A stretch of 64,000 bases of DNA from an uncultured Candidatus Saccharibacteria bacterium. GTDB lineage: Bacteria; Patescibacteriota; Minisyncoccia; Phycocordibacterales; CAIZLB01. The stretch is taken from contig CAYXQC010000002.1 of NCBI GenBank assembly GCA_964467385.1, positions 65,625-129,624 of the forward strand, in the 5' to 3' direction. This document shows positions 1-64,000 of the stretch, piece after piece. Under the pieces are notes generated by a model that was not told the DNA's origin, did not search any database, and was given only the letters and a program-made list of their open reading frames with translations. The translations under genes were made by a program, and so were the position numbers. Within the stretch, counting starts at the first letter, position 1, and every line of letters starts with the position of its first letter.

Positions 1-1
1 A

Positions 2-1657
2 GATTACACAAAAGCCCTCAAGGAACAGGTTGTATTTCAACCACGATCAGTTGGTGGAATTAAAGCTCCACATTTTGTGATGTATGTAAAAGATTATTTA
101 GAAAAAAAATATGGCGATTCTCTCCTTGAAACTGGCGGTTTTAAAGTAATCACAACCCTTGATTGGGACTTACAACAAAAAGCTGAGTCTATTGTTGGAA
201 AATACGTTAAAACAAACGAAACAAAGTTTAAAGCATCAAATGCCGCACTTACAGCAATAGACCCGCGAAATGGCCAAATTTTAGTAATGGTAGGCTCACG
301 AGATTACTTTGACAAAGACATTGATGGTAATTTCAACGTAGCGCTTGCACACAGACAACCAGGTTCAGCATTTAAACCTTTTGTATATGCAACTGCCTTT
401 AACAAAGGTGTGACACCTAGTACCCCTGTATATGACGTTCCAACACAATTCAACGCTTCATGTGACGCAAACAATAACCCTGTATTTCCAAATGCAAAAT
501 GCTACAACCCTCAAAACTATGAAGGTGGTTTCAAAGGTCTTATGAGTGTACGAACAGCCCTAGCGGAATCACGAAACGTTCCAGCGGTACGAATGCTTTA
601 CATTGCAGGTATAACAGATTCAATTAAAACTGCTACAGACATGGGTGTACAAAACCTTGCAGGTGCTGATCAATACGGACTTTCACTTGCTCTTGGGGGT
701 GGCGAAGTTTCCCTTCTTGATATGACTGCCGCGTATGGGGTTTTTGCAAATGGTGGAGAAAAGGCTAAAGTTAGCCCTATTTTGGAAATTATTTCAAATA
801 CAGACGATGAACAAATTGAAGAATTTTCAACCTCAACAAAGCAGGTTATTCCAAAACAAACGGCACTTCTTATGAACGATGTATTAGGTGACCCATACGC
901 TCGAGCTGCTATTTTTGGATCACGATACTTCGGTGATAGACAAGTTGCAGTTAAGACCGGTACTACAAACAATTCACGTGACGCTTGGGAAATTGGATAC
1001 ACACCTAGTATTTCAATGGGTGCTTGGATGGGTAACAACGACAATACTCCAATGGTTCAACAAGCCTCAGCTCGAATTATTGGACCAATGTGGAAAGAAT
1101 TTATGGATTATGTATTATCTCGTGTTCCAGATGAGAATTTCGAAGAACCAGAACCTATTGCAAGTAGCACAAAACCATTCCTTCTTGGTTCATGGAGAGG
1201 GCCTGGGTATGAAGTACACTCTGAACTCTATTGGATCAATAAAAATGACGTAACAGGTGAAGCCCCTGGATACAACTCAAAAGACTCTTTGTTTAATTTA
1301 TTTGAAATCGGTGTACAAAACTGGGCAACAGGCCAAGGCGCTTCACTTATCGGAGTAACACCACCTAACACAAACAGTACACCAGTAGGGTTCACAATCT
1401 CATCACCAACCGCTGGTAGTTCAGTTAGAACAGATGAACGTGTAACCATATCTGTAGCAGGTTTCAGTGACCAGACAAACCAAGTTGAATATTATATTAA
1501 CAACACCCTTATAGGAAAATCCCTTGAATCACCTTTTAGTTTCTCATTTATACCATCAACTATCCCAAATATTGAACCTGAAAATGAGATTAAGGCTGTT
1601 GCAACAGACAGATTAGGTAAATACCAAGAAGCTAAAGGTATTTTCACTATTAAATAA
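2..1657 (+). CDS. Class A penicillin-binding protein: transpeptidase domain plus C-terminal beta-rich extension. 5' end lies outside the window
   Basis: The reading frame is open from position 2 with no stop before the ORF-track Met at 77. SxxK (SAFK), SxN (SRN) and KTG(T) (KTGTTNN) motifs occur in the canonical order. The C-terminal ~130 aa are Ser/Thr-rich, as in an Ig-like domain. Confidence 0.8.
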   Translation, partial: DYTKALKEQVVFQPRSVGGIKAPHFVMYVKDYLEKKYGDSLLETGGFKVITTLDWDLQQKAESIVGKYVKTNETKFKASNAALTAIDPRNGQILVMVGSRDYFDKDIDGNFNVALAHRQPGSAFKPFVYATAFNKGVTPSTPVYDVPTQFNASCDANNNPVFPNAKCYNPQNYEGGFKGLMSVRTALAESRNVPAVRMLYIAGITDSIKTATDMGVQNLAGADQYGLSLALGGGEVSLLDMTAAYGVFANGGEKAKVSPILEIISNTDDEQIEEFSTSTKQVIPKQTALLMNDVLGDPYARAAIFGSRYFGDRQVAVKTGTTNNSRDAWEIGYTPSISMGAWMGNNDNTPMVQQASARIIGPMWKEFMDYVLSRVPDENFEEPEPIASSTKPFLLGSWRGPGYEVHSELYWINKNDVTGEAPGYNSKDSLFNLFEIGVQNWATGQGASLIGVTPPNTNSTPVGFTISSPTAGSSVRTDERVTISVAGFSDQTNQVEYYINNTLIGKSLESPFSFSFIPSTIPNIEPENEIKAVATDRLGKYQEAKGIFTIK

Positions 1658-1940
1658 ACATAATATCTTTATAAATAAGGTCTTTTTGAGTTTCTTTGTT
1701 TTTAATATTCAAAAATTCAATCAAATCTGCCTTTTTACTAAAAATAAGGTTTTTAAGGACGGGGTGAGCTTTAATTTGAAGGTTGTTTCCTTTAATTTCT
1801 ATGTTTTGATCGGTAAAATCTAACTTTTCAAAGTGAATAGTAGTGAAAAATTCCTGTAAGTAGCCTAAAATAAGGACTTTTTCCTTTTTAGGGTCTGGTA
1901 TTATCTTAAATTTAGCTAAAAAATCGGCTATATTCTTCAT
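1650..1940 (-). CDS. Small protein, possibly DciA-like (DUF721) replication accessory protein
   Basis: 96 aa encoded directly downstream of dnaN. The C-terminal pattern HFEKLDF...HPVLKNLIFSKKADLIEFLN resembles the DUF721 core. A TTATCCACAGT DnaA box lies in its upstream spacer at 2018..2028. Confidence 0.35.
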   Translation of the reverse strand: MKNIADFLAKFKIIPDPKKEKVLILGYLQEFFTTIHFEKLDFTDQNIEIKGNNLQIKAHPVLKNLIFSKKADLIEFLNIKNKETQKDLIYKDIMFI

Positions 1941-2035
1941 GTTTATACCTTAGTGATTAAATTCATTATTCACATAGCCAGTAGTACTGCTGTATGGTTG
2001 TGCACTTTTACACATATTTATCCACAGTTTAAATC

Positions 2036-3142
2036 TTACCTATTCATAGGCATCACTAGATAAGTAAAACTCTCATCTCCTACGGGTTTAATCACAAGTG
2101 GTCGTCCAGGACCTGCAAATTGAAAATTAAGACTATCTGAATTCATTGAAACTAAACTATCGTTAATGTACCTATAATTGAAGTTAATATCGATATCTTT
2201 TCCTTCAAGAACAGCTGTTACATCAGTAGCAATTTCACCCACTTCGTTGTTTTTGGTGGTAATTTGAAGTTTTTTAGCAAGAATATCTACTAAAAACTTC
2301 ACATGAAAGAACGCATCACTAAAGATGGTGCTTAATTTAATTGCATTTGTAAGATCTTGCTTAAGAACAGTAATATTTGTAATAAACTCTTTAGGAATAA
2401 TCGCCTTATAATCAGGAAAGTTCCCTTCAATAGTCCGAGAAACCATATAAATACCTTGTAAAATAAGAGCTATTTGATTCTCATCAATCAAAATCTCAAT
2501 TTCACCCTCGGTATCATCAAAAATTCGTATAACCTCACTTGCATTCTTAAAAGGGATGAGAATATGCTTAAAATCAGGCAGATCTTTAGCTTTAATTTTC
2601 TTTTCTGCAAGACGAAAACCATCGGTTGCAACAAATACAAGATTGTTTTCAAAAGGATAAACACGAACACTTGAAAGCTCTGGTTTAATACTAGAAGTTG
2701 CAGAGCTATACCAAACAGCCTTTAGACCAGAAATAAACGCCCTAGCATCAATTTTTAAGCTTTTAGAGCTATCCGTATCAACTTTTGGAATACTCGGATA
2801 ATCATCTACAGGAAAGGATTTAACAACTGTGCTGTTTTTAGAGGTTTTTACATAAAGATTAGACTCTTTAACCTCAAGGCTTACTGATTTTTCATTTGAA
2901 AGTTGAGAAAGGAAGCTTGCAAGGATGTTCCCTGGTACAGCAACAGAACCCTCTTCTTGAACATCTACTGGAATCTTAATCTCAAGTCCGATATCTAGGT
3001 TTGTCGATCGAATAAAAAGACTACCATCCTTTGCTTCTAATAAGACACACTTAAGGACAGGTAAGGTAGCATTCTTACTTGTGACTTTTTCTGCTTTCTG
3101 TACGGCGTTTACTAGTTTTTCTCTAATTGCTGTTATCCTCAT
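2036..3142 (-). CDS. dnaN: DNA polymerase III beta subunit (sliding clamp)
   Basis: 368 aa with an MRITAIREKL...LPVLKCVLLEA N-terminus typical of the beta clamp. It lies immediately downstream of dnaA. Confidence 0.9.
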   Translation of the reverse strand: MRITAIREKLVNAVQKAEKVTSKNATLPVLKCVLLEAKDGSLFIRSTNLDIGLEIKIPVDVQEEGSVAVPGNILASFLSQLSNEKSVSLEVKESNLYVKTSKNSTVVKSFPVDDYPSIPKVDTDSSKSLKIDARAFISGLKAVWYSSATSSIKPELSSVRVYPFENNLVFVATDGFRLAEKKIKAKDLPDFKHILIPFKNASEVIRIFDDTEGEIEILIDENQIALILQGIYMVSRTIEGNFPDYKAIIPKEFITNITVLKQDLTNAIKLSTIFSDAFFHVKFLVDILAKKLQITTKNNEVGEIATDVTAVLEGKDIDINFNYRYINDSLVSMNSDSLNFQFAGPGRPLVIKPVGDESFTYLVMPMNR

Positions 3143-3457
3143 GTTTCTTTTATTTTATATTATTAAATACAGTTATTATTATTAGTACGGTGGAAAAGTG
3201 TATAACTCTTTAAACTGGCTTAAAATCAAATCGTAATCCGGCTAGCGGGTGTGGATTTAAGGTGGAATTTAAAAGAATAACTTTGTGGATATTCAGATTG
3301 TACACAAAAGAGGTGAATTTATCCTCAAATTATTCTAAAGAAATCCCCGACTTATCCCCAACTGACATAAGGATTTATACACAGTATCCACAGGGTTATC
3401 CACATATGTAGATAAGTCCTTTATGGGTATATAGATGTCTTATATCTTCCCAATGAT
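3143..3457. promoter_or_regulatory. oriC: Probable chromosomal origin (oriC): DnaA-box cluster plus an AT-rich unwinding element in the dnaN-dnaA spacer
   Basis: 9-mers matching TTATCCACA, or within one mismatch, occur at ~3250 (rc), 3284..3292 (rc), 3384..3392 and 3396..3404. Weaker TTATCCTCA and TTATCCCCA copies are also present. A 45-bp stretch at 3143..3190 is >85% AT. The classic dnaA-dnaN context supports the call. Confidence 0.65.
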
Positions 3458-4792
3458 CTAAATCAATGTCCTTATCTGATTAAGCTCGTTAATAAGGTTA
3501 GGGTCTGACTTTAATTCATTTTTAATCTTATCGCACGAGTGCATGACAGTGGTATGATCTCGGTTTCCTAGTTTTTGTCCTATAGATGGAAATGAGATAT
3601 TGTAATCCTCTCTTAGGATGTACATAGTGAGTTGGCGTGGTTTAACCACCTCCTGTCTTCGGGTCTTGTTGTAGATACTTTCCTCTTCTATGTTGTAGAA
3701 AGCTGAAACTGCTTTTACTACATCTTTTACAGAGATGGTTTTTTGAGGTTTTGTTGAGTCTTTTGTTTGTTGTTTTACCTCGTTGAGGGTTAAATCTCGG
3801 CCTTTTAGTTGGCTCTGGCAAATAATACCATTCAAAGTACCTTCAAGTTCCCGAATACTACCGTGTACTACTGAGGCGATGTAAAAAGCCACCTCTGGTT
3901 GAAGGTTGAAATTGTTCTGTTGTGCCTTTGTCTGAAGGATTGCAATCTTTGACTCGGTATCGAGAGGTGAAATGTCGATAATCATACCCGCGAGGAATCG
4001 TGATTTTAGGCGATCCTCGAGGTTTTGGAGGTAGTTCGGGTGAACATCTGATGAAAAGACAATCTGCTTGTTGCTATCATACATGTAGTTGAAAAGGTGG
4101 AAGAGTTCCTCTTGGGTTTTCTCTTTATCGGACATGAACTGAATATCGTCGATAATAAGGACATCGTATTTTCGGTACTTTTCCTTAAAGTTGTTTACTT
4201 TATTGGTCTGAACAGCGTTCACATAATCAACTGTAAAACGTTCTGAAGTCACATAGTGAATACGTTTCTCTTTGTGATGAGTCTTAATACTATTCCCTAT
4301 TGCCTGCATGAGGTGAGTTTTACCTAAACCAGTGTTTCCATAGAAGAAAAGGGGGTTATAGGCAACTGGCTTTTTGATAATCGCCTGTGAAGCAGCGTAG
4401 GCAAGCTCGTTAAAAGGGCCAACAACAAAGGTTTCGAAGGTGTATCGAGGGTTAAGGTTGTCTTCTGGGTTAATATAGAGCGAATTGAGAGGAAGCTCTT
4501 TGGTAGAAGTTTGGATTTCTGTAATATGTTCTTCCTTCTTTTTGTGTGTAGGTGCAATAATATATTCGATAGCGCGAATGCTCTCTACAGTGGCTCTAAG
4601 GTACTCCAAAATCTGCTTGTGAAATCGTTTTACGATCCAGTCTTTTACAAAAGTGTTAGGCATAGCGAGATATACTGTGCCTGAATCTATTTTTGAGATG
4701 TAGATATCCTTAAACCAAGTGGAAAAATTAGCCTTAGTAACTTGTAGTTCTATCTTTACTAAAACTGAATCCCATAAGGTTTTGCTATCCAT
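3458..4792 (-). CDS. dnaA: Chromosomal replication initiator DnaA
   Basis: AAA+ Walker A GNTGLGKTHL, Walker B LIIDDIQF, and a C-terminal DNA-binding helix (GQKLGNRDHTTVMHSCDKI). Confidence 0.95.
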   Translation of the reverse strand: MDSKTLWDSVLVKIELQVTKANFSTWFKDIYISKIDSGTVYLAMPNTFVKDWIVKRFHKQILEYLRATVESIRAIEYIIAPTHKKKEEHITEIQTSTKELPLNSLYINPEDNLNPRYTFETFVVGPFNELAYAASQAIIKKPVAYNPLFFYGNTGLGKTHLMQAIGNSIKTHHKEKRIHYVTSERFTVDYVNAVQTNKVNNFKEKYRKYDVLIIDDIQFMSDKEKTQEELFHLFNYMYDSNKQIVFSSDVHPNYLQNLEDRLKSRFLAGMIIDISPLDTESKIAILQTKAQQNNFNLQPEVAFYIASVVHGSIRELEGTLNGIICQSQLKGRDLTLNEVKQQTKDSTKPQKTISVKDVVKAVSAFYNIEEESIYNKTRRQEVVKPRQLTMYILREDYNISFPSIGQKLGNRDHTTVMHSCDKIKNELKSDPNLINELNQIRTLI

Positions 4793-4865
4793 GGTGCAAA
4801 CATTATAGCCCTTCGTTTTTTAAATAGAACTTGAAAAAAGTTCAGAAATGATATACAGTTGTCTC

Positions 4866-5012
4866 ATGTCACGAACATATCAACCTAAAAAGAGAAAGAG
4901 AGCAAAGACTCATGGATTCCTTGTTCGTTCTAAGACTCACGGCGGCCGACGGACTTTACAGGCTCGACGAAGAAAAGGACGAGCTAAGCTAACTGTAAAG
5001 AAGGCTAAATAA
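4866..5012 (+). CDS. rpmH: 50S ribosomal protein L34
   Basis: Hand-translated 48-aa [51 protein letters not shown]. It is below the ORF-track size cutoff and sits in the classic position upstream of rnpA. Confidence 0.85.
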
Positions 5013-5032
5013 TCTGTTTCTTTTGATTAATT

Positions 5033-5389
5033 ATGAATAGCAAAGAAATTAGCACACTAATTTCACAAGGAAGAGCTTACAATTCAAGCTCTTTTTTGTT
5101 GCGCGTTATGAAAAGTAGTGATGTTGTTAGGTATTTTGGTGAAAAAACAACACAGAACAAAAAAACCAGAGCAGTCTCTTATATAGTATCCAAGAAAATA
5201 TTTAAAACAGCTATTACTCGAAATAAAGCAAAAAGAAGACTTCGAAATGCATTTATGCAGGCTTGTTCTGTGATTGGTGATAATTTTAAAGGATGGAATA
5301 TGGCTTTTAGTGCTAAAAAAGATGTGAATAGTGTGGAATTTTCAGATCTTCTTAATGAAATGAAAGCAACACTTGTGAAGGTGGTCTAA
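5033..5389 (+). CDS. rnpA: Ribonuclease P protein component
   Basis: 118 aa, basic, with RnpA-like motif TRNKAKRRLRNAF, in the rpmH-rnpA-yidC synteny. Confidence 0.7.
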   Translation: MNSKEISTLISQGRAYNSSSFLLRVMKSSDVVRYFGEKTTQNKKTRAVSYIVSKKIFKTAITRNKAKRRLRNAFMQACSVIGDNFKGWNMAFSAKKDVNSVEFSDLLNEMKATLVKVV

Positions 5390-5416
5390 AAAAACCCTTG
5401 ATGGTACTATACAGAA

Positions 5417-6139
5417 ATGTTTCATACACTTTTTTACGATCCAATTTACAACCTGCTTGTTTATGTGATTGATCTTATTCCTGGTGGAGACGTTGGTCTT
5501 GCTACTATTATAGTTACTTGTGTTGTGAAGATTATACTCTTCCCTCTCTCAAAGAAGGCTACCAAGACACAGCTTAAGATGAAACAACTCGAACCCGAGC
5601 TTGCAAAGATTAAAGAACAATATGGAAGTAACCGAGAAGAGTTTGGACGAAAGACACTTGAGTTTTATAGAAAGAATGAACTCAATCCTTTTGCAAGTTT
5701 CTTTCTGATTCTTATTCAGTTGCCAATCATTATTGCACTTGCCTATATTTTTATTAGTGGAGGACTCCCTCTTATTAAAACAGAACTCCTTTACTCGTTT
5801 ATAACTGTTCCGTCTACTGTTTCAACTCTCTTTTTTGGATTAGTTGATGTAAGTAAAACAAGCCTAATTCTTAGTATTCTTGCAGGACTCGCACAGTTTG
5901 TGCAGATTCGATACTCAGTGCCTGCGTATACACCCCCGGCTGAAGGTTCTAAAAATAAAAGCACACTTGGTGATGATTTTGCGCGAAGTATGAATGTGCA
6001 AATGCGGTATGTGATGCCTATCTTTATGTTTGTAGTGTGTCTCACAGTATCAGGTGCGGTTGCGCTTTACTGGATTACTGGAAGTTTGTTTGCTATTGGG
6101 CAGGAGTTGTATTTCAGGAATACAATAAAGAAAGCTTAG
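5417..6139 (+). CDS. yidC: Membrane protein insertase YidC/Oxa1 (short form)
   Basis: 240 aa with multiple TM segments and the conserved YidC core (KKATKTQLKMKQLEPELAKIKEQYG, NPFASFF). Synteny with rnpA supports the call. Confidence 0.85.
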   Translation: MFHTLFYDPIYNLLVYVIDLIPGGDVGLATIIVTCVVKIILFPLSKKATKTQLKMKQLEPELAKIKEQYGSNREEFGRKTLEFYRKNELNPFASFFLILIQLPIIIALAYIFISGGLPLIKTELLYSFITVPSTVSTLFFGLVDVSKTSLILSILAGLAQFVQIRYSVPAYTPPAEGSKNKSTLGDDFARSMNVQMRYVMPIFMFVVCLTVSGAVALYWITGSLFAIGQELYFRNTIKKA

Positions 6140-6167
6140 TAAATCCTTTTCTTCGTTTTGAAGTTCT

Positions 6168-7643
6168 TTATCTAGTGGTAGAACTTGCTACAGAAGATGA
6201 AGCGCGGTTCAAAGTATCAAGCGGGTTTGTCGTGTCTAAAATAACAGGTTCAACAAGTTGAAGTCCCCAGAGTGTGAGGTCAATTTTGTTTGTGAATACA
6301 AGGTAGTCATCAGTTGGGCTAATACTCAAGTTCGTCGCATCGATTACTTGGCCGCTCTCTTTTTGGATAGACATAACAAGTCGAGTTTCACCTGTGTCTA
6401 GATTGATTTTCCAAACTGAATCTGCAAAGTTGATCTGGCCCTGATACCAAATGTCGGGATATGTTCCGAATGCAATGTTGTCAGGAAGCGCACAGTAGAG
6501 TGTGTTTTTTTCTTGCTTTGCCCAAACACATTTTTCAGGAAGTGTTTTGAATGGGAATGTGAAAACTGATCGGCTTTTTGTATCAAGTAGATAAAGTCCA
6601 ATGCTACCCTGTTCACTTTTACTGAATACTACTTTTGTAGTGTCTGGAGAAGTGAGTGTTGTAAGACCGTAAATATTTCCAAGTACTCTTATGACTTCTT
6701 GTGTTGTTGGATTGAGATTGTACAAAAATCCGGGAGCAAAACCTGATGCTTTTGTAGTGAGTGTAATTGTTTTTGCGCTTGGCCATGAAGAAATCCATTC
6801 GCGATATGGTGTGTCGTAAATTCCTACAATAGATCCGCCATCAACTTTTGAAAGAAGACCTCTTGTACCGGTGTTTGAAATTGAAAAGAGTTGTGTTTTG
6901 TCTGGGGAGACAGAAACGCTTGTAAGATCGATTGGTAAATCTTTAAGGTCCAGTGAAGTACTTAACCCTTCAGATGCTTCAGTTGTTGTTGATTTTATAA
7001 TAGAAGCATATCGAGTACTTATCATATCAGAATCCCCTACTAAACCACGTAAAATAAGGTCATTTCCTTGGTTTACAAAAAGTGCCTCATAGATTTTTGG
7101 TTCAGTTTGGTTTGATATTTTTTCTTTGGCCAGTGTATTTGTAGCTGTATCAAAGATGTGGCCAGTACCACGTTCGATGTATCGGATTACTTGTCTATAA
7201 CCAATAATTTTTGGTTTTTTTGTAGGTGCTGTGTTCTTTTTTACAGTTCCATTTGATGTACTTGCAGTAAGGTTTATTGATGAATCTGCAGGCTCTACGT
7301 TTTTTACAACCGGAATTACTTCGTATACAGGGATGGTAATAAAGTCAGATCCAGCTGTTGGAGACTCACTAATCAGTCTAAGTTTTGGAATTTGTGGAGT
7401 TGTTGTAGCTGTTTTTGTTGGTAAATTTAGATCACCATCTGTGCTATTTTGTGAACTTGTGTTCGTGTCGATATCAGGATTGTATCCGCCGAAATTTGTT
7501 CGATTTTTTGCAACGTTTGTAGTTGGAGTGGATGTCTTGTTTTTTGTGTAAAAATAAAAGCCAACAAGTCCACCTATAACAATACTTGTTATTAGAATGA
7601 TAATGATGGCAATTATTCGGTTTCTCGAAGAAGAGTCTCGCAT
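6168..7643 (-). CDS. Membrane-anchored TolB/PD40-like beta-propeller protein (last gene of the T4SS-like operon)
   Basis: An N-terminal TM helix is followed by a Thr-rich linker and repeated SPD(K/T/D)-hydrophobic PD40-like blades (VSVSPDKTQLF, LTSPDTTKVVF, LSISPTDDYLVF). Confidence 0.45.
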   Translation of the reverse strand: MRDSSSRNRIIAIIIILITSIVIGGLVGFYFYTKNKTSTPTTNVAKNRTNFGGYNPDIDTNTSSQNSTDGDLNLPTKTATTTPQIPKLRLISESPTAGSDFITIPVYEVIPVVKNVEPADSSINLTASTSNGTVKKNTAPTKKPKIIGYRQVIRYIERGTGHIFDTATNTLAKEKISNQTEPKIYEALFVNQGNDLILRGLVGDSDMISTRYASIIKSTTTEASEGLSTSLDLKDLPIDLTSVSVSPDKTQLFSISNTGTRGLLSKVDGGSIVGIYDTPYREWISSWPSAKTITLTTKASGFAPGFLYNLNPTTQEVIRVLGNIYGLTTLTSPDTTKVVFSKSEQGSIGLYLLDTKSRSVFTFPFKTLPEKCVWAKQEKNTLYCALPDNIAFGTYPDIWYQGQINFADSVWKINLDTGETRLVMSIQKESGQVIDATNLSISPTDDYLVFTNKIDLTLWGLQLVEPVILDTTNPLDTLNRASSSVASSTTR

Positions 7644-7685
7644 ATGGAGTTTATATGCGTATAGTATAGCAGAAAAAAGTTTTAA

Positions 7686-9155
7686 TTAACGAATGGTTGA
7701 CCAATATGCCGCTAGCCCTTTCCATGTATTACCAACTTTACAGCTAATACATTTATCTTTTAGTAGTTGTCGTTCCATAATTTTGATTCCAACTTCAATA
7801 TTTTTGTATGGATCTTTCAGATCGTTTTCGGAATATCCTCGAGCACGTGCTTCTGCATCCACTTGTGAAAGCTGTAAAAGACCTACGGAGTTGTAGTTAA
7901 GTGGTGCAGGTTCACGAAAAACAAGTCCAGGTTTGAAGTTCGATTCTTTTTTAATAATTCCACCAATAATATTTAACCATCCTCGGAGTGAAACTTGTCC
8001 ATTTGGAAAAAATCTTGCAGCATCGCTTGGTACAATTGAAAGAATTCGAGTCCTGTTTATTTGGTCTGCAGCATACTGCTCCCAGCTTATGTTTGATATA
8101 CCTATTGGTGAGAATGATCCACCTCCTACTATACCCCCGTTAGAATAACCAGGGATACCGTTTGTTGCTCCATTTATAAGATCTTGCGTGTAAGGGTATT
8201 GTTCTGATGGTGTGGGTGTACCCCCTGAAAATTCCACGTCTACTTTTTCAATAGTGCTGTCATATTTTACAGTGTCGATAGCTAGATCACTTCGAAGGAG
8301 GTTCGGATTTACTTGTTGAAGAATAAGATAAGAACCAAGAACAATAAGAAGTCCTTCAATTGCACCCACGATTCTTTTTCTCCCTTCGCTACTTTTACTC
8401 CACGAGTCTGTAGAAACGTACTGGAGACCTCCAACTACTATCATGATTAAAGCGAGTCCTGTTGCGATAGCGATACCTATCTTATAAAGTGTTTGTAGGT
8501 ATCCACTGAGTCCCCCTCCTTTGACATCCACTTCTCCATTCGGAAAAAAAGTTCCGATTGGTGCAAGAAGTTTATATGTACCACCTGCGCCAGGGCTGAA
8601 AGTGATACCTCTTTGGTTTGCACCTACACTATCTGTGAATACTCCTGTTTTTGCTTGCTGTGCTACCTCATCGTGTCCACTAGCAAATACTGCATTGTTT
8701 TCTGCCTGTTTTGTGTCACCTACTGCTGCGTAAGCCTTTGATAGGCTATCTTTGTATTTTGCATCCGCATCCATTAGTTTCCCTAGTCTTTCATTTGTTG
8801 TCCCTTTAAAGCCGAAAACATTACTGATTGTTTCTCCAAATCCGACGCTACTATTCTGTTGTTTTACAAGTGCCCTATCTACACCAGCCTTTAGGACAGC
8901 TTCTTTTTGAGTCTGTGCAACTTCAGTGCTCATACCATTTTTGATTGCAGAATCATATACATTCTGCCCATCACGCGCAGCTTGGCTCATATCACCTGCT
9001 GCTTCAGCGTTAGGTGAAGCATGAGACCTTTGAAAAAAGTCTATTCCAGCATCATAGCTCTCGGCGAAAACTAGACCAAGGGTACTTATTGAGAAAAAAG
9101 AAAACCCAAACAAAAGGTAGATAATTAAAACCGCACTCAAACACTTTTTGAACAT
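7686..9155 (-). CDS. Secreted/membrane-anchored cell-wall hydrolase with a C-terminal lytic transglycosylase (SLT) domain. VirB1/PrgK-like
   Basis: A signal peptide is followed by an internal TM helix (IGIAIATGLALIMIVVGGL). The C-terminus carries ES...GLLQLS...Y SLT-like motifs (KKESNFKPG, VGLLQLSQVD). Confidence 0.55.
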   Translation of the reverse strand: MFKKCLSAVLIIYLLFGFSFFSISTLGLVFAESYDAGIDFFQRSHASPNAEAAGDMSQAARDGQNVYDSAIKNGMSTEVAQTQKEAVLKAGVDRALVKQQNSSVGFGETISNVFGFKGTTNERLGKLMDADAKYKDSLSKAYAAVGDTKQAENNAVFASGHDEVAQQAKTGVFTDSVGANQRGITFSPGAGGTYKLLAPIGTFFPNGEVDVKGGGLSGYLQTLYKIGIAIATGLALIMIVVGGLQYVSTDSWSKSSEGRKRIVGAIEGLLIVLGSYLILQQVNPNLLRSDLAIDTVKYDSTIEKVDVEFSGGTPTPSEQYPYTQDLINGATNGIPGYSNGGIVGGGSFSPIGISNISWEQYAADQINRTRILSIVPSDAARFFPNGQVSLRGWLNIIGGIIKKESNFKPGLVFREPAPLNYNSVGLLQLSQVDAEARARGYSENDLKDPYKNIEVGIKIMERQLLKDKCISCKVGNTWKGLAAYWSTIR

Positions 9156-9179
9156 ACGCTAATTATACACGAATTTTTA

Positions 9180-10358
9180 TTATTGATTTGCTGAATATAC
9201 TAGATTCAGTCCAGAAATTGATTTTTGGAGAATGTGCGTTGGATTTTTTACAATCACTCCAATGCTAACAAGCGCATCTTTAAGTTCTTTTCTTTTGAAT
9301 ACTACAGAATCTTGATAGTCTGGGAGCGCAATTTGGTTGTTGCCAAGTGACCATTCGTATTGCAGGTCGCTCGATCGGCTTGGTGTACTAAAGAAATAAG
9401 GGAAAGCCGAAATCTCCACGTCTCTACCTTTCACTGCATAGTCGTTTCGAAGCGCTTTGTTAAAGATGATTCCGTAGAGTGGATTATTTTCATATAGAAG
9501 TGTTTGTGGGAAAACGTGAGAAATAGTAAATCCATTTAAACCCTTATAATTAGGGTCTTTTGCTGCATATACCTCGGCTTGGATAAGGGTTGGTTTTAGG
9601 AGAATTGAACCTGTGAAATTATAAGAATTTTTACCAAAACCTGAATTGTCACCGTCAACTTCCCTATCAATTTTCCAGTTATAAATAATATTGCTCGAAT
9701 CAACCCTTTTTCCGTTCATTACAATGTTCGGCATTGCGACAAATGTAACATTTGATTCTGGTGTAAAAAGTGCCTTACCTTTGTAAAAAGGTGGTGTATA
9801 TGTATTTGCCTGCCAGAGAATATCAACGTCTACTGGTGCGAATGTGAATGTTTTTACAATATCAGGTGCATTTTTTGGAGAAATAGTTACTCGTACTATA
9901 TTTGTCGTACCAGCTTCTCCTGCTACAAATGAAAATGTTTTCTTCCCAATACCTCGAAGGCTGGTTTTTCCATCAACTGTCCATGTGATAAGTTCTTTGT
10001 TGAGATCGATTCCGTATGTCTCTACAGAAATATCCACAGTTTCTCCAGGTTGTGGAATTTCAGGACTTACTTCTGCATATACTTCTTCTTTGATCTGAGG
10101 TAGTTTTCCAGTGAAAGGGATACTGTTGTCACTGACTGTTCCATCGGCATTGTATATAGGATCACTTGTGTTTGATCCGTTACCATACGCATCTGCTTGT
10201 GCATCGTTGTTATAAAAAACAGGAGTTACTTGAGCGGAAACCACAGGGGATATTGCAACCTGAAGAGATAATAAAGAAAAAATAAATAAAAACACAACCA
10301 CACTTGATATTTTTCTGATATTTTTTTTAGACCAACTAAGCGTTTTCTGCATACTCAA
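9180..10358 (-). CDS. Secreted hypothetical protein (T4SS-like operon)
   Basis: 392 aa with N-terminal signal peptide/TM (ISSVVVFLFIFSLLSLQVAISPVVSAQV). No recognisable catalytic motif. Confidence 0.45.
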   Translation of the reverse strand: MSMQKTLSWSKKNIRKISSVVVFLFIFSLLSLQVAISPVVSAQVTPVFYNNDAQADAYGNGSNTSDPIYNADGTVSDNSIPFTGKLPQIKEEVYAEVSPEIPQPGETVDISVETYGIDLNKELITWTVDGKTSLRGIGKKTFSFVAGEAGTTNIVRVTISPKNAPDIVKTFTFAPVDVDILWQANTYTPPFYKGKALFTPESNVTFVAMPNIVMNGKRVDSSNIIYNWKIDREVDGDNSGFGKNSYNFTGSILLKPTLIQAEVYAAKDPNYKGLNGFTISHVFPQTLLYENNPLYGIIFNKALRNDYAVKGRDVEISAFPYFFSTPSRSSDLQYEWSLGNNQIALPDYQDSVVFKRKELKDALVSIGVIVKNPTHILQKSISGLNLVYSANQ

Positions 10359-10387
10359 TACAGTATATCAAACATTGTGTACAAGCA

Positions 10388-10915
10388 TTATGCGTAAGGT
10401 GTTCCTGAATGAATAATCTTGTTTATTTTAGGGTGTTGTATTAGATAAATCGATCGAGTGTAGAATGGTATGATGTTTATATAAGGTATCATTTCACCAA
10501 AAATAAATTTGAATGCCTTCCAGAATTCAGCATCTGTGACGCCTCGTCTAATACACATAATATAGAGATTAAATACAGCAGCAGGAACTATTATGCAAAA
10601 GTTAATGACCCAGCCAACTATTGGGACAAGACCTACTAGAAACCCTGCAATATCCCAAAATACCGCCATTCCATATACTGCAGTAAAATTTTTACTTTGA
10701 ATATTTGTACTAGACCCATCATTCCCTCGAGACTTATTTATCATCCTCATATTTGGGTTCGGAGACCAGGTTTTTGGTCTTTTTCCAGCACGCAATGCAA
10801 ATTGTTGCTGTTTTTCGGTAATGGTCTGAAGTCTCTCTTCTTCTAGGTAAGTATTTTCACCATCCAGATTTGGTGCTGGCCTAGGATTGTTTGGTCTTAT
10901 AGATAGCGTATCCAT
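10388..10915 (-). CDS. Small two-TM membrane protein (T4SS-like operon)
   Basis: 175 aa with a polar N-terminal half and two C-terminal TM helices (AVFWDIAGFLVGLVPIVGWVINFCIIVPAAVFNLYIM). It lies directly downstream of the VirB4 gene. Confidence 0.45.
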   Translation of the reverse strand: MDTLSIRPNNPRPAPNLDGENTYLEEERLQTITEKQQQFALRAGKRPKTWSPNPNMRMINKSRGNDGSSTNIQSKNFTAVYGMAVFWDIAGFLVGLVPIVGWVINFCIIVPAAVFNLYIMCIRRGVTDAEFWKAFKFIFGEMIPYINIIPFYTRSIYLIQHPKINKIIHSGTPYA

Positions 10916-10933
10916 CGTATCTCTATACTATCA

Positions 10934-12928
10934 TTAATTTCCGTTCGGTCGTGTTTTTGTGAGGCCGGAAGGTGTTACATTTGCTGATGGTGTGCCGATG
11001 TTATTTATACTTATATCGCTAATGCTCACCTTCTCTTCTCCTGTAGCCCCTAGTGCACTATTCATAAAATTTGTGCTGGCACTAATGTTCTGTGAAAACT
11101 CTGTTTCTCCTCCAAGACCTCGATTGGCAAGATCTGCCTTGGCTTTTTTCATATTAATCACTTGTGACGGTGCTGATGTAATGATCTGATCTTCTGTGTA
11201 TGATGCGATTACTTTAATAGCTACATGTTTTAGTCCGGCAAAGAAAATTCCCTCTCCTACATCTGACTCGAGCAAGAGATATTTTTCCTCATCGGTAAGA
11301 TTGAAGGTTTTTTGTACTACGTCGATAGATGACGGTGACTGCTTCAACAAAAGCTGAATAGAAGAGTTTGTGATAATTGGTAAGCCGTATGGTGATTTGA
11401 GGAAGTCCTCAACGTCTTGTGTAATTGTGGCTACACCGAGGTAGTATTTTCGGCCTCGTTTTGCCAAACTGTAGAGGAATGAAGCTGTATCTTCGGATTT
11501 CATCATCCACCATGCCTCGTCGATAACCATAAGTCTTTTTTTCAACTCTTTTCGGATCTGATTCCAGATGAAGTGCATTACGATGTACATCGCTACAGGT
11601 TTCAATTCATCTTCCATGTCTCGAAGTGAGAATACTACGAACTTTTTGTTGATATCAACGTTTGATGGTCTGTTGATGAATCCAGCCCAAGAACCTTTTG
11701 TATATTTTGTAAGTCTCTGTACAAGTGACTCCCCTCCTTCCATACCTGCAAGCACAAGCTCGAAGTCGGACATAAGTGGCGGTTCAACAGCTGCAAAGTT
11801 TGATTCGGGTGTAATATCCTTGAGTGCGTAGGTTTCAGTAATTGCTCGGTCAATAATCGCATCTTCTTCAGGGCTAAGACCTCCGAGCATGATTCGGAAA
11901 AGCCCTACGAGGTTGATGATGTTTGATCGAAGTACATCGGCGTTTGACTCATCTTCTCGTGCTGCTGGGAGATCGAATGGGTTGATATGGTGTTCGGAGC
12001 TGAGGGATATATTGAAAAATCGCCCACCGGTTGTTTCGGCAAGATATTCATATTCTCGTTCAGGGTCGAGTACGATTACGTCAGTATCGAACATCATTGA
12101 ACGCAAGATCTCGAGTTTTGTTGTATATGATTTACCAGAACCTGACTTTGCAAATGTGATTGAGTTGTAGTTTTCAAGTGAGAATCGGTCAAAAAGAATA
12201 AGTGAAGAGTTGTGTCGGTTAATTCCGTACAAAATACCCTTGTCTGATGTGAGGTCGAATGAAATGAATGGAAAAACGCTTGAAAGAGGTGCAGAGTTGA
12301 GCTTTGAGTGAATATTGAGCTGGTCATCTGCGATAGGAAGAACACTCTTATAGCCTTGTTCTTGCTGGAAAAGGGCTGGCTTTAAGTATACAAGGCTGGC
12401 TTCGAGGATTGATTTTACTTCTGACTCGATCTTATCAAGTTCACTTTCATTGTCACCATAGATAGATATGTAAAGTCCTACATCGAAAATCTTTTCCTGT
12501 GCCTGTTGAAGGTTATCTCGTAGTGCTTCAAGGTCTTGGTACGCGGTGTCAAGAACAGGGTCTCGTACAAGTCCCTTTTCTTCTCGAAGGTGAATCTGGC
12601 TCTGCACTTCTGCTACTTTTTTCTGGAATGTTCGAAGTACTGATGCTGTATCGATTGGGTGCACGAAGATGGAAATATCGAAAATCTTGTCGAGGTTGAT
12701 GATTGGGGCAAACCAGCTCGCTGAAAGGAATCGAGGATATGAAATTACAAAGAAAGTTCGGACAAGTTTGTCGCCAAGATTTAGTGCACGAGGGCTAATT
12801 TTGAGCGCAGAAGGGGCAATAATGTCTTGGAGTTCCAAAACACCAGACTGGTAAATCTCCTGCGGCAAAATAGACGCAATCGGGTCAGCCTTCTTTTGTG
12901 TTGGTTTTAAAAAGTCGAAGATTCCCAT
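10934..12928 (-). CDS. virB4: Type IV secretion ATPase VirB4/TrbE/PrgJ family
   Basis: 664 aa. The N-terminal domain matches Gram-positive VirB4 (VRTFFVISYPRFL...DISIFVHPID). Walker A is FAKSGSGKSYTT and Walker B is VIDEAWWMM. Confidence 0.85.
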   Translation of the reverse strand: MGIFDFLKPTQKKADPIASILPQEIYQSGVLELQDIIAPSALKISPRALNLGDKLVRTFFVISYPRFLSASWFAPIINLDKIFDISIFVHPIDTASVLRTFQKKVAEVQSQIHLREEKGLVRDPVLDTAYQDLEALRDNLQQAQEKIFDVGLYISIYGDNESELDKIESEVKSILEASLVYLKPALFQQEQGYKSVLPIADDQLNIHSKLNSAPLSSVFPFISFDLTSDKGILYGINRHNSSLILFDRFSLENYNSITFAKSGSGKSYTTKLEILRSMMFDTDVIVLDPEREYEYLAETTGGRFFNISLSSEHHINPFDLPAAREDESNADVLRSNIINLVGLFRIMLGGLSPEEDAIIDRAITETYALKDITPESNFAAVEPPLMSDFELVLAGMEGGESLVQRLTKYTKGSWAGFINRPSNVDINKKFVVFSLRDMEDELKPVAMYIVMHFIWNQIRKELKKRLMVIDEAWWMMKSEDTASFLYSLAKRGRKYYLGVATITQDVEDFLKSPYGLPIITNSSIQLLLKQSPSSIDVVQKTFNLTDEEKYLLLESDVGEGIFFAGLKHVAIKVIASYTEDQIITSAPSQVINMKKAKADLANRGLGGETEFSQNISASTNFMNSALGATGEEKVSISDISINNIGTPSANVTPSGLTKTRPNGN

Positions 12929-12943
12929 GGTGGTGCGTTATTG

Positions 12944-13591
12944 TTACTGTTGATTAAGGTGAATAGGTTTCTCGATATCGCCTGGATTGAATGTTTTGTA
13001 GAAAAGTTCGATCAATTCTTCTGTTCCTAGGTGAGCGATTCGGATTCCACATCGGACAAGTCCTTGTTCTACCACTTCCATTCGCTGCTGAAGTTGGCTC
13101 TTTGTCTCTTCGAAGGTTGCAGTGTCTTCAGCAGCTTTGGTCTTTTTGTCTTTGTTACCAAGAAAAGTGTTTTTAAGTGCGTTTGTGCCTCCGATAACTG
13201 GCGCTGAGTATGGGATAACAATAAAGAAGCTCTTGGTCATAATGCTTGTTGACTCAGTGAAACTTCGGATGAATTCGATATATTCTCGAGTCTGCATTTT
13301 CATCAAATCCCCTACTTGATCTTTAAGTCGCTCCTCTAAAAGGGCTATGTAAGGTCGTATATCAAGTCTTCGTGACTGTGTATAGATCTGAACTGAGAAG
13401 TTTATTGAGTTTAGAAAATTTTGAAATTGAAAAATGATAGATTGCTGCTCCTCGCCTGATTTGAGGGCGAAGTTCAATGATGATGCAAGAAGAATTGCAC
13501 GAAGTGAACCATCTTTGAGTACAATAACACCGTCTCTAATTTCTTTAATAGGAACAAATGCTTGTGTAGGTCTTGCATCGATGGTCGCCAT
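12944..13591 (-). CDS. Stand-alone VirB4 N-terminal-domain-like protein
   Basis: 215 aa. The N-terminus FVPIKEIRDGVIVLKDGSLRAILLASSLNFALKSGEEQQSII...LNSINFSVQIYTQSRRLD follows the pattern of the VirB4 N-terminal (CagE_TrbE_VirB) domain. No ATPase motifs are present. Confidence 0.5.
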   Translation of the reverse strand: MATIDARPTQAFVPIKEIRDGVIVLKDGSLRAILLASSLNFALKSGEEQQSIIFQFQNFLNSINFSVQIYTQSRRLDIRPYIALLEERLKDQVGDLMKMQTREYIEFIRSFTESTSIMTKSFFIVIPYSAPVIGGTNALKNTFLGNKDKKTKAAEDTATFEETKSQLQQRMEVVEQGLVRCGIRIAHLGTEELIELFYKTFNPGDIEKPIHLNQQ

Positions 13592-13696
13592 AGATGCAAT
13601 TATAGCAGATATTTTTTACACATGCTTTTTCTGTGGGTTGTTTGTGTTTTAAAAATGGAGGCGCACCATATCTTTAGAAAAATTTGAGCGAAAAAT

Positions 13697-14164
13697 CTAA
13701 AAAGGTCTCTGTATTGGCGCATCTTTTCTACTCTCAAGTTTTCCAGATTCACGAGAATAAATAGTTTCGTTGATATCAAGGCTCCATGCGAGATCTTTTA
13801 GATGGCTCTCAGATAGTTTTGGTACGGTCACAGAGGTTTTTGTTAGTTGAAGTGCCTCACTGATACTTTTAGGTGCGATTTTTTTATCAACTTTTTTCCA
13901 AATGTAGAGTTTCTGTGTAAGTGCATAGTTAAAGGCTGACTCGATCATCTCTATAAAAGGACGATTATTTGGTCGATACATAGAAAGAAGACCTGCAAAT
14001 AGTGCACAAGGAATCATAACTATGATCGCCCAGAAAAACGGAAGCATTCGGTACGCAATGAAGCAGAGTCCTGCCCCACCAGCTATGTACACGAACTGTT
14101 TAAACGTAAATGGGCCAAAAATCTTATCTTCTACCTCGATGAATTGTGGAACTTGATAGCGCAT
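13697..14164 (-). CDS. PrgI/VirB3-like small membrane protein
   Basis: 155 aa. A cytoplasmic N-terminus (VPQFIEVEDKIFGPFTFKQFVYIAGG) is followed by a TM hairpin, the typical PrgI/VirB3 architecture. Its position upstream of VirB4 fits. Confidence 0.5.
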   Translation of the reverse strand: MRYQVPQFIEVEDKIFGPFTFKQFVYIAGGAGLCFIAYRMLPFFWAIIVMIPCALFAGLLSMYRPNNRPFIEMIESAFNYALTQKLYIWKKVDKKIAPKSISEALQLTKTSVTVPKLSESHLKDLAWSLDINETIYSRESGKLESRKDAPIQRPF

Positions 14165-14206
14165 CGTTTATTGTGCATTGTGCGCAAGTGTTGCGCGAAA
14201 TTGTGA

Positions 14207-14533
14207 TTATATTGTACCACCCTCTTGAATCATTCGCATATTTTCTTGAATTGGTCGGAGGATTTTTCTGTTTACATCCATGACGAGCTCACCTGCTCTT
14301 GTTGGATCCAATCGGAGTTCCTTCTCTACTTTCTCGAGCATGCTCCCTCCTTCAAAGGTACCAAATACAACCTCGGCAATTATTGATTCTAAAGTAGCAG
14401 CTTGATCAATGTGCAGTTTGTAAACAGTATGAATTTCTTTTAACACCTGATCATAGTTGAATTTTCTAATGGCTTGTTTTGCATCTTCTGGGAGTTTTTC
14501 AAACCCTTCCCTTGATTCTATTGAGTTTGTCAT
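14207..14533 (-). CDS. Hypothetical cytoplasmic protein (T4SS-like operon)
   Basis: 108 aa with no TM and no recognisable motif. Confidence 0.4.
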   Translation of the reverse strand: MTNSIESREGFEKLPEDAKQAIRKFNYDQVLKEIHTVYKLHIDQAATLESIIAEVVFGTFEGGSMLEKVEKELRLDPTRAGELVMDVNRKILRPIQENMRMIQEGGTI

Positions 14534-14571
14534 GGGTATAGTATACAGGAAACTGTGGAAAGCTGGACTAT

Positions 14572-15315
14572 CTAGAGTACTGGTTCTCTGTAAGGATCAG
14601 TTTTTTTAGGTACAAACACCTCTTTTGGAATAGAAGCTGAAGGGGTTGTGAGTTTTGCATCTAGTTTCTGAACTATGTTTTCAGCTGGGTTTGTGTGTGG
14701 TTTGTTTGAGAAACCTATCTCAAGGGCTGGTTTGATCGAGGTGCTGATATTGTTTGTTGTGTTTTGTGCGATGGATGCTGTTGGTGTTGTAGGGTTTTGT
14801 ATGCCCTGTGCTGGTTTATTTCCAGGGATTGTTAGATTTGATGGGGTTGGGTTTTCGATTTCGCTTAGGATGTCGTGGTGAGAGAGTGGTTCGGGGGTGG
14901 TTTTTTCTTGTGCCATGTCAATATCTCTTTTGCTACTGTACGCCGCGTTTGGCTGATCAGGATCCGTTACAGGGTACTGAATTTCTCGAAGTAATTTATC
15001 AGGTAAACAAGTTGAATAAAAACCTTCAATAACAGGATCAGTTTCCTCCTCGTTTAGGTTGAGGGTTTCTATTATCGAACTAATAAAATCTTCTTCAGAT
15101 ATGAGTCCTAGTAAAAACTGTGACGTTTTTCCTCGAATAATATCGATTAACAGTTGTTTGTCTTTTGTATTTGGTCTACATCGATCAATGAAAGCCAAAA
15201 AGTTAATATTTGAATATATTTTTAAGATAAATTCTTGGATGTTTTTTGAGCTCCTCTCTAAGTTTTTTTGGTATATTTGTGTGTCGATGATATTCATTTG
15301 TGTTTTTTGAAACAA
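14572..15315 (-). CDS. Hypothetical protein with a Pro/Thr-rich C-terminal tail (T4SS-like operon)
   Basis: 247 aa: a globular N-terminal half and a low-complexity P/T/N-rich C-terminal half. Confidence 0.4.
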   Translation of the reverse strand: MFQKTQMNIIDTQIYQKNLERSSKNIQEFILKIYSNINFLAFIDRCRPNTKDKQLLIDIIRGKTSQFLLGLISEEDFISSIIETLNLNEEETDPVIEGFYSTCLPDKLLREIQYPVTDPDQPNAAYSSKRDIDMAQEKTTPEPLSHHDILSEIENPTPSNLTIPGNKPAQGIQNPTTPTASIAQNTTNNISTSIKPALEIGFSNKPHTNPAENIVQKLDAKLTTPSASIPKEVFVPKKTDPYREPVL

Positions 15316-15325
15316 GGTCCAGTGG

Positions 15326-17353
15326 CTACTTATCTTTACTTTCAGATCTTTCTATTCTGTCCAATTTATCAACAGTGTCTTCGTAGCCTTTAATTATAGC
15401 CTGCTGATCACTTTTCATTCCACGAAGTGAACTTTCAAGTGAGTTTAATGCATTCATCTCAGCAGCTTGATGCTTAGGATCGAGACCTACCATTCTTTTA
15501 TGAGTGTCAGCGATTTGTTCATCGATTTTGCTTATACGCTCTTGTGCCTTTTCATAGTTTTCTTTTGAGAATTTACCACCGGCAATACCTTTATCTTTAT
15601 TTGCATCCTGAATAAGAGCTTCAAGAGCCTCCTTGTTTTTTGGTGCACTAGATTTTTTCTTGGCTTTTGATAAGGCGGTTTTACTTGCATAGCTAAAAGT
15701 CGTACCTTTCAAATATCTTTTCTCAGCTTCTTTACCCGCAGGACCTTTTAATGCACCCTCAATCAAATTACCTCTCTCTGAGTACATTTTTGTTTTATCT
15801 TTCACTACATCATTAAAGCTTTTATTGTTACCATCTGGTCCAATTTTGAGATCTTTCAGTTTCTTACCTCTCTGCATAAGTGCAGCTGCGCCCAAACCAC
15901 CGAAAGGTAATCTCGCAGCTGCACCTGCCAAAGCTTTATTTTCAGATAAGAATGTACCAAGTCCACCAGCTGTATTTCTGGTTATACTTAAAGCAGCATT
16001 TGCTCCACTGAAAGTCATACCCAGGCTCTTTGCCCAACCTTTCCCTCTTTTTTCCCATTCCTTCGCACCATAAGCTCCAAAACTTGATGCAATTATTAGG
16101 CAACCAAGCATCATGGCAATTAAAATGGCGAATGTCATAACAGCGCCAATCATGTTTGTGCTTCCTGCGAACATGTCTATAAATGTTCCTGTGTATTTCT
16201 TTCCATCGATGGTTACACCACTAAATGTTCCACTTGGGTTTTTTCCAATCATACTAATTACTAGATATAACAAGGCCATGTATGCTGGTGCAAAAAGCAA
16301 ATTATTTTTCAGTTTTGACCACCATTTACCTGACTCGCTACCAACAGCAGGAAGTATGTCACCGAGAACAGCCACAGGTGAAAGGATCATTAAGAAAATA
16401 AGTTCGACTGTGCGCACTAACATCATTAATGCTCCTGCAAAAAAGACAAGCGCGGTGATGAGTACTAGAACAATTCCGCCAATACTTGCAATCAATAGGT
16501 TTGTTGAATTAAGTCCAAGTTTAGAAGCCTCACCTATTCCGAGTGATGATGCACCGCCGTTAGCTGTTTCACCAGCTGCTTGACCTCCGATACTAAAAAT
16601 TTTATCCATTCCTAATGCCTTCGTGAACGCTGCTGATATTCCCGAGTCTAGATCATTTGCATTTGCGCCTCCGGTTGTGTTCTGTGCTACGTTTATTATT
16701 TTGTGATAAAACTGAAGCGCCATAATATTTGAAGCATCGATTGCTACTTGCGTAAAAAACAGACTAAAGTTTATAAGCATCGCTCCTGCTACAACTTTGA
16801 TAAGCTTTTGCTTCGAATTAAAACCTCCATGATTGATTATGATACTGATTCCTATATACAAAATTACAAAAATAAAACAGAGATTGGCAATATCTCGGAA
16901 GGTTGACCAGCCAAGTGCAACGATAGGGATATCGTTCACAACACTTGCCATATTTAAAGAGTAATTGATAACAGCATTGAAAAAGATGGCAGCAACCCAT
17001 AAAACCCAAGAACATAGTCCGAGAATAGAGAAGGTCACTATGGAAATACAAGCAGGAATATCAAAACCCTCGTTCCATTTAAAACATGAGATTTCACTAT
17101 TTGAAGCACTTGCGGTTTGTTGCTGTTGCTGAGAATTAGCTGCATCATTGGGTCCCTTTCCTGCAACGGTTGCCTGTTTTGTAGCGTACGCAGCATTTGA
17201 ATTTGCTGATGCATTAGGATCTCTCGTTCGTGCTTGCCCAGTGGGTGCCGCTGTCTCAGCCTCAACCTTCTCAACAGGAAAAAAACCGCCCGCACAAATC
17301 GCAAAAAGCGTAACAAGAAGAATTATTTTCCGATAAAAATAACTTCCAGTCAT
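15326..17353 (-). CDS. Polytopic membrane protein, VirB6/TrbL-like candidate, with a long Lys-rich coiled-coil cytoplasmic tail
   Basis: 675 aa. A signal peptide is followed by a Gln/Ala/Asn-rich extracytoplasmic segment, at least 6 TM helices and a ~230-aa Lys/Glu-rich C-terminus. It is the large membrane component adjacent to VirB4, as in MPF systems. Confidence 0.5.
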   Translation of the reverse strand: MTGSYFYRKIILLVTLFAICAGGFFPVEKVEAETAAPTGQARTRDPNASANSNAAYATKQATVAGKGPNDAANSQQQQQTASASNSEISCFKWNEGFDIPACISIVTFSILGLCSWVLWVAAIFFNAVINYSLNMASVVNDIPIVALGWSTFRDIANLCFIFVILYIGISIIINHGGFNSKQKLIKVVAGAMLINFSLFFTQVAIDASNIMALQFYHKIINVAQNTTGGANANDLDSGISAAFTKALGMDKIFSIGGQAAGETANGGASSLGIGEASKLGLNSTNLLIASIGGIVLVLITALVFFAGALMMLVRTVELIFLMILSPVAVLGDILPAVGSESGKWWSKLKNNLLFAPAYMALLYLVISMIGKNPSGTFSGVTIDGKKYTGTFIDMFAGSTNMIGAVMTFAILIAMMLGCLIIASSFGAYGAKEWEKRGKGWAKSLGMTFSGANAALSITRNTAGGLGTFLSENKALAGAAARLPFGGLGAAALMQRGKKLKDLKIGPDGNNKSFNDVVKDKTKMYSERGNLIEGALKGPAGKEAEKRYLKGTTFSYASKTALSKAKKKSSAPKNKEALEALIQDANKDKGIAGGKFSKENYEKAQERISKIDEQIADTHKRMVGLDPKHQAAEMNALNSLESSLRGMKSDQQAIIKGYEDTVDKLDRIERSESKDK

Positions 17354-17440
17354 TTATTTTCTAAATTATACACCATGCGCATAATAAATAGCTATATGTT
17401 TCCCACAATTAGCCTTATTTCTTAAAATATTTTTACAATC

Positions 17441-18697
17441 TTATTGTTGTGCCTTTTCGAGTACCGTATTGAGTGCTTTTTTGATAAGAGAGTTTACAAG
17501 TTTTGTGATGATCTGATCAATTTTCTCAGCTGTAACAAGTCTCTGCTTTGGAATATTGAGAGTTTGTTCAAGAGATGACATGATCAAAGAACCTGGAGTA
17601 TATGTTTTACAGCTCCGAGTGTCACCTTTTTTGGCTGCAACATTGTCCTCACATCTTTTGAAGTTTAACCAGCCACTGTTGTTGTTAAGTTCGAATTTGG
17701 CAGTCTCTTGCTTGCCTGTGGCTTGTGCGGCGATGTACTTTCCTGCGTTTAGATATGTTCCCCAAACATTGTTTTGGTTGAATCGTGTGTTGTTCCAATC
17801 GCTCCAAAATCCTGCATTTCCTCCTGTTCCACCTGCCTGTTGCTGTGGTGACATGCTACATGCGATCTGTGCTGCCTGACCGGGATTTCCATACTGACTA
17901 TTGCTATAGGATTCTGATAGAGCTATCGCTACATCGGTCCGGTACTGAGGACACACATTTGAGCCGTTATTGTTGTAGGCGATACCAGAGATATATTGGC
18001 TCTGAATCTTGTCAGCGAGCCCTCTAAAGAAGTTCTCAGGGTTTTCTATGAAGGCAGGGTTACCTTTAAAGCCTGTTTTTGCCCACGCAATAGTTGCATT
18101 TGCTACATATTCGATAATTCCGTTCACGATACAATAGGCAATACCGTTAAAGCTGGCGCCGAAAGGCACACCGAGGATCTGCTGAAAAGCGTTCACTGAA
18201 GTGTCAGCTTCGGTTGCCGCTCTAGTTGAAGCCAAGTTGTCATTTTTGGCCTCTGAAACGATAGGTACATACTTCTGGGATTCGAGAGCTGAGCCTGCGG
18301 CCTTGCTTACGAGGGATTTGAGGCCTGAAGTTAGGGCTTGTCCGAGAAGTCCGCTTGCTGAACATCCGACCGCATCAGATGCAGCAGCTCCGGCTCCACC
18401 CGCTGTGCTACCACTTGACCCTGATGTGTCACTGTTATATGCCTCAGCCTGAGCATCGACTGTGCCTCCGAACCCTGCATTTGCCTGTGCAGCACCTCCT
18501 CCTCCGGCTGATCCTGTTGCAGTTGCTTGAACTTGCGATCCTGCCAGCGCTTGACCTAGAGTCTGTTCTCCTGGTGTTGTACCTGTATATGGAGTGTTTA
18601 CACTAGATGCATAACTAGTTACTGGTATAGAAAAGAGTACAAGAGCACTTACTATTGTAGATGAAATGAGTCTATTTAGATTCGGATAATTTATCAT
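17441..18697 (-). CDS. Secreted Gly/Ala/Ser-rich protein (T4SS-like operon)
   Basis: 418 aa. A signal peptide (IVSALVLFSIPVTSYASS) is followed by a long low-complexity G/A/S stretch and a globular C-terminal domain. Confidence 0.45.
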   Translation of the reverse strand: MINYPNLNRLISSTIVSALVLFSIPVTSYASSVNTPYTGTTPGEQTLGQALAGSQVQATATGSAGGGGAAQANAGFGGTVDAQAEAYNSDTSGSSGSTAGGAGAAASDAVGCSASGLLGQALTSGLKSLVSKAAGSALESQKYVPIVSEAKNDNLASTRAATEADTSVNAFQQILGVPFGASFNGIAYCIVNGIIEYVANATIAWAKTGFKGNPAFIENPENFFRGLADKIQSQYISGIAYNNNGSNVCPQYRTDVAIALSESYSNSQYGNPGQAAQIACSMSPQQQAGGTGGNAGFWSDWNNTRFNQNNVWGTYLNAGKYIAAQATGKQETAKFELNNNSGWLNFKRCEDNVAAKKGDTRSCKTYTPGSLIMSSLEQTLNIPKQRLVTAEKIDQIITKLVNSLIKKALNTVLEKAQQ

Positions 18698-18767
18698 GAT
18701 TACAATTCTCTTTAACTTACTTAACCTTAATTGAAATTTGATTCAAAACACTGGCTGTATCGAATCT

Positions 18768-19742
18768 CTAATTCAAGCTTATGGTTGTCGTTCCTGTTCT
18801 CCAGAAACTACCAGGCTCATTACTGTCGTAGATTATACCATTGTCGATTATGTACTGGTTGATTTGTGTGTATATATCTACTTGGCGAATCACAGCTTCA
18901 CGTACTACTTGTAGCCCGAGGAGTGCTTTCACTGGATCTTTTACTTGTCCACCGATCAAAACAAAGGCGTCAGTCTGTTTTAGGTAGTCATTCGCGAGCT
19001 GTAGGTGCGCTGCCGCAACAGGGCTCGGTACTCGAAGTTGCATTAGACCTTCCCCTATGCGTTTATAGATAGGAATCATTTCGTTTACATCACTTTCGTA
19101 TTTAACAGGATTTGCTCTAAGTGGCGCTGAAGCATCTACGATTACCTTTGCGAATGCATTTCCATAGGCTTTAATCTCGGCTGCGCTTGTTGGTGAAAAT
19201 ATATTCAAGAAAGCCAGGCTGTACTTGTTTTTATTGATATCACTAATATCTAGGTAAGAAAAACTGTTTATAAGGTCATCCTCGTTAAACTCGGTGCCAT
19301 TAATATCGTAATCCAGGTATGTGTTGAAGATATCTTTGCTAAACCGATCACTTACATTGTCTTTAGGGGATGGGTCAAAAGGGTTGGTCGAACTCGCCAA
19401 AACCCCTAAAGTCTGTAGTTTTGCCTGCTGGAGTGCCTCGAGAAGCTTTTGATTTGCTTCTCTTTCCTCTGTGTTTTGTCCAGCAACTGCTTGAATGCCG
19501 GCTATTTCTATGTCGTGAGCTTTTCTAAGTGAGATTTTATTTGTAAGAAGAATTCCGATAACTGCAAGACAAACTGCGCCCACAATAAGAACTCGTTTGT
19601 GGGGAAGAAAGTCTTTACCCTGTGCCTCACTGGTTTGGGTCACTGGCTTTCCTGTAAGCGAAATTTCGTCATACGAGGTTTCTGGTATTCTATTCGAAGA
19701 GGTGCGATTTTTTTGCGAAAAATTTCCAGAAAAGTAAATCAT
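18768..19742 (-). CDS. Bitopic membrane protein (first gene of the T4SS-like operon)
   Basis: 324 aa. A cytoplasmic N-terminus is followed by one TM helix (VLIVGAVCLAVIGILL) and a ~250-aa external domain. Confidence 0.45.
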   Translation of the reverse strand: MIYFSGNFSQKNRTSSNRIPETSYDEISLTGKPVTQTSEAQGKDFLPHKRVLIVGAVCLAVIGILLTNKISLRKAHDIEIAGIQAVAGQNTEEREANQKLLEALQQAKLQTLGVLASSTNPFDPSPKDNVSDRFSKDIFNTYLDYDINGTEFNEDDLINSFSYLDISDINKNKYSLAFLNIFSPTSAAEIKAYGNAFAKVIVDASAPLRANPVKYESDVNEMIPIYKRIGEGLMQLRVPSPVAAAHLQLANDYLKQTDAFVLIGGQVKDPVKALLGLQVVREAVIRQVDIYTQINQYIIDNGIIYDSNEPGSFWRTGTTTISLN

Positions 19743-19784
19743 AATGTGAAAATTATATCACATATAGTGTCGTGTATTGTATCT

Positions 19785-20690
19785 TCATTTGAAGGTGTTG
19801 AGAGTTTTGAAAATAGAAATATACTGCTCCAAAGATAAGTCTTCTGCGCGAACATTTGAATCTAGGTTTTGTTTAATAAAAATTTGTTCCAATCGCATGG
19901 CGTCAATACCCTGAATATTCTTTAAATTTTGTATCAACTTTTTGCGTTTATGTGCAAAGGCATAGTGGAGCATGTCAAAAAAAGCATCCTCATATGCTTG
20001 TTCAATTTTTCTACCATCTATAGTTGCCACTGTTGAATTAAAAATATCAACGGAGATAATTGCCGAATCGACATTTGGCGCAGGAACAAAAGCTCCCCGA
20101 GGAACAATGCTTATGATTTTTGGCACACCATATAATTTAATACTAAGCGACAGTAAATTTTCTTTCATTCTACCTTTCTCATCTTTTGCGACTATACGCT
20201 TTGCTACTTCTTTTTGCACGAGCATAACCACCTTCTTCGGCAGATTTTTTTGAGAAAAAATTGATCTAAAAATCAGACCTGTTATGTAATACGGGATGTT
20301 TGCTATTACTTTATCAAAATTTATAGCAACCTTACTTGATGAATTTTTGAGAATTTCTAAGGCATCAGCGTGAATAAGTTTGAAAATTCCAGCTGTAATG
20401 TCTTGTGCAAATTTTTCACTCAATATCTGAATTAATCTATCATCTTTTTCAATCGCAATAAGTCGAGTATTTTTTCTGGTTCGGACAATATCTAAGAGTC
20501 TCTCGGTAAGTGCACCCATACCAGGTCCAATTTCTAAGATAGTTTCGTTATCACCGATTTCCCCTGATTCTGCCATCTCTCGAAGTGCCTTTTCAGATTT
20601 TAAGAAATTTTGCCCGAGGGATTTTTTTGCAAATTTTGACTCGCGAATCCTCATGTCGCCGTCACGTATATCGTTCAGGTTACTTAGCAT
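19785..20690 (-). CDS. rsmA: 16S rRNA (adenine1518/1519-N6) dimethyltransferase
   Basis: KsgA signature GQNFL plus SAM-binding motif LEIGPGMGALT. Confidence 0.9.
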   Translation of the reverse strand: MLSNLNDIRDGDMRIRESKFAKKSLGQNFLKSEKALREMAESGEIGDNETILEIGPGMGALTERLLDIVRTRKNTRLIAIEKDDRLIQILSEKFAQDITAGIFKLIHADALEILKNSSSKVAINFDKVIANIPYYITGLIFRSIFSQKNLPKKVVMLVQKEVAKRIVAKDEKGRMKENLLSLSIKLYGVPKIISIVPRGAFVPAPNVDSAIISVDIFNSTVATIDGRKIEQAYEDAFFDMLHYAFAHKRKKLIQNLKNIQGIDAMRLEQIFIKQNLDSNVRAEDLSLEQYISIFKTLNTFK

Positions 20691-20718
20691 GTATACGCTG
20701 AAGATACCTTAAAAAAAA

Positions 20719-22773
20719 TCAAAAATCAATAAAAATAGATTTAATACCTGTTACAGGTTCCTCAGTCTCCTTTAAATCCTCATCAATGTCTGCTAAAAAT
20801 TCTGAAGGTAGTGTGATTTGTTTATTGCCGAAAATTGTTCGTACATTTGCCCGAGAGAGAAATAGTTTTTTCTTTGCCCGAGTAAGAGCCACGTAAAAAA
20901 GTCTACGTTCCTCCTCGCTTTCTTCTGGTGAATTGGCTGATTCATTCAACCTGCTGTGAGGAAAAAGGTCTTGTTCGAGACCTGAAATAAAGACATAGTC
21001 AAATTCTAAACCTTTTGATGCGTGAACGGTCATAAGTTTTACCCCGTTTTTTTGTTTACCTTTTGATTGCTCGTCGAGTGTGTCTTGATCGCTTGCGAGT
21101 GCTGCTTCCTCGAGCATTTTTTCGATACCCTCTGGTGCTACAAATGCATCATACTTCAATGCAAGTGTCGCGAGTTCGCGTGCGTTTTCGAGTCGCTCTT
21201 GATCACCTTCTTCTTTGAAAGCATGCTCCATTCCTGACATCGTGAGTACATATTTGATCACTTCAGATGCTTTATCAGTTTTTGTTTTTTGTGCAATAGC
21301 AGACAAAAGCGATCGGAATGATCGTACTTTATCTGCTGCATTTCCTGTAAGTTCGTTTTCATGCCCTTCAAGAACTTTAAGCATGGTTGTCTTCCCTATT
21401 CCGCGAACTGGCGTGTTGATAATTCGTTTGATGTCGACAAGCGAATCTGGATTGAGCGCAGCTCTGATGTATGAAAGAATATCTTTCACCTCTTTTCTCT
21501 CGAAGAATTTTGTACCGAGCAAGGTGTATTCAATATTTCGTCGAAGAAATGCATCTTCAAGAACTCGTGATTGAAAGTTTGCACGAAACAGTACAGCAAT
21601 ATTTTCCGGTTTGATTTTTTTTGTTTGAATAAGATCACGTGTCTCATTGGCAATAAAATTTGCCTCATCAACCTCATCGTATGCTGTATACACTTTTATT
21701 TTCTCTCCATCTTCATTTTTAGTGAATAGATTTTTCTTTTTTCTGTAAATATTTTTTTCAATTACTCGATTTGCGGCAGTCAAAATAGTTTGTGTTGAGC
21801 GATAATTTTCTTCAAGAAGTACAATTTTTGCCTCCGGATAATCCTGCTCAAAATTTAAAATATTCTTAATGTTGGCGCCTCTCCAGCCATATATCGACTG
21901 GTCCCCATCTCCTACCACGGCAATATTTTTGTGTTTCTCGGCCAAAAACTGCACCATACGATATTGCACTTGGTTTGTGTCTTGATATTCATCTACGTGA
22001 ATATAAAGCCAACGGTTCTGATACATTTCTCGTACATCTTTATGCTTAGCGAGAAGTTCAGTAGCTTTAAAAAGCAAATCATCGAAATCGAGCGCTTTTT
22101 CTTTTTCTAAACGCGCATCGTATTTTCTCCATACTTCGGCTGCAATACTCCCGATAAATTCATCTTGGTTTTTTGCCTCAAATTCTTGTTGCGATACGAA
22201 ATTTCCCTTTTCTCTTGAAATAATGCCAAGAATTTTGTTAGGTTCGATTTGTTTAGGATCATGACCAAGTTCAACGAGTGCATCTTTTACTACTTGCTTT
22301 GAATCTCCTCGATCATAAATAGCAAAATGCCGATGAATACCTAAAACATGACCAGATTCTTTCAGGATATTTACTGAAAGTGAGTGGAAAGTTGAAACAA
22401 ATGGTCGCTCCCCGTCTTGAACTGGGAAATTGAACGCAGGGTCGCTATCTATAAGATGCATTACTCGTTCCCGCATTTCTTTAGCTGCCTTGTTGGTGAA
22501 TGTAATGGCGAGGATGTTTTTCGGAGGTACACCTTGTTTTATGAGGTGCAGGATTCTGTGGGTTACGGTCTTGGTCTTACCTGCTCCGGCGCCGGCAAGG
22601 ATAAGAAGAGGTCCCTCAGTCGAGAGTACTGCTTCTCGTTGTTTCGGATTAAGAGAATTTAGATGGGAGTTTGAATCAGTTTGGTTGCTTTGGTCGGTGA
22701 TGTGGTCAGAAAATTCCATAAAAAGAGTATGCAAACTATAGCACATGACCTCAACAGTTGTGGATTGAGTCAT
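20719..22773 (-). CDS. pcrA: ATP-dependent DNA helicase UvrD/PcrA family
   Basis: LNPKQREAV...GAGAGKT (motifs I/Ia), DEYQDTN, and a UvrD-like C-terminus. Confidence 0.9.
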   Translation of the reverse strand: MTQSTTVEVMCYSLHTLFMEFSDHITDQSNQTDSNSHLNSLNPKQREAVLSTEGPLLILAGAGAGKTKTVTHRILHLIKQGVPPKNILAITFTNKAAKEMRERVMHLIDSDPAFNFPVQDGERPFVSTFHSLSVNILKESGHVLGIHRHFAIYDRGDSKQVVKDALVELGHDPKQIEPNKILGIISREKGNFVSQQEFEAKNQDEFIGSIAAEVWRKYDARLEKEKALDFDDLLFKATELLAKHKDVREMYQNRWLYIHVDEYQDTNQVQYRMVQFLAEKHKNIAVVGDGDQSIYGWRGANIKNILNFEQDYPEAKIVLLEENYRSTQTILTAANRVIEKNIYRKKKNLFTKNEDGEKIKVYTAYDEVDEANFIANETRDLIQTKKIKPENIAVLFRANFQSRVLEDAFLRRNIEYTLLGTKFFERKEVKDILSYIRAALNPDSLVDIKRIINTPVRGIGKTTMLKVLEGHENELTGNAADKVRSFRSLLSAIAQKTKTDKASEVIKYVLTMSGMEHAFKEEGDQERLENARELATLALKYDAFVAPEGIEKMLEEAALASDQDTLDEQSKGKQKNGVKLMTVHASKGLEFDYVFISGLEQDLFPHSRLNESANSPEESEEERRLFYVALTRAKKKLFLSRANVRTIFGNKQITLPSEFLADIDEDLKETEEPVTGIKSIFIDF

Positions 22774-23019
22774 TTATCGCTTAAGAGGATGAAATTTCTA
22801 TAAAGATTTTCTAAATTTAGCTAGAAATATGTACTATTTTACATTTTTTGGCACTCATTGTGTGTTTTTTGGACCTATTGACCCTTCGCCGAGGGTCTTT
22901 TACAATTATCTATTATTGCTAAAAAAGTCCATATTCCGCGTCTTTCGACGCTCGCAGTAGGTACTCTCCTCACCTGTGCGCTCATTAAAGCCTTTATTCC
23001 ATCGGTTTCTTCAGCGGAT

Positions 23020-24033
23020 GTGGCTACTTTGCTGTCTAATGTTTTTAAAAACCCTTCGATACAAAAAGAGCCAGAAATGGGCCAGGTGCCGGTGAAAAAT
23101 CTCCAAACAATCCCAGTTTTGGCTGCACCTCTTCGAGCACAGGATGCTAGTTCTACGATTGCTACTCTTAAAAGTGAAAAGGCTCGAATATCTATGGTTG
23201 ATGGTAAGGCTTTTACTAACGAAAATAGCGCCGTTACGGATGGTGATTTTAATTCTTTTGCTAATTCATATATTAAGCCTGCGTCTGATCGAATCAGCTT
23301 GTACACCGTAAGACCTGGTGACACGTTGGCACAGATTGCAGAAATGTACGGCGTAACTCAAAATACGATCCTTTGGGCAAACGATCTTAAGAAAGGTACA
23401 GCACTTCAGCCAGATCAAGTGCTCGTTATCCTTCCTATCTCAGGCTACAAATATATTGTGAAAAAAGGTGACACAATTGCAAGCGTTGCTAGGGTGTATA
23501 AAACAACGCTAGATGAAATTGCTTTGTTTAATGCGCTTGAAGAGGGCGATAAGCTCGCTGTTGGTACAGAAATTATTATTCCTGATGCTGATGGCTCTCT
23601 TGCTGAAGCGGACAAGAAAGTGAATGCAAAGACTGGTACGAAGGGGTCAGATAAGGGTTCATCGGGTAAAAAATCAGGTATAGACTCTTCTGGATATTTT
23701 GCTCGGCCGATAAAAGGTGGAACAAAAACACAGGGTATTCATGGTCATAATGGTATTGATCTTGCTTCTTATTACGGTGCACCAATTCTTGCCGCTGCAG
23801 ATGGTCAAGTTATTGTGAGCAAGGTTGGTGGTTGGGGTGGAGGTTACGGAAACTATGTTGTAATTCAGCACGGAAACGGTATGCAGACTTTGTATGCGCA
23901 CATGAGCGAGGTGATGGTTTCGGTTGGTCAGCGAGTTGAGAAGGGTCAACAGGTTGGAAAAATGGGAAGCACTGGACGATCAACTGGAACGCATCTCCAC
24001 TTCGAAGTTCGAGGTGGAAAGAATCCGTTCTAA
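23020..24033 (+). CDS. LysM domain-containing M23 family metallopeptidase. The true start is probably upstream of the first canonical start codon
   Basis: LysM (YTVRPGDTLAQIAEMYG, IVKKGDTIASVARVY) and M23 motifs (HNGIDL, HLHFEV). The in-frame upstream sequence encodes a signal-peptide-like segment. Confidence 0.85.
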   Translation: MATLLSNVFKNPSIQKEPEMGQVPVKNLQTIPVLAAPLRAQDASSTIATLKSEKARISMVDGKAFTNENSAVTDGDFNSFANSYIKPASDRISLYTVRPGDTLAQIAEMYGVTQNTILWANDLKKGTALQPDQVLVILPISGYKYIVKKGDTIASVARVYKTTLDEIALFNALEEGDKLAVGTEIIIPDADGSLAEADKKVNAKTGTKGSDKGSSGKKSGIDSSGYFARPIKGGTKTQGIHGHNGIDLASYYGAPILAAADGQVIVSKVGGWGGGYGNYVVIQHGNGMQTLYAHMSEVMVSVGQRVEKGQQVGKMGSTGRSTGTHLHFEVRGGKNPF

Positions 24034-25688
24034 GTGATTTTTTGTTTATAAGAAAGGGCTTCAAGTATATGGTCTGGTGAAATTTCTATTTCATCACAGT
24101 TTTGTAAACAAAATTCTATCTTTGAAATCGTGTCTGCAATTTTCAGTAGAGACGAGAACCATCTTTTTGAATTGCTCAAATAGTTTAGTTTTATTTCTGT
24201 ATAAATCCTAAGTGACTCATTGGATAAATGTTTTTCTATATGTTCTATGTGTTCGATTTTTTGTTTTAGATTTTGACTTGATTTGGTATTTGCTTCTGAA
24301 AGCAGTTGAACCTGCTTGATGATTTCTCTGATACTCTTTCCGGATAAATATGATTCGGAAAATGATGTATGCAGAGTTGTGTTTGTGACCGATACGAAAA
24401 TATCTATTCTTTCAAACAAAGGACTGCGAATTTTTCGTTCATATCTTTCTATCTGTGCTCGAGCGCAGACACAACGTCTTTGTTTTGAGCCATAATATCC
24501 GCACCCGCAAGGATTCATTGTTCCTATCAGAATATATTCTGAATTTCGTAACTGGCCCTTAGTATCTTGATAAAAACCATACTCGATTGATTGACGGAGA
24601 CTTTCGATGACTCGTCGGTTGTATTCGATCATTTCATCAAGAAATAAAACGCCTTTGTGTGCCTTTGCAATCTCGCCTACTCTTTTTTGATCGCCCAATA
24701 TTTCCCTGATAGTCGCACTATGGTGAGGCTGTCTAAAATTATTTTTATATGAGACATGTGTTTTGTTTTTATCGTTAGATAATTCGCTAGAACTTTTGAT
24801 TGCAGAATCATAGAGTTGTCCTTTATATCTAAGATCATCTGCCGATTTTGCTAAAAGACTTTTTCCTGTACCTGGGTGTCCGGAAAATACAATATGGTGA
24901 TTTCCGGCGAGCGCGACAAGTAATGCTCTTTTGGCTGATTCATTTCCTTGGATGGAATCAATAAGAAATTTTGAATTTGGAATATTCTCCTCGTGTTCTA
25001 TGTCTGCTTTTTTGCTCTCGGTGGTTTCATCATGGTTACCTACGAGATTTTGCTCAAGTTTAGTTGATATTGAGTTAAGGACATTTGAACTTTTTGCTGC
25101 TTTGTAAAATTCACCTAAATTTTCTATTGGCCAAAATAAAAGATTAGACAACCGAGTTTGAATCTTTTCTGAATGTTCGGGCTGAAATTGCGTAATGTCT
25201 AATATTTTTAATTTTTCAAAACTTGTGCGCGGTAAAACAACTCGATTAAAATCGATATTGGATGTGATTGCTGAAATAAGACATGGGGTGATTTGCTCAG
25301 TGTCTCTTATAGATCCTGTCAAACTTAATTCACCAAGAAAAATGGTTTTATCCAGTGCCTCATGCTCATTACTTGATGTGCTAAGCTCATATTTCTTTGA
25401 TGTGCAGATATATGAAATGGCGATAGGTAAATCGAGATGCGCACCCTCCTTTCTTATATCTGATGGGCTAAGTAATGTAACTATTTTCTTGTCGGTATAT
25501 CGAACTGCCTCTGGGTCGCAATGTTGAATAGCTGAAAGTACTCTCTGCCTTGATTCCGATATGCTCTTGTTTGCTAGACCGATAATATCGAAGTGAAATA
25601 ATCCCCTTTTGACACTTGTCTCGATGGAAATTAAATAAGAAGAAGCACCACTCATGCCAAGTGCATGAATTTTTTGTAATTTTTTCAA
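24030..25688 (-). CDS. comM: Mg-chelatase-like AAA+ ATPase ComM/YifB
   Basis: YifB N-terminal Lon-like domain, Walker A GHPGTGKS, Walker B VLFLDEM. Confidence 0.85.
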   Translation of the reverse strand: MKKLQKIHALGMSGASSYLISIETSVKRGLFHFDIIGLANKSISESRQRVLSAIQHCDPEAVRYTDKKIVTLLSPSDIRKEGAHLDLPIAISYICTSKKYELSTSSNEHEALDKTIFLGELSLTGSIRDTEQITPCLISAITSNIDFNRVVLPRTSFEKLKILDITQFQPEHSEKIQTRLSNLLFWPIENLGEFYKAAKSSNVLNSISTKLEQNLVGNHDETTESKKADIEHEENIPNSKFLIDSIQGNESAKRALLVALAGNHHIVFSGHPGTGKSLLAKSADDLRYKGQLYDSAIKSSSELSNDKNKTHVSYKNNFRQPHHSATIREILGDQKRVGEIAKAHKGVLFLDEMIEYNRRVIESLRQSIEYGFYQDTKGQLRNSEYILIGTMNPCGCGYYGSKQRRCVCARAQIERYERKIRSPLFERIDIFVSVTNTTLHTSFSESYLSGKSIREIIKQVQLLSEANTKSSQNLKQKIEHIEHIEKHLSNESLRIYTEIKLNYLSNSKRWFSSLLKIADTISKIEFCLQNCDEIEISPDHILEALSYKQKIT

Positions 25689-25706
25689 ATATAATCCTAA
25701 TTACTC

Positions 25707-26060
25707 TTAGAGATGTGCTTTGCAGGTTCGAGCTGACGGATTGGCTTCGAGTCTATCTAGTTCGATTGGTTCATTCGAGATCTCGCAGAGGCCATATGTA
25801 CCGTTCTGGATCTTTGAGAGTGCGTGCTCTACCTCATGAAGAGATGTTTCAAGAGAGTGAATAGAGGTCTCGGAGTCTTCTAGGTTTTCTATGGCGCTTG
25901 CTACATCTTCCCTGTCGGCTGTATCCTCAGATTCTCTCTGTACAGCTGTCCAGGTTGTCCCGTTTGCATCATCTTTTTGTCCAAGTGAAGAAAGCTGTGC
26001 CAAAAGCATTTCCTTCTCTTTTTCTAATAATTGTTTGAAGTGGGTTATATCTAAATTCAT
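25707..26060 (-). CDS. DksA/TraR-family zinc-finger regulator
   Basis: 117 aa coiled-coil with C-terminal GLCEIS...ARTCKAH, a Cys-containing DksA/TraR-like finger. Confidence 0.55.
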   Translation of the reverse strand: MNLDITHFKQLLEKEKEMLLAQLSSLGQKDDANGTTWTAVQRESEDTADREDVASAIENLEDSETSIHSLETSLHEVEHALSKIQNGTYGLCEISNEPIELDRLEANPSARTCKAHL

Positions 26061-26139
26061 GTAAATATTGTATCAAATGGTACATGAAGAACCAATCAAT
26101 AAAAGATAAATTTATTTTATATAGGAGGTCCTTACCTCT

Positions 26140-27378
26140 TTATCTAGAAATCCTACCAGTTGTAAGCCGGAAAATGATCTCCTTCAGAACTTTATCAGAA
26201 GTGGCAATAATGAGTGTTCTTTTGTCGAGGAATGTGTAGAGCATTTTTGCTTCCCCATCTGAACTCAAAAGTACTCGAGCGTCCTTGTTTTCAACAACTT
26301 TGTCTATGAATTTATCTGAATTAATAAAGCTAACAGTTTCTCGCTTTGGTTCATCTGGTATAGCTACGGGTGTTTCTTCTGTTGATGTACTAGTGTCGCT
26401 GTTATTTGTACCAAGCAATGCTTCTAATGGATCAAAATCTTCTGAACCGGTAACTTTTTGGTTGCTACTTGTACCTACAACTGTACCATTTGCATTTACT
26501 ACTGTCTTTTTATTTATAAAAAGTTCACCAACATCACTTGGAATATTAGTCTCCCATTCGAGCATGCCAGCAAAAGCTGGATCGTATGAGTTAACTTTAA
26601 AAAGTGCAAACACGTCTCGTGGGTTGTTGTATGAATACACGCCAAGGAGGAAATTTGACTCGAGTGCTCGCACAAGAAGCTCAGGAGTTCGAGCGTTTAT
26701 AACATTAAAAAAATCGCTTGTGGTTAGTGATACGGTTGTTGTACCAGCTGTGATTGTAGGAACAATGGCTTTTATTGTTCCAAAGTCCATGATGCCATTT
26801 TTTTCTACAAGAATTTCTCTGAAGATTTCATAAGGATCTTTATCTGTTGTATCGATAGTGGATTCACTTTCGGTATAAAGGAGTGCTGGTACTTTTGCCT
26901 TGGCAATCTCAGCTGCTTGCTCATCATTTGCTTTATTTTTCACATATAAATACACACTTAAAAGACCGAGTACTACAAAAACCCCTACTATACCTGCTGC
27001 AATATAATATCGACTCACCCTATTTTCCTGTTCGAGAACGGTGTCGAAGCCTGCCTTCCCCTCATTTCGCTTTTTTTCTGCGAGTGCAATCTTAATCATC
27101 GACACATTGTCGTTTTTGATTGCATTTGCGATATCACTTTGATAGGTATGAATGTTTTGTGGCGCATTCTCTCCTCTGCTTTTTTCTGCTTGAAGCGCCT
27201 CAGCCAAATTTATAGTCCGTTTTCTTTCGAAATCAGCTGGTTGCCCTGATGCACCTACTGAGTTGGTGATATTCGCAGTATTAGCTGCATCAGCGTTGTA
27301 TTGATCAGCGTTTGGAAATGAAAAATTTCTATTCAAACCGTTTGTGCTACCTGAGGAATTAGTAGAAGATGGATCCAT
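26140..27378 (-). CDS. Hypothetical single-pass membrane protein
   Basis: 412 aa. An Asn/Ala-rich N-terminus and one TM helix (YIAAGIVGVFVVLGLLSVYLYV) precede an extracytoplasmic domain. Confidence 0.4.
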   Translation of the reverse strand: MDPSSTNSSGSTNGLNRNFSFPNADQYNADAANTANITNSVGASGQPADFERKRTINLAEALQAEKSRGENAPQNIHTYQSDIANAIKNDNVSMIKIALAEKKRNEGKAGFDTVLEQENRVSRYYIAAGIVGVFVVLGLLSVYLYVKNKANDEQAAEIAKAKVPALLYTESESTIDTTDKDPYEIFREILVEKNGIMDFGTIKAIVPTITAGTTTVSLTTSDFFNVINARTPELLVRALESNFLLGVYSYNNPRDVFALFKVNSYDPAFAGMLEWETNIPSDVGELFINKKTVVNANGTVVGTSSNQKVTGSEDFDPLEALLGTNNSDTSTSTEETPVAIPDEPKRETVSFINSDKFIDKVVENKDARVLLSSDGEAKMLYTFLDKRTLIIATSDKVLKEIIFRLTTGRISR

Positions 27379-27431
27379 ATTTGTATTATATACAAAAACC
27401 GCACGTTTGTGTGCGGAATCTGTCTTTTATT

Positions 27432-28100
27432 TTATTGTAAATCCTGAGGATCCACATCGTCGTAGCCACCATGATTCATGTTTAAGTCTGGTCGCATTGG
27501 TCGCTCATTTGTATCTTGTGTCAATTGCTGTTCAGAATTTTTTGTATTTGCTCCCCTTCTGTATCCACCTCTCCTTGAGGGTCCCATCGTGCTTCCTCCG
27601 ATAATGTACTTTCGTGGATTTTCACACATGTCGATAAAGTCGTCCGCGATTTCACGAAGTCGGCCCGATGAAGATTTTCCGAAAGAAATCACTTCAACCT
27701 GGCAGCCCTCGTTTGTCTGAAGGTATTCAACAAGTGGTACAAAATCTCCATCACCTGAGGCAAGGATTATGGTATCGAGTTTTGGTGCCATTTTAATAGC
27801 ATCAACTGCAAGACCAACATCCCAATCAGCTTTTTTGGCACCACTATTAAAGACCTGAATGTTTTTAGTCTTTGCTTCGATACCAAGTTTCTCGAGTGCT
27901 TCAAAGAATGTTCGTTCTTCCCCACTCTCTGTACTGATTACATAGGCAACTGCACGGATTAAGGCTCGTCCAGCTACTGTTTCTTTCATAATTGCACCGA
28001 AATTTACTCGACCGTTGTATAGATTTTTTGCACTGTGATACAGGTTTTGGGTATCTATAAAAATCCCAATCCGCTGTTCTTTATGTTTAATTACTGTCAT
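27432..28100 (-). CDS. NYN-domain (LabA/YacP-like) protein with an Arg/Gly-rich tail
   Basis: IGIFIDTQNLYHSAK...DGDFVPLV matches the NYN/PIN-like fold motifs. The C-terminal 60 aa are RGG-rich. Confidence 0.7.
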   Translation of the reverse strand: MTVIKHKEQRIGIFIDTQNLYHSAKNLYNGRVNFGAIMKETVAGRALIRAVAYVISTESGEERTFFEALEKLGIEAKTKNIQVFNSGAKKADWDVGLAVDAIKMAPKLDTIILASGDGDFVPLVEYLQTNEGCQVEVISFGKSSSGRLREIADDFIDMCENPRKYIIGGSTMGPSRRGGYRRGANTKNSEQQLTQDTNERPMRPDLNMNHGGYDDVDPQDLQ

Positions 28101-28337
28101 TTTCTTATTAAATTAGTTGAAATTATTAAAATTGACTCATTTTGCGTTACAGCAAAAAACACACTTACAAAGTACTGACAAATATTTCAAAATATGGCAC
28201 CGCTCCAAAAGCGATATGCACTTATATAGTATATCAGATAAAGGTATGGAAAAAATTAAAAAGCAATGAATCTGGCCAAGTTTAAATCAATAAAACCAAA
28301 AAAATACTGACCGAGAATCGAGATAATGCAGAGGTAA

Positions 28338-28610
28338 TTATGCCTTTTTCTTAAGTTCGAGCTTCTTCAAAACAGAGTCATATGTCTTAGGGTCCTTCTT
28401 CTGAAGGTATTTCATGTGCTTCTGTCGATCTGCTACAAGCTGGAGGAGCCCTCTTCGTGAGTGCTGATCCTTGGCGTGTTTTTTGAGATGTTTAGCAAGT
28501 TCATCAATTCGCTTACTCAAAAGGCCTATCTGCACTGCTGCTGAACCTGTATCTTCCTTGTGGATTGCGAGGTCTTTGATGACCTTCTGCTTCTTTGTCT
28601 TTGTAAGCAT
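28338..28610 (-). CDS. rpsO: 30S ribosomal protein S15
   Basis: 90 aa with the S15 signature (HKEDTGSAAVQIGLLSKRIDELAKHLKKHAKDQHSRRGL). Confidence 0.9.
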   Translation of the reverse strand: MLTKTKKQKVIKDLAIHKEDTGSAAVQIGLLSKRIDELAKHLKKHAKDQHSRRGLLQLVADRQKHMKYLQKKDPKTYDSVLKKLELKKKA

Positions 28611-28656
28611 GATGGCAAGATACTAGCATACAACTGTAAATAAGGCAATTGTCTTA

Positions 28657-29634
28657 GTGACTAAAGAGCGGTGCTATACTGTATCTTACAATATGAGCGA
28701 ATCACTGAATCTTGAGACCTTGAAAAGACACTTTCTCGAGTATATTGAGATCGAAAAGGGTCGGTCTTTGAAGACAGTTGAGAATTACGACCGATATTTG
28801 AGTACTTTTTTAAATTTCCTTCAGAAAAAAGGTCCAGACGGTCAAAAAGCTATCAAAAATCCAGAATTTTTGTTGTCAGATCAGATTCGAGAATACAGAT
28901 TATGGCTAAATAGAAAGACAATTCCCAACATCAAGCATAAAGATGCTGGCCAAGGGATAAAAAAACGAACACAGAACTACTACCTTATTGCCCTTCGGTC
29001 ATTTCTGAAATATCTCACAAAACGTTCCGTAAAGTCTGTGCCTGCTGACAATATTGAACTTGCTAAGGTCCCTGAGCGATCACTCGATCTTATTTCAAGT
29101 GATGAACTTGAGCGTTTCCTTGCCGGTCCTGATAAGGAGAAAGATACCCAGAAACGCTTACGTGACAAAGCTATCCTAGAAATGTTCTTCTCGACAGGTC
29201 TTCGAGTTTCAGAGCTTTGTTCTCTTCCTCATGATATAGATCTCTCTAAGGATGAGTTTTCAGTAAGAGGAAAGGGTGAAAAAGTGCGAGTGGTTTTTTT
29301 GACTGAGGCGGCTAAAAGTGCCGTCAAAGTGTATCTTGATAAGTGTGAAAATATGACTAGTAATAAGCTTTTTCCAATCACTCCCCGCTCTGTGGAGCGT
29401 CTCGTAAAATACTATGCAGTCAAAGCTGGTATCTCTAAAAAGGTAACCCCTCATGTTATTCGTCATAGTTTTGCAACGGACTTACTCCAAAATGGTGCAG
29501 ACCTTAGATCTGTACAAGCGCTTCTCGGCCATGCAAACATTACAACTACACAGATTTATACTCACGTCACTGATCGACATCTTCGAGAGGTACACAAGAA
29601 TTTCCATAGTCGGCAGAAAGGCGTAAAAAAGTAG
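28657..29634 (+). CDS. xerD: Tyrosine site-specific recombinase XerC/XerD family
   Basis: R..H.R.Y catalytic box (HVIRHSFATDLL...LLGHANITTTQIYTHV) and an N-terminal SAM-like domain. Confidence 0.85.
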   Translation: MTKERCYTVSYNMSESLNLETLKRHFLEYIEIEKGRSLKTVENYDRYLSTFLNFLQKKGPDGQKAIKNPEFLLSDQIREYRLWLNRKTIPNIKHKDAGQGIKKRTQNYYLIALRSFLKYLTKRSVKSVPADNIELAKVPERSLDLISSDELERFLAGPDKEKDTQKRLRDKAILEMFFSTGLRVSELCSLPHDIDLSKDEFSVRGKGEKVRVVFLTEAAKSAVKVYLDKCENMTSNKLFPITPRSVERLVKYYAVKAGISKKVTPHVIRHSFATDLLQNGADLRSVQALLGHANITTTQIYTHVTDRHLREVHKNFHSRQKGVKK

Positions 29635-29702
29635 CCACTAGGTTGCAGGTTGTTTTAGATAGTGATTGTTGCAAAAATACAGTAAAATAAGGCTTATTAC
29701 AT

Positions 29703-30512
29703 ATGAAAAAGTTAAAAATCCTCTGTTGGAATGTAAATGGCATTCGTGCATGGTCAAAAAAAGGTTGTATGGACTGGGTTTTATCGGAAAAGCCAGATAT
29801 TTTTTGCTTTCAGGAGACAAAGGCTGAACGAACACAGCTTGACGAGACGCTTCTGTGCCAAGATGGTTATGAGTGTTATTTTGAACACTCTCGGACACGA
29901 AAAGGTTATAGTGGTGTGGCAATTTACACCAAAATTGCACCTGAGAAAGTTGAAACGGGGCTTATTTTAAAAGATGAAAATGGAAAATCAGTAGCTGACC
30001 AAGAGGGTCGCTATATGGAGATGCACTTCAAAGATTTAATCTTAATAAATTGCTACTTCCCTAATGGAGGCGGTGAATCACATCGGCTCGAATATAAACT
30101 TAGATTTTACGAGGCTTTCTTGACTCGGGTGCTTGAGCTTCAAAATGATTCTAAAAATAAGGACAAAAAGGTTATTTTCTGTGGCGATGTAAATGTCGCT
30201 CATACAGAAATAGACATTGCACGTCCTAAGGAAAATGAAAATCATGTCGGTTTCCTACCTGTTGAACGCGCCTGGGTAGACAAGGTCACAAATGCCGGAT
30301 TTATAGACACTTTCCGTGCTCTTAATCCTGACGCTCGAGATGTATATACATGGTGGGATGTAAAGAGTGCTGCTCGTGATAGAAACATTGGCTGGAGAAT
30401 CGACTATTTTTTTATTAACAAAGATTCTTTTGAGGATGTAACCAGTATGCAGATCCATACTGATGTTTTTGGGTCAGACCATTGTCCTATCTCACTCGAA
30501 GTTAAAATTTAA
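29703..30512 (+). CDS. xth: Exodeoxyribonuclease III (AP endonuclease)
   Basis: CWNVNGIRAW N-terminus and EEP-fold motifs (FCFQETK, GSDHCPI). Confidence 0.9.
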   Translation: MKKLKILCWNVNGIRAWSKKGCMDWVLSEKPDIFCFQETKAERTQLDETLLCQDGYECYFEHSRTRKGYSGVAIYTKIAPEKVETGLILKDENGKSVADQEGRYMEMHFKDLILINCYFPNGGGESHRLEYKLRFYEAFLTRVLELQNDSKNKDKKVIFCGDVNVAHTEIDIARPKENENHVGFLPVERAWVDKVTNAGFIDTFRALNPDARDVYTWWDVKSAARDRNIGWRIDYFFINKDSFEDVTSMQIHTDVFGSDHCPISLEVKI

Positions 30513-31147
30513 GTGTACAGTTTAAGAATTTTAAAATTAAATACGATAAATTGCATGATTTTTTAATCGCAAAAATTGTAACTGTGGATAACTTAAATTT
30601 CGCATTAATAAAGGACATTACTGTTACCATAGCGTGGCTTATATAAAGGACATTACGGCACAAAAATAATAAGATAGTGAAAACAAAAAAGAGAACAAAT
30701 GTCCTTTACATATTTTATAAAAGACATACAATAGTAATCAGATGAGCGTTCGGCATTGAAGCAACTGCTCTTTCAAAAAATAAAAGACACAACAGTACGA
30801 GTTTACTGAGGTCTACAGGGATTCAAGATATGAGACAATTCCCCAACATATCTTAAATTTTTTGGAATTCGTCCGAATTCTTATTTCTCTGCACTCCCTT
30901 GAGTAATATACGTCAGTTTCGTGTCGAAAGGTTTCCGGTCAAAAGACCGGTGCACTTGGCGCATTTTGTTTGGTTTGGTTAGTTATTAATTAATCAATTT
31001 TTGTTTGTTTTGTTCTTTGGTCCCCTTTGGTTCCTCTCCGTCGCCTCGCTTGCCCGGTCTTTTTTGTTTCCTGATTTTTTAATAAAGAAAAGCACGTCTC
31101 TTGTATAACGTGTTTCCTGTGTAACATGCACTTTTTTGAGTAAGTTT

Positions 31148-32632
31148 CTACTTTACACTATGTTTAGCTAAAATTTTCTCTATTTCATCTTTTTCAGCCT
31201 TATCTCTAGCCTTTTTTCCACTATCTGCCCTATTTTTGAGTGTGGCGGTATCAAGTTTATTTAGTTCATTTGCCATATCAGTAAGTGTTACATGGGTATT
31301 TTTTTCAGGTGCTTCTAGGACCTCTTCGAGGATCGCTGCCAATATATACCCTATTCTCGGTCCAGGTTCCACGTGTAACGTGTTAATTAGGTCGTTTCCG
31401 TTAATCTTGAGCATTGAAACCGATATAGGATCACGGAGAACCTGATCAATCATGGCTGTGTACTTTCGAAGTCGATATGGATTCTCCTTTGGTCGCCCCG
31501 TTCCCACTCGGTCGCACACTCGAAGGTTCATAAGGCTCCAGATATTCTCCTTACCTACATTTGCAACCATTCGACGTACGGCAGAAAGCGATATCTGCTC
31601 AGTATCAGAGAAAAACATGTGCCATCGTACAAATGTATATACCAAATCAATAACCTTGTTAGAGTAATGGAGTCTATTTAGAATGTCTTTTGCCATTGTC
31701 GCGCCGATAACTTCGTGCCCGTAGAAGGTATAATCCCCTTTCTCCCTAGAGAAACGTCGAGATTTAGGTTTACCAATGTCGTGTAACAAAGCCGCAAGAC
31801 GAACTTCAAATGGGTATTTCTTGTCTGCTGCACACTGAAGGCTTCGTAGGAGGTGCTCAAAGACATCATATGAATGAGCTTGATTTTGTTTCGTGTGTAA
31901 CCCTTCCTCGAGCTCTGGGAGAATATACTTGAGGATTCCAACTTTTTGGCACATAAATAGTGCAATCATCGGGTTATCAGACATTATAATCTTTGTGAAC
32001 TCATCTCGAATGCGCTCCTTGGCAATCTTCCCTAACATTTCATGTGAAACACTAATTGCAGCTAAAGTACCCATGTTAATCGTGAAACCAAGTTCGGCAG
32101 ATAGGCGAACTGCGCGCATAATGCGCAAGCCATCCTCTCGAAATCGTGTTTCAGGATTACCTACACATCGGATAATCTTATTTTTGATATCCTCTTCCCC
32201 GCCGAACATATCTACGTAGATGTCTCTTATTGGATCATAAGCAATGGCGTTGATTGTGAAGTCTCTTCGTCCTAAATCGTCCTTTATATCCTTACTAAAA
32301 GACACGCTATCCGGCCGTCGGCCATCGCTATATGTGGACTCTGTCCGATAAGGTGTAACTTCTACTATAAAAGACTCATCCCCTTCGTACACTACACCAA
32401 CTGTCCCGTAAGTATTTTCATAAAACGTTTTGTCAAAAAGCTTGATAATCTCTTCTGGGTTGGCGTCTGTGGTAACGTCCCAATCTTTTGGTTCCCTTCC
32501 GATAAGGATATCTCGTACTGAACCACCAACAATAAAGGACTCAAACCCTCCATTTTGAAGGGTTTTGCAGATATTCATCACCTTCTCTGGGATAAGGTGC
32601 TTCGATTTTAGGATTCGGTGTTCGCTCATCAC
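31148..32632 (-). CDS. cca: CCA-adding enzyme / poly(A) polymerase family tRNA nucleotidyltransferase with an HD domain
   Basis: GGSVRD nucleotidyltransferase motif and an HD domain (LAALLHDIGK). Confidence 0.85.
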   Translation of the reverse strand: MMSEHRILKSKHLIPEKVMNICKTLQNGGFESFIVGGSVRDILIGREPKDWDVTTDANPEEIIKLFDKTFYENTYGTVGVVYEGDESFIVEVTPYRTESTYSDGRRPDSVSFSKDIKDDLGRRDFTINAIAYDPIRDIYVDMFGGEEDIKNKIIRCVGNPETRFREDGLRIMRAVRLSAELGFTINMGTLAAISVSHEMLGKIAKERIRDEFTKIIMSDNPMIALFMCQKVGILKYILPELEEGLHTKQNQAHSYDVFEHLLRSLQCAADKKYPFEVRLAALLHDIGKPKSRRFSREKGDYTFYGHEVIGATMAKDILNRLHYSNKVIDLVYTFVRWHMFFSDTEQISLSAVRRMVANVGKENIWSLMNLRVCDRVGTGRPKENPYRLRKYTAMIDQVLRDPISVSMLKINGNDLINTLHVEPGPRIGYILAAILEEVLEAPEKNTHVTLTDMANELNKLDTATLKNRADSGKKARDKAEKDEIEKILAKHSVK

Positions 32633-32695
32633 TAAGATAGTAATACAGAGTTTGATTTTTTGCTATTTTAATGTACTATTGTCGTTACCATAAAT

Positions 32696-32767
32696 GCACC
32701 TATGGTGAAATGGATATCACAACGGTCTTCGGAACCGTTATTCTAGGTTCGAATCCTGGTGGGTGCA
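32696..32767 (+). tRNA. tRNA-Arg (anticodon TCG)
   Basis: Hand-folded cloverleaf: 7-bp acceptor GCACCTA/TGGGTGC, anticodon stem ACGGT/ACCGT with loop CTTCGGA, T-loop TTCGAAT. Confidence 0.75.
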
Positions 32768-32834
32768 CAAGCTTTGCTTAAATACCCTATCCAATGCAAA
32801 ATTGATAAGGCATTTATCAGTAAGCGTAAAATAA

Positions 32835-32905
32835 GCGGTTATGGTTTAGTGGTAGAATGCGTCCTTGCCAAGGACGAGACGGGAGTTCGATTCTCCCTAA
32901 CCGCA
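32835..32905 (+). tRNA. tRNA-Gly (anticodon GCC)
   Basis: Acceptor GCGGTTA/TAACCGC, D-loop AGTGGTA, anticodon stem CGTCC/GGACG with loop TTGCCAA, T-loop TTCGATT. Confidence 0.75.
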
Positions 32906-33422
32906 CAATTTGGTCTCGGACTTATAAATGACTAAAATGTCAAAAATACACAAAAAACTGTCTTTATGGGGCAGTTTTTTATTACTTGCAGTTGGGAAAA
33001 TGTGTAAAACTGTGGATAACTAAGTGGATATGTGTATAAAAGACGTCCGTTATGGTGTCCTATAAATGAAGGATTTTAGGGGTTGAAAAGTCAATATTAT
33101 GGCTATGAATAAGGGTTTTAAGGAATTCAGCTACTTAAAAGCCATCCGAATGAGACAATTTTCAGGCATAAAGGCCAAATATATGTTTCACGTGCTACAT
33201 ATATAACTTTATAGATAGGTGTTACATGTGGAACAAGCTATTTTGCTTGAAAATAGGCTTTAAATCGATGTTTTGGTGGTAGTACGGACCTTGTTTCATG
33301 ATTAACATGATTGCTTGTGTATTATTCTGGCCTATGCGGCACAGATTATTGCAGCAAGAGTCCTATATAGGTTGAGAAAATCTTTATATAAGTTTCATGT
33401 TAAACATGTAAGCTTTAGTTTA

Positions 33423-33923
33423 ATGAATAATAAAAGGGTAAGAAGGGCGAAACACAATATAAGGATAGGTCGAATAGGAGAGTTAATAGCCTCTAAATAT
33501 CTGGAAAAGGCCAGTTTCTCCATTCTGACCTGTAATTTAAGGCTTAAAGGGGGAGAAGTGGACATTTTGGCCTATAAGAAACCTGATCATTATGTCTTTG
33601 AAATAAAGACATTGTATGTGCAGGAGTATATGCATGATGGATTGTCCAATGAGACTGAATGTAACCCTTGGGCGCCGGAGAATAACCTAAATAATTTGAA
33701 GATTAGAAAGTTGAGGCAACTAGGGAAGTCTTTGAGGATTTTTACTGGGTCAGAATTTGTTCGCATATGTGGGCTAGCCATAAGAATTGTAGCCAGTGAC
33801 CGTGTTACACCTGAAACATTTGATGAGGAAGATCCGGTTCTTGAGTCTTCGCGAATCAAAGATTTTCTTAAGGGAGCAAGAATATTCATTAAAAGATATG
33901 ACGACATTATCTGTACCTTTTAA
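33423..33923 (+). CDS. YraN/UPF0102-family endonuclease-like protein. The ORF-track start at 33315 is probably over-extended
   Basis: RIGRIGELIASKYLE...GGEVDILAYKK...VFEIKT matches the YraN pattern G.GE..A..YL ... GE(I/V)D(L/I)(I/L)A ... V.VE(V/I)K. Confidence 0.55.
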   Translation: MNNKRVRRAKHNIRIGRIGELIASKYLEKASFSILTCNLRLKGGEVDILAYKKPDHYVFEIKTLYVQEYMHDGLSNETECNPWAPENNLNNLKIRKLRQLGKSLRIFTGSEFVRICGLAIRIVASDRVTPETFDEEDPVLESSRIKDFLKGARIFIKRYDDIICTF

Positions 33924-33956
33924 TTAGATGTTATCTATGTTATATTGCACATCATT

Positions 33957-34029
33957 CGGGGCGTGGTGTAACGGCTAACATACCTGTTTTGGGAACAGGT
34001 GACTTCGGGTTCGAATCCCGACGCCCCGA
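33957..34029 (+). tRNA. tRNA-Pro (anticodon TGG)
   Basis: Acceptor CGGGGCG/CGCCCCG, anticodon stem CCTGT/ACAGG with loop TTTGGGA, T-arm TCGGG-TTCGAAT-CCCGA. Confidence 0.75.
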
Positions 34030-34085
34030 CATTTAGGATATTTAGTGGAGTCTTTAGATACTAATTTTATAAAATCAATACAAAG

Positions 34086-34394
34086 ATGTTTAAAAAGAAT
34101 ACTGAGGATTTTGAGTGCGAAAATTGTCACGTTGCTGTAAAAGGGGATGGGTATACCAATCATTGTCCGAATTGCCTATATAGCAAGCATGTTGATGTTG
34201 AGCCTGGCGACAGAATGGCCCTCTGTAAAGGTATTATGCAACCTGTGTGGATTGAAGGTATTGATGGGAAGTACAAAATAACTCACAGTTGCAGAAAGTG
34301 TGGTCACAAAAAGGTGAATAAAGTATCTGATAAAGATAATTTTGATGTAGTGGCTAAGATTGCAAAGGAAAGAAATCCTGATTTGCTCAAATAG
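34086..34394 (+). CDS. RNHCP-domain-like Cys-rich small protein
   Basis: 102 aa with CENCH, (T)NHCPNC and C..C motifs, the spacing of a zinc-ribbon/RNHCP domain. Confidence 0.45.
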   Translation: MFKKNTEDFECENCHVAVKGDGYTNHCPNCLYSKHVDVEPGDRMALCKGIMQPVWIEGIDGKYKITHSCRKCGHKKVNKVSDKDNFDVVAKIAKERNPDLLK

Positions 34395-34411
34395 CCCGCA
34401 GCTTGGCCGTA

Positions 34412-35665
34412 TTATTTAATATATCGGTAGAGATCTTCTCGATATGTTCGATCGAAATATGTTTTTAAATTGATCAATGAGCTTGGGTAATTTGCCAAGT
34501 CATATAAGTCAATAGAAGTGTTCTGGTTATCTCGATTCTGGCTATCTGTAAGGCTTTCAGCGAGTGTTTTGTTTATGTGTTCGATTGTGATTGCTCGGAT
34601 ATTAGCTTTTCCTGAAATTGATGAGTTAACTGTAGTTGTGATCATTCCTAAAAGTCGCCCATAAGAATCAACGATTGCACCACCTGACGAACCTTTTTGT
34701 CCTGCGAAGCTTGGACTGGTTTCGATAACATCGAGATCTGTTATGCCTAGAGAATATGTCCGATTGATACTCAGGTCTTCTTTAACGATAGGTAAATTAG
34801 CATTTACACCTTTTTCACCTAGGACATTTGCTGGATATGAGAGGGAATAGATCGGCTGACCAGTTGTCAAAAGGGAATCGTTTGAGAGAAGTGTACTTGG
34901 AGAATTCTCGGATTTTAGAGGTAAAGGCGTGAGAGAATTTTTGTTTGACTTTGGCAATTCGTCCATATTTATAGCCAAAATAGCGAAATCTCCCTTGCCG
35001 GTCTGGAGGGGATTCTCAGTGCTTGAATATGGACCGTACTGCATTATCCAACCAGGAGAAATGAAAACCGTTTTTATAGACAGCGCACCAGTTGCCGGAT
35101 CGCCATACCGAGCGATACAAGAAACTGAACTATCTTTTTCTGATAGGAATGGGAATTCAGCAACATGGGCATTTGTAAGCACGGTTCCGTTTTGATTTAT
35201 CAAAATACCGCTCCCTGTAACGGTTTTTCGAAGCTTTCCAATTTTTTGCGTACAAAAAATATTTACGATATGAGTTGATTTATCGGTGTTTGGATTAGTT
35301 GCAACCAGAGTCGCTGGTGCAGGGATGAGAGAGGGGATACTCGAGGTGCTTTGTGTCAACGGTACTCTCGGTGTGGCTTGTGTCGTTGGTGACACTGGTG
35401 CAATAGGGGAAATGGTTGGTAAAAAGTCATATATAGGAGCAACCAGTTGAAGATATGATTTAGGATTAATTGAGAAAAAATTGAAGGTGTTTTGAGAAAG
35501 ACTTTTGACCTTAGATTCAATAACTTTTGTTATTTGTGAAACTCCGGTTGTAACCGAGCTAAGCTGATTCGAAAATGAACTAGCTAGATTGAGATCGGGG
35601 ATAGCGACGGTTGTAGCAAAGGCGATTGCAAAAATTGCCAAAGATAGAGGTAAAATAGTTTTCAT
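34412..35665 (-). CDS. Secreted trypsin-like (S1) serine protease
   Basis: Signal peptide, His-box TNAHV, catalytic Ser motif GSSGGAIV, and a Pro/Thr-rich linker. Confidence 0.75.
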   Translation of the reverse strand: MKTILPLSLAIFAIAFATTVAIPDLNLASSFSNQLSSVTTGVSQITKVIESKVKSLSQNTFNFFSINPKSYLQLVAPIYDFLPTISPIAPVSPTTQATPRVPLTQSTSSIPSLIPAPATLVATNPNTDKSTHIVNIFCTQKIGKLRKTVTGSGILINQNGTVLTNAHVAEFPFLSEKDSSVSCIARYGDPATGALSIKTVFISPGWIMQYGPYSSTENPLQTGKGDFAILAINMDELPKSNKNSLTPLPLKSENSPSTLLSNDSLLTTGQPIYSLSYPANVLGEKGVNANLPIVKEDLSINRTYSLGITDLDVIETSPSFAGQKGSSGGAIVDSYGRLLGMITTTVNSSISGKANIRAITIEHINKTLAESLTDSQNRDNQNTSIDLYDLANYPSSLINLKTYFDRTYREDLYRYIK

Positions 35666-35782
35666 TCAGCAAATTATATCAAATAATCGTCAAGTATTGT
35701 TTTAGACACCCTGCTTTGCTATAGTATGCTCACGTTGCGTTTTGGTAGTTGTGGTTAGCATCAGTCTATACGCGCAAAGTTT

Positions 35783-35853
35783 GCGGGATTGGTTTAGTGG
35801 TAGAATGACTGCCTTCCAAGCAGTAGACAAGGGTTCGATTCCCTTATCCCGCA
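35783..35853 (+). tRNA. tRNA-Gly (anticodon TCC)
   Basis: Acceptor GCGGGAT/ATCCCGC, anticodon stem CTGCC/GGCAG region with loop CTTCCAA, T-loop TTCGATT. It is followed by a hairpin and T-run at 35866..35891. Confidence 0.75.
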
Positions 35854-36006
35854 CAGTAATATAAAAGAGCGAGAACAAATCTCGCTCTTTTATATTACCT
35901 ATATGGATAATGGGATGAGAAAGCCGGACTGAAGTTGTGCAGTGAGCGAAGCGAAGCACAACGAAGGAGGCGGGGTCGACGGGACTTTTTGTGGAGCAAA
36001 AAGGAA

Positions 36007-36033
36007 CCGGTGACCGATTCCCTTATCCCGCAC
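36007..36033 (+). repeat. Direct repeat of the tRNA-Gly(TCC) 3' end (20/20 nt), candidate att-site remnant
   Basis: CGATTCCCTTATCCCGCACA at 36014..36033 duplicates 35836..35855 exactly, T-arm 3' half through discriminator +2. The upstream extension CGGTGACCGATTCCCT recurs at 36193..36208. Confidence 0.55.
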
Positions 36034-36192
36034 AAAATGAAAAGGTCCGGATTTGCTCCGGGCTTTTTCATTTTGCTACTGGATGTGCAAATCGAAAGGT
36101 GGAGCGCACTCTGCGAAGCAAAGTCTGTTTGCGGCAGTAAACGGAAGCGATCCAGAGTTGCAGAAATTTCTGAGCAACGGTGAATAAATTAT

Positions 36193-36210
36193 CGGTGACT
36201 GATTCCCTCA
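36193..36210 (+). repeat. Third, degenerate copy of the tRNA-Gly 3'-end-derived repeat
   Basis: CGGTGACTGATTCCCTCA matches 36007..36024 at 16/18 positions. Confidence 0.45.
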
Positions 36211-36250
36211 ACATTTCCTTATTTATATAATTTTGCTAAATTAAATCCCA

Positions 36251-37180
36251 ATGCACATACTCATTACCGGCGGGGAAGGATTCATTGGAGGGTATATAAA
36301 AAGAAATTTAACGCAAAGCGCGGCCAACAAAATCGCTGCTAACAAAACAAACGCCGTTGAAATTGAAATCCTGGAAACAATCGACACCTACGACATTAAA
36401 TCCGGCGAAGAAAAAGATATTCTCAACATAGAAAATCTCGCTAAAATAATTACGACGAACAAAATAGATTCTGTTTTCCATTGCGCAGCTAAAATATCTG
36501 TTCCGGAAAGTTTTATACAAAAAGAATACTACGATTTGGTAAATATTAACGGCACAGAGAATGTTTTCAACATAGTCGAGCAAAACAATACAAAGATAGT
36601 ATTCTCAAGCAGTGCGGCTGTGTATGGCGAATGCGACAGTAAAGTAAAAGAAGATTTCGTGCTAAATCCACAATCACCGTATGCAGATGAAAAAAAGAAA
36701 GGAGAGGAAATTCTAGCGAGAGGAGCTGGCGACAAAAATATGTATCACATTGCACTTCGATACTTCAATGTCTACGGCCCTGGGCAATCTCCAGAATATG
36801 CTGGTGTGATAACACATTTTATTCGTGCTGCGCTTAAGGGTGAAGATATTGTTATCTTTGGTAATGGAAATGCTGTACGTGATTTTGTTTTCGTGGAAGA
36901 TGTTGCTCGCGCGAATGTGATGGCGATGAATTATCCGAATACTCAATTTGAAATTTTCAATATTGGCAGTGGTGCAGAAACTAAGGTAAAAGATTTGGCA
37001 GAAATGATTATTAAATTAACCAATTCTCCTTCGCAAATCGTATATAAGGAACCACGAATGGGGGATATTGTGTATTCATGCGCAGATGTTTCAAAAGCCA
37101 AAAGCATTCTTGGATTCGAAACGAAAGTTTCTCTTGAGGAAGGTTTGAAAAAGACTATTGAATATTTTCGTACACATTAA
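36251..37180 (+). CDS. NAD-dependent nucleoside-diphosphate-sugar epimerase/dehydratase (SDR family)
   Basis: Rossmann motif ILITGGEGFIGG and catalytic YxxxK (YADEKKK). An Ala/Asn-rich low-complexity insert follows the N-terminal motif. Confidence 0.85.
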   Translation: MHILITGGEGFIGGYIKRNLTQSAANKIAANKTNAVEIEILETIDTYDIKSGEEKDILNIENLAKIITTNKIDSVFHCAAKISVPESFIQKEYYDLVNINGTENVFNIVEQNNTKIVFSSSAAVYGECDSKVKEDFVLNPQSPYADEKKKGEEILARGAGDKNMYHIALRYFNVYGPGQSPEYAGVITHFIRAALKGEDIVIFGNGNAVRDFVFVEDVARANVMAMNYPNTQFEIFNIGSGAETKVKDLAEMIIKLTNSPSQIVYKEPRMGDIVYSCADVSKAKSILGFETKVSLEEGLKKTIEYFRTH

Positions 37181-37403
37181 TTTTTTGCATAACTAAATTT
37201 CTAAAAACTAAAATCCCCACTCATTTCTGAGTAAGGGACCTTAGTAAGTGTGACGAATTGTGTTTTCCCGCAAAGCCTTCTGTATATAACGTACGTCGAG
37301 CTTTGCACAAACAATTCTTTATCGATCTAACCAACTTGCTAACCATTTTAACTATCACGAAAGTGAAAACGTGATACTAAATCTTGAGTGACCAAACTTA
37401 AAT

Positions 37404-37676
37404 TTAGTTGATTGCGTCTTTGAGTCCTTTCGCTGCTCGGAACTTGGCTACTTTCATAGCTGCAACCTTAACCATTTCACCAGTTCGTGGGTTTCGTGCT
37501 GTTCGAGCTGCTCGTGTTTTTGCAGAAAAAATACCGAAGCCTGCAACTGAAACTTCTTCGCCTCTCTTGAGAGTTGCGATAATGTTATCAAACACTGCAT
37601 CTACGATTTGTTCTGCTTGTACTTTTGTTGTTCCAAGTACTCCGTGTACTTTTTCAACTAGTGCTGCTTTATTCAT
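37404..37676 (-). CDS. hup: DNA-binding protein HU
   Basis: 90 aa with the canonical HU arm (GFGIFSAKTRAARTARNPRTGE). Confidence 0.9.
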   Translation of the reverse strand: MNKAALVEKVHGVLGTTKVQAEQIVDAVFDNIIATLKRGEEVSVAGFGIFSAKTRAARTARNPRTGEMVKVAAMKVAKFRAAKGLKDAIN

Positions 37677-37860
37677 GAACTTTGTTTAATTGTTATTTTG
37701 CTAAAGGTCGACCCTTTGTTCTTTCCGTGATTTAAGTATATAACAACCCCTATTTTAGGCAATATTTATAAGGCTTAAATGGAATTCTCGGAAAATTTGC
37801 CTATTTTTAATCTCTGTTTTATGAAGTTTTAATAACTGTGAGACGATCCTCTTGCGACTA

Positions 37861-39393
37861 CTACCTAGCGTACTCAGTCGCCCTGGTCTCTCGTATCACG
37901 TGAACCTTGATCTCACCAGGGTATCGGAGCTCCTCCTCGATGCTTTTAGCTATATTTTTAGCCATATTATGAGCTTGAAGGTCGTTTACATGGTCTGGAT
38001 GCACAAATACGCGGATTTCACGTCCTGCCTGTAGAGCATAGGCTTTTTCAACCCCTTGCTCTCTTTTAGCAATAGCTTCGAGATCCTCCAGGCGTTTAAT
38101 GTAGTTCTCAATATTATCCTTTCTTGCACCTGGACGCCCACCTGAAATGGCATCAGCAGTCTGTACGATTCGAGACTCGAGCGTTTCGTATGGATATTCT
38201 TCGTGATGTGCCTGCATGGCCTTCACAATTTCTTCTGAAGCTCCAAACTTTTGAAGAATCCTTCGGCCAATTTCCACATGGCTCCCTTGAACTTCGTGAT
38301 CGAGTGCTTTGCCAATATCGTGTACAAGCGCAGCAGTCTTTGCAACATTTACATTTGCACCGATCTCAGCAGCGAGCATTCCGGCAATGTGCGCCATTTC
38401 AATAGAGTGCTGGAGCACGTTGTGACCATAACTTGTTCGAAAATGCAGTCGGCCAAGGATAGCAACGATTCGCGGGTCGAGAGGTACAATTCCAGTTTCG
38501 AAAATTGCTCGCTCACCTTGTTCCTTAATTATTTTATTGATCTGCTCTTCGGCGTCTTGTACAGATTTTTCAATCTTAGCTGGCTGGATTCTTCCATCTT
38601 TGATCAATTCTTCAAGTGCTATTCGAGCAACTTGTCGGCGAATCGGATCATACGATGAAAGCATAATCGAGTCTGGATGTTCATCGACCAAAACTTCAAC
38701 ACCTGTTGCGCGCTCAAAGGCTTTGATGTTTCGGCCTTCTTTACCAATAATTTTGCCTTTATCTTCTGGTGATTGAATCGCTACATGTGTACTGAAAAAA
38801 TCAGCTGACACAGAAGTAGCAAGGCGCTGAATAGTTATAGCTAAAATATCTTTTGATTTTTGCTCAAGAGTTTCTTCAGAAAGTTTTTCAAGCTTGTAGA
38901 TACGATTTGTAAGTACTTGCTCTTGCTCTTTTTCAACTTTTGCCAAAAGATTTTCTAGGGCTTGCTCTCGAGTCATGCCAGAAACTTTCTGAAGCTCTGC
39001 ATCGATCTCTTTTGCGCCTGCGTCTACTTTATCTTTTATAGCTTTAATCTCTGAAATACGTAGCTTTATAGCCTCTATTTCGCTTGCGGTTTCCACTTCT
39101 TTTTGTTCGAGAAGTTCTTCTTTTTTATTTAATCTTTCTTCAGTTTTGATGAGTGAGTCTTCTTTTTCTTTTACTTGCTCACGTGAAGATTTGAGAATAT
39201 CTGCGGCCTTTTTCTCTGCATCGAGGATAAATTTTTCGGACTTTTCTCGAGCTTCGAGCATTGCTTTTTTAATGTCGAATTCGATTGAGTTTTTCTTGCT
39301 GAGTGCGACGAGGATTCTGATGAGGTAACCGATTGCAAATCCTACTCCTATACTAAGGGTGATGAGAACCAAGGCCATTTTTAGAGAAATCAT
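37861..39393 (-). CDS. rny: Ribonuclease Y
   Basis: N-terminal TM and coiled coil, KH domain (GKIIGKEGRNIKAFERATGVEVLV), and HD domain (ALVHDIGKA). Confidence 0.9.
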   Translation of the reverse strand: MISLKMALVLITLSIGVGFAIGYLIRILVALSKKNSIEFDIKKAMLEAREKSEKFILDAEKKAADILKSSREQVKEKEDSLIKTEERLNKKEELLEQKEVETASEIEAIKLRISEIKAIKDKVDAGAKEIDAELQKVSGMTREQALENLLAKVEKEQEQVLTNRIYKLEKLSEETLEQKSKDILAITIQRLATSVSADFFSTHVAIQSPEDKGKIIGKEGRNIKAFERATGVEVLVDEHPDSIMLSSYDPIRRQVARIALEELIKDGRIQPAKIEKSVQDAEEQINKIIKEQGERAIFETGIVPLDPRIVAILGRLHFRTSYGHNVLQHSIEMAHIAGMLAAEIGANVNVAKTAALVHDIGKALDHEVQGSHVEIGRRILQKFGASEEIVKAMQAHHEEYPYETLESRIVQTADAISGGRPGARKDNIENYIKRLEDLEAIAKREQGVEKAYALQAGREIRVFVHPDHVNDLQAHNMAKNIAKSIEEELRYPGEIKVHVIRETRATEYAR

Positions 39394-39496
39394 GGCGTTG
39401 TTTTATTTTTGTCTTGTTTAATAATTTTTTTTGTGCAATTTGTGCCCTAAGATTTTTTGCGTGGCAAAATTTGTAGTGCACAAAAACGGGAGAATA

Positions 39497-40066
39497 TTAG
39501 AGAACTTTGTCTACAATACCGTACTTCTTTGCGTCGTCTGCTGACATGTAGAAATCTCGGTCTGCATCTTTTTCGATTTTTGCGACCGTCTGGCCTGTAT
39601 TTTTTGCGAGCATCTTTATAAGGTTCTCTTTTGTTTTCAAAATTTGCCTTGCAGTAATTTCGATATCTGTAGCCTGGCCTTCAACACCGCCAAGTGGCTG
39701 ATGAATCATGATTTCTGAGTTTGGTAGTGCATATCTCTTTCCTTTCGCACCAGCAGAAAGAATCATTGCACCCATAGATGCTGCCATACCTACACAAACC
39801 GTAGATACATCATTTTTAATATGATTCATGGTGTCGATAATCGCTAGACCGTCTTTGACGTGACCTCCAGGTGAATTTACATAAAGAGTAATGTCCTTCT
39901 TTGGATTCTCGGCTTCTAGGAAAAGAAGTTGTGCAATAACTGTGTTTGAGATGTTGTTATCAATAGGGCCACCTAAAAACACAATATTCTCACGCAAGAG
40001 TCGTGAATAAATGTCGTATGCTCGCTCACCGTACTGTGATTTTTCGATAACTGTTGGAATTAACAT
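39497..40066 (-). CDS. clpP: ATP-dependent Clp protease proteolytic subunit
   Basis: Catalytic Ser/His context ([18 protein letters not shown]) and ClpP-length sequence. Confidence 0.9.
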
Positions 40067-40172
40067 GTTCGTTTGTTCTGTTTCAGAAGTTTAAATGAAT
40101 AAAAGAGGAGTTTCCGGTTGCTGTTTTGGTCTCGTTCTGATAGCCTGATAAGCGTACTATACTACATATTTT

Positions 40173-40973
40173 ATGAGATTGCACAGGTTCTATATTGGCA
40201 CGGCCGACATCATCGAAGGTATGCAAAACCACCTCGAAAACCCGTCTGGAAAGCCACAATCAGCACATGAATTAATCCAAAAACACATTGTTTTGGACGG
40301 TAATTTGTATAAACAGTACGAGCTCCTTATCCATCAGTGGCGAAACGTCTTTAAATACACAGCTGGTAGTCGAGTGATCCTTTTTGATGACAATAAAATT
40401 GAATATGAGTGTTTGATTGAGTCATTTAATGCTACACACAATAAAGTACAGCTCGCAGTAGTTCAATCTACGGAAATTCCTGTAGCCGATGAAAACCAGC
40501 AGATCTGGATGTTTGTTTCTATTCTCAAAGGTGAAAACTTTGATCTTGTTGTACAAAAACTCACCGAACTAGGCGTTCAAGGTATTGTACCTATTGTATG
40601 TGACCGAACTATCAAAAAGAGTATTAACCAAACGCGTGTACAAAAAATAGCTACAGAAGCAGCGGAGCAATCAGGTAGAGTTGATGTACCTATTGTTTCT
40701 GAGCCTGTTGATCTCGGTCCTGCCATTCAAGAATTCCTAGAAAAAGGTGGAGAACCTGTTGTCTGTCATCAAAGAGGCCATGATTGGAAATATGTTTCAG
40801 AATCTTTTAGAAAATATCCACTCGGATTTATTGTTGGTCCAGAAGGTGGGTGGAGTGATAGAGAAGAAGAATTCTTTAGAAAACTTGGCCTAAAATCTGT
40901 GAAATTCTCTGACAATGTGCTTCGTGCTGAAACGGCAGCGATAGGTATTGCAACTTTGGCGAAGAGTATGTAG
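40173..40973 (+). CDS. rsmE: 16S rRNA (uracil1498-N3)-methyltransferase
   Basis: RLHRFYIG N-terminal PUA-like start and the SPOUT C-terminus (GPEGGWSDRE). Confidence 0.8.
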   Translation: MRLHRFYIGTADIIEGMQNHLENPSGKPQSAHELIQKHIVLDGNLYKQYELLIHQWRNVFKYTAGSRVILFDDNKIEYECLIESFNATHNKVQLAVVQSTEIPVADENQQIWMFVSILKGENFDLVVQKLTELGVQGIVPIVCDRTIKKSINQTRVQKIATEAAEQSGRVDVPIVSEPVDLGPAIQEFLEKGGEPVVCHQRGHDWKYVSESFRKYPLGFIVGPEGGWSDREEEFFRKLGLKSVKFSDNVLRAETAAIGIATLAKSM

Positions 40974-41085
40974 TTTTGGCCAAACAAATCTGTTCTTCTA
41001 AAACAAAAAAGTGACCACTTTCGTGACCAGCTTTTTTGTTTATAAATTTAGCTTCGCTATTTGTGTACCTTAGAAAATGCGAAAT

Positions 41086-42150
41086 TTACTTACCTTGCTC
41101 CTCCAACCACTGCCAAACTTTTTCGTTCAAGAGCACCGTTTCAACGTAGATTTCAGCACGAGTTCTATCTGCATCTTTGTACATTTGCATGATCTGCTCA
41201 ACTTCTTTCTTGATTTCATCTTCGCTCGCTGTGATTTTTTCATCGAGAGCAATTTGATTCAAGATGAGTTGAGTCTTTGCTCGCTTCTCTGCATCAGGTG
41301 TCCATTCTTTTCGAAGCTCCTCGATAGTTTTACCGATGTGCTTTAGATATGTCTCAATGTTAAGTCCCATCTGAGAAATATTTGCACCGAGTTCGTGAAC
41401 CATTTTTCCGAGTTCTGATTCAACGAGAAGTTTCGGCATGCTGATATCTGCATCTTTCATAACCTCGTCCATGATTGTTAGTCGCTTCTTTTCTTTTTCC
41501 TTTCGGGTTTTTTCAGCTGTGATGCCTTCTTTCACTTTTTCTTTGAAAGCTTCAACAGTTTCAAAAGGACCGAATTTCTTGATGAATTCGAGATCTATTT
41601 CTGGAAGTGCAAGCTCACCATGGTCATGTCCGTGATCATCTGGATTATTCTTGTGATGGTCTACATGTGCAACCTGCTTCTGGAGATCTGTGATAGCCTC
41701 CTCGATTTCCTTATCAGTAACAACAACTTCAGCCTTTTCTGACATTATCTTTTTAGCAATAGCCTTGTAACCTTTGAGTTTTACTTCAGGCATTGTGGCA
41801 GTTTTGATTTTAAAACCAAACGCTTCACCTGGAGCTACCTTAGTAATAGTTACCGCAGGAGATCCAAGAGGTTTTACATCTTTATCCTCGATTCCTTTTT
41901 TAATAATGTCACTGTAGTTTGCTTCAAGTGCCATTCGTCCAGCTTCTTCTATGATCGCTACTTCTCCAAATCGATCAACAACAATCTTTTCTGGAATGTG
42001 ACCTGGTCGAAAACCATCAACTCGAGCTTCGAGTGAAAGTTCCTTGATGGCTTTATCTCGAAACGTTTTTACGACATCGGCTTGAATTTCACCTTCGATT
42101 TCATATTCGCTATCTGGAAGAGCTGTGTGTTTTGTGATTTTAAATGACAT
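41086..42150 (-). CDS. tig: Trigger factor (short form)
   Basis: N-terminal ribosome-binding domain (GFRPGHIPEKIV) and a PPIase-like middle region. It sits adjacent to clpP. Confidence 0.8.
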   Translation of the reverse strand: MSFKITKHTALPDSEYEIEGEIQADVVKTFRDKAIKELSLEARVDGFRPGHIPEKIVVDRFGEVAIIEEAGRMALEANYSDIIKKGIEDKDVKPLGSPAVTITKVAPGEAFGFKIKTATMPEVKLKGYKAIAKKIMSEKAEVVVTDKEIEEAITDLQKQVAHVDHHKNNPDDHGHDHGELALPEIDLEFIKKFGPFETVEAFKEKVKEGITAEKTRKEKEKKRLTIMDEVMKDADISMPKLLVESELGKMVHELGANISQMGLNIETYLKHIGKTIEELRKEWTPDAEKRAKTQLILNQIALDEKITASEDEIKKEVEQIMQMYKDADRTRAEIYVETVLLNEKVWQWLEEQGK

Positions 42151-42197
42151 GATTTATGTTCGAGTATTAATTTTTTATAGAGAATTCAGATCGCAAT

Positions 42198-43421
42198 TTA
42201 TGCTGTAGCTTCTTCTGTAATTTCAGGCGCATCAATTTCTACGGCATCAGCAATAGTTGGCTCATTAACACCAGCCATTTTATCTGAATCTACACCTTCA
42301 ACTGTTTCATCAACTTTTTTTCCGGCTGACTGAATATCAATTCTCCAACCTGTAAGTTTCGCTGCAAGTCGTACATTCTGTCCGCCTTTACCGATCGCGA
42401 GTGACTGCTGATCTTCTGTTACTACGACTCGTGCAGTTTTTGCTACATCGTCGATTGTTACGCTTACAACTTCAGCAGGTGAGAGTGCGTCACGAATAAA
42501 GTCAGAAGGGTTTTCTGACCACTCGATAATGTCGATTTTTTCATTTCCACCAAGTTCGCTCATAACTGTAAGAACTCGAACACCTCGCTGTCCAACCATA
42601 GAACCGATTGGATCAATATGTGAATCAGCTGAATGAACAGCAACCTTTGATCGCTGACCAGCTTCTCGTGCGATAGCCTTAATTTCCACTGTACCTGCAA
42701 CAATTTCTGGAACTTCAACTTTGAAAAGTTCAGCCAAGAATCGTGGGTGTGATCGTGAAAGTCTCACGAAAATACCTCGTGGAGTTTCTTCAACTCGAAG
42801 AAGAATCATTCGGAGTCGTTCACCTTGCTTGTAGTGTTCGCCAGGAATTTGTTCTTCATATGGAAGCATACCAACTGCTCGGCCCATATCGATGAATACA
42901 TTACCTCGTTCAATTCGCTGTACAGTTCCAGAAACAATTTCACCTTCTTTCTTTCCGTATTCAGCAAGAACAGAAGTCTTTTCCGCTTCTCGGATCTTCT
43001 GGATGATTACCTGCTTAGCAGTCTGAGCTGCAATTCGTCCGAAATCATCTTTGTATTCAAGATCGAATACGATTTCTTCACCAACCTGTGCACCTTTTTT
43101 GATAAGTTTAGCAGTATCAATAAGGATGTGTCGTTCATCATTAAAAAGTACCTTTTCTTCACCTTCAGCAGGGGCCTCAGGAAGATCAGCTTTGTCATAT
43201 ACAACCTGAGAAGGGTCAACGATTACTTTGACCTGGAAGAATTCAGTTTTACCAGTGGCCACGTCAAAATTAGCCCGAATATACTGGTCTTTTCGGCCGT
43301 ACTCTTTCTTATAAGCAGTAGCGAGAGCCATTTCGATAGCCTCGAGGATTTTAGCTCGAGGAATACCTCGCTCTTCTTCGAGTTGGTCTAGCACTGAGTG
43401 GATTACTTTAAGGTCAAACAT
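42198..43421 (-). CDS. nusA: Transcription termination/antitermination factor NusA
   Basis: NusA N-terminal domain, S1 domain and two KH domains (GSMVGQRGVRV, AIGKGGQNVRLA). Confidence 0.9.
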   Translation of the reverse strand: MFDLKVIHSVLDQLEEERGIPRAKILEAIEMALATAYKKEYGRKDQYIRANFDVATGKTEFFQVKVIVDPSQVVYDKADLPEAPAEGEEKVLFNDERHILIDTAKLIKKGAQVGEEIVFDLEYKDDFGRIAAQTAKQVIIQKIREAEKTSVLAEYGKKEGEIVSGTVQRIERGNVFIDMGRAVGMLPYEEQIPGEHYKQGERLRMILLRVEETPRGIFVRLSRSHPRFLAELFKVEVPEIVAGTVEIKAIAREAGQRSKVAVHSADSHIDPIGSMVGQRGVRVLTVMSELGGNEKIDIIEWSENPSDFIRDALSPAEVVSVTIDDVAKTARVVVTEDQQSLAIGKGGQNVRLAAKLTGWRIDIQSAGKKVDETVEGVDSDKMAGVNEPTIADAVEIDAPEITEEATA

Positions 43422-43644
43422 ATTGATTTGTATATTAAATTTTTAGTTTTTACCCGTGTGCCGCGTTTTATGGCCTGATTTTAAGCCATTTTTGTGCAAT
43501 TCAGGTAAATTTCATCAAAAAAACGAGCCCGCCTTGTGGGCGCGCTGTTTCAGATATAGATATTATACATATATATAGGTGTTTGTATAGGGAGTTTAGT
43601 CAAAAGGTTGTTTTTGTGCAAGGGTCATTTTCCTAGGGAAAGTA

Positions 43645-43674
43645 TTGACTATATTGGTATATGTACTGTATAAT
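43645..43674 (+). promoter_or_regulatory. Near-consensus sigma70-type promoter (TTGACT, 18-nt spacer, TGn-TATAAT)
   Basis: TTGACT at 43645..43650 and TGTATAAT ending at 43674. It lies in the divergent spacer between nusA and the small membrane-protein gene. Confidence 0.4.
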
Positions 43675-43777
43675 ATGTTTCCATAAGGCTCGTGTTACCA
43701 AGGGTTCAAAAAATGGCTTACCTAAGCCGTTACCTGCGATTTACGAGTCTTCCACTGAAACTCAGCCTATCCGCACT

Positions 43778-44122
43778 ATGTACCTCAAAAATGTTCGCCG
43801 GAGCAATCAGCTCCTCTTTCAAGTTGTCATGACCGTGTTGGCCATGATCCTTGCTTGCAGCTTTATCGCCGCTCGCACCGGAATCAATGTCGTGGTCATT
43901 GCGATCACTGCGATTCTCTTCGTTCTTGGAACCTTGGTCCTCGAGGTTCGTTTCAAGTGGACAAATCGCCGTCTTATCCGGCTTGGGAAACTCATCGGAT
44001 CTCTGTGCCAGTTGGCAGAGATTAAAATCAGGATCATTCGTCTTCGGCGTGATCTTGCGCTCGAAAAAGAAATCCTGGGTTTCCGCTTCAACCGGCTACT
44101 TGATCTTCGCCTCTGGCACTAG
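43778..44122 (+). CDS. Small hydrophobic membrane protein. The ORF-track start at 43661 overlaps the promoter and is probably over-extended
   Basis: About 114 aa from MYLKNVRR with two TM helices. A Rho-independent-type terminator lies at 44154..44192 (CGGCTG...CAGCCGG plus T-run). Confidence 0.35.
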   Translation: MYLKNVRRSNQLLFQVVMTVLAMILACSFIAARTGINVVVIAITAILFVLGTLVLEVRFKWTNRRLIRLGKLIGSLCQLAEIKIRIIRLRRDLALEKEILGFRFNRLLDLRLWH

Positions 44123-44355
44123 TTACCACGCATCGATCAAAAAACCAAAAACATCGGCTGTCTCATCACGAGGCAGCCGGTTTCTTTTTTGTAATATTTC
44201 ACATAGATTATTTTCAATGGATCATCCTTTCAAAGATTTTATAGATTCTTGATGGAAAATTCATCATCGTGTCGCCATATTACTTTCCACATTCTCGCAG
44301 GAAAAATAAACAAATTTTTTCACAATCTCTGCTATAATTTATCTAACAAAGAACT

Positions 44356-46155
44356 ATGTACATTGCACCGGAGCAATTGAAAAAGTATATTCTCGACGCG
44401 AAAATTGTATCGCGTGAGGATCTTGAAGCTGCTGAAACTGAAGCAGAGAAAAATAAACAGGATGTTGGTGAAGTGTTGGTGTCGCAAGGAAAAATTTCTG
44501 AGGATGATTTTCGACGAATGCAGGCACATGTGATGGGAATTCCTTTTGTTGATTTGAAAAATCAGAAACTTGAATTTGAAGTCCTTGCACTTATTCCTGA
44601 GCCAATTGCGCGAAATCATAACATTGTGGCATTTAAGAAAAATGCTGATAATGCCAATCAACCAGGTTCTGAGGCGACTCTTGAGGTGGCAATGCTCGAT
44701 ACAGATGATCTTGGTGCCATCGATTTTATTAAGAAAAAAACTGGACTGAAGATTTTGCCACGACTTACGAATACTGAGTCGATGAAGTCTGCACTTATTC
44801 AGTATCAAAAAAGTTTGAAAGCAGATTTTGGTGACATCATTCAGCAGGAAGCTGCATCACTTAAAGTGACTATAGAAGGTGAGGCGAGTAATGTAGGTGA
44901 AGCTGGTGCTGAAGCTACTGGCGATGATTTGAAAAAATTGGCAGAAGATCTACCAGTGGTGCGTATTGTAGACACTTTACTGAAGCACGCTGCTCTTCAA
45001 AACGCTTCTGATATTCACATAGAACAGTCAGAGTTTGAGGTGGTTGTTCGATATCGAATCGACGGTATGCTTCACGACGCCATGATTTTGCCGAAGTCCG
45101 CAGGTGCCAGCATTATTGCGCGTATCAAAGTACTTTCTAACTTGAAGCTTGATGAAAAAAGACTTCCACAAGATGGACGATTTAGAATTGAACTTAATGG
45201 CGAAAAAATTTCTTTCCGTGTTTCTATTTTGCCGACATACTTTGGCGAAAAAATTGTAATGCGACTTCTTCGAGAAAGTGTTTCTGGGTTCACACTTGAG
45301 AAACTTGGTTTTCATGGACGTGATCTGGAGATTCTTCATGAGGCCTCTGGGATGTCAGAGGGTTTGATTCTTACAACTGGTCCAACTGGTTCAGGAAAAA
45401 GCACTACATTGTATACGATGCTTGATCTTGTAAATACGCCCGATGTAAATATTTCAACAGTAGAAGATCCGGTGGAATATCAGATGAAGCGAGTAAATCA
45501 AACTCAGATTCGATCTGAAATAGGTCTAACATTTGCCTCAGGTCTTCGATCACTTCTTCGACAAGATCCAGACATTATTATGGTGGGAGAAATTCGAGAC
45601 AATGAAACGGCGTCTTTAGGTATCAATGCTGCACTTACAGGCCACTTGGTACTTTCGACTCTTCACACTAACTCTGCAGCTGGTGCTATTCCACGATTGA
45701 TGGATATGAAATGTGAGCCATTCCTTCTCGTATCTACTTTGAAAATTGTGATTGCACAGCGGCTTGTCCGACATCTAGGAAATTCAAAAGAGCAATACAT
45801 TTTGAGTAAAGAAGAACTAGCTTCTATTTCAAAGAAAATTAATATGGATAATGTACTTAAGGCCCTTCGTGAGGAAAAAATTGTTGGACCAAAAGATGAT
45901 TGGTCTACTATTCCGTTTTATAAGCCGAAGCCTGATGCAGAAAGTGAGGATGGATATCATGGGCGATTAGGTATTCATGAAGTGCTTCGAATCTCGCCAA
46001 CTATCAAAGATATCATTATGAAAAATGGTACAAGTGATGATATTGAGAAGCAAGCGCGAGCAGAAGGTATGATGACTATGATTGAGGACGGTATATTCAA
46101 GGCGGTGCAGGGTCTGACTTCGATCGAAGAAATTCTTCGAGTGGTTTCGGAGTAG
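44356..46155 (+). CDS. pilB: Type IV pilus assembly ATPase PilB (GspE family)
   Basis: N-terminal GSPII_E_N-like domain, Walker A GPTGSGKSTT, Asp/His boxes, Walker B IIMVGEIRD. Confidence 0.9.
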   Translation: MYIAPEQLKKYILDAKIVSREDLEAAETEAEKNKQDVGEVLVSQGKISEDDFRRMQAHVMGIPFVDLKNQKLEFEVLALIPEPIARNHNIVAFKKNADNANQPGSEATLEVAMLDTDDLGAIDFIKKKTGLKILPRLTNTESMKSALIQYQKSLKADFGDIIQQEAASLKVTIEGEASNVGEAGAEATGDDLKKLAEDLPVVRIVDTLLKHAALQNASDIHIEQSEFEVVVRYRIDGMLHDAMILPKSAGASIIARIKVLSNLKLDEKRLPQDGRFRIELNGEKISFRVSILPTYFGEKIVMRLLRESVSGFTLEKLGFHGRDLEILHEASGMSEGLILTTGPTGSGKSTTLYTMLDLVNTPDVNISTVEDPVEYQMKRVNQTQIRSEIGLTFASGLRSLLRQDPDIIMVGEIRDNETASLGINAALTGHLVLSTLHTNSAAGAIPRLMDMKCEPFLLVSTLKIVIAQRLVRHLGNSKEQYILSKEELASISKKINMDNVLKALREEKIVGPKDDWSTIPFYKPKPDAESEDGYHGRLGIHEVLRISPTIKDIIMKNGTSDDIEKQARAEGMMTMIEDGIFKAVQGLTSIEEILRVVSE

Positions 46156-46224
46156 TCGGCGTTGATAGATTTTGCTTGGCACTTGAGTTGCGCAAAGATC
46201 TGGTAAAATTTTTAGAATATTTTT

Positions 46225-47439
46225 ATGAAATTTTCATACACAGCTATTAACAAGGATGGTCAAAAATACACTTCTACGATTGAAGCTAGTGATAAAGCTG
46301 GTTTTTATACTGAGTTTAGAAAAGTGGGAGATGTGCTTGTGGCCGTAAAGGAATCATCTGAAATAAAAAAGAAAGGTCTTTCAATGGAAATCACCTGGTT
46401 TGAGCATGCAAAAGTGATGGATAAGATTATTTTTGCCCGAAATCTCGGAAACATGCTCGATGCAGGACTTTCACTTTCTCGGGCAATCACCGTGATGGAG
46501 CGACAATCAAAAAGTCCACTTTTGAAACGAACTTATACTGGACTTAATGAATCTATTTCTTCTGGGAAAAGTTTTCATGAGGCACTCGATATGTATCCAA
46601 AGGTTTTCCCTAAGCTCTTTGTGGCTATGGCTAAAGTGGGTGAGGAAGGTGGAAATCTTGCCGAGACACTTCGACAAGTAGGTAATCAAATGGAGAAGAG
46701 CTACATGCTTACAAAGAAGGTTAAAGGTGCGATGATGTATCCGTCTATTATCATTGGTGTGATGATTACAATTGCCATTCTCATGATGATTTATGTGGTA
46801 CCAGGACTGACAAATACATTCAAAGAGCTCAAAGTGCCACTTCCGACTTCTACCAAGGTGATTATAGCTATTAGTGATTTTGTTTCGGCTCATTACATTA
46901 TTACGCTCGGTGGATTTATTGCACTTGTGATTGCACTTATCTTCGCAGGAAAAACTAAAGTCGGCGCGCGAGCATATGACTTTGTCTCTCTTAAGGTGCC
47001 TGTGATAAGTACTATCGTAAAAGAAGGAAATTCTGCACAAACCGCTCGTACACTTTCATCACTTCTGACATCGGGAGTAGATATGCTTTTAGCGGTAAAG
47101 ATCACCGGGGAGGTGTTGCAAAATAGCTATTATAAAAAAGTGATGGAGGATAGTCAGATTGTGATAGAAAAAGGAGAACCTCTCTCAACTATATTTGTAA
47201 AAGAAGAAAAGTTGTATCCAATTTTTGTAGGAGAAATGATGAGTGTAGGAGAAGAAACTGGCCGAATGGCACCAATGCTTGCTGGTGTTGCCACATTTTA
47301 TGAAAATGAAGTTGAGCAAAAAACTAAAGATCTCTCTACAATTATTGAACCAATCTTGATGGTGTTTATAGGTGCGTCAGTAGGATTCTTCGCTATCTCG
47401 ATGATTAAGCCGATCTATTCGATTATGAATAATGTATAA
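46225..47439 (+). CDS. pilC: Type IV pilus inner-membrane platform protein PilC (GspF family)
   Basis: 404 aa with a duplicated GspF-type domain and 3 TM regions. It lies immediately downstream of pilB. Confidence 0.85.
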   Translation: MKFSYTAINKDGQKYTSTIEASDKAGFYTEFRKVGDVLVAVKESSEIKKKGLSMEITWFEHAKVMDKIIFARNLGNMLDAGLSLSRAITVMERQSKSPLLKRTYTGLNESISSGKSFHEALDMYPKVFPKLFVAMAKVGEEGGNLAETLRQVGNQMEKSYMLTKKVKGAMMYPSIIIGVMITIAILMMIYVVPGLTNTFKELKVPLPTSTKVIIAISDFVSAHYIITLGGFIALVIALIFAGKTKVGARAYDFVSLKVPVISTIVKEGNSAQTARTLSSLLTSGVDMLLAVKITGEVLQNSYYKKVMEDSQIVIEKGEPLSTIFVKEEKLYPIFVGEMMSVGEETGRMAPMLAGVATFYENEVEQKTKDLSTIIEPILMVFIGASVGFFAISMIKPIYSIMNNV

Positions 47440-47447
47440 TATTATTT

Positions 47448-47969
47448 GTGATGTCACCTCATTTGTTCAATACATATAAGCCTGTCGGAAAAAATAAACT
47501 CTTTCAGCAAGGTTTTAGCAGAGGATTTAGTCTGATTGAGATGATTATAGTGTTTGGAATCGTCGCTTTAATTGCACAAATATCTATCTCTACATTTGTA
47601 AATGTTTCAAATAATCAGTCACTCGAGAAGGACGTAAACTATGCTGTCTCAATGATCGAAAGGGCTCGAACACAGACTATTAATGCAAAAAACAATAGTC
47701 AATTTGGTATAAAGTTTGCCAGTTCGACTGTGACTCTGTTCCAAGGAACCACATATAATGCAAACTCAGCTTCAAATACAGTCTTTGCATTGTCTTCAAA
47801 AGTTGAAATTGCTGCAATTAATTTAACTGGTGGAGTGTCACAGGCGACTTTTGAATTCATCACAGGGAAGTCAAATGCAACAGGTACAGTTAGGTTCAGA
47901 TTGAAGCAAGATGCTAATTCTTCAAGTACTATCATGTTACATAAGACTGGATTCGCCGAGATTCTATAA
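47448..47969 (+). CDS. Type IV pilin-like protein (prepilin N-terminus)
   Basis: Class III signal G^FSLIEMIIVFGIVALIA, a Gly followed by a hydrophobic helix with Glu at +5. Confidence 0.6.
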   Translation: MMSPHLFNTYKPVGKNKLFQQGFSRGFSLIEMIIVFGIVALIAQISISTFVNVSNNQSLEKDVNYAVSMIERARTQTINAKNNSQFGIKFASSTVTLFQGTTYNANSASNTVFALSSKVEIAAINLTGGVSQATFEFITGKSNATGTVRFRLKQDANSSSTIMLHKTGFAEIL

Positions 47970-47980
47970 AAACTATCGTT

Positions 47981-48508
47981 ATGATTTTCAAAAAGCATCT
48001 AAAAAGTGATAGGGGTATAAAAAGTAATGCGAGCGGTGTCAGTATTGTCGAAGTGCTTGTTGCATCAGCAATCATCATGTCTTCGGTCGTTGCAATTATG
48101 GGTGTATATAGTGGTTTGACTTCTATTTCAGTTCGAAATACGGCAAAAGTACAAGCAGGAATGCTTCTCGATGAGGGAGCTGAAGCACTTAGGTTTATGA
48201 GAGATGTGAGCTGGTCAACCAACATTAACCCTCTGGTAAATGGTACTACGTATAGGTTGTACTGGGATTATAGTGTGAGTAACTATGGTTGGAGAGCAAC
48301 TACTACACAAGCGCTCATAGATGATGAGTTTGATCGAACTTTTGTGCTCTCCTCTGTAAGTCGAGATGCGAGTAATAACATAGTGACATCTGGAGGGACC
48401 ACAGATACAGGTACTCGGAAAGCTACTATTACTGTATCTTGGTTCGATAAGACAGCTACGACGTCAAAGTCAATTCAGATGTATTTGTATAATACATACA
48501 ATAGATAA
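47981..48508 (+). CDS. Type IV pilin-like protein (minor pilin candidate)
   Basis: Basic N-terminal leader, then SGVSIVEVLVASAIIMSSVVAIM with Glu at +5 relative to the putative cleavage site. Confidence 0.5.
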   Translation: MIFKKHLKSDRGIKSNASGVSIVEVLVASAIIMSSVVAIMGVYSGLTSISVRNTAKVQAGMLLDEGAEALRFMRDVSWSTNINPLVNGTTYRLYWDYSVSNYGWRATTTQALIDDEFDRTFVLSSVSRDASNNIVTSGGTTDTGTRKATITVSWFDKTATTSKSIQMYLYNTYNR

Positions 48509-48523
48509 GAGCACATCATAGAT

Positions 48524-49105
48524 ATGAATATTTTTTCAAGAAAATCTAAAATTGTCGGCCATACCGCACAGAGGATTGTGGATAGAAACAAACGAGGTTT
48601 TACGCTGGTTGAAATGCTTATTTACGTCGGTCTATGTGCAGTACTTATGGTTGGTTTAGTCAATGCTATGCTTCTCCTTACTGATGCGTACCGTACAGTT
48701 AAAACAGCTCGAAAGATGGAAAGTTCCGCTATTACATTGATGGACCGTATCATTCGAGAAGCGCGACGTTCGACAGGTATCAATGCAGGAGCATTTGATG
48801 TGCCGAATGGAAGTGTGACACTTGAGGCAGGAAGTTCTACGTCTCCATACTTAACTTTTTATCTACAGGATGGTCGAGCGTATATTACGGATGAAGGAGA
48901 CTCGTCACCGCTCACTGATTCTGACATAGTTGTCGAATCGATGGTATTTAGTCGCTATCCGCTATACAACGTTCAGTTTGCTACAAGCTCAGTACTTCTT
49001 CGGGTTGATTTCACTATAAATAGTGGATCTTCTACTCCAAATTTTACAACAAGAAGTTTTTACGGCTCAGCTATCCTTAGAGGTTCATACGATTTTCAAC
49101 CATAA
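48524..49105 (+). CDS. Type IV pilin-like protein (minor pilin candidate)
   Basis: Leader ...RG^FTLVEMLIYVGLCAVLMVGLV, a prepilin-type N-terminus. Confidence 0.6.
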   Translation: MNIFSRKSKIVGHTAQRIVDRNKRGFTLVEMLIYVGLCAVLMVGLVNAMLLLTDAYRTVKTARKMESSAITLMDRIIREARRSTGINAGAFDVPNGSVTLEAGSSTSPYLTFYLQDGRAYITDEGDSSPLTDSDIVVESMVFSRYPLYNVQFATSSVLLRVDFTINSGSSTPNFTTRSFYGSAILRGSYDFQP

Positions 49106-49136
49106 ACAAATTGTAGTTTTACATTTGTTACAATAG

Positions 49137-50963
49137 ATGTATCGCATTATGAATACATCATCTAAAACTCATTCTCAGATCAAAATTAATACACATGTTT
49201 GCGCCCGGAAAAATAGTGGACAAGTCATAATGGGTTCACTGCTGATGTTTCTATCTATTTCTATTGTCGTACTTGTAGGTATTGCAACACCGGTTGCGGT
49301 ACAGGTACGATCGGCTGCTGATTTTCTTCAATCAAAACAAGGATACATTACTGCTGATGTATTGAATGAAGAAAGTTTGTATCGACTCAATAAAGGTTGG
49401 ACCTTACCTTCAACACTTGTTCTTTCTTTCAATGAATCAACATCAACTGCACTTATCACTGATGTTGACGGTAAAAAACAGATCATTGCTACAGGTGTTT
49501 CCGGTCTATTTTCAAGAATATCTAAAAGTGTTTTCACTCCACAAGGGACTAAGTCAGTCAATATTAGCTATGCCACCCAGATTGGTAATGGGGGTTTAAC
49601 CATGGATGGCAGCCCTACAATCACAGGTAATGCTATTTCGAACGGAAATATAACGGGTTCAGGGGTTTCTACTATTACAGGCAATGCCTTGTCTTCTATT
49701 TCCACACCAGAATCTACAGACCAATCAAATGGTAGTGGAACTCCAGCGGTAAATCTAGTATTTGGAAATGCTAATGCTACACAGGATTTTGCGCAGAGTT
49801 TTACTGTGTCAACAACCACTTCATTATCAAGAGTGCTTTTATATATGAAAAAGACTGGTACACCGTCTAATATAACCGTGAGAGTCACTGCTGATTCTTC
49901 AGGAAATCCAGCTGGCACAAGTCTTGCTACTGCTACACTAAATGTCACTCAGATCGCAACTTCGTATTCGTGGGTTCCAGTAGTGTTCACTTCGAATACT
50001 TCATTAACTCCAGGGACTACATATTGGCTCGTTTTAGACGTTCCTTCGAATTCAAATACAAGCAATTTTACTATGGGTATAAGTAATACAGATTCATATA
50101 GATCTGCGAATTCAGTTAAGATGGGACGATACAATGTGAGTAGTTGGACAACTTCTACTTCAAATTATGATGCATTTTTCAAACTCTATCTCGGCGGCGT
50201 GAGTTCTATTTCAGGAGTAGTAGTAAATGGATTTGCTTCTGCGTATTCAGTAAGTAACTCGACGGTTTCTGGGGCACTTTATTGTCAAAGTGGCTCTGGT
50301 AATAACAAATCATGTAACACTTCATCTTCAACTCCGGTATCTATTTCTTACCCGCTTGCTGATTCAAATATCACTGATTGGAAAGCAGAAGCTACGGCTG
50401 GAGGTGTACGAACTGGCAATGTAACTATTAATGGAGTTACTGCTACAACTACGGGGCCAATCAAGATAAATGGAAACCTTACGATTAGTGAGAGTGGTCG
50501 ACTTACTATGACTGGTACTATCTATGTAACAGGAGATGTGACTATTAACGGTGCTGCAAACCTGAGTGTTGATTCTTCTTATGGTGCAAAAACAGGTGTG
50601 CTTATTGCAGATGGAAAAATCAATGTCACTGCCTCAGGTGCTGTTTCTGGTAGTGGTACGGCTGGTAGTTATGTGCTTTTTGTGACTACAAGTACTTGTG
50701 GAGGTACTGCTACTTGTTCAGGAGGTGCTTCAGCTATAACCGTGAGTGGTGCAGCAGGTGCCGTGGTGCTTTTCGCTCCAAATGGAAAAGTGGCATTCAC
50801 TGGAAGTGCTAGCGCAAAAGCGGTTGCTGGATATGCCGTGAGCCTATCCGGAGCAACACAAGTCAATTACGAAAGTGGCTTATCAAGTCTCACTTTTAGT
50901 AGTACACAATCAAGTGGGACTTCATCTTGGGTCACAGATACCTGGAAGGAGATTTTTCAGTAG
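49137..50963 (+). CDS. Large (608 aa) Ser/Thr/Gly-rich pilin-like or pilus-associated protein, tip-adhesin candidate
   Basis: An N-terminal hydrophobic segment (GSLLMFLSISIVVLVGIATPV) is followed by a long beta-rich S/T/G/N repeat region. It is the last gene of the pilus operon. Confidence 0.45.
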   Translation: MYRIMNTSSKTHSQIKINTHVCARKNSGQVIMGSLLMFLSISIVVLVGIATPVAVQVRSAADFLQSKQGYITADVLNEESLYRLNKGWTLPSTLVLSFNESTSTALITDVDGKKQIIATGVSGLFSRISKSVFTPQGTKSVNISYATQIGNGGLTMDGSPTITGNAISNGNITGSGVSTITGNALSSISTPESTDQSNGSGTPAVNLVFGNANATQDFAQSFTVSTTTSLSRVLLYMKKTGTPSNITVRVTADSSGNPAGTSLATATLNVTQIATSYSWVPVVFTSNTSLTPGTTYWLVLDVPSNSNTSNFTMGISNTDSYRSANSVKMGRYNVSSWTTSTSNYDAFFKLYLGGVSSISGVVVNGFASAYSVSNSTVSGALYCQSGSGNNKSCNTSSSTPVSISYPLADSNITDWKAEATAGGVRTGNVTINGVTATTTGPIKINGNLTISESGRLTMTGTIYVTGDVTINGAANLSVDSSYGAKTGVLIADGKINVTASGAVSGSGTAGSYVLFVTTSTCGGTATCSGGASAITVSGAAGAVVLFAPNGKVAFTGSASAKAVAGYAVSLSGATQVNYESGLSSLTFSSTQSSGTSSWVTDTWKEIFQ

Positions 50964-51052
50964 GTTTTTATAGTGCAAATTTCTATATTTGGTTACAGCC
51001 TTCGTCTTTTGTGAATAGGTCTTGATTCGGCATCTTTTGCTATAATCATTTC

Positions 51053-52009
51053 ATGAAAAATAAAAAACCACTTCTTGTAGGAAATTGGAAAATGAATCCG
51101 GCTGTGCTTGGTGATGCTCGAAAAAAGATCACAGAATTAAAGAAAATAGCCCTTTCATACAAAGATTTGGAAATTGTTATTTGTCCTCCAGCTCCATTTA
51201 TCTCTGGCCTGGCCGAAATTACTCTTGGAAAAAGTTTCCTTTCAGGTGCACGAATACAGGGAAACATGTCTATTTCTCAGGCTGGTAAACACGCCAAGGC
51301 AGGACTTGTACAAATTGGTACTCAGGATGCTTCGCAGCACGAAGAGGGTGGTTCACGAACCGGTGAAATTGGCGTGAAAATGCTAGAAAGCGCTGGTGCG
51401 ACCTATTGTATCGTTGGGCACTCAGAACGACGTGCCGCAGGAGATACAGGTGCGACTATTGCCTTGAAAATCCAGCAAGCACTTCGCACTCACATGAATG
51501 TTATTGTTTGTGTAGGTGAGAAAGAGCGTGATACTGATGCAGGTTATTTAGAAATTATCAAAGCTCAACTCAAAGAGGCTCTTGTTCATGTTACTCGATC
51601 GGAATTTCATAAAATTATTATTGCCTACGAGCCTGTATGGGCGATTGGACGGAAGGATAATGTTGCGATTACTTCATACGACCTCCACCAGATGGTTGTA
51701 TACATCAAGAAATTCCTCAAGGAAACATATGGAGAAACGATTGCTTCTATCACACGGATTCTTTACGGAGGATCAGTTACAGCGGAAAATGCAGAAGATA
51801 TCTTTGTGAAAGGTGAGGTTGATGGTCTCTTGGTTGGACGAGCAAGTTGGGAACCAAAAGGTTTTCGAGATATTTTCGATGCAATCAAGGTTGCTCCGAA
51901 GACTCATAACACAAAAGAGCTAAAGAAATCATTAAAAAAGGCCAAAGAAAATAAGCGAAATGGCGGTTTCAAGGGGCCAATCGATCGAAGCGGATCAAAG
52001 AAGAGATAG
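51053..52009 (+). CDS. tpiA: Triosephosphate isomerase with a ~65-aa basic C-terminal extension
   Basis: LVGNWKMN, IVGHSERR and YEPVWAIG catalytic motifs, followed by a Lys/Arg-rich tail (KKSLKKAKENKRNGGFKGP...). Confidence 0.85.
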   Translation: MKNKKPLLVGNWKMNPAVLGDARKKITELKKIALSYKDLEIVICPPAPFISGLAEITLGKSFLSGARIQGNMSISQAGKHAKAGLVQIGTQDASQHEEGGSRTGEIGVKMLESAGATYCIVGHSERRAAGDTGATIALKIQQALRTHMNVIVCVGEKERDTDAGYLEIIKAQLKEALVHVTRSEFHKIIIAYEPVWAIGRKDNVAITSYDLHQMVVYIKKFLKETYGETIASITRILYGGSVTAENAEDIFVKGEVDGLLVGRASWEPKGFRDIFDAIKVAPKTHNTKELKKSLKKAKENKRNGGFKGPIDRSGSKKR

Positions 52010-52099
52010 TTTGAAATAATGCTGAATGGTGTAGTAAAAAGTGTGGCAAAATAAAGAAAACAAAGCGTAGATAGCAGATAAAAAATTAATCAAAAATTT

Positions 52100-53284
52100 A
52101 TGCACATAAAATCAATCACAGAACTTGGACAAGTAGAATTAAAGGGGAAACGGGTGCTGGTACGTGTTGATTTTAATGTTCAGGTGTATGAAGGAAAAAT
52201 TCTTGATGATCTTCGGGTACGAAAAACCTTACCGACTATTAAGTTTTTACGTGACGCTGGAGCAAAAATTATTCTTATCTCACATATTGAAAGCAAGGAT
52301 GACACCGGTCTTCGGCCGGTTGCTGATTACATCAGCGCTCACTATGCCGCAGAGTGCGGCGAAGTTAAGTTTGTTGAGAACTTTTTGAGTGAATCTTCAC
52401 GAGAAGTGTGCTCAGCTACGAACGAGAATTTCAAAAATGGACAGGTCGTCCTCTTCGAAAATCTTCGTACAAGTGAAGGTGAAAAAGCCAATGATCCAGA
52501 ATTTGCAAAACACCTAGCGAGTTTTGCAGATATATACGTAAACGATGCATTCGCTGTTTCTCATCGAGCACATGCATCTGTTGTTGGAGTACCGGCACTG
52601 TTTCCAAATGCTCGATTCGCAGGCATTCAGCTTGGCCTCGAGCTCGAAAATCTAAAAACTGCTTTCAATCCTCCTCACCCTTTTATTTTTATCCTTGGTG
52701 GCGCAAAGTTCGAAACGAAATTGCCACTTATTGAGAAATTTTCAAAAACTGCCGACTATCTATATCTTGGCGGAGCTTTGCTAAATGACATTCTCAAAGC
52801 AAAAGGATTTTCTGTTGGTAAATCGCTCGTGTCTTCTGGTTCTGTGGATGTATCAGCCGCGGCTTCGAATCCCAAAGTAATTATTCCAGATGATGTGATT
52901 GTCGAGCGTGCCGGTGAAAAGATGGCTGTAGCTTTAGATGACGTATGTGACGACGATATGATCATGGACGTTGGACCTTCATTTACGCAAAAACTTCTTG
53001 AGCACATTGCAAGTGCGAAGTTTGTTCTCTGGAATGGACCGATGGGTAATTATGAAAAAGGATATAAAGAGCAAACGGTTTCTATGGCGCGTGTGATTGC
53101 CGAATCTTCGGCACAGTCTCTGATCGGAGGTGGTGACACGACTGCAGCTATCGCAGAGCTAGGATTTGATGCGGTCAAAGATGGTAAAGGTAACACCTCA
53201 CATATGTTCGTCTCAACTGGTGGTGGCGCAATGCTCGAATATCTAGAAAACGAAACGCTCCCAGGTGTGGAAGCGCTCGCTTAA
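52100..53284 (+). CDS. pgk: Phosphoglycerate kinase
   Basis: KRVLVRVDFNV N-terminal motif and a C-terminal nucleotide-binding domain (GGGDT). Confidence 0.9.
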   Translation: MHIKSITELGQVELKGKRVLVRVDFNVQVYEGKILDDLRVRKTLPTIKFLRDAGAKIILISHIESKDDTGLRPVADYISAHYAAECGEVKFVENFLSESSREVCSATNENFKNGQVVLFENLRTSEGEKANDPEFAKHLASFADIYVNDAFAVSHRAHASVVGVPALFPNARFAGIQLGLELENLKTAFNPPHPFIFILGGAKFETKLPLIEKFSKTADYLYLGGALLNDILKAKGFSVGKSLVSSGSVDVSAAASNPKVIIPDDVIVERAGEKMAVALDDVCDDDMIMDVGPSFTQKLLEHIASAKFVLWNGPMGNYEKGYKEQTVSMARVIAESSAQSLIGGGDTTAAIAELGFDAVKDGKGNTSHMFVSTGGGAMLEYLENETLPGVEALA

Positions 53285-53301
53285 CTTTTTCAACTTCAAT
53301 C

Positions 53302-53841
53302 TTAATTTTCCTCAGCAGGTCGTACCATTTCAATATATTCAAGTTTGTCTTTGAATAATTGAAGAGGTTTATCTGTCTTTTTGAATCCGTATCTTTCATA
53401 AAATCCTTGTGCGTGTTGGTTGGCTAAAAATACCTGCAGATAGCATGGCTTATCTTTGTCTGCCCAAGCTAAAAATTCTTCCATTAATTTTCCACCAATA
53501 CCTAGACTTTTTGCCTGGTTTAGTAAATAAAGACCTTCTAATTCGGTATATTCGTCTTGTTTTGAACCATGGAGAAAACCGAGAACTTTTCCATCCCTGT
53601 CATGTACTACTCTGTAGAGAATTTTATCGGGATGTTTTGCAGCTTTCTCAAAAGTATTTCTCCGGAAAACGTTACCTTCCTCAGTTGCAGCGTTCCCTCG
53701 AAGTTCATCGATAACTTCTTCAGTGACTCCTTTTGCTGGATTGATATATGTCTCTTTCCAGGATCTTAGATGCATTATTCCCACAGCGACATCATCTCCC
53801 TCTTGAGGATTGTCAATTGTAAATTTAGGCTCTTTTTCCAT
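53302..53841 (-). CDS. GNAT-family N-acetyltransferase
   Basis: 179 aa with an acetyl-CoA binding-like motif (LGIGGKLMEEFLAWA) and a typical GNAT beta-strand pattern. Confidence 0.65.
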   Translation of the reverse strand: MEKEPKFTIDNPQEGDDVAVGIMHLRSWKETYINPAKGVTEEVIDELRGNAATEEGNVFRRNTFEKAAKHPDKILYRVVHDRDGKVLGFLHGSKQDEYTELEGLYLLNQAKSLGIGGKLMEEFLAWADKDKPCYLQVFLANQHAQGFYERYGFKKTDKPLQLFKDKLEYIEMVRPAEEN

Positions 53842-53862
53842 GTTAGATTATCGTCGTGAAAA

Positions 53863-54294
53863 TTACTTTAAAGCCTCAACCATCTTCTCACCAAGCTCTT
53901 TAGCTTCATTTTCTGAGTCATATGCTTTACCTGGCCAATGCATGAAGCCGTCCTCGTTTTCTCGCGGTACGATATGGACATGAGTGTGGAAGACAATTTG
54001 CCCGGCCGCACTTTCATTGTTCATTATTATGTTTAAACCATCTGCGCTCACTGCATTTTTCACAGCAATAGCTACTTTCTGAACCGTGAGCATTACCCGG
54101 CACCAAAGTTCTGCAGGTGTCGTGTATACATTTTCAAAATGATCTTTAGGGATTACCAGTACGTGACCCTTGTTAACTGGCCGAATATCAAGAAAAGCTA
54201 GAGTGGTCTCATCTTCGTAGATTTTTATGGCAGGGATTTCGTTTTGGATAATTTTACAGAAAACGCAGTCGGCTTGGTGGTTGGCGTGTGTCAT
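53863..54294 (-). CDS. HIT-family (histidine triad) nucleotide hydrolase
   Basis: CVFCKII, GHVLVIPK and the histidine triad HTHVHIVPR. Confidence 0.85.
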   Translation of the reverse strand: MTHANHQADCVFCKIIQNEIPAIKIYEDETTLAFLDIRPVNKGHVLVIPKDHFENVYTTPAELWCRVMLTVQKVAIAVKNAVSADGLNIIMNNESAAGQIVFHTHVHIVPRENEDGFMHWPGKAYDSENEAKELGEKMVEALK

Positions 54295-54372
54295 ATGGTG
54301 GTTATTATGGCTTATTTTTGAGGGAATGTATATGAAAGTTATTGCTCGCTTCTGTGATAAACTGCTCGGAGT

Positions 54373-56103
54373 ATGCCCACCTACAAACTCCGAACCACTG
54401 AAGGTGATACATTTCTAGATCAACTTCTGCATAGCCGAGGCCTCAAAAATTCCGAAGATAAACAGGTTTTTCTAAACCCTGAGTACAATTCCGGCACGCA
54501 TGACCCATTTCTCCTCAAAGATATGGATCGAACAGTTGAGCGGATAAAGCGTGCGGTCGATGCGAACGAGAAAATAACCATATACAGCGACTTTGATGCT
54601 GATGGTATTCCTGGTGCGGTGGTTCTTCATGATTGTTTGAAGAAAATTGGCCATACAAACTTTGCGAACTATATTCCACATCGTCATCGCGAAGGCTTCG
54701 GTATTCATAAAGCAGCTCTTGATGAAATCGCTAAAGCCGGTTCGACGCTGGTGATCAGTATCGATTGCGGAATTGCGGATATTGAATCTGCAAAATATGC
54801 CAAGGAACTTGGTATTGACCTAATCATCACTGACCATCATACGCCGGGTGATGTACTGCCAGATGCCTATGCTCTTATTAATCCTAAACGACCAGACTGT
54901 CAGTACCCAGAGAAAATGCTTTGCGGTGCTGGGGTGATTTATAAAGTTGCTCAAGCCTTGGCGCGAACGTTCAATGTGCCCGAAGGTTATGAAAAATGGT
55001 GGCTCGACATGGTAGGTCTTGCGACGCTCTCTGATATGGTACCTCTTCTTGGTGAAAATAGAATATTTGCACACTTCGGACTGATCGTGATGAGAAAAGC
55101 ACGACGAGTCGGTCTTCAGAAACTTTTTAAATCAGTAAAAATCGATCCACGATATCTGACCGAAGAAGATATTGCATTCATGGTCACTCCACGTATCAAC
55201 GCTGCTTCGCGAATGGCTGATCCTATCGATGCATTCAAACTTTTGTCGACGACGGATGAACTCGAGGCGGATATGATGACGGAACATTTAAATACTATAA
55301 ATAACAACAGAAAGGTACAGGTAGCGCATCTAGTAAAAGATATTAAGAAGAAAATAGATGAGCGAGATATAAGCGATAAGCCGGTGATCGTACTCGGTGA
55401 TATTGGCTGGAATCCGCCAGTTCTAGGTCTTGCCGCGACTCATATTGTGCGTGATTACAATAAGCCAACTTTTCTCTGGGGTAAATCCGAAGAAGGAGAG
55501 GAGGGAGTTTTCAAGGGTTCATGTCGTGCACCAGCTGGTATGGATGTTGTAAAAATCATGCGCGCAATGCCTGCTGATTATTTTCTAAATGCCGGAGGAC
55601 ACTCTGCTTCAGGTGGTTTTTCTATTGCTGAAGACAAGATTCATTTTTTTGAGAAATTGGCACTTGAGGCTGATTTGAAGCTGAAGGGTGGTGTTGGTGC
55701 TATGGATACAGATGGTGTAGATCCTGCTATGGCAGAAAATAGCAAAGAAAATCAAGATATTTTATGGATCGACAAGTATGCTGAGCCTGCGGATGTTGGT
55801 TTTAAGGTATGGTCAACGATTGAAAAAGTTGCCCCATTTGGCGAAGCAAATCCAAAGCCAGTTTTTATGTTCAAAAAGGTAATTATTGATGCTATAAATC
55901 TATTTGGTAAGAAAAAAGAGCATGCCGAGCTTGTGCTTAAAGGGAAAGGTTCAGTTAAAGCTATAAAATTCTTCGCTGAGGATGACAAGATTTTCATGTC
56001 TAAAATCGCAGAAGGAAAAAAGGTTGATGTGGTTGCACATATGGAAAAATCGATGTTTAAAAGATACCCGGAATACAGACTTAGAATTATTGATATACTG
56101 TAG
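54373..56103 (+). CDS. recJ: Single-stranded-DNA-specific exonuclease RecJ
   Basis: DHH motifs (DFDADGI, ITDHH) and a DHHA1 region (GGH.ASGG). Confidence 0.85.
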   Translation: MPTYKLRTTEGDTFLDQLLHSRGLKNSEDKQVFLNPEYNSGTHDPFLLKDMDRTVERIKRAVDANEKITIYSDFDADGIPGAVVLHDCLKKIGHTNFANYIPHRHREGFGIHKAALDEIAKAGSTLVISIDCGIADIESAKYAKELGIDLIITDHHTPGDVLPDAYALINPKRPDCQYPEKMLCGAGVIYKVAQALARTFNVPEGYEKWWLDMVGLATLSDMVPLLGENRIFAHFGLIVMRKARRVGLQKLFKSVKIDPRYLTEEDIAFMVTPRINAASRMADPIDAFKLLSTTDELEADMMTEHLNTINNNRKVQVAHLVKDIKKKIDERDISDKPVIVLGDIGWNPPVLGLAATHIVRDYNKPTFLWGKSEEGEEGVFKGSCRAPAGMDVVKIMRAMPADYFLNAGGHSASGGFSIAEDKIHFFEKLALEADLKLKGGVGAMDTDGVDPAMAENSKENQDILWIDKYAEPADVGFKVWSTIEKVAPFGEANPKPVFMFKKVIIDAINLFGKKKEHAELVLKGKGSVKAIKFFAEDDKIFMSKIAEGKKVDVVAHMEKSMFKRYPEYRLRIIDIL

Positions 56104-56163
56104 AGGTTAAAAATCGATACGCGCGCCTCGGCGTGAGTAAATAAATTACACAGCACATACGGT

Positions 56164-56973
56164 ATGAAAATTCTCTCAATAAAAGATAAAGAAATTGTTA
56201 TTTTTACAGACGGTTCATCAAGAGGAAATCCTGGTCCGGGCGGTTTTGGTGCAATAGCGATTTATCCAAATGCTTATGGTGAAATATGTGTGGACGAACT
56301 TGGCGGCGGAGAACTTTCTACTACTAATAACCGCATGGAACTAGCCGCGGTTATTGCTGGCCTGAAGAATTTTGAAAATTATTATCAAAATCTAGGTGAA
56401 TATACTTTCATCTTGTATATCGACTCTGCCTACGTTATGAATAGTGCTGAAAAATGGTTAAGTGGCTGGAAGAAAAAGGGTTGGGTTACCGCAGGTAAGG
56501 AAGATGTGAAAAACAGAGATATGTGGGAAGAATATGATGCGTTCGTAAGTGCACATAGTCTAAAAATCAAATGGAACTTACTTAAAGGTCATTCTGGTAT
56601 TTTCGGTAATGAACGATGTGACGTTATCGCAACATCTTTTGCTGATCAGAAGCCTGTAAAGCTCTACACTGGTACACTAGCCGGATACGAGAGTACGCCG
56701 GAGGGTAGTGATATTTTAAATCTGGCGTCTGGAAACAGTACTGGTGCTGATGATACTAGCACAAGTGGCATGAAGAAAAGTTCAAAAAGTTCTAAAAAAT
56801 CAGGTATGCCAGCATATTCATATGTAAGTATGGTAAATGGAAAAATTTTGACTCATAAAACATGGACAGAATGTGAGTCTGAAGTGAAAGGAAAGAGTAG
56901 TGCAAAGTTCAAAAAAGTATTCTCAAGGACTGAAGAGGATGAACTGATTAAAGAGTTTAAAAATTCTTTATAG
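56164..56973 (+). CDS. rnhA: Ribonuclease HI with a C-terminal hybrid-binding-like (HBD/Cauli_VI-like) extension
   Basis: RNase H DEDD residues (TDGSS, NRMELAA, YIDSAYV, NERCD). The C-terminus YSYVSMVNGKILTHKTWTECESEVKGKSSAKFKKVFSRTEEDELIKEF matches the HBD pattern Y.V..G..G....W.EC...V.G...A.FKKF...EEA..F. Confidence 0.85.
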   Translation: MKILSIKDKEIVIFTDGSSRGNPGPGGFGAIAIYPNAYGEICVDELGGGELSTTNNRMELAAVIAGLKNFENYYQNLGEYTFILYIDSAYVMNSAEKWLSGWKKKGWVTAGKEDVKNRDMWEEYDAFVSAHSLKIKWNLLKGHSGIFGNERCDVIATSFADQKPVKLYTGTLAGYESTPEGSDILNLASGNSTGADDTSTSGMKKSSKSSKKSGMPAYSYVSMVNGKILTHKTWTECESEVKGKSSAKFKKVFSRTEEDELIKEFKNSL

Positions 56974-57004
56974 AGTCTTAATGTCAAGTTTGTATGATTC
57001 GTGA

Positions 57005-58645
57005 GTGACTGATGCAGATATCGAGAAAACTGAAAAAATAGAAATCACAAGGTTTTTTGTATTTTTTGGATTGATAATGTTGGCGATCTCTGTAATTGCA
57101 GGCCGATATGTTTTAGTGAAAAGACATGACGTAGAGACAAAAAGTTTTTACACAACATACGGAATCAAAGATGATGTCGAATTAGCAAAAAATAAAGTTG
57201 AGATATTTGGAAAAGTCATTTCAGAACCAGAAAATAAGGCTGGGTATCAACGCTTGGTAGTTTCGGTCGTAGCTGGGATTTTTACGGATAGATCTACAAA
57301 TAAATTTGCAGACCAAGAACAGGCATCTCAAATTGAATCAACTGAAAGTAGGAGAATATTTAAAGACACAAAAATTTTGATAAAAAATAAAAACCAGGAT
57401 CAGCAAAATTTTCAATATGCTGATTATGTTCGATTTACTACAAAGTTAAATAGGCCGAAAAATATAACAGGGGAGGATGGTCGGACTTTTGACTACGAAT
57501 CTTATCTTTCTAAAGATGACATATTTTTTGTTGGTGACACGTTTGATATGACGTCCGACATGTCGTCTGGCTATGACACTGTCACAGGTGATCAAAGTGT
57601 AAATTTAAAATCAAAAACACTTCAAGAAAAAATAATCATTGGTTTGTATTCATTTAAGAAAAAATTTATGGAGCATGTTGAGCAAAGTTTACCTCTACCT
57701 CATGCCTATTTGGCGAACGGTTTGGTCATATCCGGAAAAGGGTCACTCAGTAAAATTATTCAAGATCAATTTCAGAAAGTAGGTCTCATACATATTGTAG
57801 TTTTGTCTGGATTTAATATTTCAATTATTGGTGAAAGTATCATTAAAATTTTATCTTTTCTACCAAAAATTTTGAGTGGAATTTTAGGCTCAATCGGAAT
57901 CATCTTGTTTGGCATAATGGCGGGAGGAGGAGCAACTGTATATCGTTCAGTTATCATGGCACTGATTGGAATCTATGCACGAATTTTCGACCGGAAGAAT
58001 TCAGCAATTATGTCACTTTTTTTGGCTGGAACTTTGATGCTTTTAGTTAATCCAAAATTACTATTTGAGGATCCTGGTTTCCAATTAAGCTTCATGGCAA
58101 CATTTGGGCTTATTAGTCTATCAAGTCCAATAGAGAAAATTTTGATGTCTTTTTGGAAATCATTTGCACCCAAAATTGGTTGTAAGGCAGAACCTGGAAA
58201 AATATTGAAAGGTGTTTTTGAATTGATATCCTCGACTCTTGCGACTCAGGTTTCTACGTTACCACTTATTATTCAATTCTCTGGGTTGGCATCCTTTGTA
58301 GCATTACCGGTCAATATGATAGTCCTTCCATTTATCCCCCTCACCATGCTCATGGTGTTTTTTATTGGCGCACTCAGTTTCATAAATCCATGGCTCAGTT
58401 TTATCCCCACCATTGTTTCGTGGTTCCTACTGTCGTATGAATTCATGGTGGTGAAACTCGGGTCAAGTGTTCCGTATGGATTTATAAAACTTGGACCGGT
58501 GTCTAAACAGTGGATCTTTACTCTGTATTTCGTAGTTGTGCTTTTGGTGTCAATAGGAAATCTCGATATTTTTGCAAGAATCATAAAAACTTTAGTTAAA
58601 GTTATCCACAAGTTTGTCAGAAAAAAGCAGTTTTGTGTAACTTGA
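57005..58645 (+). CDS. comEC: ComEC/Rec2 competence channel: N-terminal (DUF4131 plus Competence) domains only
   Basis: Polytopic membrane protein with the Competence-domain motif HIVVLSGFNISIIG. It lacks a metallo-beta-lactamase domain. Confidence 0.75.
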   Translation: MTDADIEKTEKIEITRFFVFFGLIMLAISVIAGRYVLVKRHDVETKSFYTTYGIKDDVELAKNKVEIFGKVISEPENKAGYQRLVVSVVAGIFTDRSTNKFADQEQASQIESTESRRIFKDTKILIKNKNQDQQNFQYADYVRFTTKLNRPKNITGEDGRTFDYESYLSKDDIFFVGDTFDMTSDMSSGYDTVTGDQSVNLKSKTLQEKIIIGLYSFKKKFMEHVEQSLPLPHAYLANGLVISGKGSLSKIIQDQFQKVGLIHIVVLSGFNISIIGESIIKILSFLPKILSGILGSIGIILFGIMAGGGATVYRSVIMALIGIYARIFDRKNSAIMSLFLAGTLMLLVNPKLLFEDPGFQLSFMATFGLISLSSPIEKILMSFWKSFAPKIGCKAEPGKILKGVFELISSTLATQVSTLPLIIQFSGLASFVALPVNMIVLPFIPLTMLMVFFIGALSFINPWLSFIPTIVSWFLLSYEFMVVKLGSSVPYGFIKLGPVSKQWIFTLYFVVVLLVSIGNLDIFARIIKTLVKVIHKFVRKKQFCVT

Positions 58646-58765
58646 AACAAGGCAGTATTGAGGCTGTATTTTCGACTTATCCACAAGATTGCAAAAAAGT
58701 TTTAAAAATTATCCACAAAAAAACACCGAGGCTAGTACTTCCCCGGTGAGTTTTCCACAAGTTTG
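58598..58765 (+). promoter_or_regulatory. Array of four same-orientation DnaA-box-like motifs (TTATCCACA x3, TTTTCCACA x1)
   Basis: TTATCCACA at 58602..58610, 58677..58685 and 58709..58717, and TTTTCCACAAGTTTGT at 58751. Two copies share the extended CCACAAGTTTGT. The array spans the 3' end of comEC-N and the convergent spacer to sod. Confidence 0.4.
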
Positions 58766-58803
58766 TGCGAGTTACTCTGCACAATTCTACATTCGAAAAT
58801 GTG

Positions 58804-59385
58804 CTATGTAACTCGGTTCTCTACCACACTCCAGTTCAAGTTTTTGAAGAATGCTTCAATGTATTTTTTCTTTTCTGATGGTGGAACATCGAGCATATAT
58901 GAGTGTTCCCACATGTCGAGTGCAAGGATGACTTTGAGGGAAGTGAGATGTCCGAGATGCTGTTCGTCGACCCATACATTCAGAAGTTTGTCCGATACGG
59001 GATCGTAATACAGAATCGCCCAACCGATTCCTCGCGTCATCGCGAGCTGTTTGAAAGATGTAACCCATGTTTCAAAAGATCCAAAATCGGCAACGATTTT
59101 CTGAACTAACTTTGAGCTAGAATCGCTGTCTTTTTGACCTCCAATAAATTGCTCAAAATAGTACTCATGATTTCTCATGCCATCAAATTCAAACCCAAAT
59201 CTTCGACGAAGTTCACCGATGGTATATGCATTTTTGTCAGCATCAACTTGAAGCTCTGAAATTTTTTCAAGAATTAAATTCGCGTGCTTCACGTATCCTG
59301 CATACAACTTCATGTGCTCATCGATTGTTCGCTGACTGATATCGACTAATTGCCCGATTTCGAATTTCTGTTCTGTAAAACTCAT
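58804..59385 (-). CDS. sodA: Fe/Mn superoxide dismutase
   Basis: Metal ligand context (HMKLYAGYVKHAN, DMWEHSYMLD) and SOD length. Confidence 0.85.
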   Translation of the reverse strand: MSFTEQKFEIGQLVDISQRTIDEHMKLYAGYVKHANLILEKISELQVDADKNAYTIGELRRRFGFEFDGMRNHEYYFEQFIGGQKDSDSSSKLVQKIVADFGSFETWVTSFKQLAMTRGIGWAILYYDPVSDKLLNVWVDEQHLGHLTSLKVILALDMWEHSYMLDVPPSEKKKYIEAFFKNLNWSVVENRVT

Positions 59386-59430
59386 AAAGATAATAGATAA
59401 AAATAAGCTAATAATGAATTAATAATACCA

Positions 59431-60627
59431 ATGAAGAATAATGAAAACCAGCCAATAAACCATGTGTCCAATACGACTTATATGACGCGCCAAGTATACC
59501 ATGATGACCAATTTTTTAAATCAGCTTTTTTCTGGGTTTGTGCTTTTACCTTTATTGCTTTTTTGATTAATCTGTTTATATTTTGGTCTGTATTTTTTGA
59601 GTTGTCCGCAAATTTTTTAGAGCAAAATGATTCGGTACAGTTTTACGCACTAAATGTCGGACAAGGTGATGCTTTGTATTTTGAATTTCCGAGCGGTCAA
59701 TCACTACTTATTGATAGTGGAAATAAGGATAAAAAAGTTATCGAAGAATTATCAAAAGTTAAACATATTTTTGATAAAGAAATTGATGTCGTACTTATTA
59801 CACATGCTGATGCGGATCATATTGGTTCTATGGAATCAGTGATTGATAGATTTAGTCCAAAATTATTTTTGCATTCTGGCGTGGCTGGAAAAAGTACAAT
59901 GTATAAGAACTTGATGGGGCGAGCTAATAGTCTTGAAGCGAGTTCTTCATCATCTGCACAAAAAATAAATTTGCAAAATAATATTAAAAGTATTCCACTC
60001 TATGATGGAATGATTATTAGATTTAAAAATTTTATTGAATCTGTAGATTTGCATGGGCCAACGCTTGAAATTTTGCACCCAAATTTTTCGCCAAGGATTG
60101 ATAGATACATTGAGTGCATGAAAGATGTTTCATCTACATCGCCTAAATCACAAAAAAATTCTTCAAAACAAAAAGTAGCAAAAACAAACGCAAAAACAAA
60201 AAAGTGTAATTCTTTGCTTCAATTCGAAACAAACGAATATTCTGTCGTCGCACGACTTGTATACGGATCGAGCTCGATTATGTTAACTGGTGATGCGAGT
60301 GTTGAAAGCGAAAAAGATATTATGCAAAATCATCCACCTGCTGATCTTGCTGCAACTGTACTAAAAGTCGGACACCATGGTTCGAAAACCTCTACCTCTC
60401 AAGGTTTTATTGATTTAGTTCAACCTAAATACGTAGTGGTATCAGTTGGTGAACAAAATAGGTACGGACATCCAAGCCAAGATGTACTTGGTCGTATCAC
60501 TGATTATTTTGGTGGCACATCTCATGGTGAGAGTATGGACGGAATCTATACAGATCGAATACTTAGGACTGATATAGAAAACACCATCCATTTTGTGTTG
60601 GATGGTGTTTTCGCTAAGCGTCGTTAG
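59431..60627 (+). CDS. ComEC-type metallo-beta-lactamase domain protein with an N-terminal TM anchor (C-terminal half of a split ComEC)
   Basis: FYALNVGQGDALYFE..LLIDSG and HADADHIGS metallo-beta-lactamase motifs, HHGSKTS and the RYGHPS ComEC C-terminal signature. Confidence 0.7.
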   Translation: MKNNENQPINHVSNTTYMTRQVYHDDQFFKSAFFWVCAFTFIAFLINLFIFWSVFFELSANFLEQNDSVQFYALNVGQGDALYFEFPSGQSLLIDSGNKDKKVIEELSKVKHIFDKEIDVVLITHADADHIGSMESVIDRFSPKLFLHSGVAGKSTMYKNLMGRANSLEASSSSSAQKINLQNNIKSIPLYDGMIIRFKNFIESVDLHGPTLEILHPNFSPRIDRYIECMKDVSSTSPKSQKNSSKQKVAKTNAKTKKCNSLLQFETNEYSVVARLVYGSSSIMLTGDASVESEKDIMQNHPPADLAATVLKVGHHGSKTSTSQGFIDLVQPKYVVVSVGEQNRYGHPSQDVLGRITDYFGGTSHGESMDGIYTDRILRTDIENTIHFVLDGVFAKRR

Positions 60628-60633
60628 TTTTAC

Positions 60634-60876
60634 TTAGATCAGCCCTGCTTTCTTGAGTGTTGCAAACGCACCATTCTTTTGGATAGTCTTGATCGCCTTT
60701 GTCGAAATAGTCAAAGTTACAAACTTCTTAAGTTCAGGAATGTAAATTCGCTTCTTCTGGAGGTTAGGGTACTTTCGAGTCATGCCAGTTGGGTTAAACT
60801 TAGTCGCACGAGTTCGGTTTGAATAACCGCCTGAAAGTCGAGAACCTTTTTTAGTGATTGCGCATACTTTTGCCAT
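60634..60876 (-). CDS. rpmB: 50S ribosomal protein L28
   Basis: MAKVCAITKKGSRLSGGYSNRTRATKFNPT... is L28-like. The ORF-track start four codons upstream is probably over-extended. Confidence 0.85.
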   Translation of the reverse strand: MAKVCAITKKGSRLSGGYSNRTRATKFNPTGMTRKYPNLQKKRIYIPELKKFVTLTISTKAIKTIQKNGAFATLKKAGLI

Positions 60877-60924
60877 ATGTTCGATCATGCTATCATATTT
60901 TTTATATTTAGCAAATAAATCAAC

Positions 60925-61530
60925 ATGAGTTCACTCTTCAGTCTAGCTATCCTTATATTGTCTATTGTTATTCATGAGGTTTCCCATGGTTTGGCAGCTT
61001 TATGGCAAGGGGACCGGACAGCGCAGTACCAGGGAAGACTTACTTTAAACCCTATTAAGCATATCGACCCTATTGGTTCGATCATTGTACCTCTTCTTTG
61101 TGCGCTTTTACCTGGAAGTCTTATGTTTGGGTGGGCAAAACCTGTTCCATATAATCCTTATAATCTTAAAAACGGCCGAACAAGCGAGTTTTTAGTGGCT
61201 TTTGCGGGACCACTCTCAAATATCCTCGTAGCTGGTCTTGCTTCTATTGTTCTCAGAGCCTTTGCTGACACTTTGCCGGCAGCAACTATGGCTATTATTG
61301 CCACTTTGGTCCTTATTAACCTTGTCTTGGCTATCTTTAACTTGGTACCTTTGCCACCTCTTGATGGTTCTAAGATACTTAGTAACCTTCTCCCTCACAA
61401 TTTAAGCCATAAATTAGAAGGCTTTTACTCTACATATGGTCTATTTGCCACTCTTATTTTTATCTTCTTTATTTGGCAATATTTTGTGCCAATTGTAGGT
61501 CTTGTCTTCCGACTTTTTGTAGGAGCTTAA
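60925..61530 (+). CDS. Small M50-family (site-2-protease-like) membrane zinc metalloprotease
   Basis: HEVSHG HExxH motif in the first TM helix, polytopic, with a downstream LPPLDG motif (LDG). Confidence 0.65.
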   Translation: MSSLFSLAILILSIVIHEVSHGLAALWQGDRTAQYQGRLTLNPIKHIDPIGSIIVPLLCALLPGSLMFGWAKPVPYNPYNLKNGRTSEFLVAFAGPLSNILVAGLASIVLRAFADTLPAATMAIIATLVLINLVLAIFNLVPLPPLDGSKILSNLLPHNLSHKLEGFYSTYGLFATLIFIFFIWQYFVPIVGLVFRLFVGA

Positions 61531-61714
61531 ATTAGCTCAAGCTCGGTTTGAGGTCGGAGTTCGTCCTAGAATAGCTTGCCTTAATACTATATATATAGTA
61601 ATCTTTTCCCTAAGTGCTTTTTCAAGGCATTTTCTTTTTCGCTGATATTCGTGCGGAACACGGGTCTTTAGCAAAATTGACATTAATTATCAATAACTAA
61701 GTTACAAAAGGCAT

Positions 61715-62131
61715 ATGCCTACACTTAATCAACTTGTAAAACGAAATCGATCTAAGACACGACGAAAGAGCAAAGCGATCGCTTTGACTCGAGGTTTCAA
61801 CGTGCTCAAGAACCGACCGGTTTTCTACAATTCACCATTTAAGAAAGGCGTTTGTACAAAAGTTACAACTAAAACTCCTAAGAAGCCTAACTCAGCGATT
61901 CGAAAGATTGCCCGAGTTCGACTTACAAACGGTATGGAAGTAACAGCGTATATTCCAGGCGAAGGACACAACTTGCAGGAACACTCAGTAGTTATGCTAC
62001 GAGGTGGTCGTGTAAAAGACGTAGGTGTCCGATATACAATTGTACGAGGCGTTCTTGACTGTGCTGGTGTAGAAAAGCGACGAAAGGAACGATCTGCATA
62101 CGGTGCTAAGCGACCAAAAGCAGGTAAGTAA
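61715..62131 (+). CDS. rpsL: 30S ribosomal protein S12
   Basis: [14 protein letters not shown]... and the [10 protein letters not shown] signature. Confidence 0.95.
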
Positions 62132-62320
62132 ACCCGATAGCTAAAAAGTAAATAATAGTGCGCAAGAAATTGTCCACTAAAATTTACAAAGGATGGTACT
62201 CCTAAATACCAAAGCAGAGTAAGCTATGCATTGAAGCAAACGCTGAAAACATTCTGCGAATTAACAGAAATTTTCCCAGATTAATGAAACTATAAAAAGT
62301 TTCAAATATTACACAAAAAC

Positions 62321-62791
62321 ATGCGAAGAAAAGTAAAAAATCGAAATATCGCAAAAGCTGATCTCAAGTACAACTCTCTTGAAGTTGGAAAGTTCATCAA
62401 CTATTGCATGTGGAGCGGAAAGAAGACTACAGCCATGGCGCTCGTATACCGAGCATTCGACTCTATTGCTGAAAAAGCAAAGACTGAAAATCCTATGGAA
62501 GTATTCAACACTGCTCTCAAAAATACAGCTCCTGCTGTAGAAGTGCGATCACGACGAGTTGGTGGTGCAAACTACCAGGTTCCTCGAGAGGTACGACCTG
62601 AACGACGACAGTATCTTTCAATGAAATGGATCATTGATGCTGCTCGTGGAAAGAAAGGTATGCCTATGCACGAAAAGCTTGCTGATGAACTTATTGCAGC
62701 TTCAAAGAATGATGGTGAAGCTGTACGAAAGAAGGAGAACACACACAAGATGGCAGAAGCCAACAAGGCGTTTGCTCATTTTGCGTGGTAG
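62321..62791 (+). CDS. rpsG: 30S ribosomal protein S7
   Basis: 156 aa, S7-like throughout (KFINYCMWSGKKTTAMALVYRAF, GGANYQVPREVRPERRQ). Confidence 0.9.
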   Translation: MRRKVKNRNIAKADLKYNSLEVGKFINYCMWSGKKTTAMALVYRAFDSIAEKAKTENPMEVFNTALKNTAPAVEVRSRRVGGANYQVPREVRPERRQYLSMKWIIDAARGKKGMPMHEKLADELIAASKNDGEAVRKKENTHKMAEANKAFAHFAW

Positions 62792-62825
62792 TCTCAAGGT
62801 TATTCAGACCCAAGAAACAAAAGAT

Positions 62826-62848
62826 CGTCCGCGAGGGCGGTTTTTTGT
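62826..62848 (+). terminator. Rho-independent terminator after rpsG
   Basis: CCGCGAGGGCGG hairpin followed by TTTTTTGTTT. Confidence 0.55.
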
Positions 62849-62879
62849 TTGAAAAAATGCTGATATAATCATAGTAGAT

Positions 62880-63107
62880 ATGGACATACGGGAAGACATT
62901 ACTCAGGTTAAGTCTCCATTTGGTTGGTATGGCAAATGGATCGGTGGACTACGTGGTGGGTACGTGGTTTTTCGTGCCAAAGGCGGCGAAGTGTGTCGCA
63001 TTTGGGATGAAAAGCGTGCTGTACAGGTTCTCAAAACAGGTACATGGGAACAAGAGTGGTTGGTCGACGAAGTTTTGAAAAATAAATTTCCGATCAAAAA
63101 TGAATAG
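62880..63107 (+). CDS. Hypothetical small protein
   Basis: 75 aa, Trp/Gly-rich (GWYGKWIGGLRGGYVVFRAKGGEVCRIWD). No recognised family. Confidence 0.3.
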   Translation: MDIREDITQVKSPFGWYGKWIGGLRGGYVVFRAKGGEVCRIWDEKRAVQVLKTGTWEQEWLVDEVLKNKFPIKNE

Positions 63108-63297
63108 CTGTGACTATATTTTCTAAACTTGCCGTCCTCACAGGGGCGGCAAAAACTTTTCATAAAATTATAATGAGTTGACCCGCTCATTTTTTACTGT
63201 ACGATAGCAAATCGGAGGATACGAGATGCTTGCTCTAGGGTTAACCTAATATCTGCTCACTCGAGCGGGTAGGAGTTGGTGATCGTATTATGTTATT

Positions 63298-63996
63298 TTG
63301 ATCAAAAAAAATTACGAAGCTTCAATCGACTCGTTTGCTCGGCTGTTTCTCCTTTGTTTTTTGACGGTGATTTCTGGCATTCCATTGTCATGCACTCTTC
63401 AGGAAAAGATTAATCATGACCTTGGTGTGACAGCTATCATTCCGGCATCTTCAAAGGAGGTGAGACAACTGCCCTCAATTAGGCCCGTACCGTCGTCGGC
63501 TATCGAAACCAATCCGACGTTGGCAGACGATCCTGCACTTGGAAAGATGTACTTTCTGGTTGAACCTGTACGCACTGAAATAAAGACAGAGTATGTTCAA
63601 GAGAGGATTAGGGGTACTCATGAAGTTCGCACTATTCCGTGGGACACTATGTTTATCTTTGCTGAACTCGAACCTCTGAGTCCGGGTGAGAATTTCAGGT
63701 TCTATGATTCAATATCTTCTGATGGGAACATGTACGAGGCGATTCGCTTGTCGGAGTGGTTTCGCGTTGCACCGTCATCAAAAAATGGCGAAAGGTTTTC
63801 AAAGGCGAATATGTTCATTATTCGTGGTTTCAACCGTAATGGAAAATGCATCTACTACCACGAATGGTCGCCGAAAGAAGAAGTTGTCGATTCAAAATCA
63901 GACATAGGACCGCTCGGTAACATTCAAGGTCTTCAGAAACCTGGATTGCCATCCGGTATTACTGTGCCGAAAATGCGTGAGCCTGTGTTTGAATAG
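63298..63996 (+). CDS. Hypothetical lipoprotein
   Basis: Signal peptide with lipobox-like LSC (LLCFLTVISGIPLSC). 232 aa with no recognised domain. Confidence 0.4.
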   Translation: MIKKNYEASIDSFARLFLLCFLTVISGIPLSCTLQEKINHDLGVTAIIPASSKEVRQLPSIRPVPSSAIETNPTLADDPALGKMYFLVEPVRTEIKTEYVQERIRGTHEVRTIPWDTMFIFAELEPLSPGENFRFYDSISSDGNMYEAIRLSEWFRVAPSSKNGERFSKANMFIIRGFNRNGKCIYYHEWSPKEEVVDSKSDIGPLGNIQGLQKPGLPSGITVPKMREPVFE

Positions 63997-64000
63997 GTTT

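Follow-up and report, generated by a model that had tools for sequence, protein, structure and literature searches.

A cluster of four DnaA boxes outside the replication origin of a Candidatus Saccharibacteria genome and its possible role in sequestering the initiator

The window analysed here, a stretch of 64,000 nucleotides (64 kb) from an uncultured Candidatus Saccharibacteria bacterium, encodes both dnaA and dnaN and, toward its other end, the convergent 3' ends of the N-terminal part of comEC (comEC-N) and of the superoxide dismutase gene sod, separated by a spacer of 158 bp (Table 1). Four DnaA boxes are found there within a span that also measures 158 bp. The preliminary description of this DNA had reported three perfect boxes and one variant in a single orientation, and this stands: TTATCCACA occurs three times and TTTTCCACA, with one mismatch, once, all four on the + strand. 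It had also placed the whole group in the spacer between the convergent gene ends, which is right for boxes 2 to 4 and wrong for box 1, located inside the comEC-N ORF. Boxes 3 and 4 bracket the intrinsic terminator of sod, one immediately on either side: the T-tract of the terminator directly adjoins box 3, and box 4 is placed within the 3' UTR of sod, with 2 nt between the box and the terminator stem. The same hairpin also faces comEC on the + strand, where its tail is weaker.

Table 1. Features of the window discussed in the text (coordinates are positions in the 64-kb window)
Feature	Position	Strand	Remarks
Perfect DnaA box	2018..2026	+	just 3' of dnaN; TTATTCACA at 1966, TTTTACACA at 2006
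Probable oriC, dnaA-dnaN spacer	3143..3457		11 boxes at ≤2 mismatches
Single conserved DnaA box AGTTATCCACAG	30582..30593	-	71 bp downstream of xth-like gene
10 parS-like sites	31111..33818		≤3 mismatches to TGTTNCACGTGAAACA; around cca, tRNA genes and NERD gene
Four-box block	33001..33039	-	TTATACACA, ATATCCACT, TTATCCACA, TTTTACACA
HU-family gene	37404..37676		
comEC N-terminal part	57005..58645	+	DUF4131 and Competence domains
DnaA box 1	58602..58610	+	perfect TTATCCACA, extended AGTTATCCACAAGTTTGT; in last 15 codons of comEC-N ORF
Decayed parS-like motif TGTGTAACTTGAAACA	58634..58649		between boxes 1 and 2; differs from TGTTNCACGTGAAACA at 3 positions
DnaA box 2	58677..58685	+	perfect TTATCCACA, extended ACTTATCCACAAGATTG
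DnaA box 3	58709..58717	+	perfect TTATCCACA; adjoins T-tract of sod terminator
sod intrinsic terminator	58717..58748	-	CACCGGGG-9 nt-CCUCGGUG, then U7
DnaA box 4	58751..58759	+	TTTTCCACA, one mismatch; extended AGTTTTCCACAAGTTTGT
Fe/Mn superoxide dismutase gene sod	58804..59385	-	convergent with comEC-N

The start-to-start spacings of the four boxes are 75, 32 and 42 bp, which deviate by at most 0.15 turn from whole helical turns, and A-tracts come after boxes 1 to 3. The 12-mer CCACAAGTTTGT, said to be common to two copies, was recovered in boxes 1 and 4, and a 16-mer, TT[A/T]TCCACAAG[T/A]TTG (also written TTATCCACAAGWTTG), is common to boxes 1, 2 and 4 at a spacing of 75/74 bp, with no further copy elsewhere in the window; the boxes outside the array have in common only AGTTATCCACA(G). 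The sequence of the array is identical across four independent assemblies and is therefore no assembly artefact.

The dnaA-dnaN spacer is probably an oriC of standard layout; dnaA itself occupies 3458-4792 on the - strand. Its boxes comprise one perfect copy at 3396, the seventh of the window, and about ten degenerate ones; the tandem boxes at 3197/3189 on the - strand are followed by TAC(TAA)4 and then by an AT-rich stretch, and the cumulative GC skew within the window has its minimum in this spacer. Because oriC is placed there, about 55 kb away, the array is a non-origin cluster. The earlier wording "far from oriC" is thus correct in putting the boxes outside the origin and overstated as to the distance, oriC being in the same window; on a source contig of 313 kb, we count the array as origin-proximal. 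Its core 9-mer is the box present in the dnaA-dnaN spacer of the same genome, and domain IV of the encoded DnaA, aligned to 1J1V, keeps R399, P423, D433, H434, T435 and H439, which on this alignment means that the protein retains the residues that read the 9-mer.

The frequency of the box was checked on the 64-kb window, which the figures given here cover. Seven perfect boxes were observed versus about 0.7 expected (0.64-0.74), an excess beyond chance, and six of the seven are non-coding, although non-coding DNA makes up 10.1% of the window (P ~7e-6) and its own composition predicts 0.07-0.26 perfect boxes. For three perfect boxes to fall inside 165 bp, the probability is ~9e-7 under a composition model, and still ~1e-3 when the observed box density is taken as background. 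In box-cluster density the array ranks second within the window, after the dnaA-dnaN spacer. A chance origin of the cluster is excluded and, as judged from these counts, genuine DnaA boxes exist outside the origin in a non-random cluster that matches the boxes of this genome's own oriC.

Other roles for this DNA were also searched for. Beside the array boxes there is no AT-rich unwinding element and there are no trio repeats, unlike at 3143-3200, and the array thus lacks the arrangement of an oriC, in which boxes adjoin such elements, usually beside dnaA. A promoter/terminator scan of the spacer gave no signal beyond background, with three promoter-like sites versus 1.8 expected and none of them driving a gene; lying at convergent gene ends, the array does not have the setting of a DnaA-regulated promoter or operator. 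No credible small ORF was found in the spacer, all candidates having TTG or GTG starts and overlapping real genes. Rfam searches at the gathering threshold over the whole window returned 4 tRNAs only, permissive scans of the array spacer and of the relatives' spacers returned nothing credible, and folding on the two strands was no better than that of shuffled sequences (z = 0.22 and -0.87), with the sod terminator hairpin as sole exception. Since the array shows no promoter, credible ORF, Rfam match or unusual folding, a protein-binding role at the level of DNA fits best.

Relatives were retrieved by a ComEC profile search of genome contigs, a single ComEC protein query having given no match. 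Conservation of the array, which the preliminary description had looked to as a check, was not borne out: the array is not kept in most relatives and is absent from about 22 syntenic ones, and is therefore young or dispensable; on this comparison it is lineage-specific. One relative, L005, carries in the same comEC/sod spacer a six-box cluster that is built differently and has in common with the array the 9-mer and not the 16-mer, and L024/L025 have one perfect box there. L005 was considered as the closest relative and rejected, all syntenic relatives lying at much the same distance from the window organism.

The position of boxes 3 and 4 immediately beside the sod hairpin, together with the terminator-like hairpins of L005, which lie at the same place and are made of inverted DnaA boxes, would suit an alternative that we hold to be unlikely, in which DnaA at the convergent 3' ends serves as a roadblock or an aid to termination and couples the genes to the replication cycle. 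Such a roadblock would curb read-through that leaves comEC-N for antisense sod and continues towards the downstream MBL gene, or that leaves sod for comEC. At some of the B. subtilis clusters, DnaA is known to act as a transcription factor (PMC3245932). This alternative is opposed by the background level of promoter-like sites, by the 40-120 bp that separate boxes 1 and 2 from the hairpin and by the plain bidirectional terminator without boxes that suffices in most relatives.

A parS-like motif between boxes 1 and 2 points in another direction. Scored against the 16-bp parS palindrome TGTTNCACGTGAAACA, it is decayed, its CACGTG core being broken, and it is homologous to a motif conserved in the terminator loop of the relatives' comEC/sod spacer, TGTAACACGTGAAAG. 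In 8 relatives this homologous motif has 2-3 mismatches and an intact core, and the spacer holds no boxes; boxes are present in 3 of the 4 lineages with a decayed motif (Fisher P = 0.018, for few lineages that are phylogenetically non-independent). TGTGTAAC, tried as a general gene-end motif, showed no enrichment (3 matches versus 1.5 expected) and was later reread as part of the parS-like motif.

Boxes and parS-like sites also occur together about 25 kb from the array, where a conserved cluster of parS-like sites surrounds conserved DnaA boxes. The perfect 13-mers ACTGTGGATAACT reported earlier at 30581-30593 and 33009-33021 were both confirmed, as was, near dnaN, the partial match at 2018..2028, its figure corrected from 11/13 to 12/13 over 2016-2028. 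At 33.0 kb, where a single 13-mer had been listed, we found a block of four same-strand boxes, 8-12 bp apart. The 39-nt core of this block has 100% identity in two distant relatives (L034 and L035), and the 12-mer of the single box at 30.58 kb stands at the orthologous place in both, equally conserved, with diverged flanks; by this pattern of conservation, the non-origin boxes of the lineage at these two places are under strong purifying selection. In three genomes, ~145-150 bp separate the block from a parS-like site that is itself conserved.

The array could then take part in organising the origin domain or a centromere, its boxes cooperating with or replacing parS-like sites as at this neighbouring cluster, a role that we consider rather improbable. 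The interplay of Soj/Spo0J and DnaA in Bacillus offers a precedent. In Caulobacter, DnaA binding at the centromere parS is reported (Mera et al. 2014, as cited in PMC11151105), and there too boxes stand beside parS-type sites tens of kb from oriC, a likeness clearest at 33.0 kb; unlike in Caulobacter, the array's own parS-like motif is decayed, and the likeness is one of sequence. The fixed distance at 33.0 kb and the exchange of intact motif for boxes among the lineages argue for this role; the broken core with its three mismatches, the small number of non-independent lineages, the putative nature of the ParB sites and the failure to find either parA or parB within the window argue against it. 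A wider proposal, which we think improbable, would make DnaA boxes and parS-like sites one interchangeable system marking and organising the origin-proximal 60 kb, with DnaA in a structural, ParB-like function. It draws on the four-box block, whose distance to a conserved parS-like site is fixed at ~150 bp, and on the replacement of the comEC/sod loop motif by DnaA-box arrays, independently in at most three lineages. If true, DnaA would contribute to organising the origin domain, or to segregation, in ultra-small bacteria with few known replication regulators.

The 16-mer raises two further explanations, both of which appear very unlikely. According to the first, a different regulator reads the 16-mer and the likeness to DnaA boxes is a coincidence; three copies at a regular 75/74-bp spacing, confined to the array within the window, would fit, but the extension is missing from box 3, the 9-mer core is an exact match to an oriC box in this genome, the other boxes of the window agree over a shorter stretch, and the cluster of L005 carries the 9-mer without the 16-mer. 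According to the second, the array is a non-functional by-product of local duplication, which spread boxes in a weakly constrained spacer, as the lack of conservation among relatives and the flanking bases common to boxes 1, 2 and 4 might suggest; a tandem duplication of a 75-bp unit was rejected, however, the TRF search being negative and the three units aligning only over the 16-22-nt motif, and the three 9-mers are still perfect and separate gains of boxes in the same spacer (L005 and L024) argue for selection. A second origin, an origin left over from a plasmid or phage, or an uptake sequence associated with comEC is the least credible explanation, for which the iteron-like direct repeats, the adjoining DNA-uptake gene comEC and the inverted repeats of L005 within terminators, like neisserial uptake sequences, might be invoked, and against which stand the lack of an unwinding element or trio repeats, of an adjacent Rep or mobile-element gene and of detectable plasmid similarity, as well as a frequency (7 copies per 64 kb, nearly all non-coding) far too sparse for uptake.

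We thus come back to DnaA and to its known docking sites outside origins. Origin-proximal DnaA-box clusters of B. subtilis have reportedly been described by Ishikawa in 2007 and by Okumura in 2012. They lie at different genes in each species and nearly always near oriC, and deletion of all six leads to over-initiation (PMC3245932). The array resembles them in consisting of intergenic consensus boxes of its own oriC type, clustered beyond chance outside oriC and near it, in a position that is not conserved between species, as opposed to proximity to oriC, which is conserved for the Bacillus clusters, and in an organism from which neither a SeqA nor an Hda system is known; it differs from them by having four boxes only, more widely spaced, and by belonging to Patescibacteria, a phylum with no described replication control. 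With E. coli datA, whose essential boxes in the minimal form are all in one direction (PMC5742627), it shares the format of a non-coding element of ~180 bp, a single weaker box beside those of high affinity, all co-directional, and a position no further from oriC than roughly 10% of the genome; box spacing differs. The IHF consensus WATCAANNNNTTR has no match with up to one mismatch at 58600-58800, and is unenriched in the window; the array is therefore not datA in the strict sense. Like E. coli DARS1 and DARS2, it is a small cluster of at least three DnaA boxes in non-coding DNA, but the DARS core requires three boxes at fixed spacing, of which box I faces the other way from boxes II and III (PMC5742627), and a DARS-like reading fails because all four array boxes, at 75/32/42 bp, point one way. 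The likeness to datA and DARS drawn at first sight is accordingly kept for the co-directional boxes, as in datA and the Bacillus clusters, and given up for the DARS orientation and the IHF site. Finally, an origin-proximal DnaA-box cluster of Streptomyces coelicolor has been implicated in replication control (Smulczyk-Krawczyszyn 2006, as cited in PMC5742627 and PMC3245932); it is likewise non-origin and near oriC, with a different box consensus and number. For the Streptomyces cluster there is experimental support, and the array is compared with it, with datA and with the Bacillus clusters from its sequence.

Most likely, the array is not a new kind of element and would represent an extra docking site as in E. 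coli and Bacillus. More precisely, this non-origin, origin-proximal group of boxes probably, though by no means certainly, serves to sequester or modulate DnaA. Domain IV of DnaA would dock on each of the boxes, three of consensus sequence and presumably high affinity and one near-consensus, co-directional and roughly on one face of the helix. Because the locus lies near oriC, the array would be duplicated soon after initiation, which would double the number of strong non-origin sites and draw the initiator off oriC, either by simple titration or through stimulated hydrolysis of ATP-DnaA on the co-directional boxes, the same mode as is thought to operate at the origin-proximal clusters of B. 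subtilis and at E. coli datA. Both the binding of DnaA to the array in vivo and the lowered initiation potential that would follow from it are inferred. The turnover of boxes among relatives matches the pattern of the Bacillus clusters and speaks for sequestration. Four boxes only, 32-75 bp apart, speak against it, cooperative DnaA oligomers using tighter packing, as does the 16-mer in three boxes, a possible sign of local duplication or of another specificity.

To our knowledge, the control of replication initiation is wholly uncharted in the Patescibacteria (CPR), bacteria with tiny genomes, and a literature search turned up no publication dealing with DnaA boxes, binding or replication data in this group. 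The window supplies a testable map, with a standard oriC, deeply conserved non-origin boxes in a parS-like cluster and a younger array 55 kb off. If the array binds DnaA, the principle of an origin-proximal sink known from Bacillus and E. coli would reach a very distant phylum, and synthesised DnaA with a 250-bp fragment would open a simple route to in vitro work on organisms that do not grow by themselves.

The preliminary description had placed four DnaA-box-like 9-mers of one orientation in the convergent spacer between comEC-N and sod. All four were confirmed (Table), their starts lying 75, 32 and 42 bp apart, and so was the convergent setting, except for box 1, which falls within the comEC-N ORF, in its last 15 codons. 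Their clustering exceeds chance: over the 64-kb window and both strands, seven perfect boxes were observed, where dinucleotide shuffles predict 0.64 and Markov models of order 1-4 predict 0.64-0.74. Non-coding DNA, 10.1% of the window, holds six of the seven (binomial P ~7e-6), and a model trained on non-coding sequence expects 0.07-0.26 boxes there. Three perfect boxes within 165 bp have a P of ~9e-7 from composition and of ~1e-3 with the observed density as background. The array, identical base for base across four independent assemblies, is a real and statistically secure DnaA-box cluster. It serves no alternative function as coding sequence, RNA or promoter: promoter signals in it do not rise above background, none of its small ORFs is credible, Rfam gave no match and the spacer shows no unusual folding.

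Table. Features of the window and of related loci (prefixed L), with their coordinates
Feature	Position	Strand	Remarks
dnaN	2036-3142	-	Pfam
dnaA	3458-4792	-	Pfam
SLT transglycosylase	7686-9155	-	gene block next to dnaA
TraG/VirB4-like ATPase	10934-12928	-	gene block next to dnaA
PrgI-family protein	13697-14164	-	gene block next to dnaA
parS-like sites (n=10, within 31111-33818)	31111, 31365, 31887, 32036, 32074, 33184, 33220, 33292, 33391, 33803		up to 3 mismatches to TGTTNCACGTGAAACA
39-nt block	33001-33045; L034:9600-9640; L035:9309-9349		GTCTTTTATACACATATCCACTTAGTTATCCACAGTTTT
DnaA boxes 1, 2, 3	start 58602, 58677, 58709	+	perfect TTATCCACA
sod terminator	58717-58748	-	canonical, 8-bp stem then U7
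DnaA box 4	start 58751	+	TTTTCCACA
L005 comEC/sod spacer	L005:4223-4336 (114 bp)		six boxes (up to 1 mismatch), built differently from the array
L024/L025 comEC/sod spacer			one perfect AGTTATCCACA, orientation as in the window

The 315-bp dnaA-dnaN spacer contains 11 boxes at up to two mismatches, and none was found upstream of dnaA (4793-5032). Two of the 11, at 3197 and 3189 (- strand), stand in tandem, and after them come TAC(TAA)4 and AT-rich DNA that abuts the dnaN start (3143-3200). The standard origin layout comprises boxes, DnaA-trios and an unwinding element, reportedly in the arrangement described for Bacillus, which 3143-3200 looks like. The cumulative GC skew has its minimum at 2-4 kb and rises over the remaining window. 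The box-rich spacer and this minimum thus put the array ~55 kb from the probable oriC in the dnaA-dnaN spacer. ComEC normally ends in a metallo-beta-lactamase domain; in the window (57005-60627), the DUF4131 and Competence part (comEC-N) and the metallo-beta-lactamase part are separate + strand genes, and the Fe/Mn superoxide dismutase gene sod (- strand) is inserted between them, as in all syntenic relatives examined. The best protein matches come from Patescibacteria/Paceibacteria metagenome-assembled genomes, and the source contig measures 313 kb. A - strand block adjoining dnaA (6168-19742), with many ORFs lacking Pfam hits, resembles a type IV secretion-like cluster; if the origin lies at 3.3 kb, its genes would be head-on to replication.

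The array sites exist, are non-random and identical to oriC boxes, and the residues that read them are conserved in the window DnaA; DnaA occupancy and an effect on initiation are what we infer from this. We lean towards an origin-proximal, non-origin cluster that lowers the initiator available to oriC: it would dock at least four DnaA molecules and, once replicated, would deplete this pool, either through titration or because its co-directional boxes promote ATP hydrolysis. In this predicted role the array would have its closest functional counterparts in the DnaA-box clusters of B. subtilis, with which it has a lineage-specific position near oriC in common; in Bacillus, the clusters have different neighbor genes in each species and almost always lie near oriC (PMC3245932). 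The resemblance to E. coli datA and DARS suggested in the preliminary description holds only in part. Minimal datA is like the array in size and box direction, but datA requires an IHF site and DARS an opposed box (PMC5742627), whereas the array has no IHF consensus and all its boxes are co-directional. A6-A7 tracts 3' of boxes 1, 2 and 3 (58621-58626, 58693-58698 and 58717-58723) may bend DNA intrinsically and stand in for the IHF site. With 10.5 bp to the helical turn, the box spacings deviate from whole turns by at most 0.15 turn (weak, roughly P = 0.03). An 11-bp tandem, AGGCAGTATTG/AGGCTGTATTT, occupies 58650-58670.

We consider it unlikely that the array acts locally at the convergent gene ends, as a roadblock or in termination. 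Box 3 abuts the T-tract of the sod terminator and box 4 is 2 nt off its stem. In the related locus L005, this spacer has tandem boxes arranged as a 16-bp inverted repeat, whose loop contains the comEC stop codon, and also an inverted TTATGCACA pair. The stems of its two terminator-like hairpins consist of DnaA boxes (TTATCCACTTATCCAC/GTGGATAAGTGGATAA and GTTATGCACAG/CTGTGCATAAC), and a T-run follows each hairpin on the sod strand; a physical coupling of DnaA binding to termination is therefore possible there. A bidirectional terminator hairpin stands at the comEC stop in all relatives, and boxes are absent from the spacer in ~22 other loci. The collections searched contained no close relative of the window organism; the nearest (ComEC 45-52%, SOD ~70%, RNase H ~57% identity) are all about equally distant and retain the order recJ-rnhA-comEC(N)-sod(reversed)-MBL-rpmB-M50. 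Across them the array is not conserved, and from the spacer states it is lineage-specific, its site being a recurrent landing place for boxes. The terminator loop motif TGTAACA(C/T)GTGAAAG, which differs from the universal parS consensus at 2-3 positions, is kept in eight relatives and decayed in the window, L005, L024 and L010; of these four, three have DnaA boxes (Fisher P = 0.018, uncorrected for phylogeny). In a set of relatives (L007:6550-6705, L008:6555-6717, L009:5500-5700, L012:5340-5560 and the L019-L022 spacers), the stems of the comEC-stop hairpin covary and its loop is a conserved 17-18 nt, CTGTGTAACACGTGAAAG, that includes the stop codon. The blocks ACTTC(T/C)CT... and GGTAATCA(G/C)CACGAGAG are conserved as well. 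Together with CTCTC/GAGAG stretches that are complementary to each other, they suggest that the sod 3' region contains a structured element not described before; Rfam gave no match for it.

The 13-mers first noted as a dispersed motif family proved to be orthologously conserved DnaA boxes, as they occupy the same sites in the related loci L034 and L035 (CCA-adding enzyme ~70% identical), where the gene order of window 28-43 kb is wholly kept; in the L035 genome cca lies ~27 kb from comEC, as in the window. AGTTATCCACAG (window 30582-30593), probably an extended preference reflected in the shared flanks, is found 40-70 bp 3' of an xth-like gene in both. At 33.0 kb, the perfect 13-mer is present, not as a single site but in a 39-nt block of three to four head-to-tail boxes on one strand; the match near 2018, given as 11/13, covers 12 of 13 positions. 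Proteins differ by 30-50% between the three genomes, while this block is 100% identical and its flanking spacer poorly conserved. It lies ~95 bp 3' of tRNA-Gly(gcc), with a conserved parS-like site ~145-150 bp away; datA likewise lies just 3' of a tRNA-Gly gene in E. coli (PMC10950094). The conserved boxes of 30-33 kb are embedded in a parS-like cluster that is itself conserved in L034 and L035, with 19 strand matches versus 2.6 expected in the window and 14 versus 0.74 in L035. Where the amino acid is conserved, cca codons under parS-like sites are identical in the three genomes in 12/15 cases (80%), versus 47/289 (16%) elsewhere (P = 3e-7), so that these sites are under selection at the DNA level. 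The window has no parA or parB gene, so that ParB binding is something we infer for what is probably a chromosomal centromere ~28-30 kb from oriC. DnaA reportedly binds at the Caulobacter centromere (Mera 2014, cited in PMC11151105), and the 33-kb block beside parS-like sites is reminiscent of this. That the array belongs to a joint DnaA/parS origin-domain organisation is a doubtful reading, slightly more so than a role in termination. The 635-bp non-coding region from the xth-like gene to cca (30513-31147) also contains AAAGGACATTAC repeats at 30612, 30638 and, inverted, ~30700 (kept in L034 as the inverted repeat AAAGGACATT..AATGTCCTTT), a promoter-like site (30705-30732) and an odd T/G-rich stretch (30960-31080); it gave no Rfam match and may comprise an operator and an RNA not yet annotated.

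It is improbable that another regulator owns the 16-mer TT[A/T]TCCACAAG[T/A]TTG, which is common to boxes 1, 2 and 4 at 75/74-bp spacing. Homology among these units stops at the motif, box 3 has only TTATCCACAA in common with it, and the window holds no further copy. In an alignment with chain 1J1V (E. coli DnaA-DNA co-crystal), domain IV of the window DnaA keeps the equivalents of R399, P423, D433, H434, T435 and H439, reported to be base contacts; as the same 9-mer is also used in the oriC of this genome, DnaA is the parsimonious reader. A neutral by-product is just as improbable. The array is young; non-origin boxes elsewhere in the lineage are under purifying selection. A second origin, a plasmid or phage origin remnant, or an uptake sequence is scarcely credible, the array showing no plasmid similarity and being rejected as an origin because it has no AT-rich or trio element.

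To the Patescibacteria, a phylum for whose replication control we found no description in the literature, the array adds a DnaA-box cluster of known type, with a function predicted from sequence. Around it, DnaA boxes and parS-like sites occur in a conserved pairing, and this is a more promising lead than the array itself.
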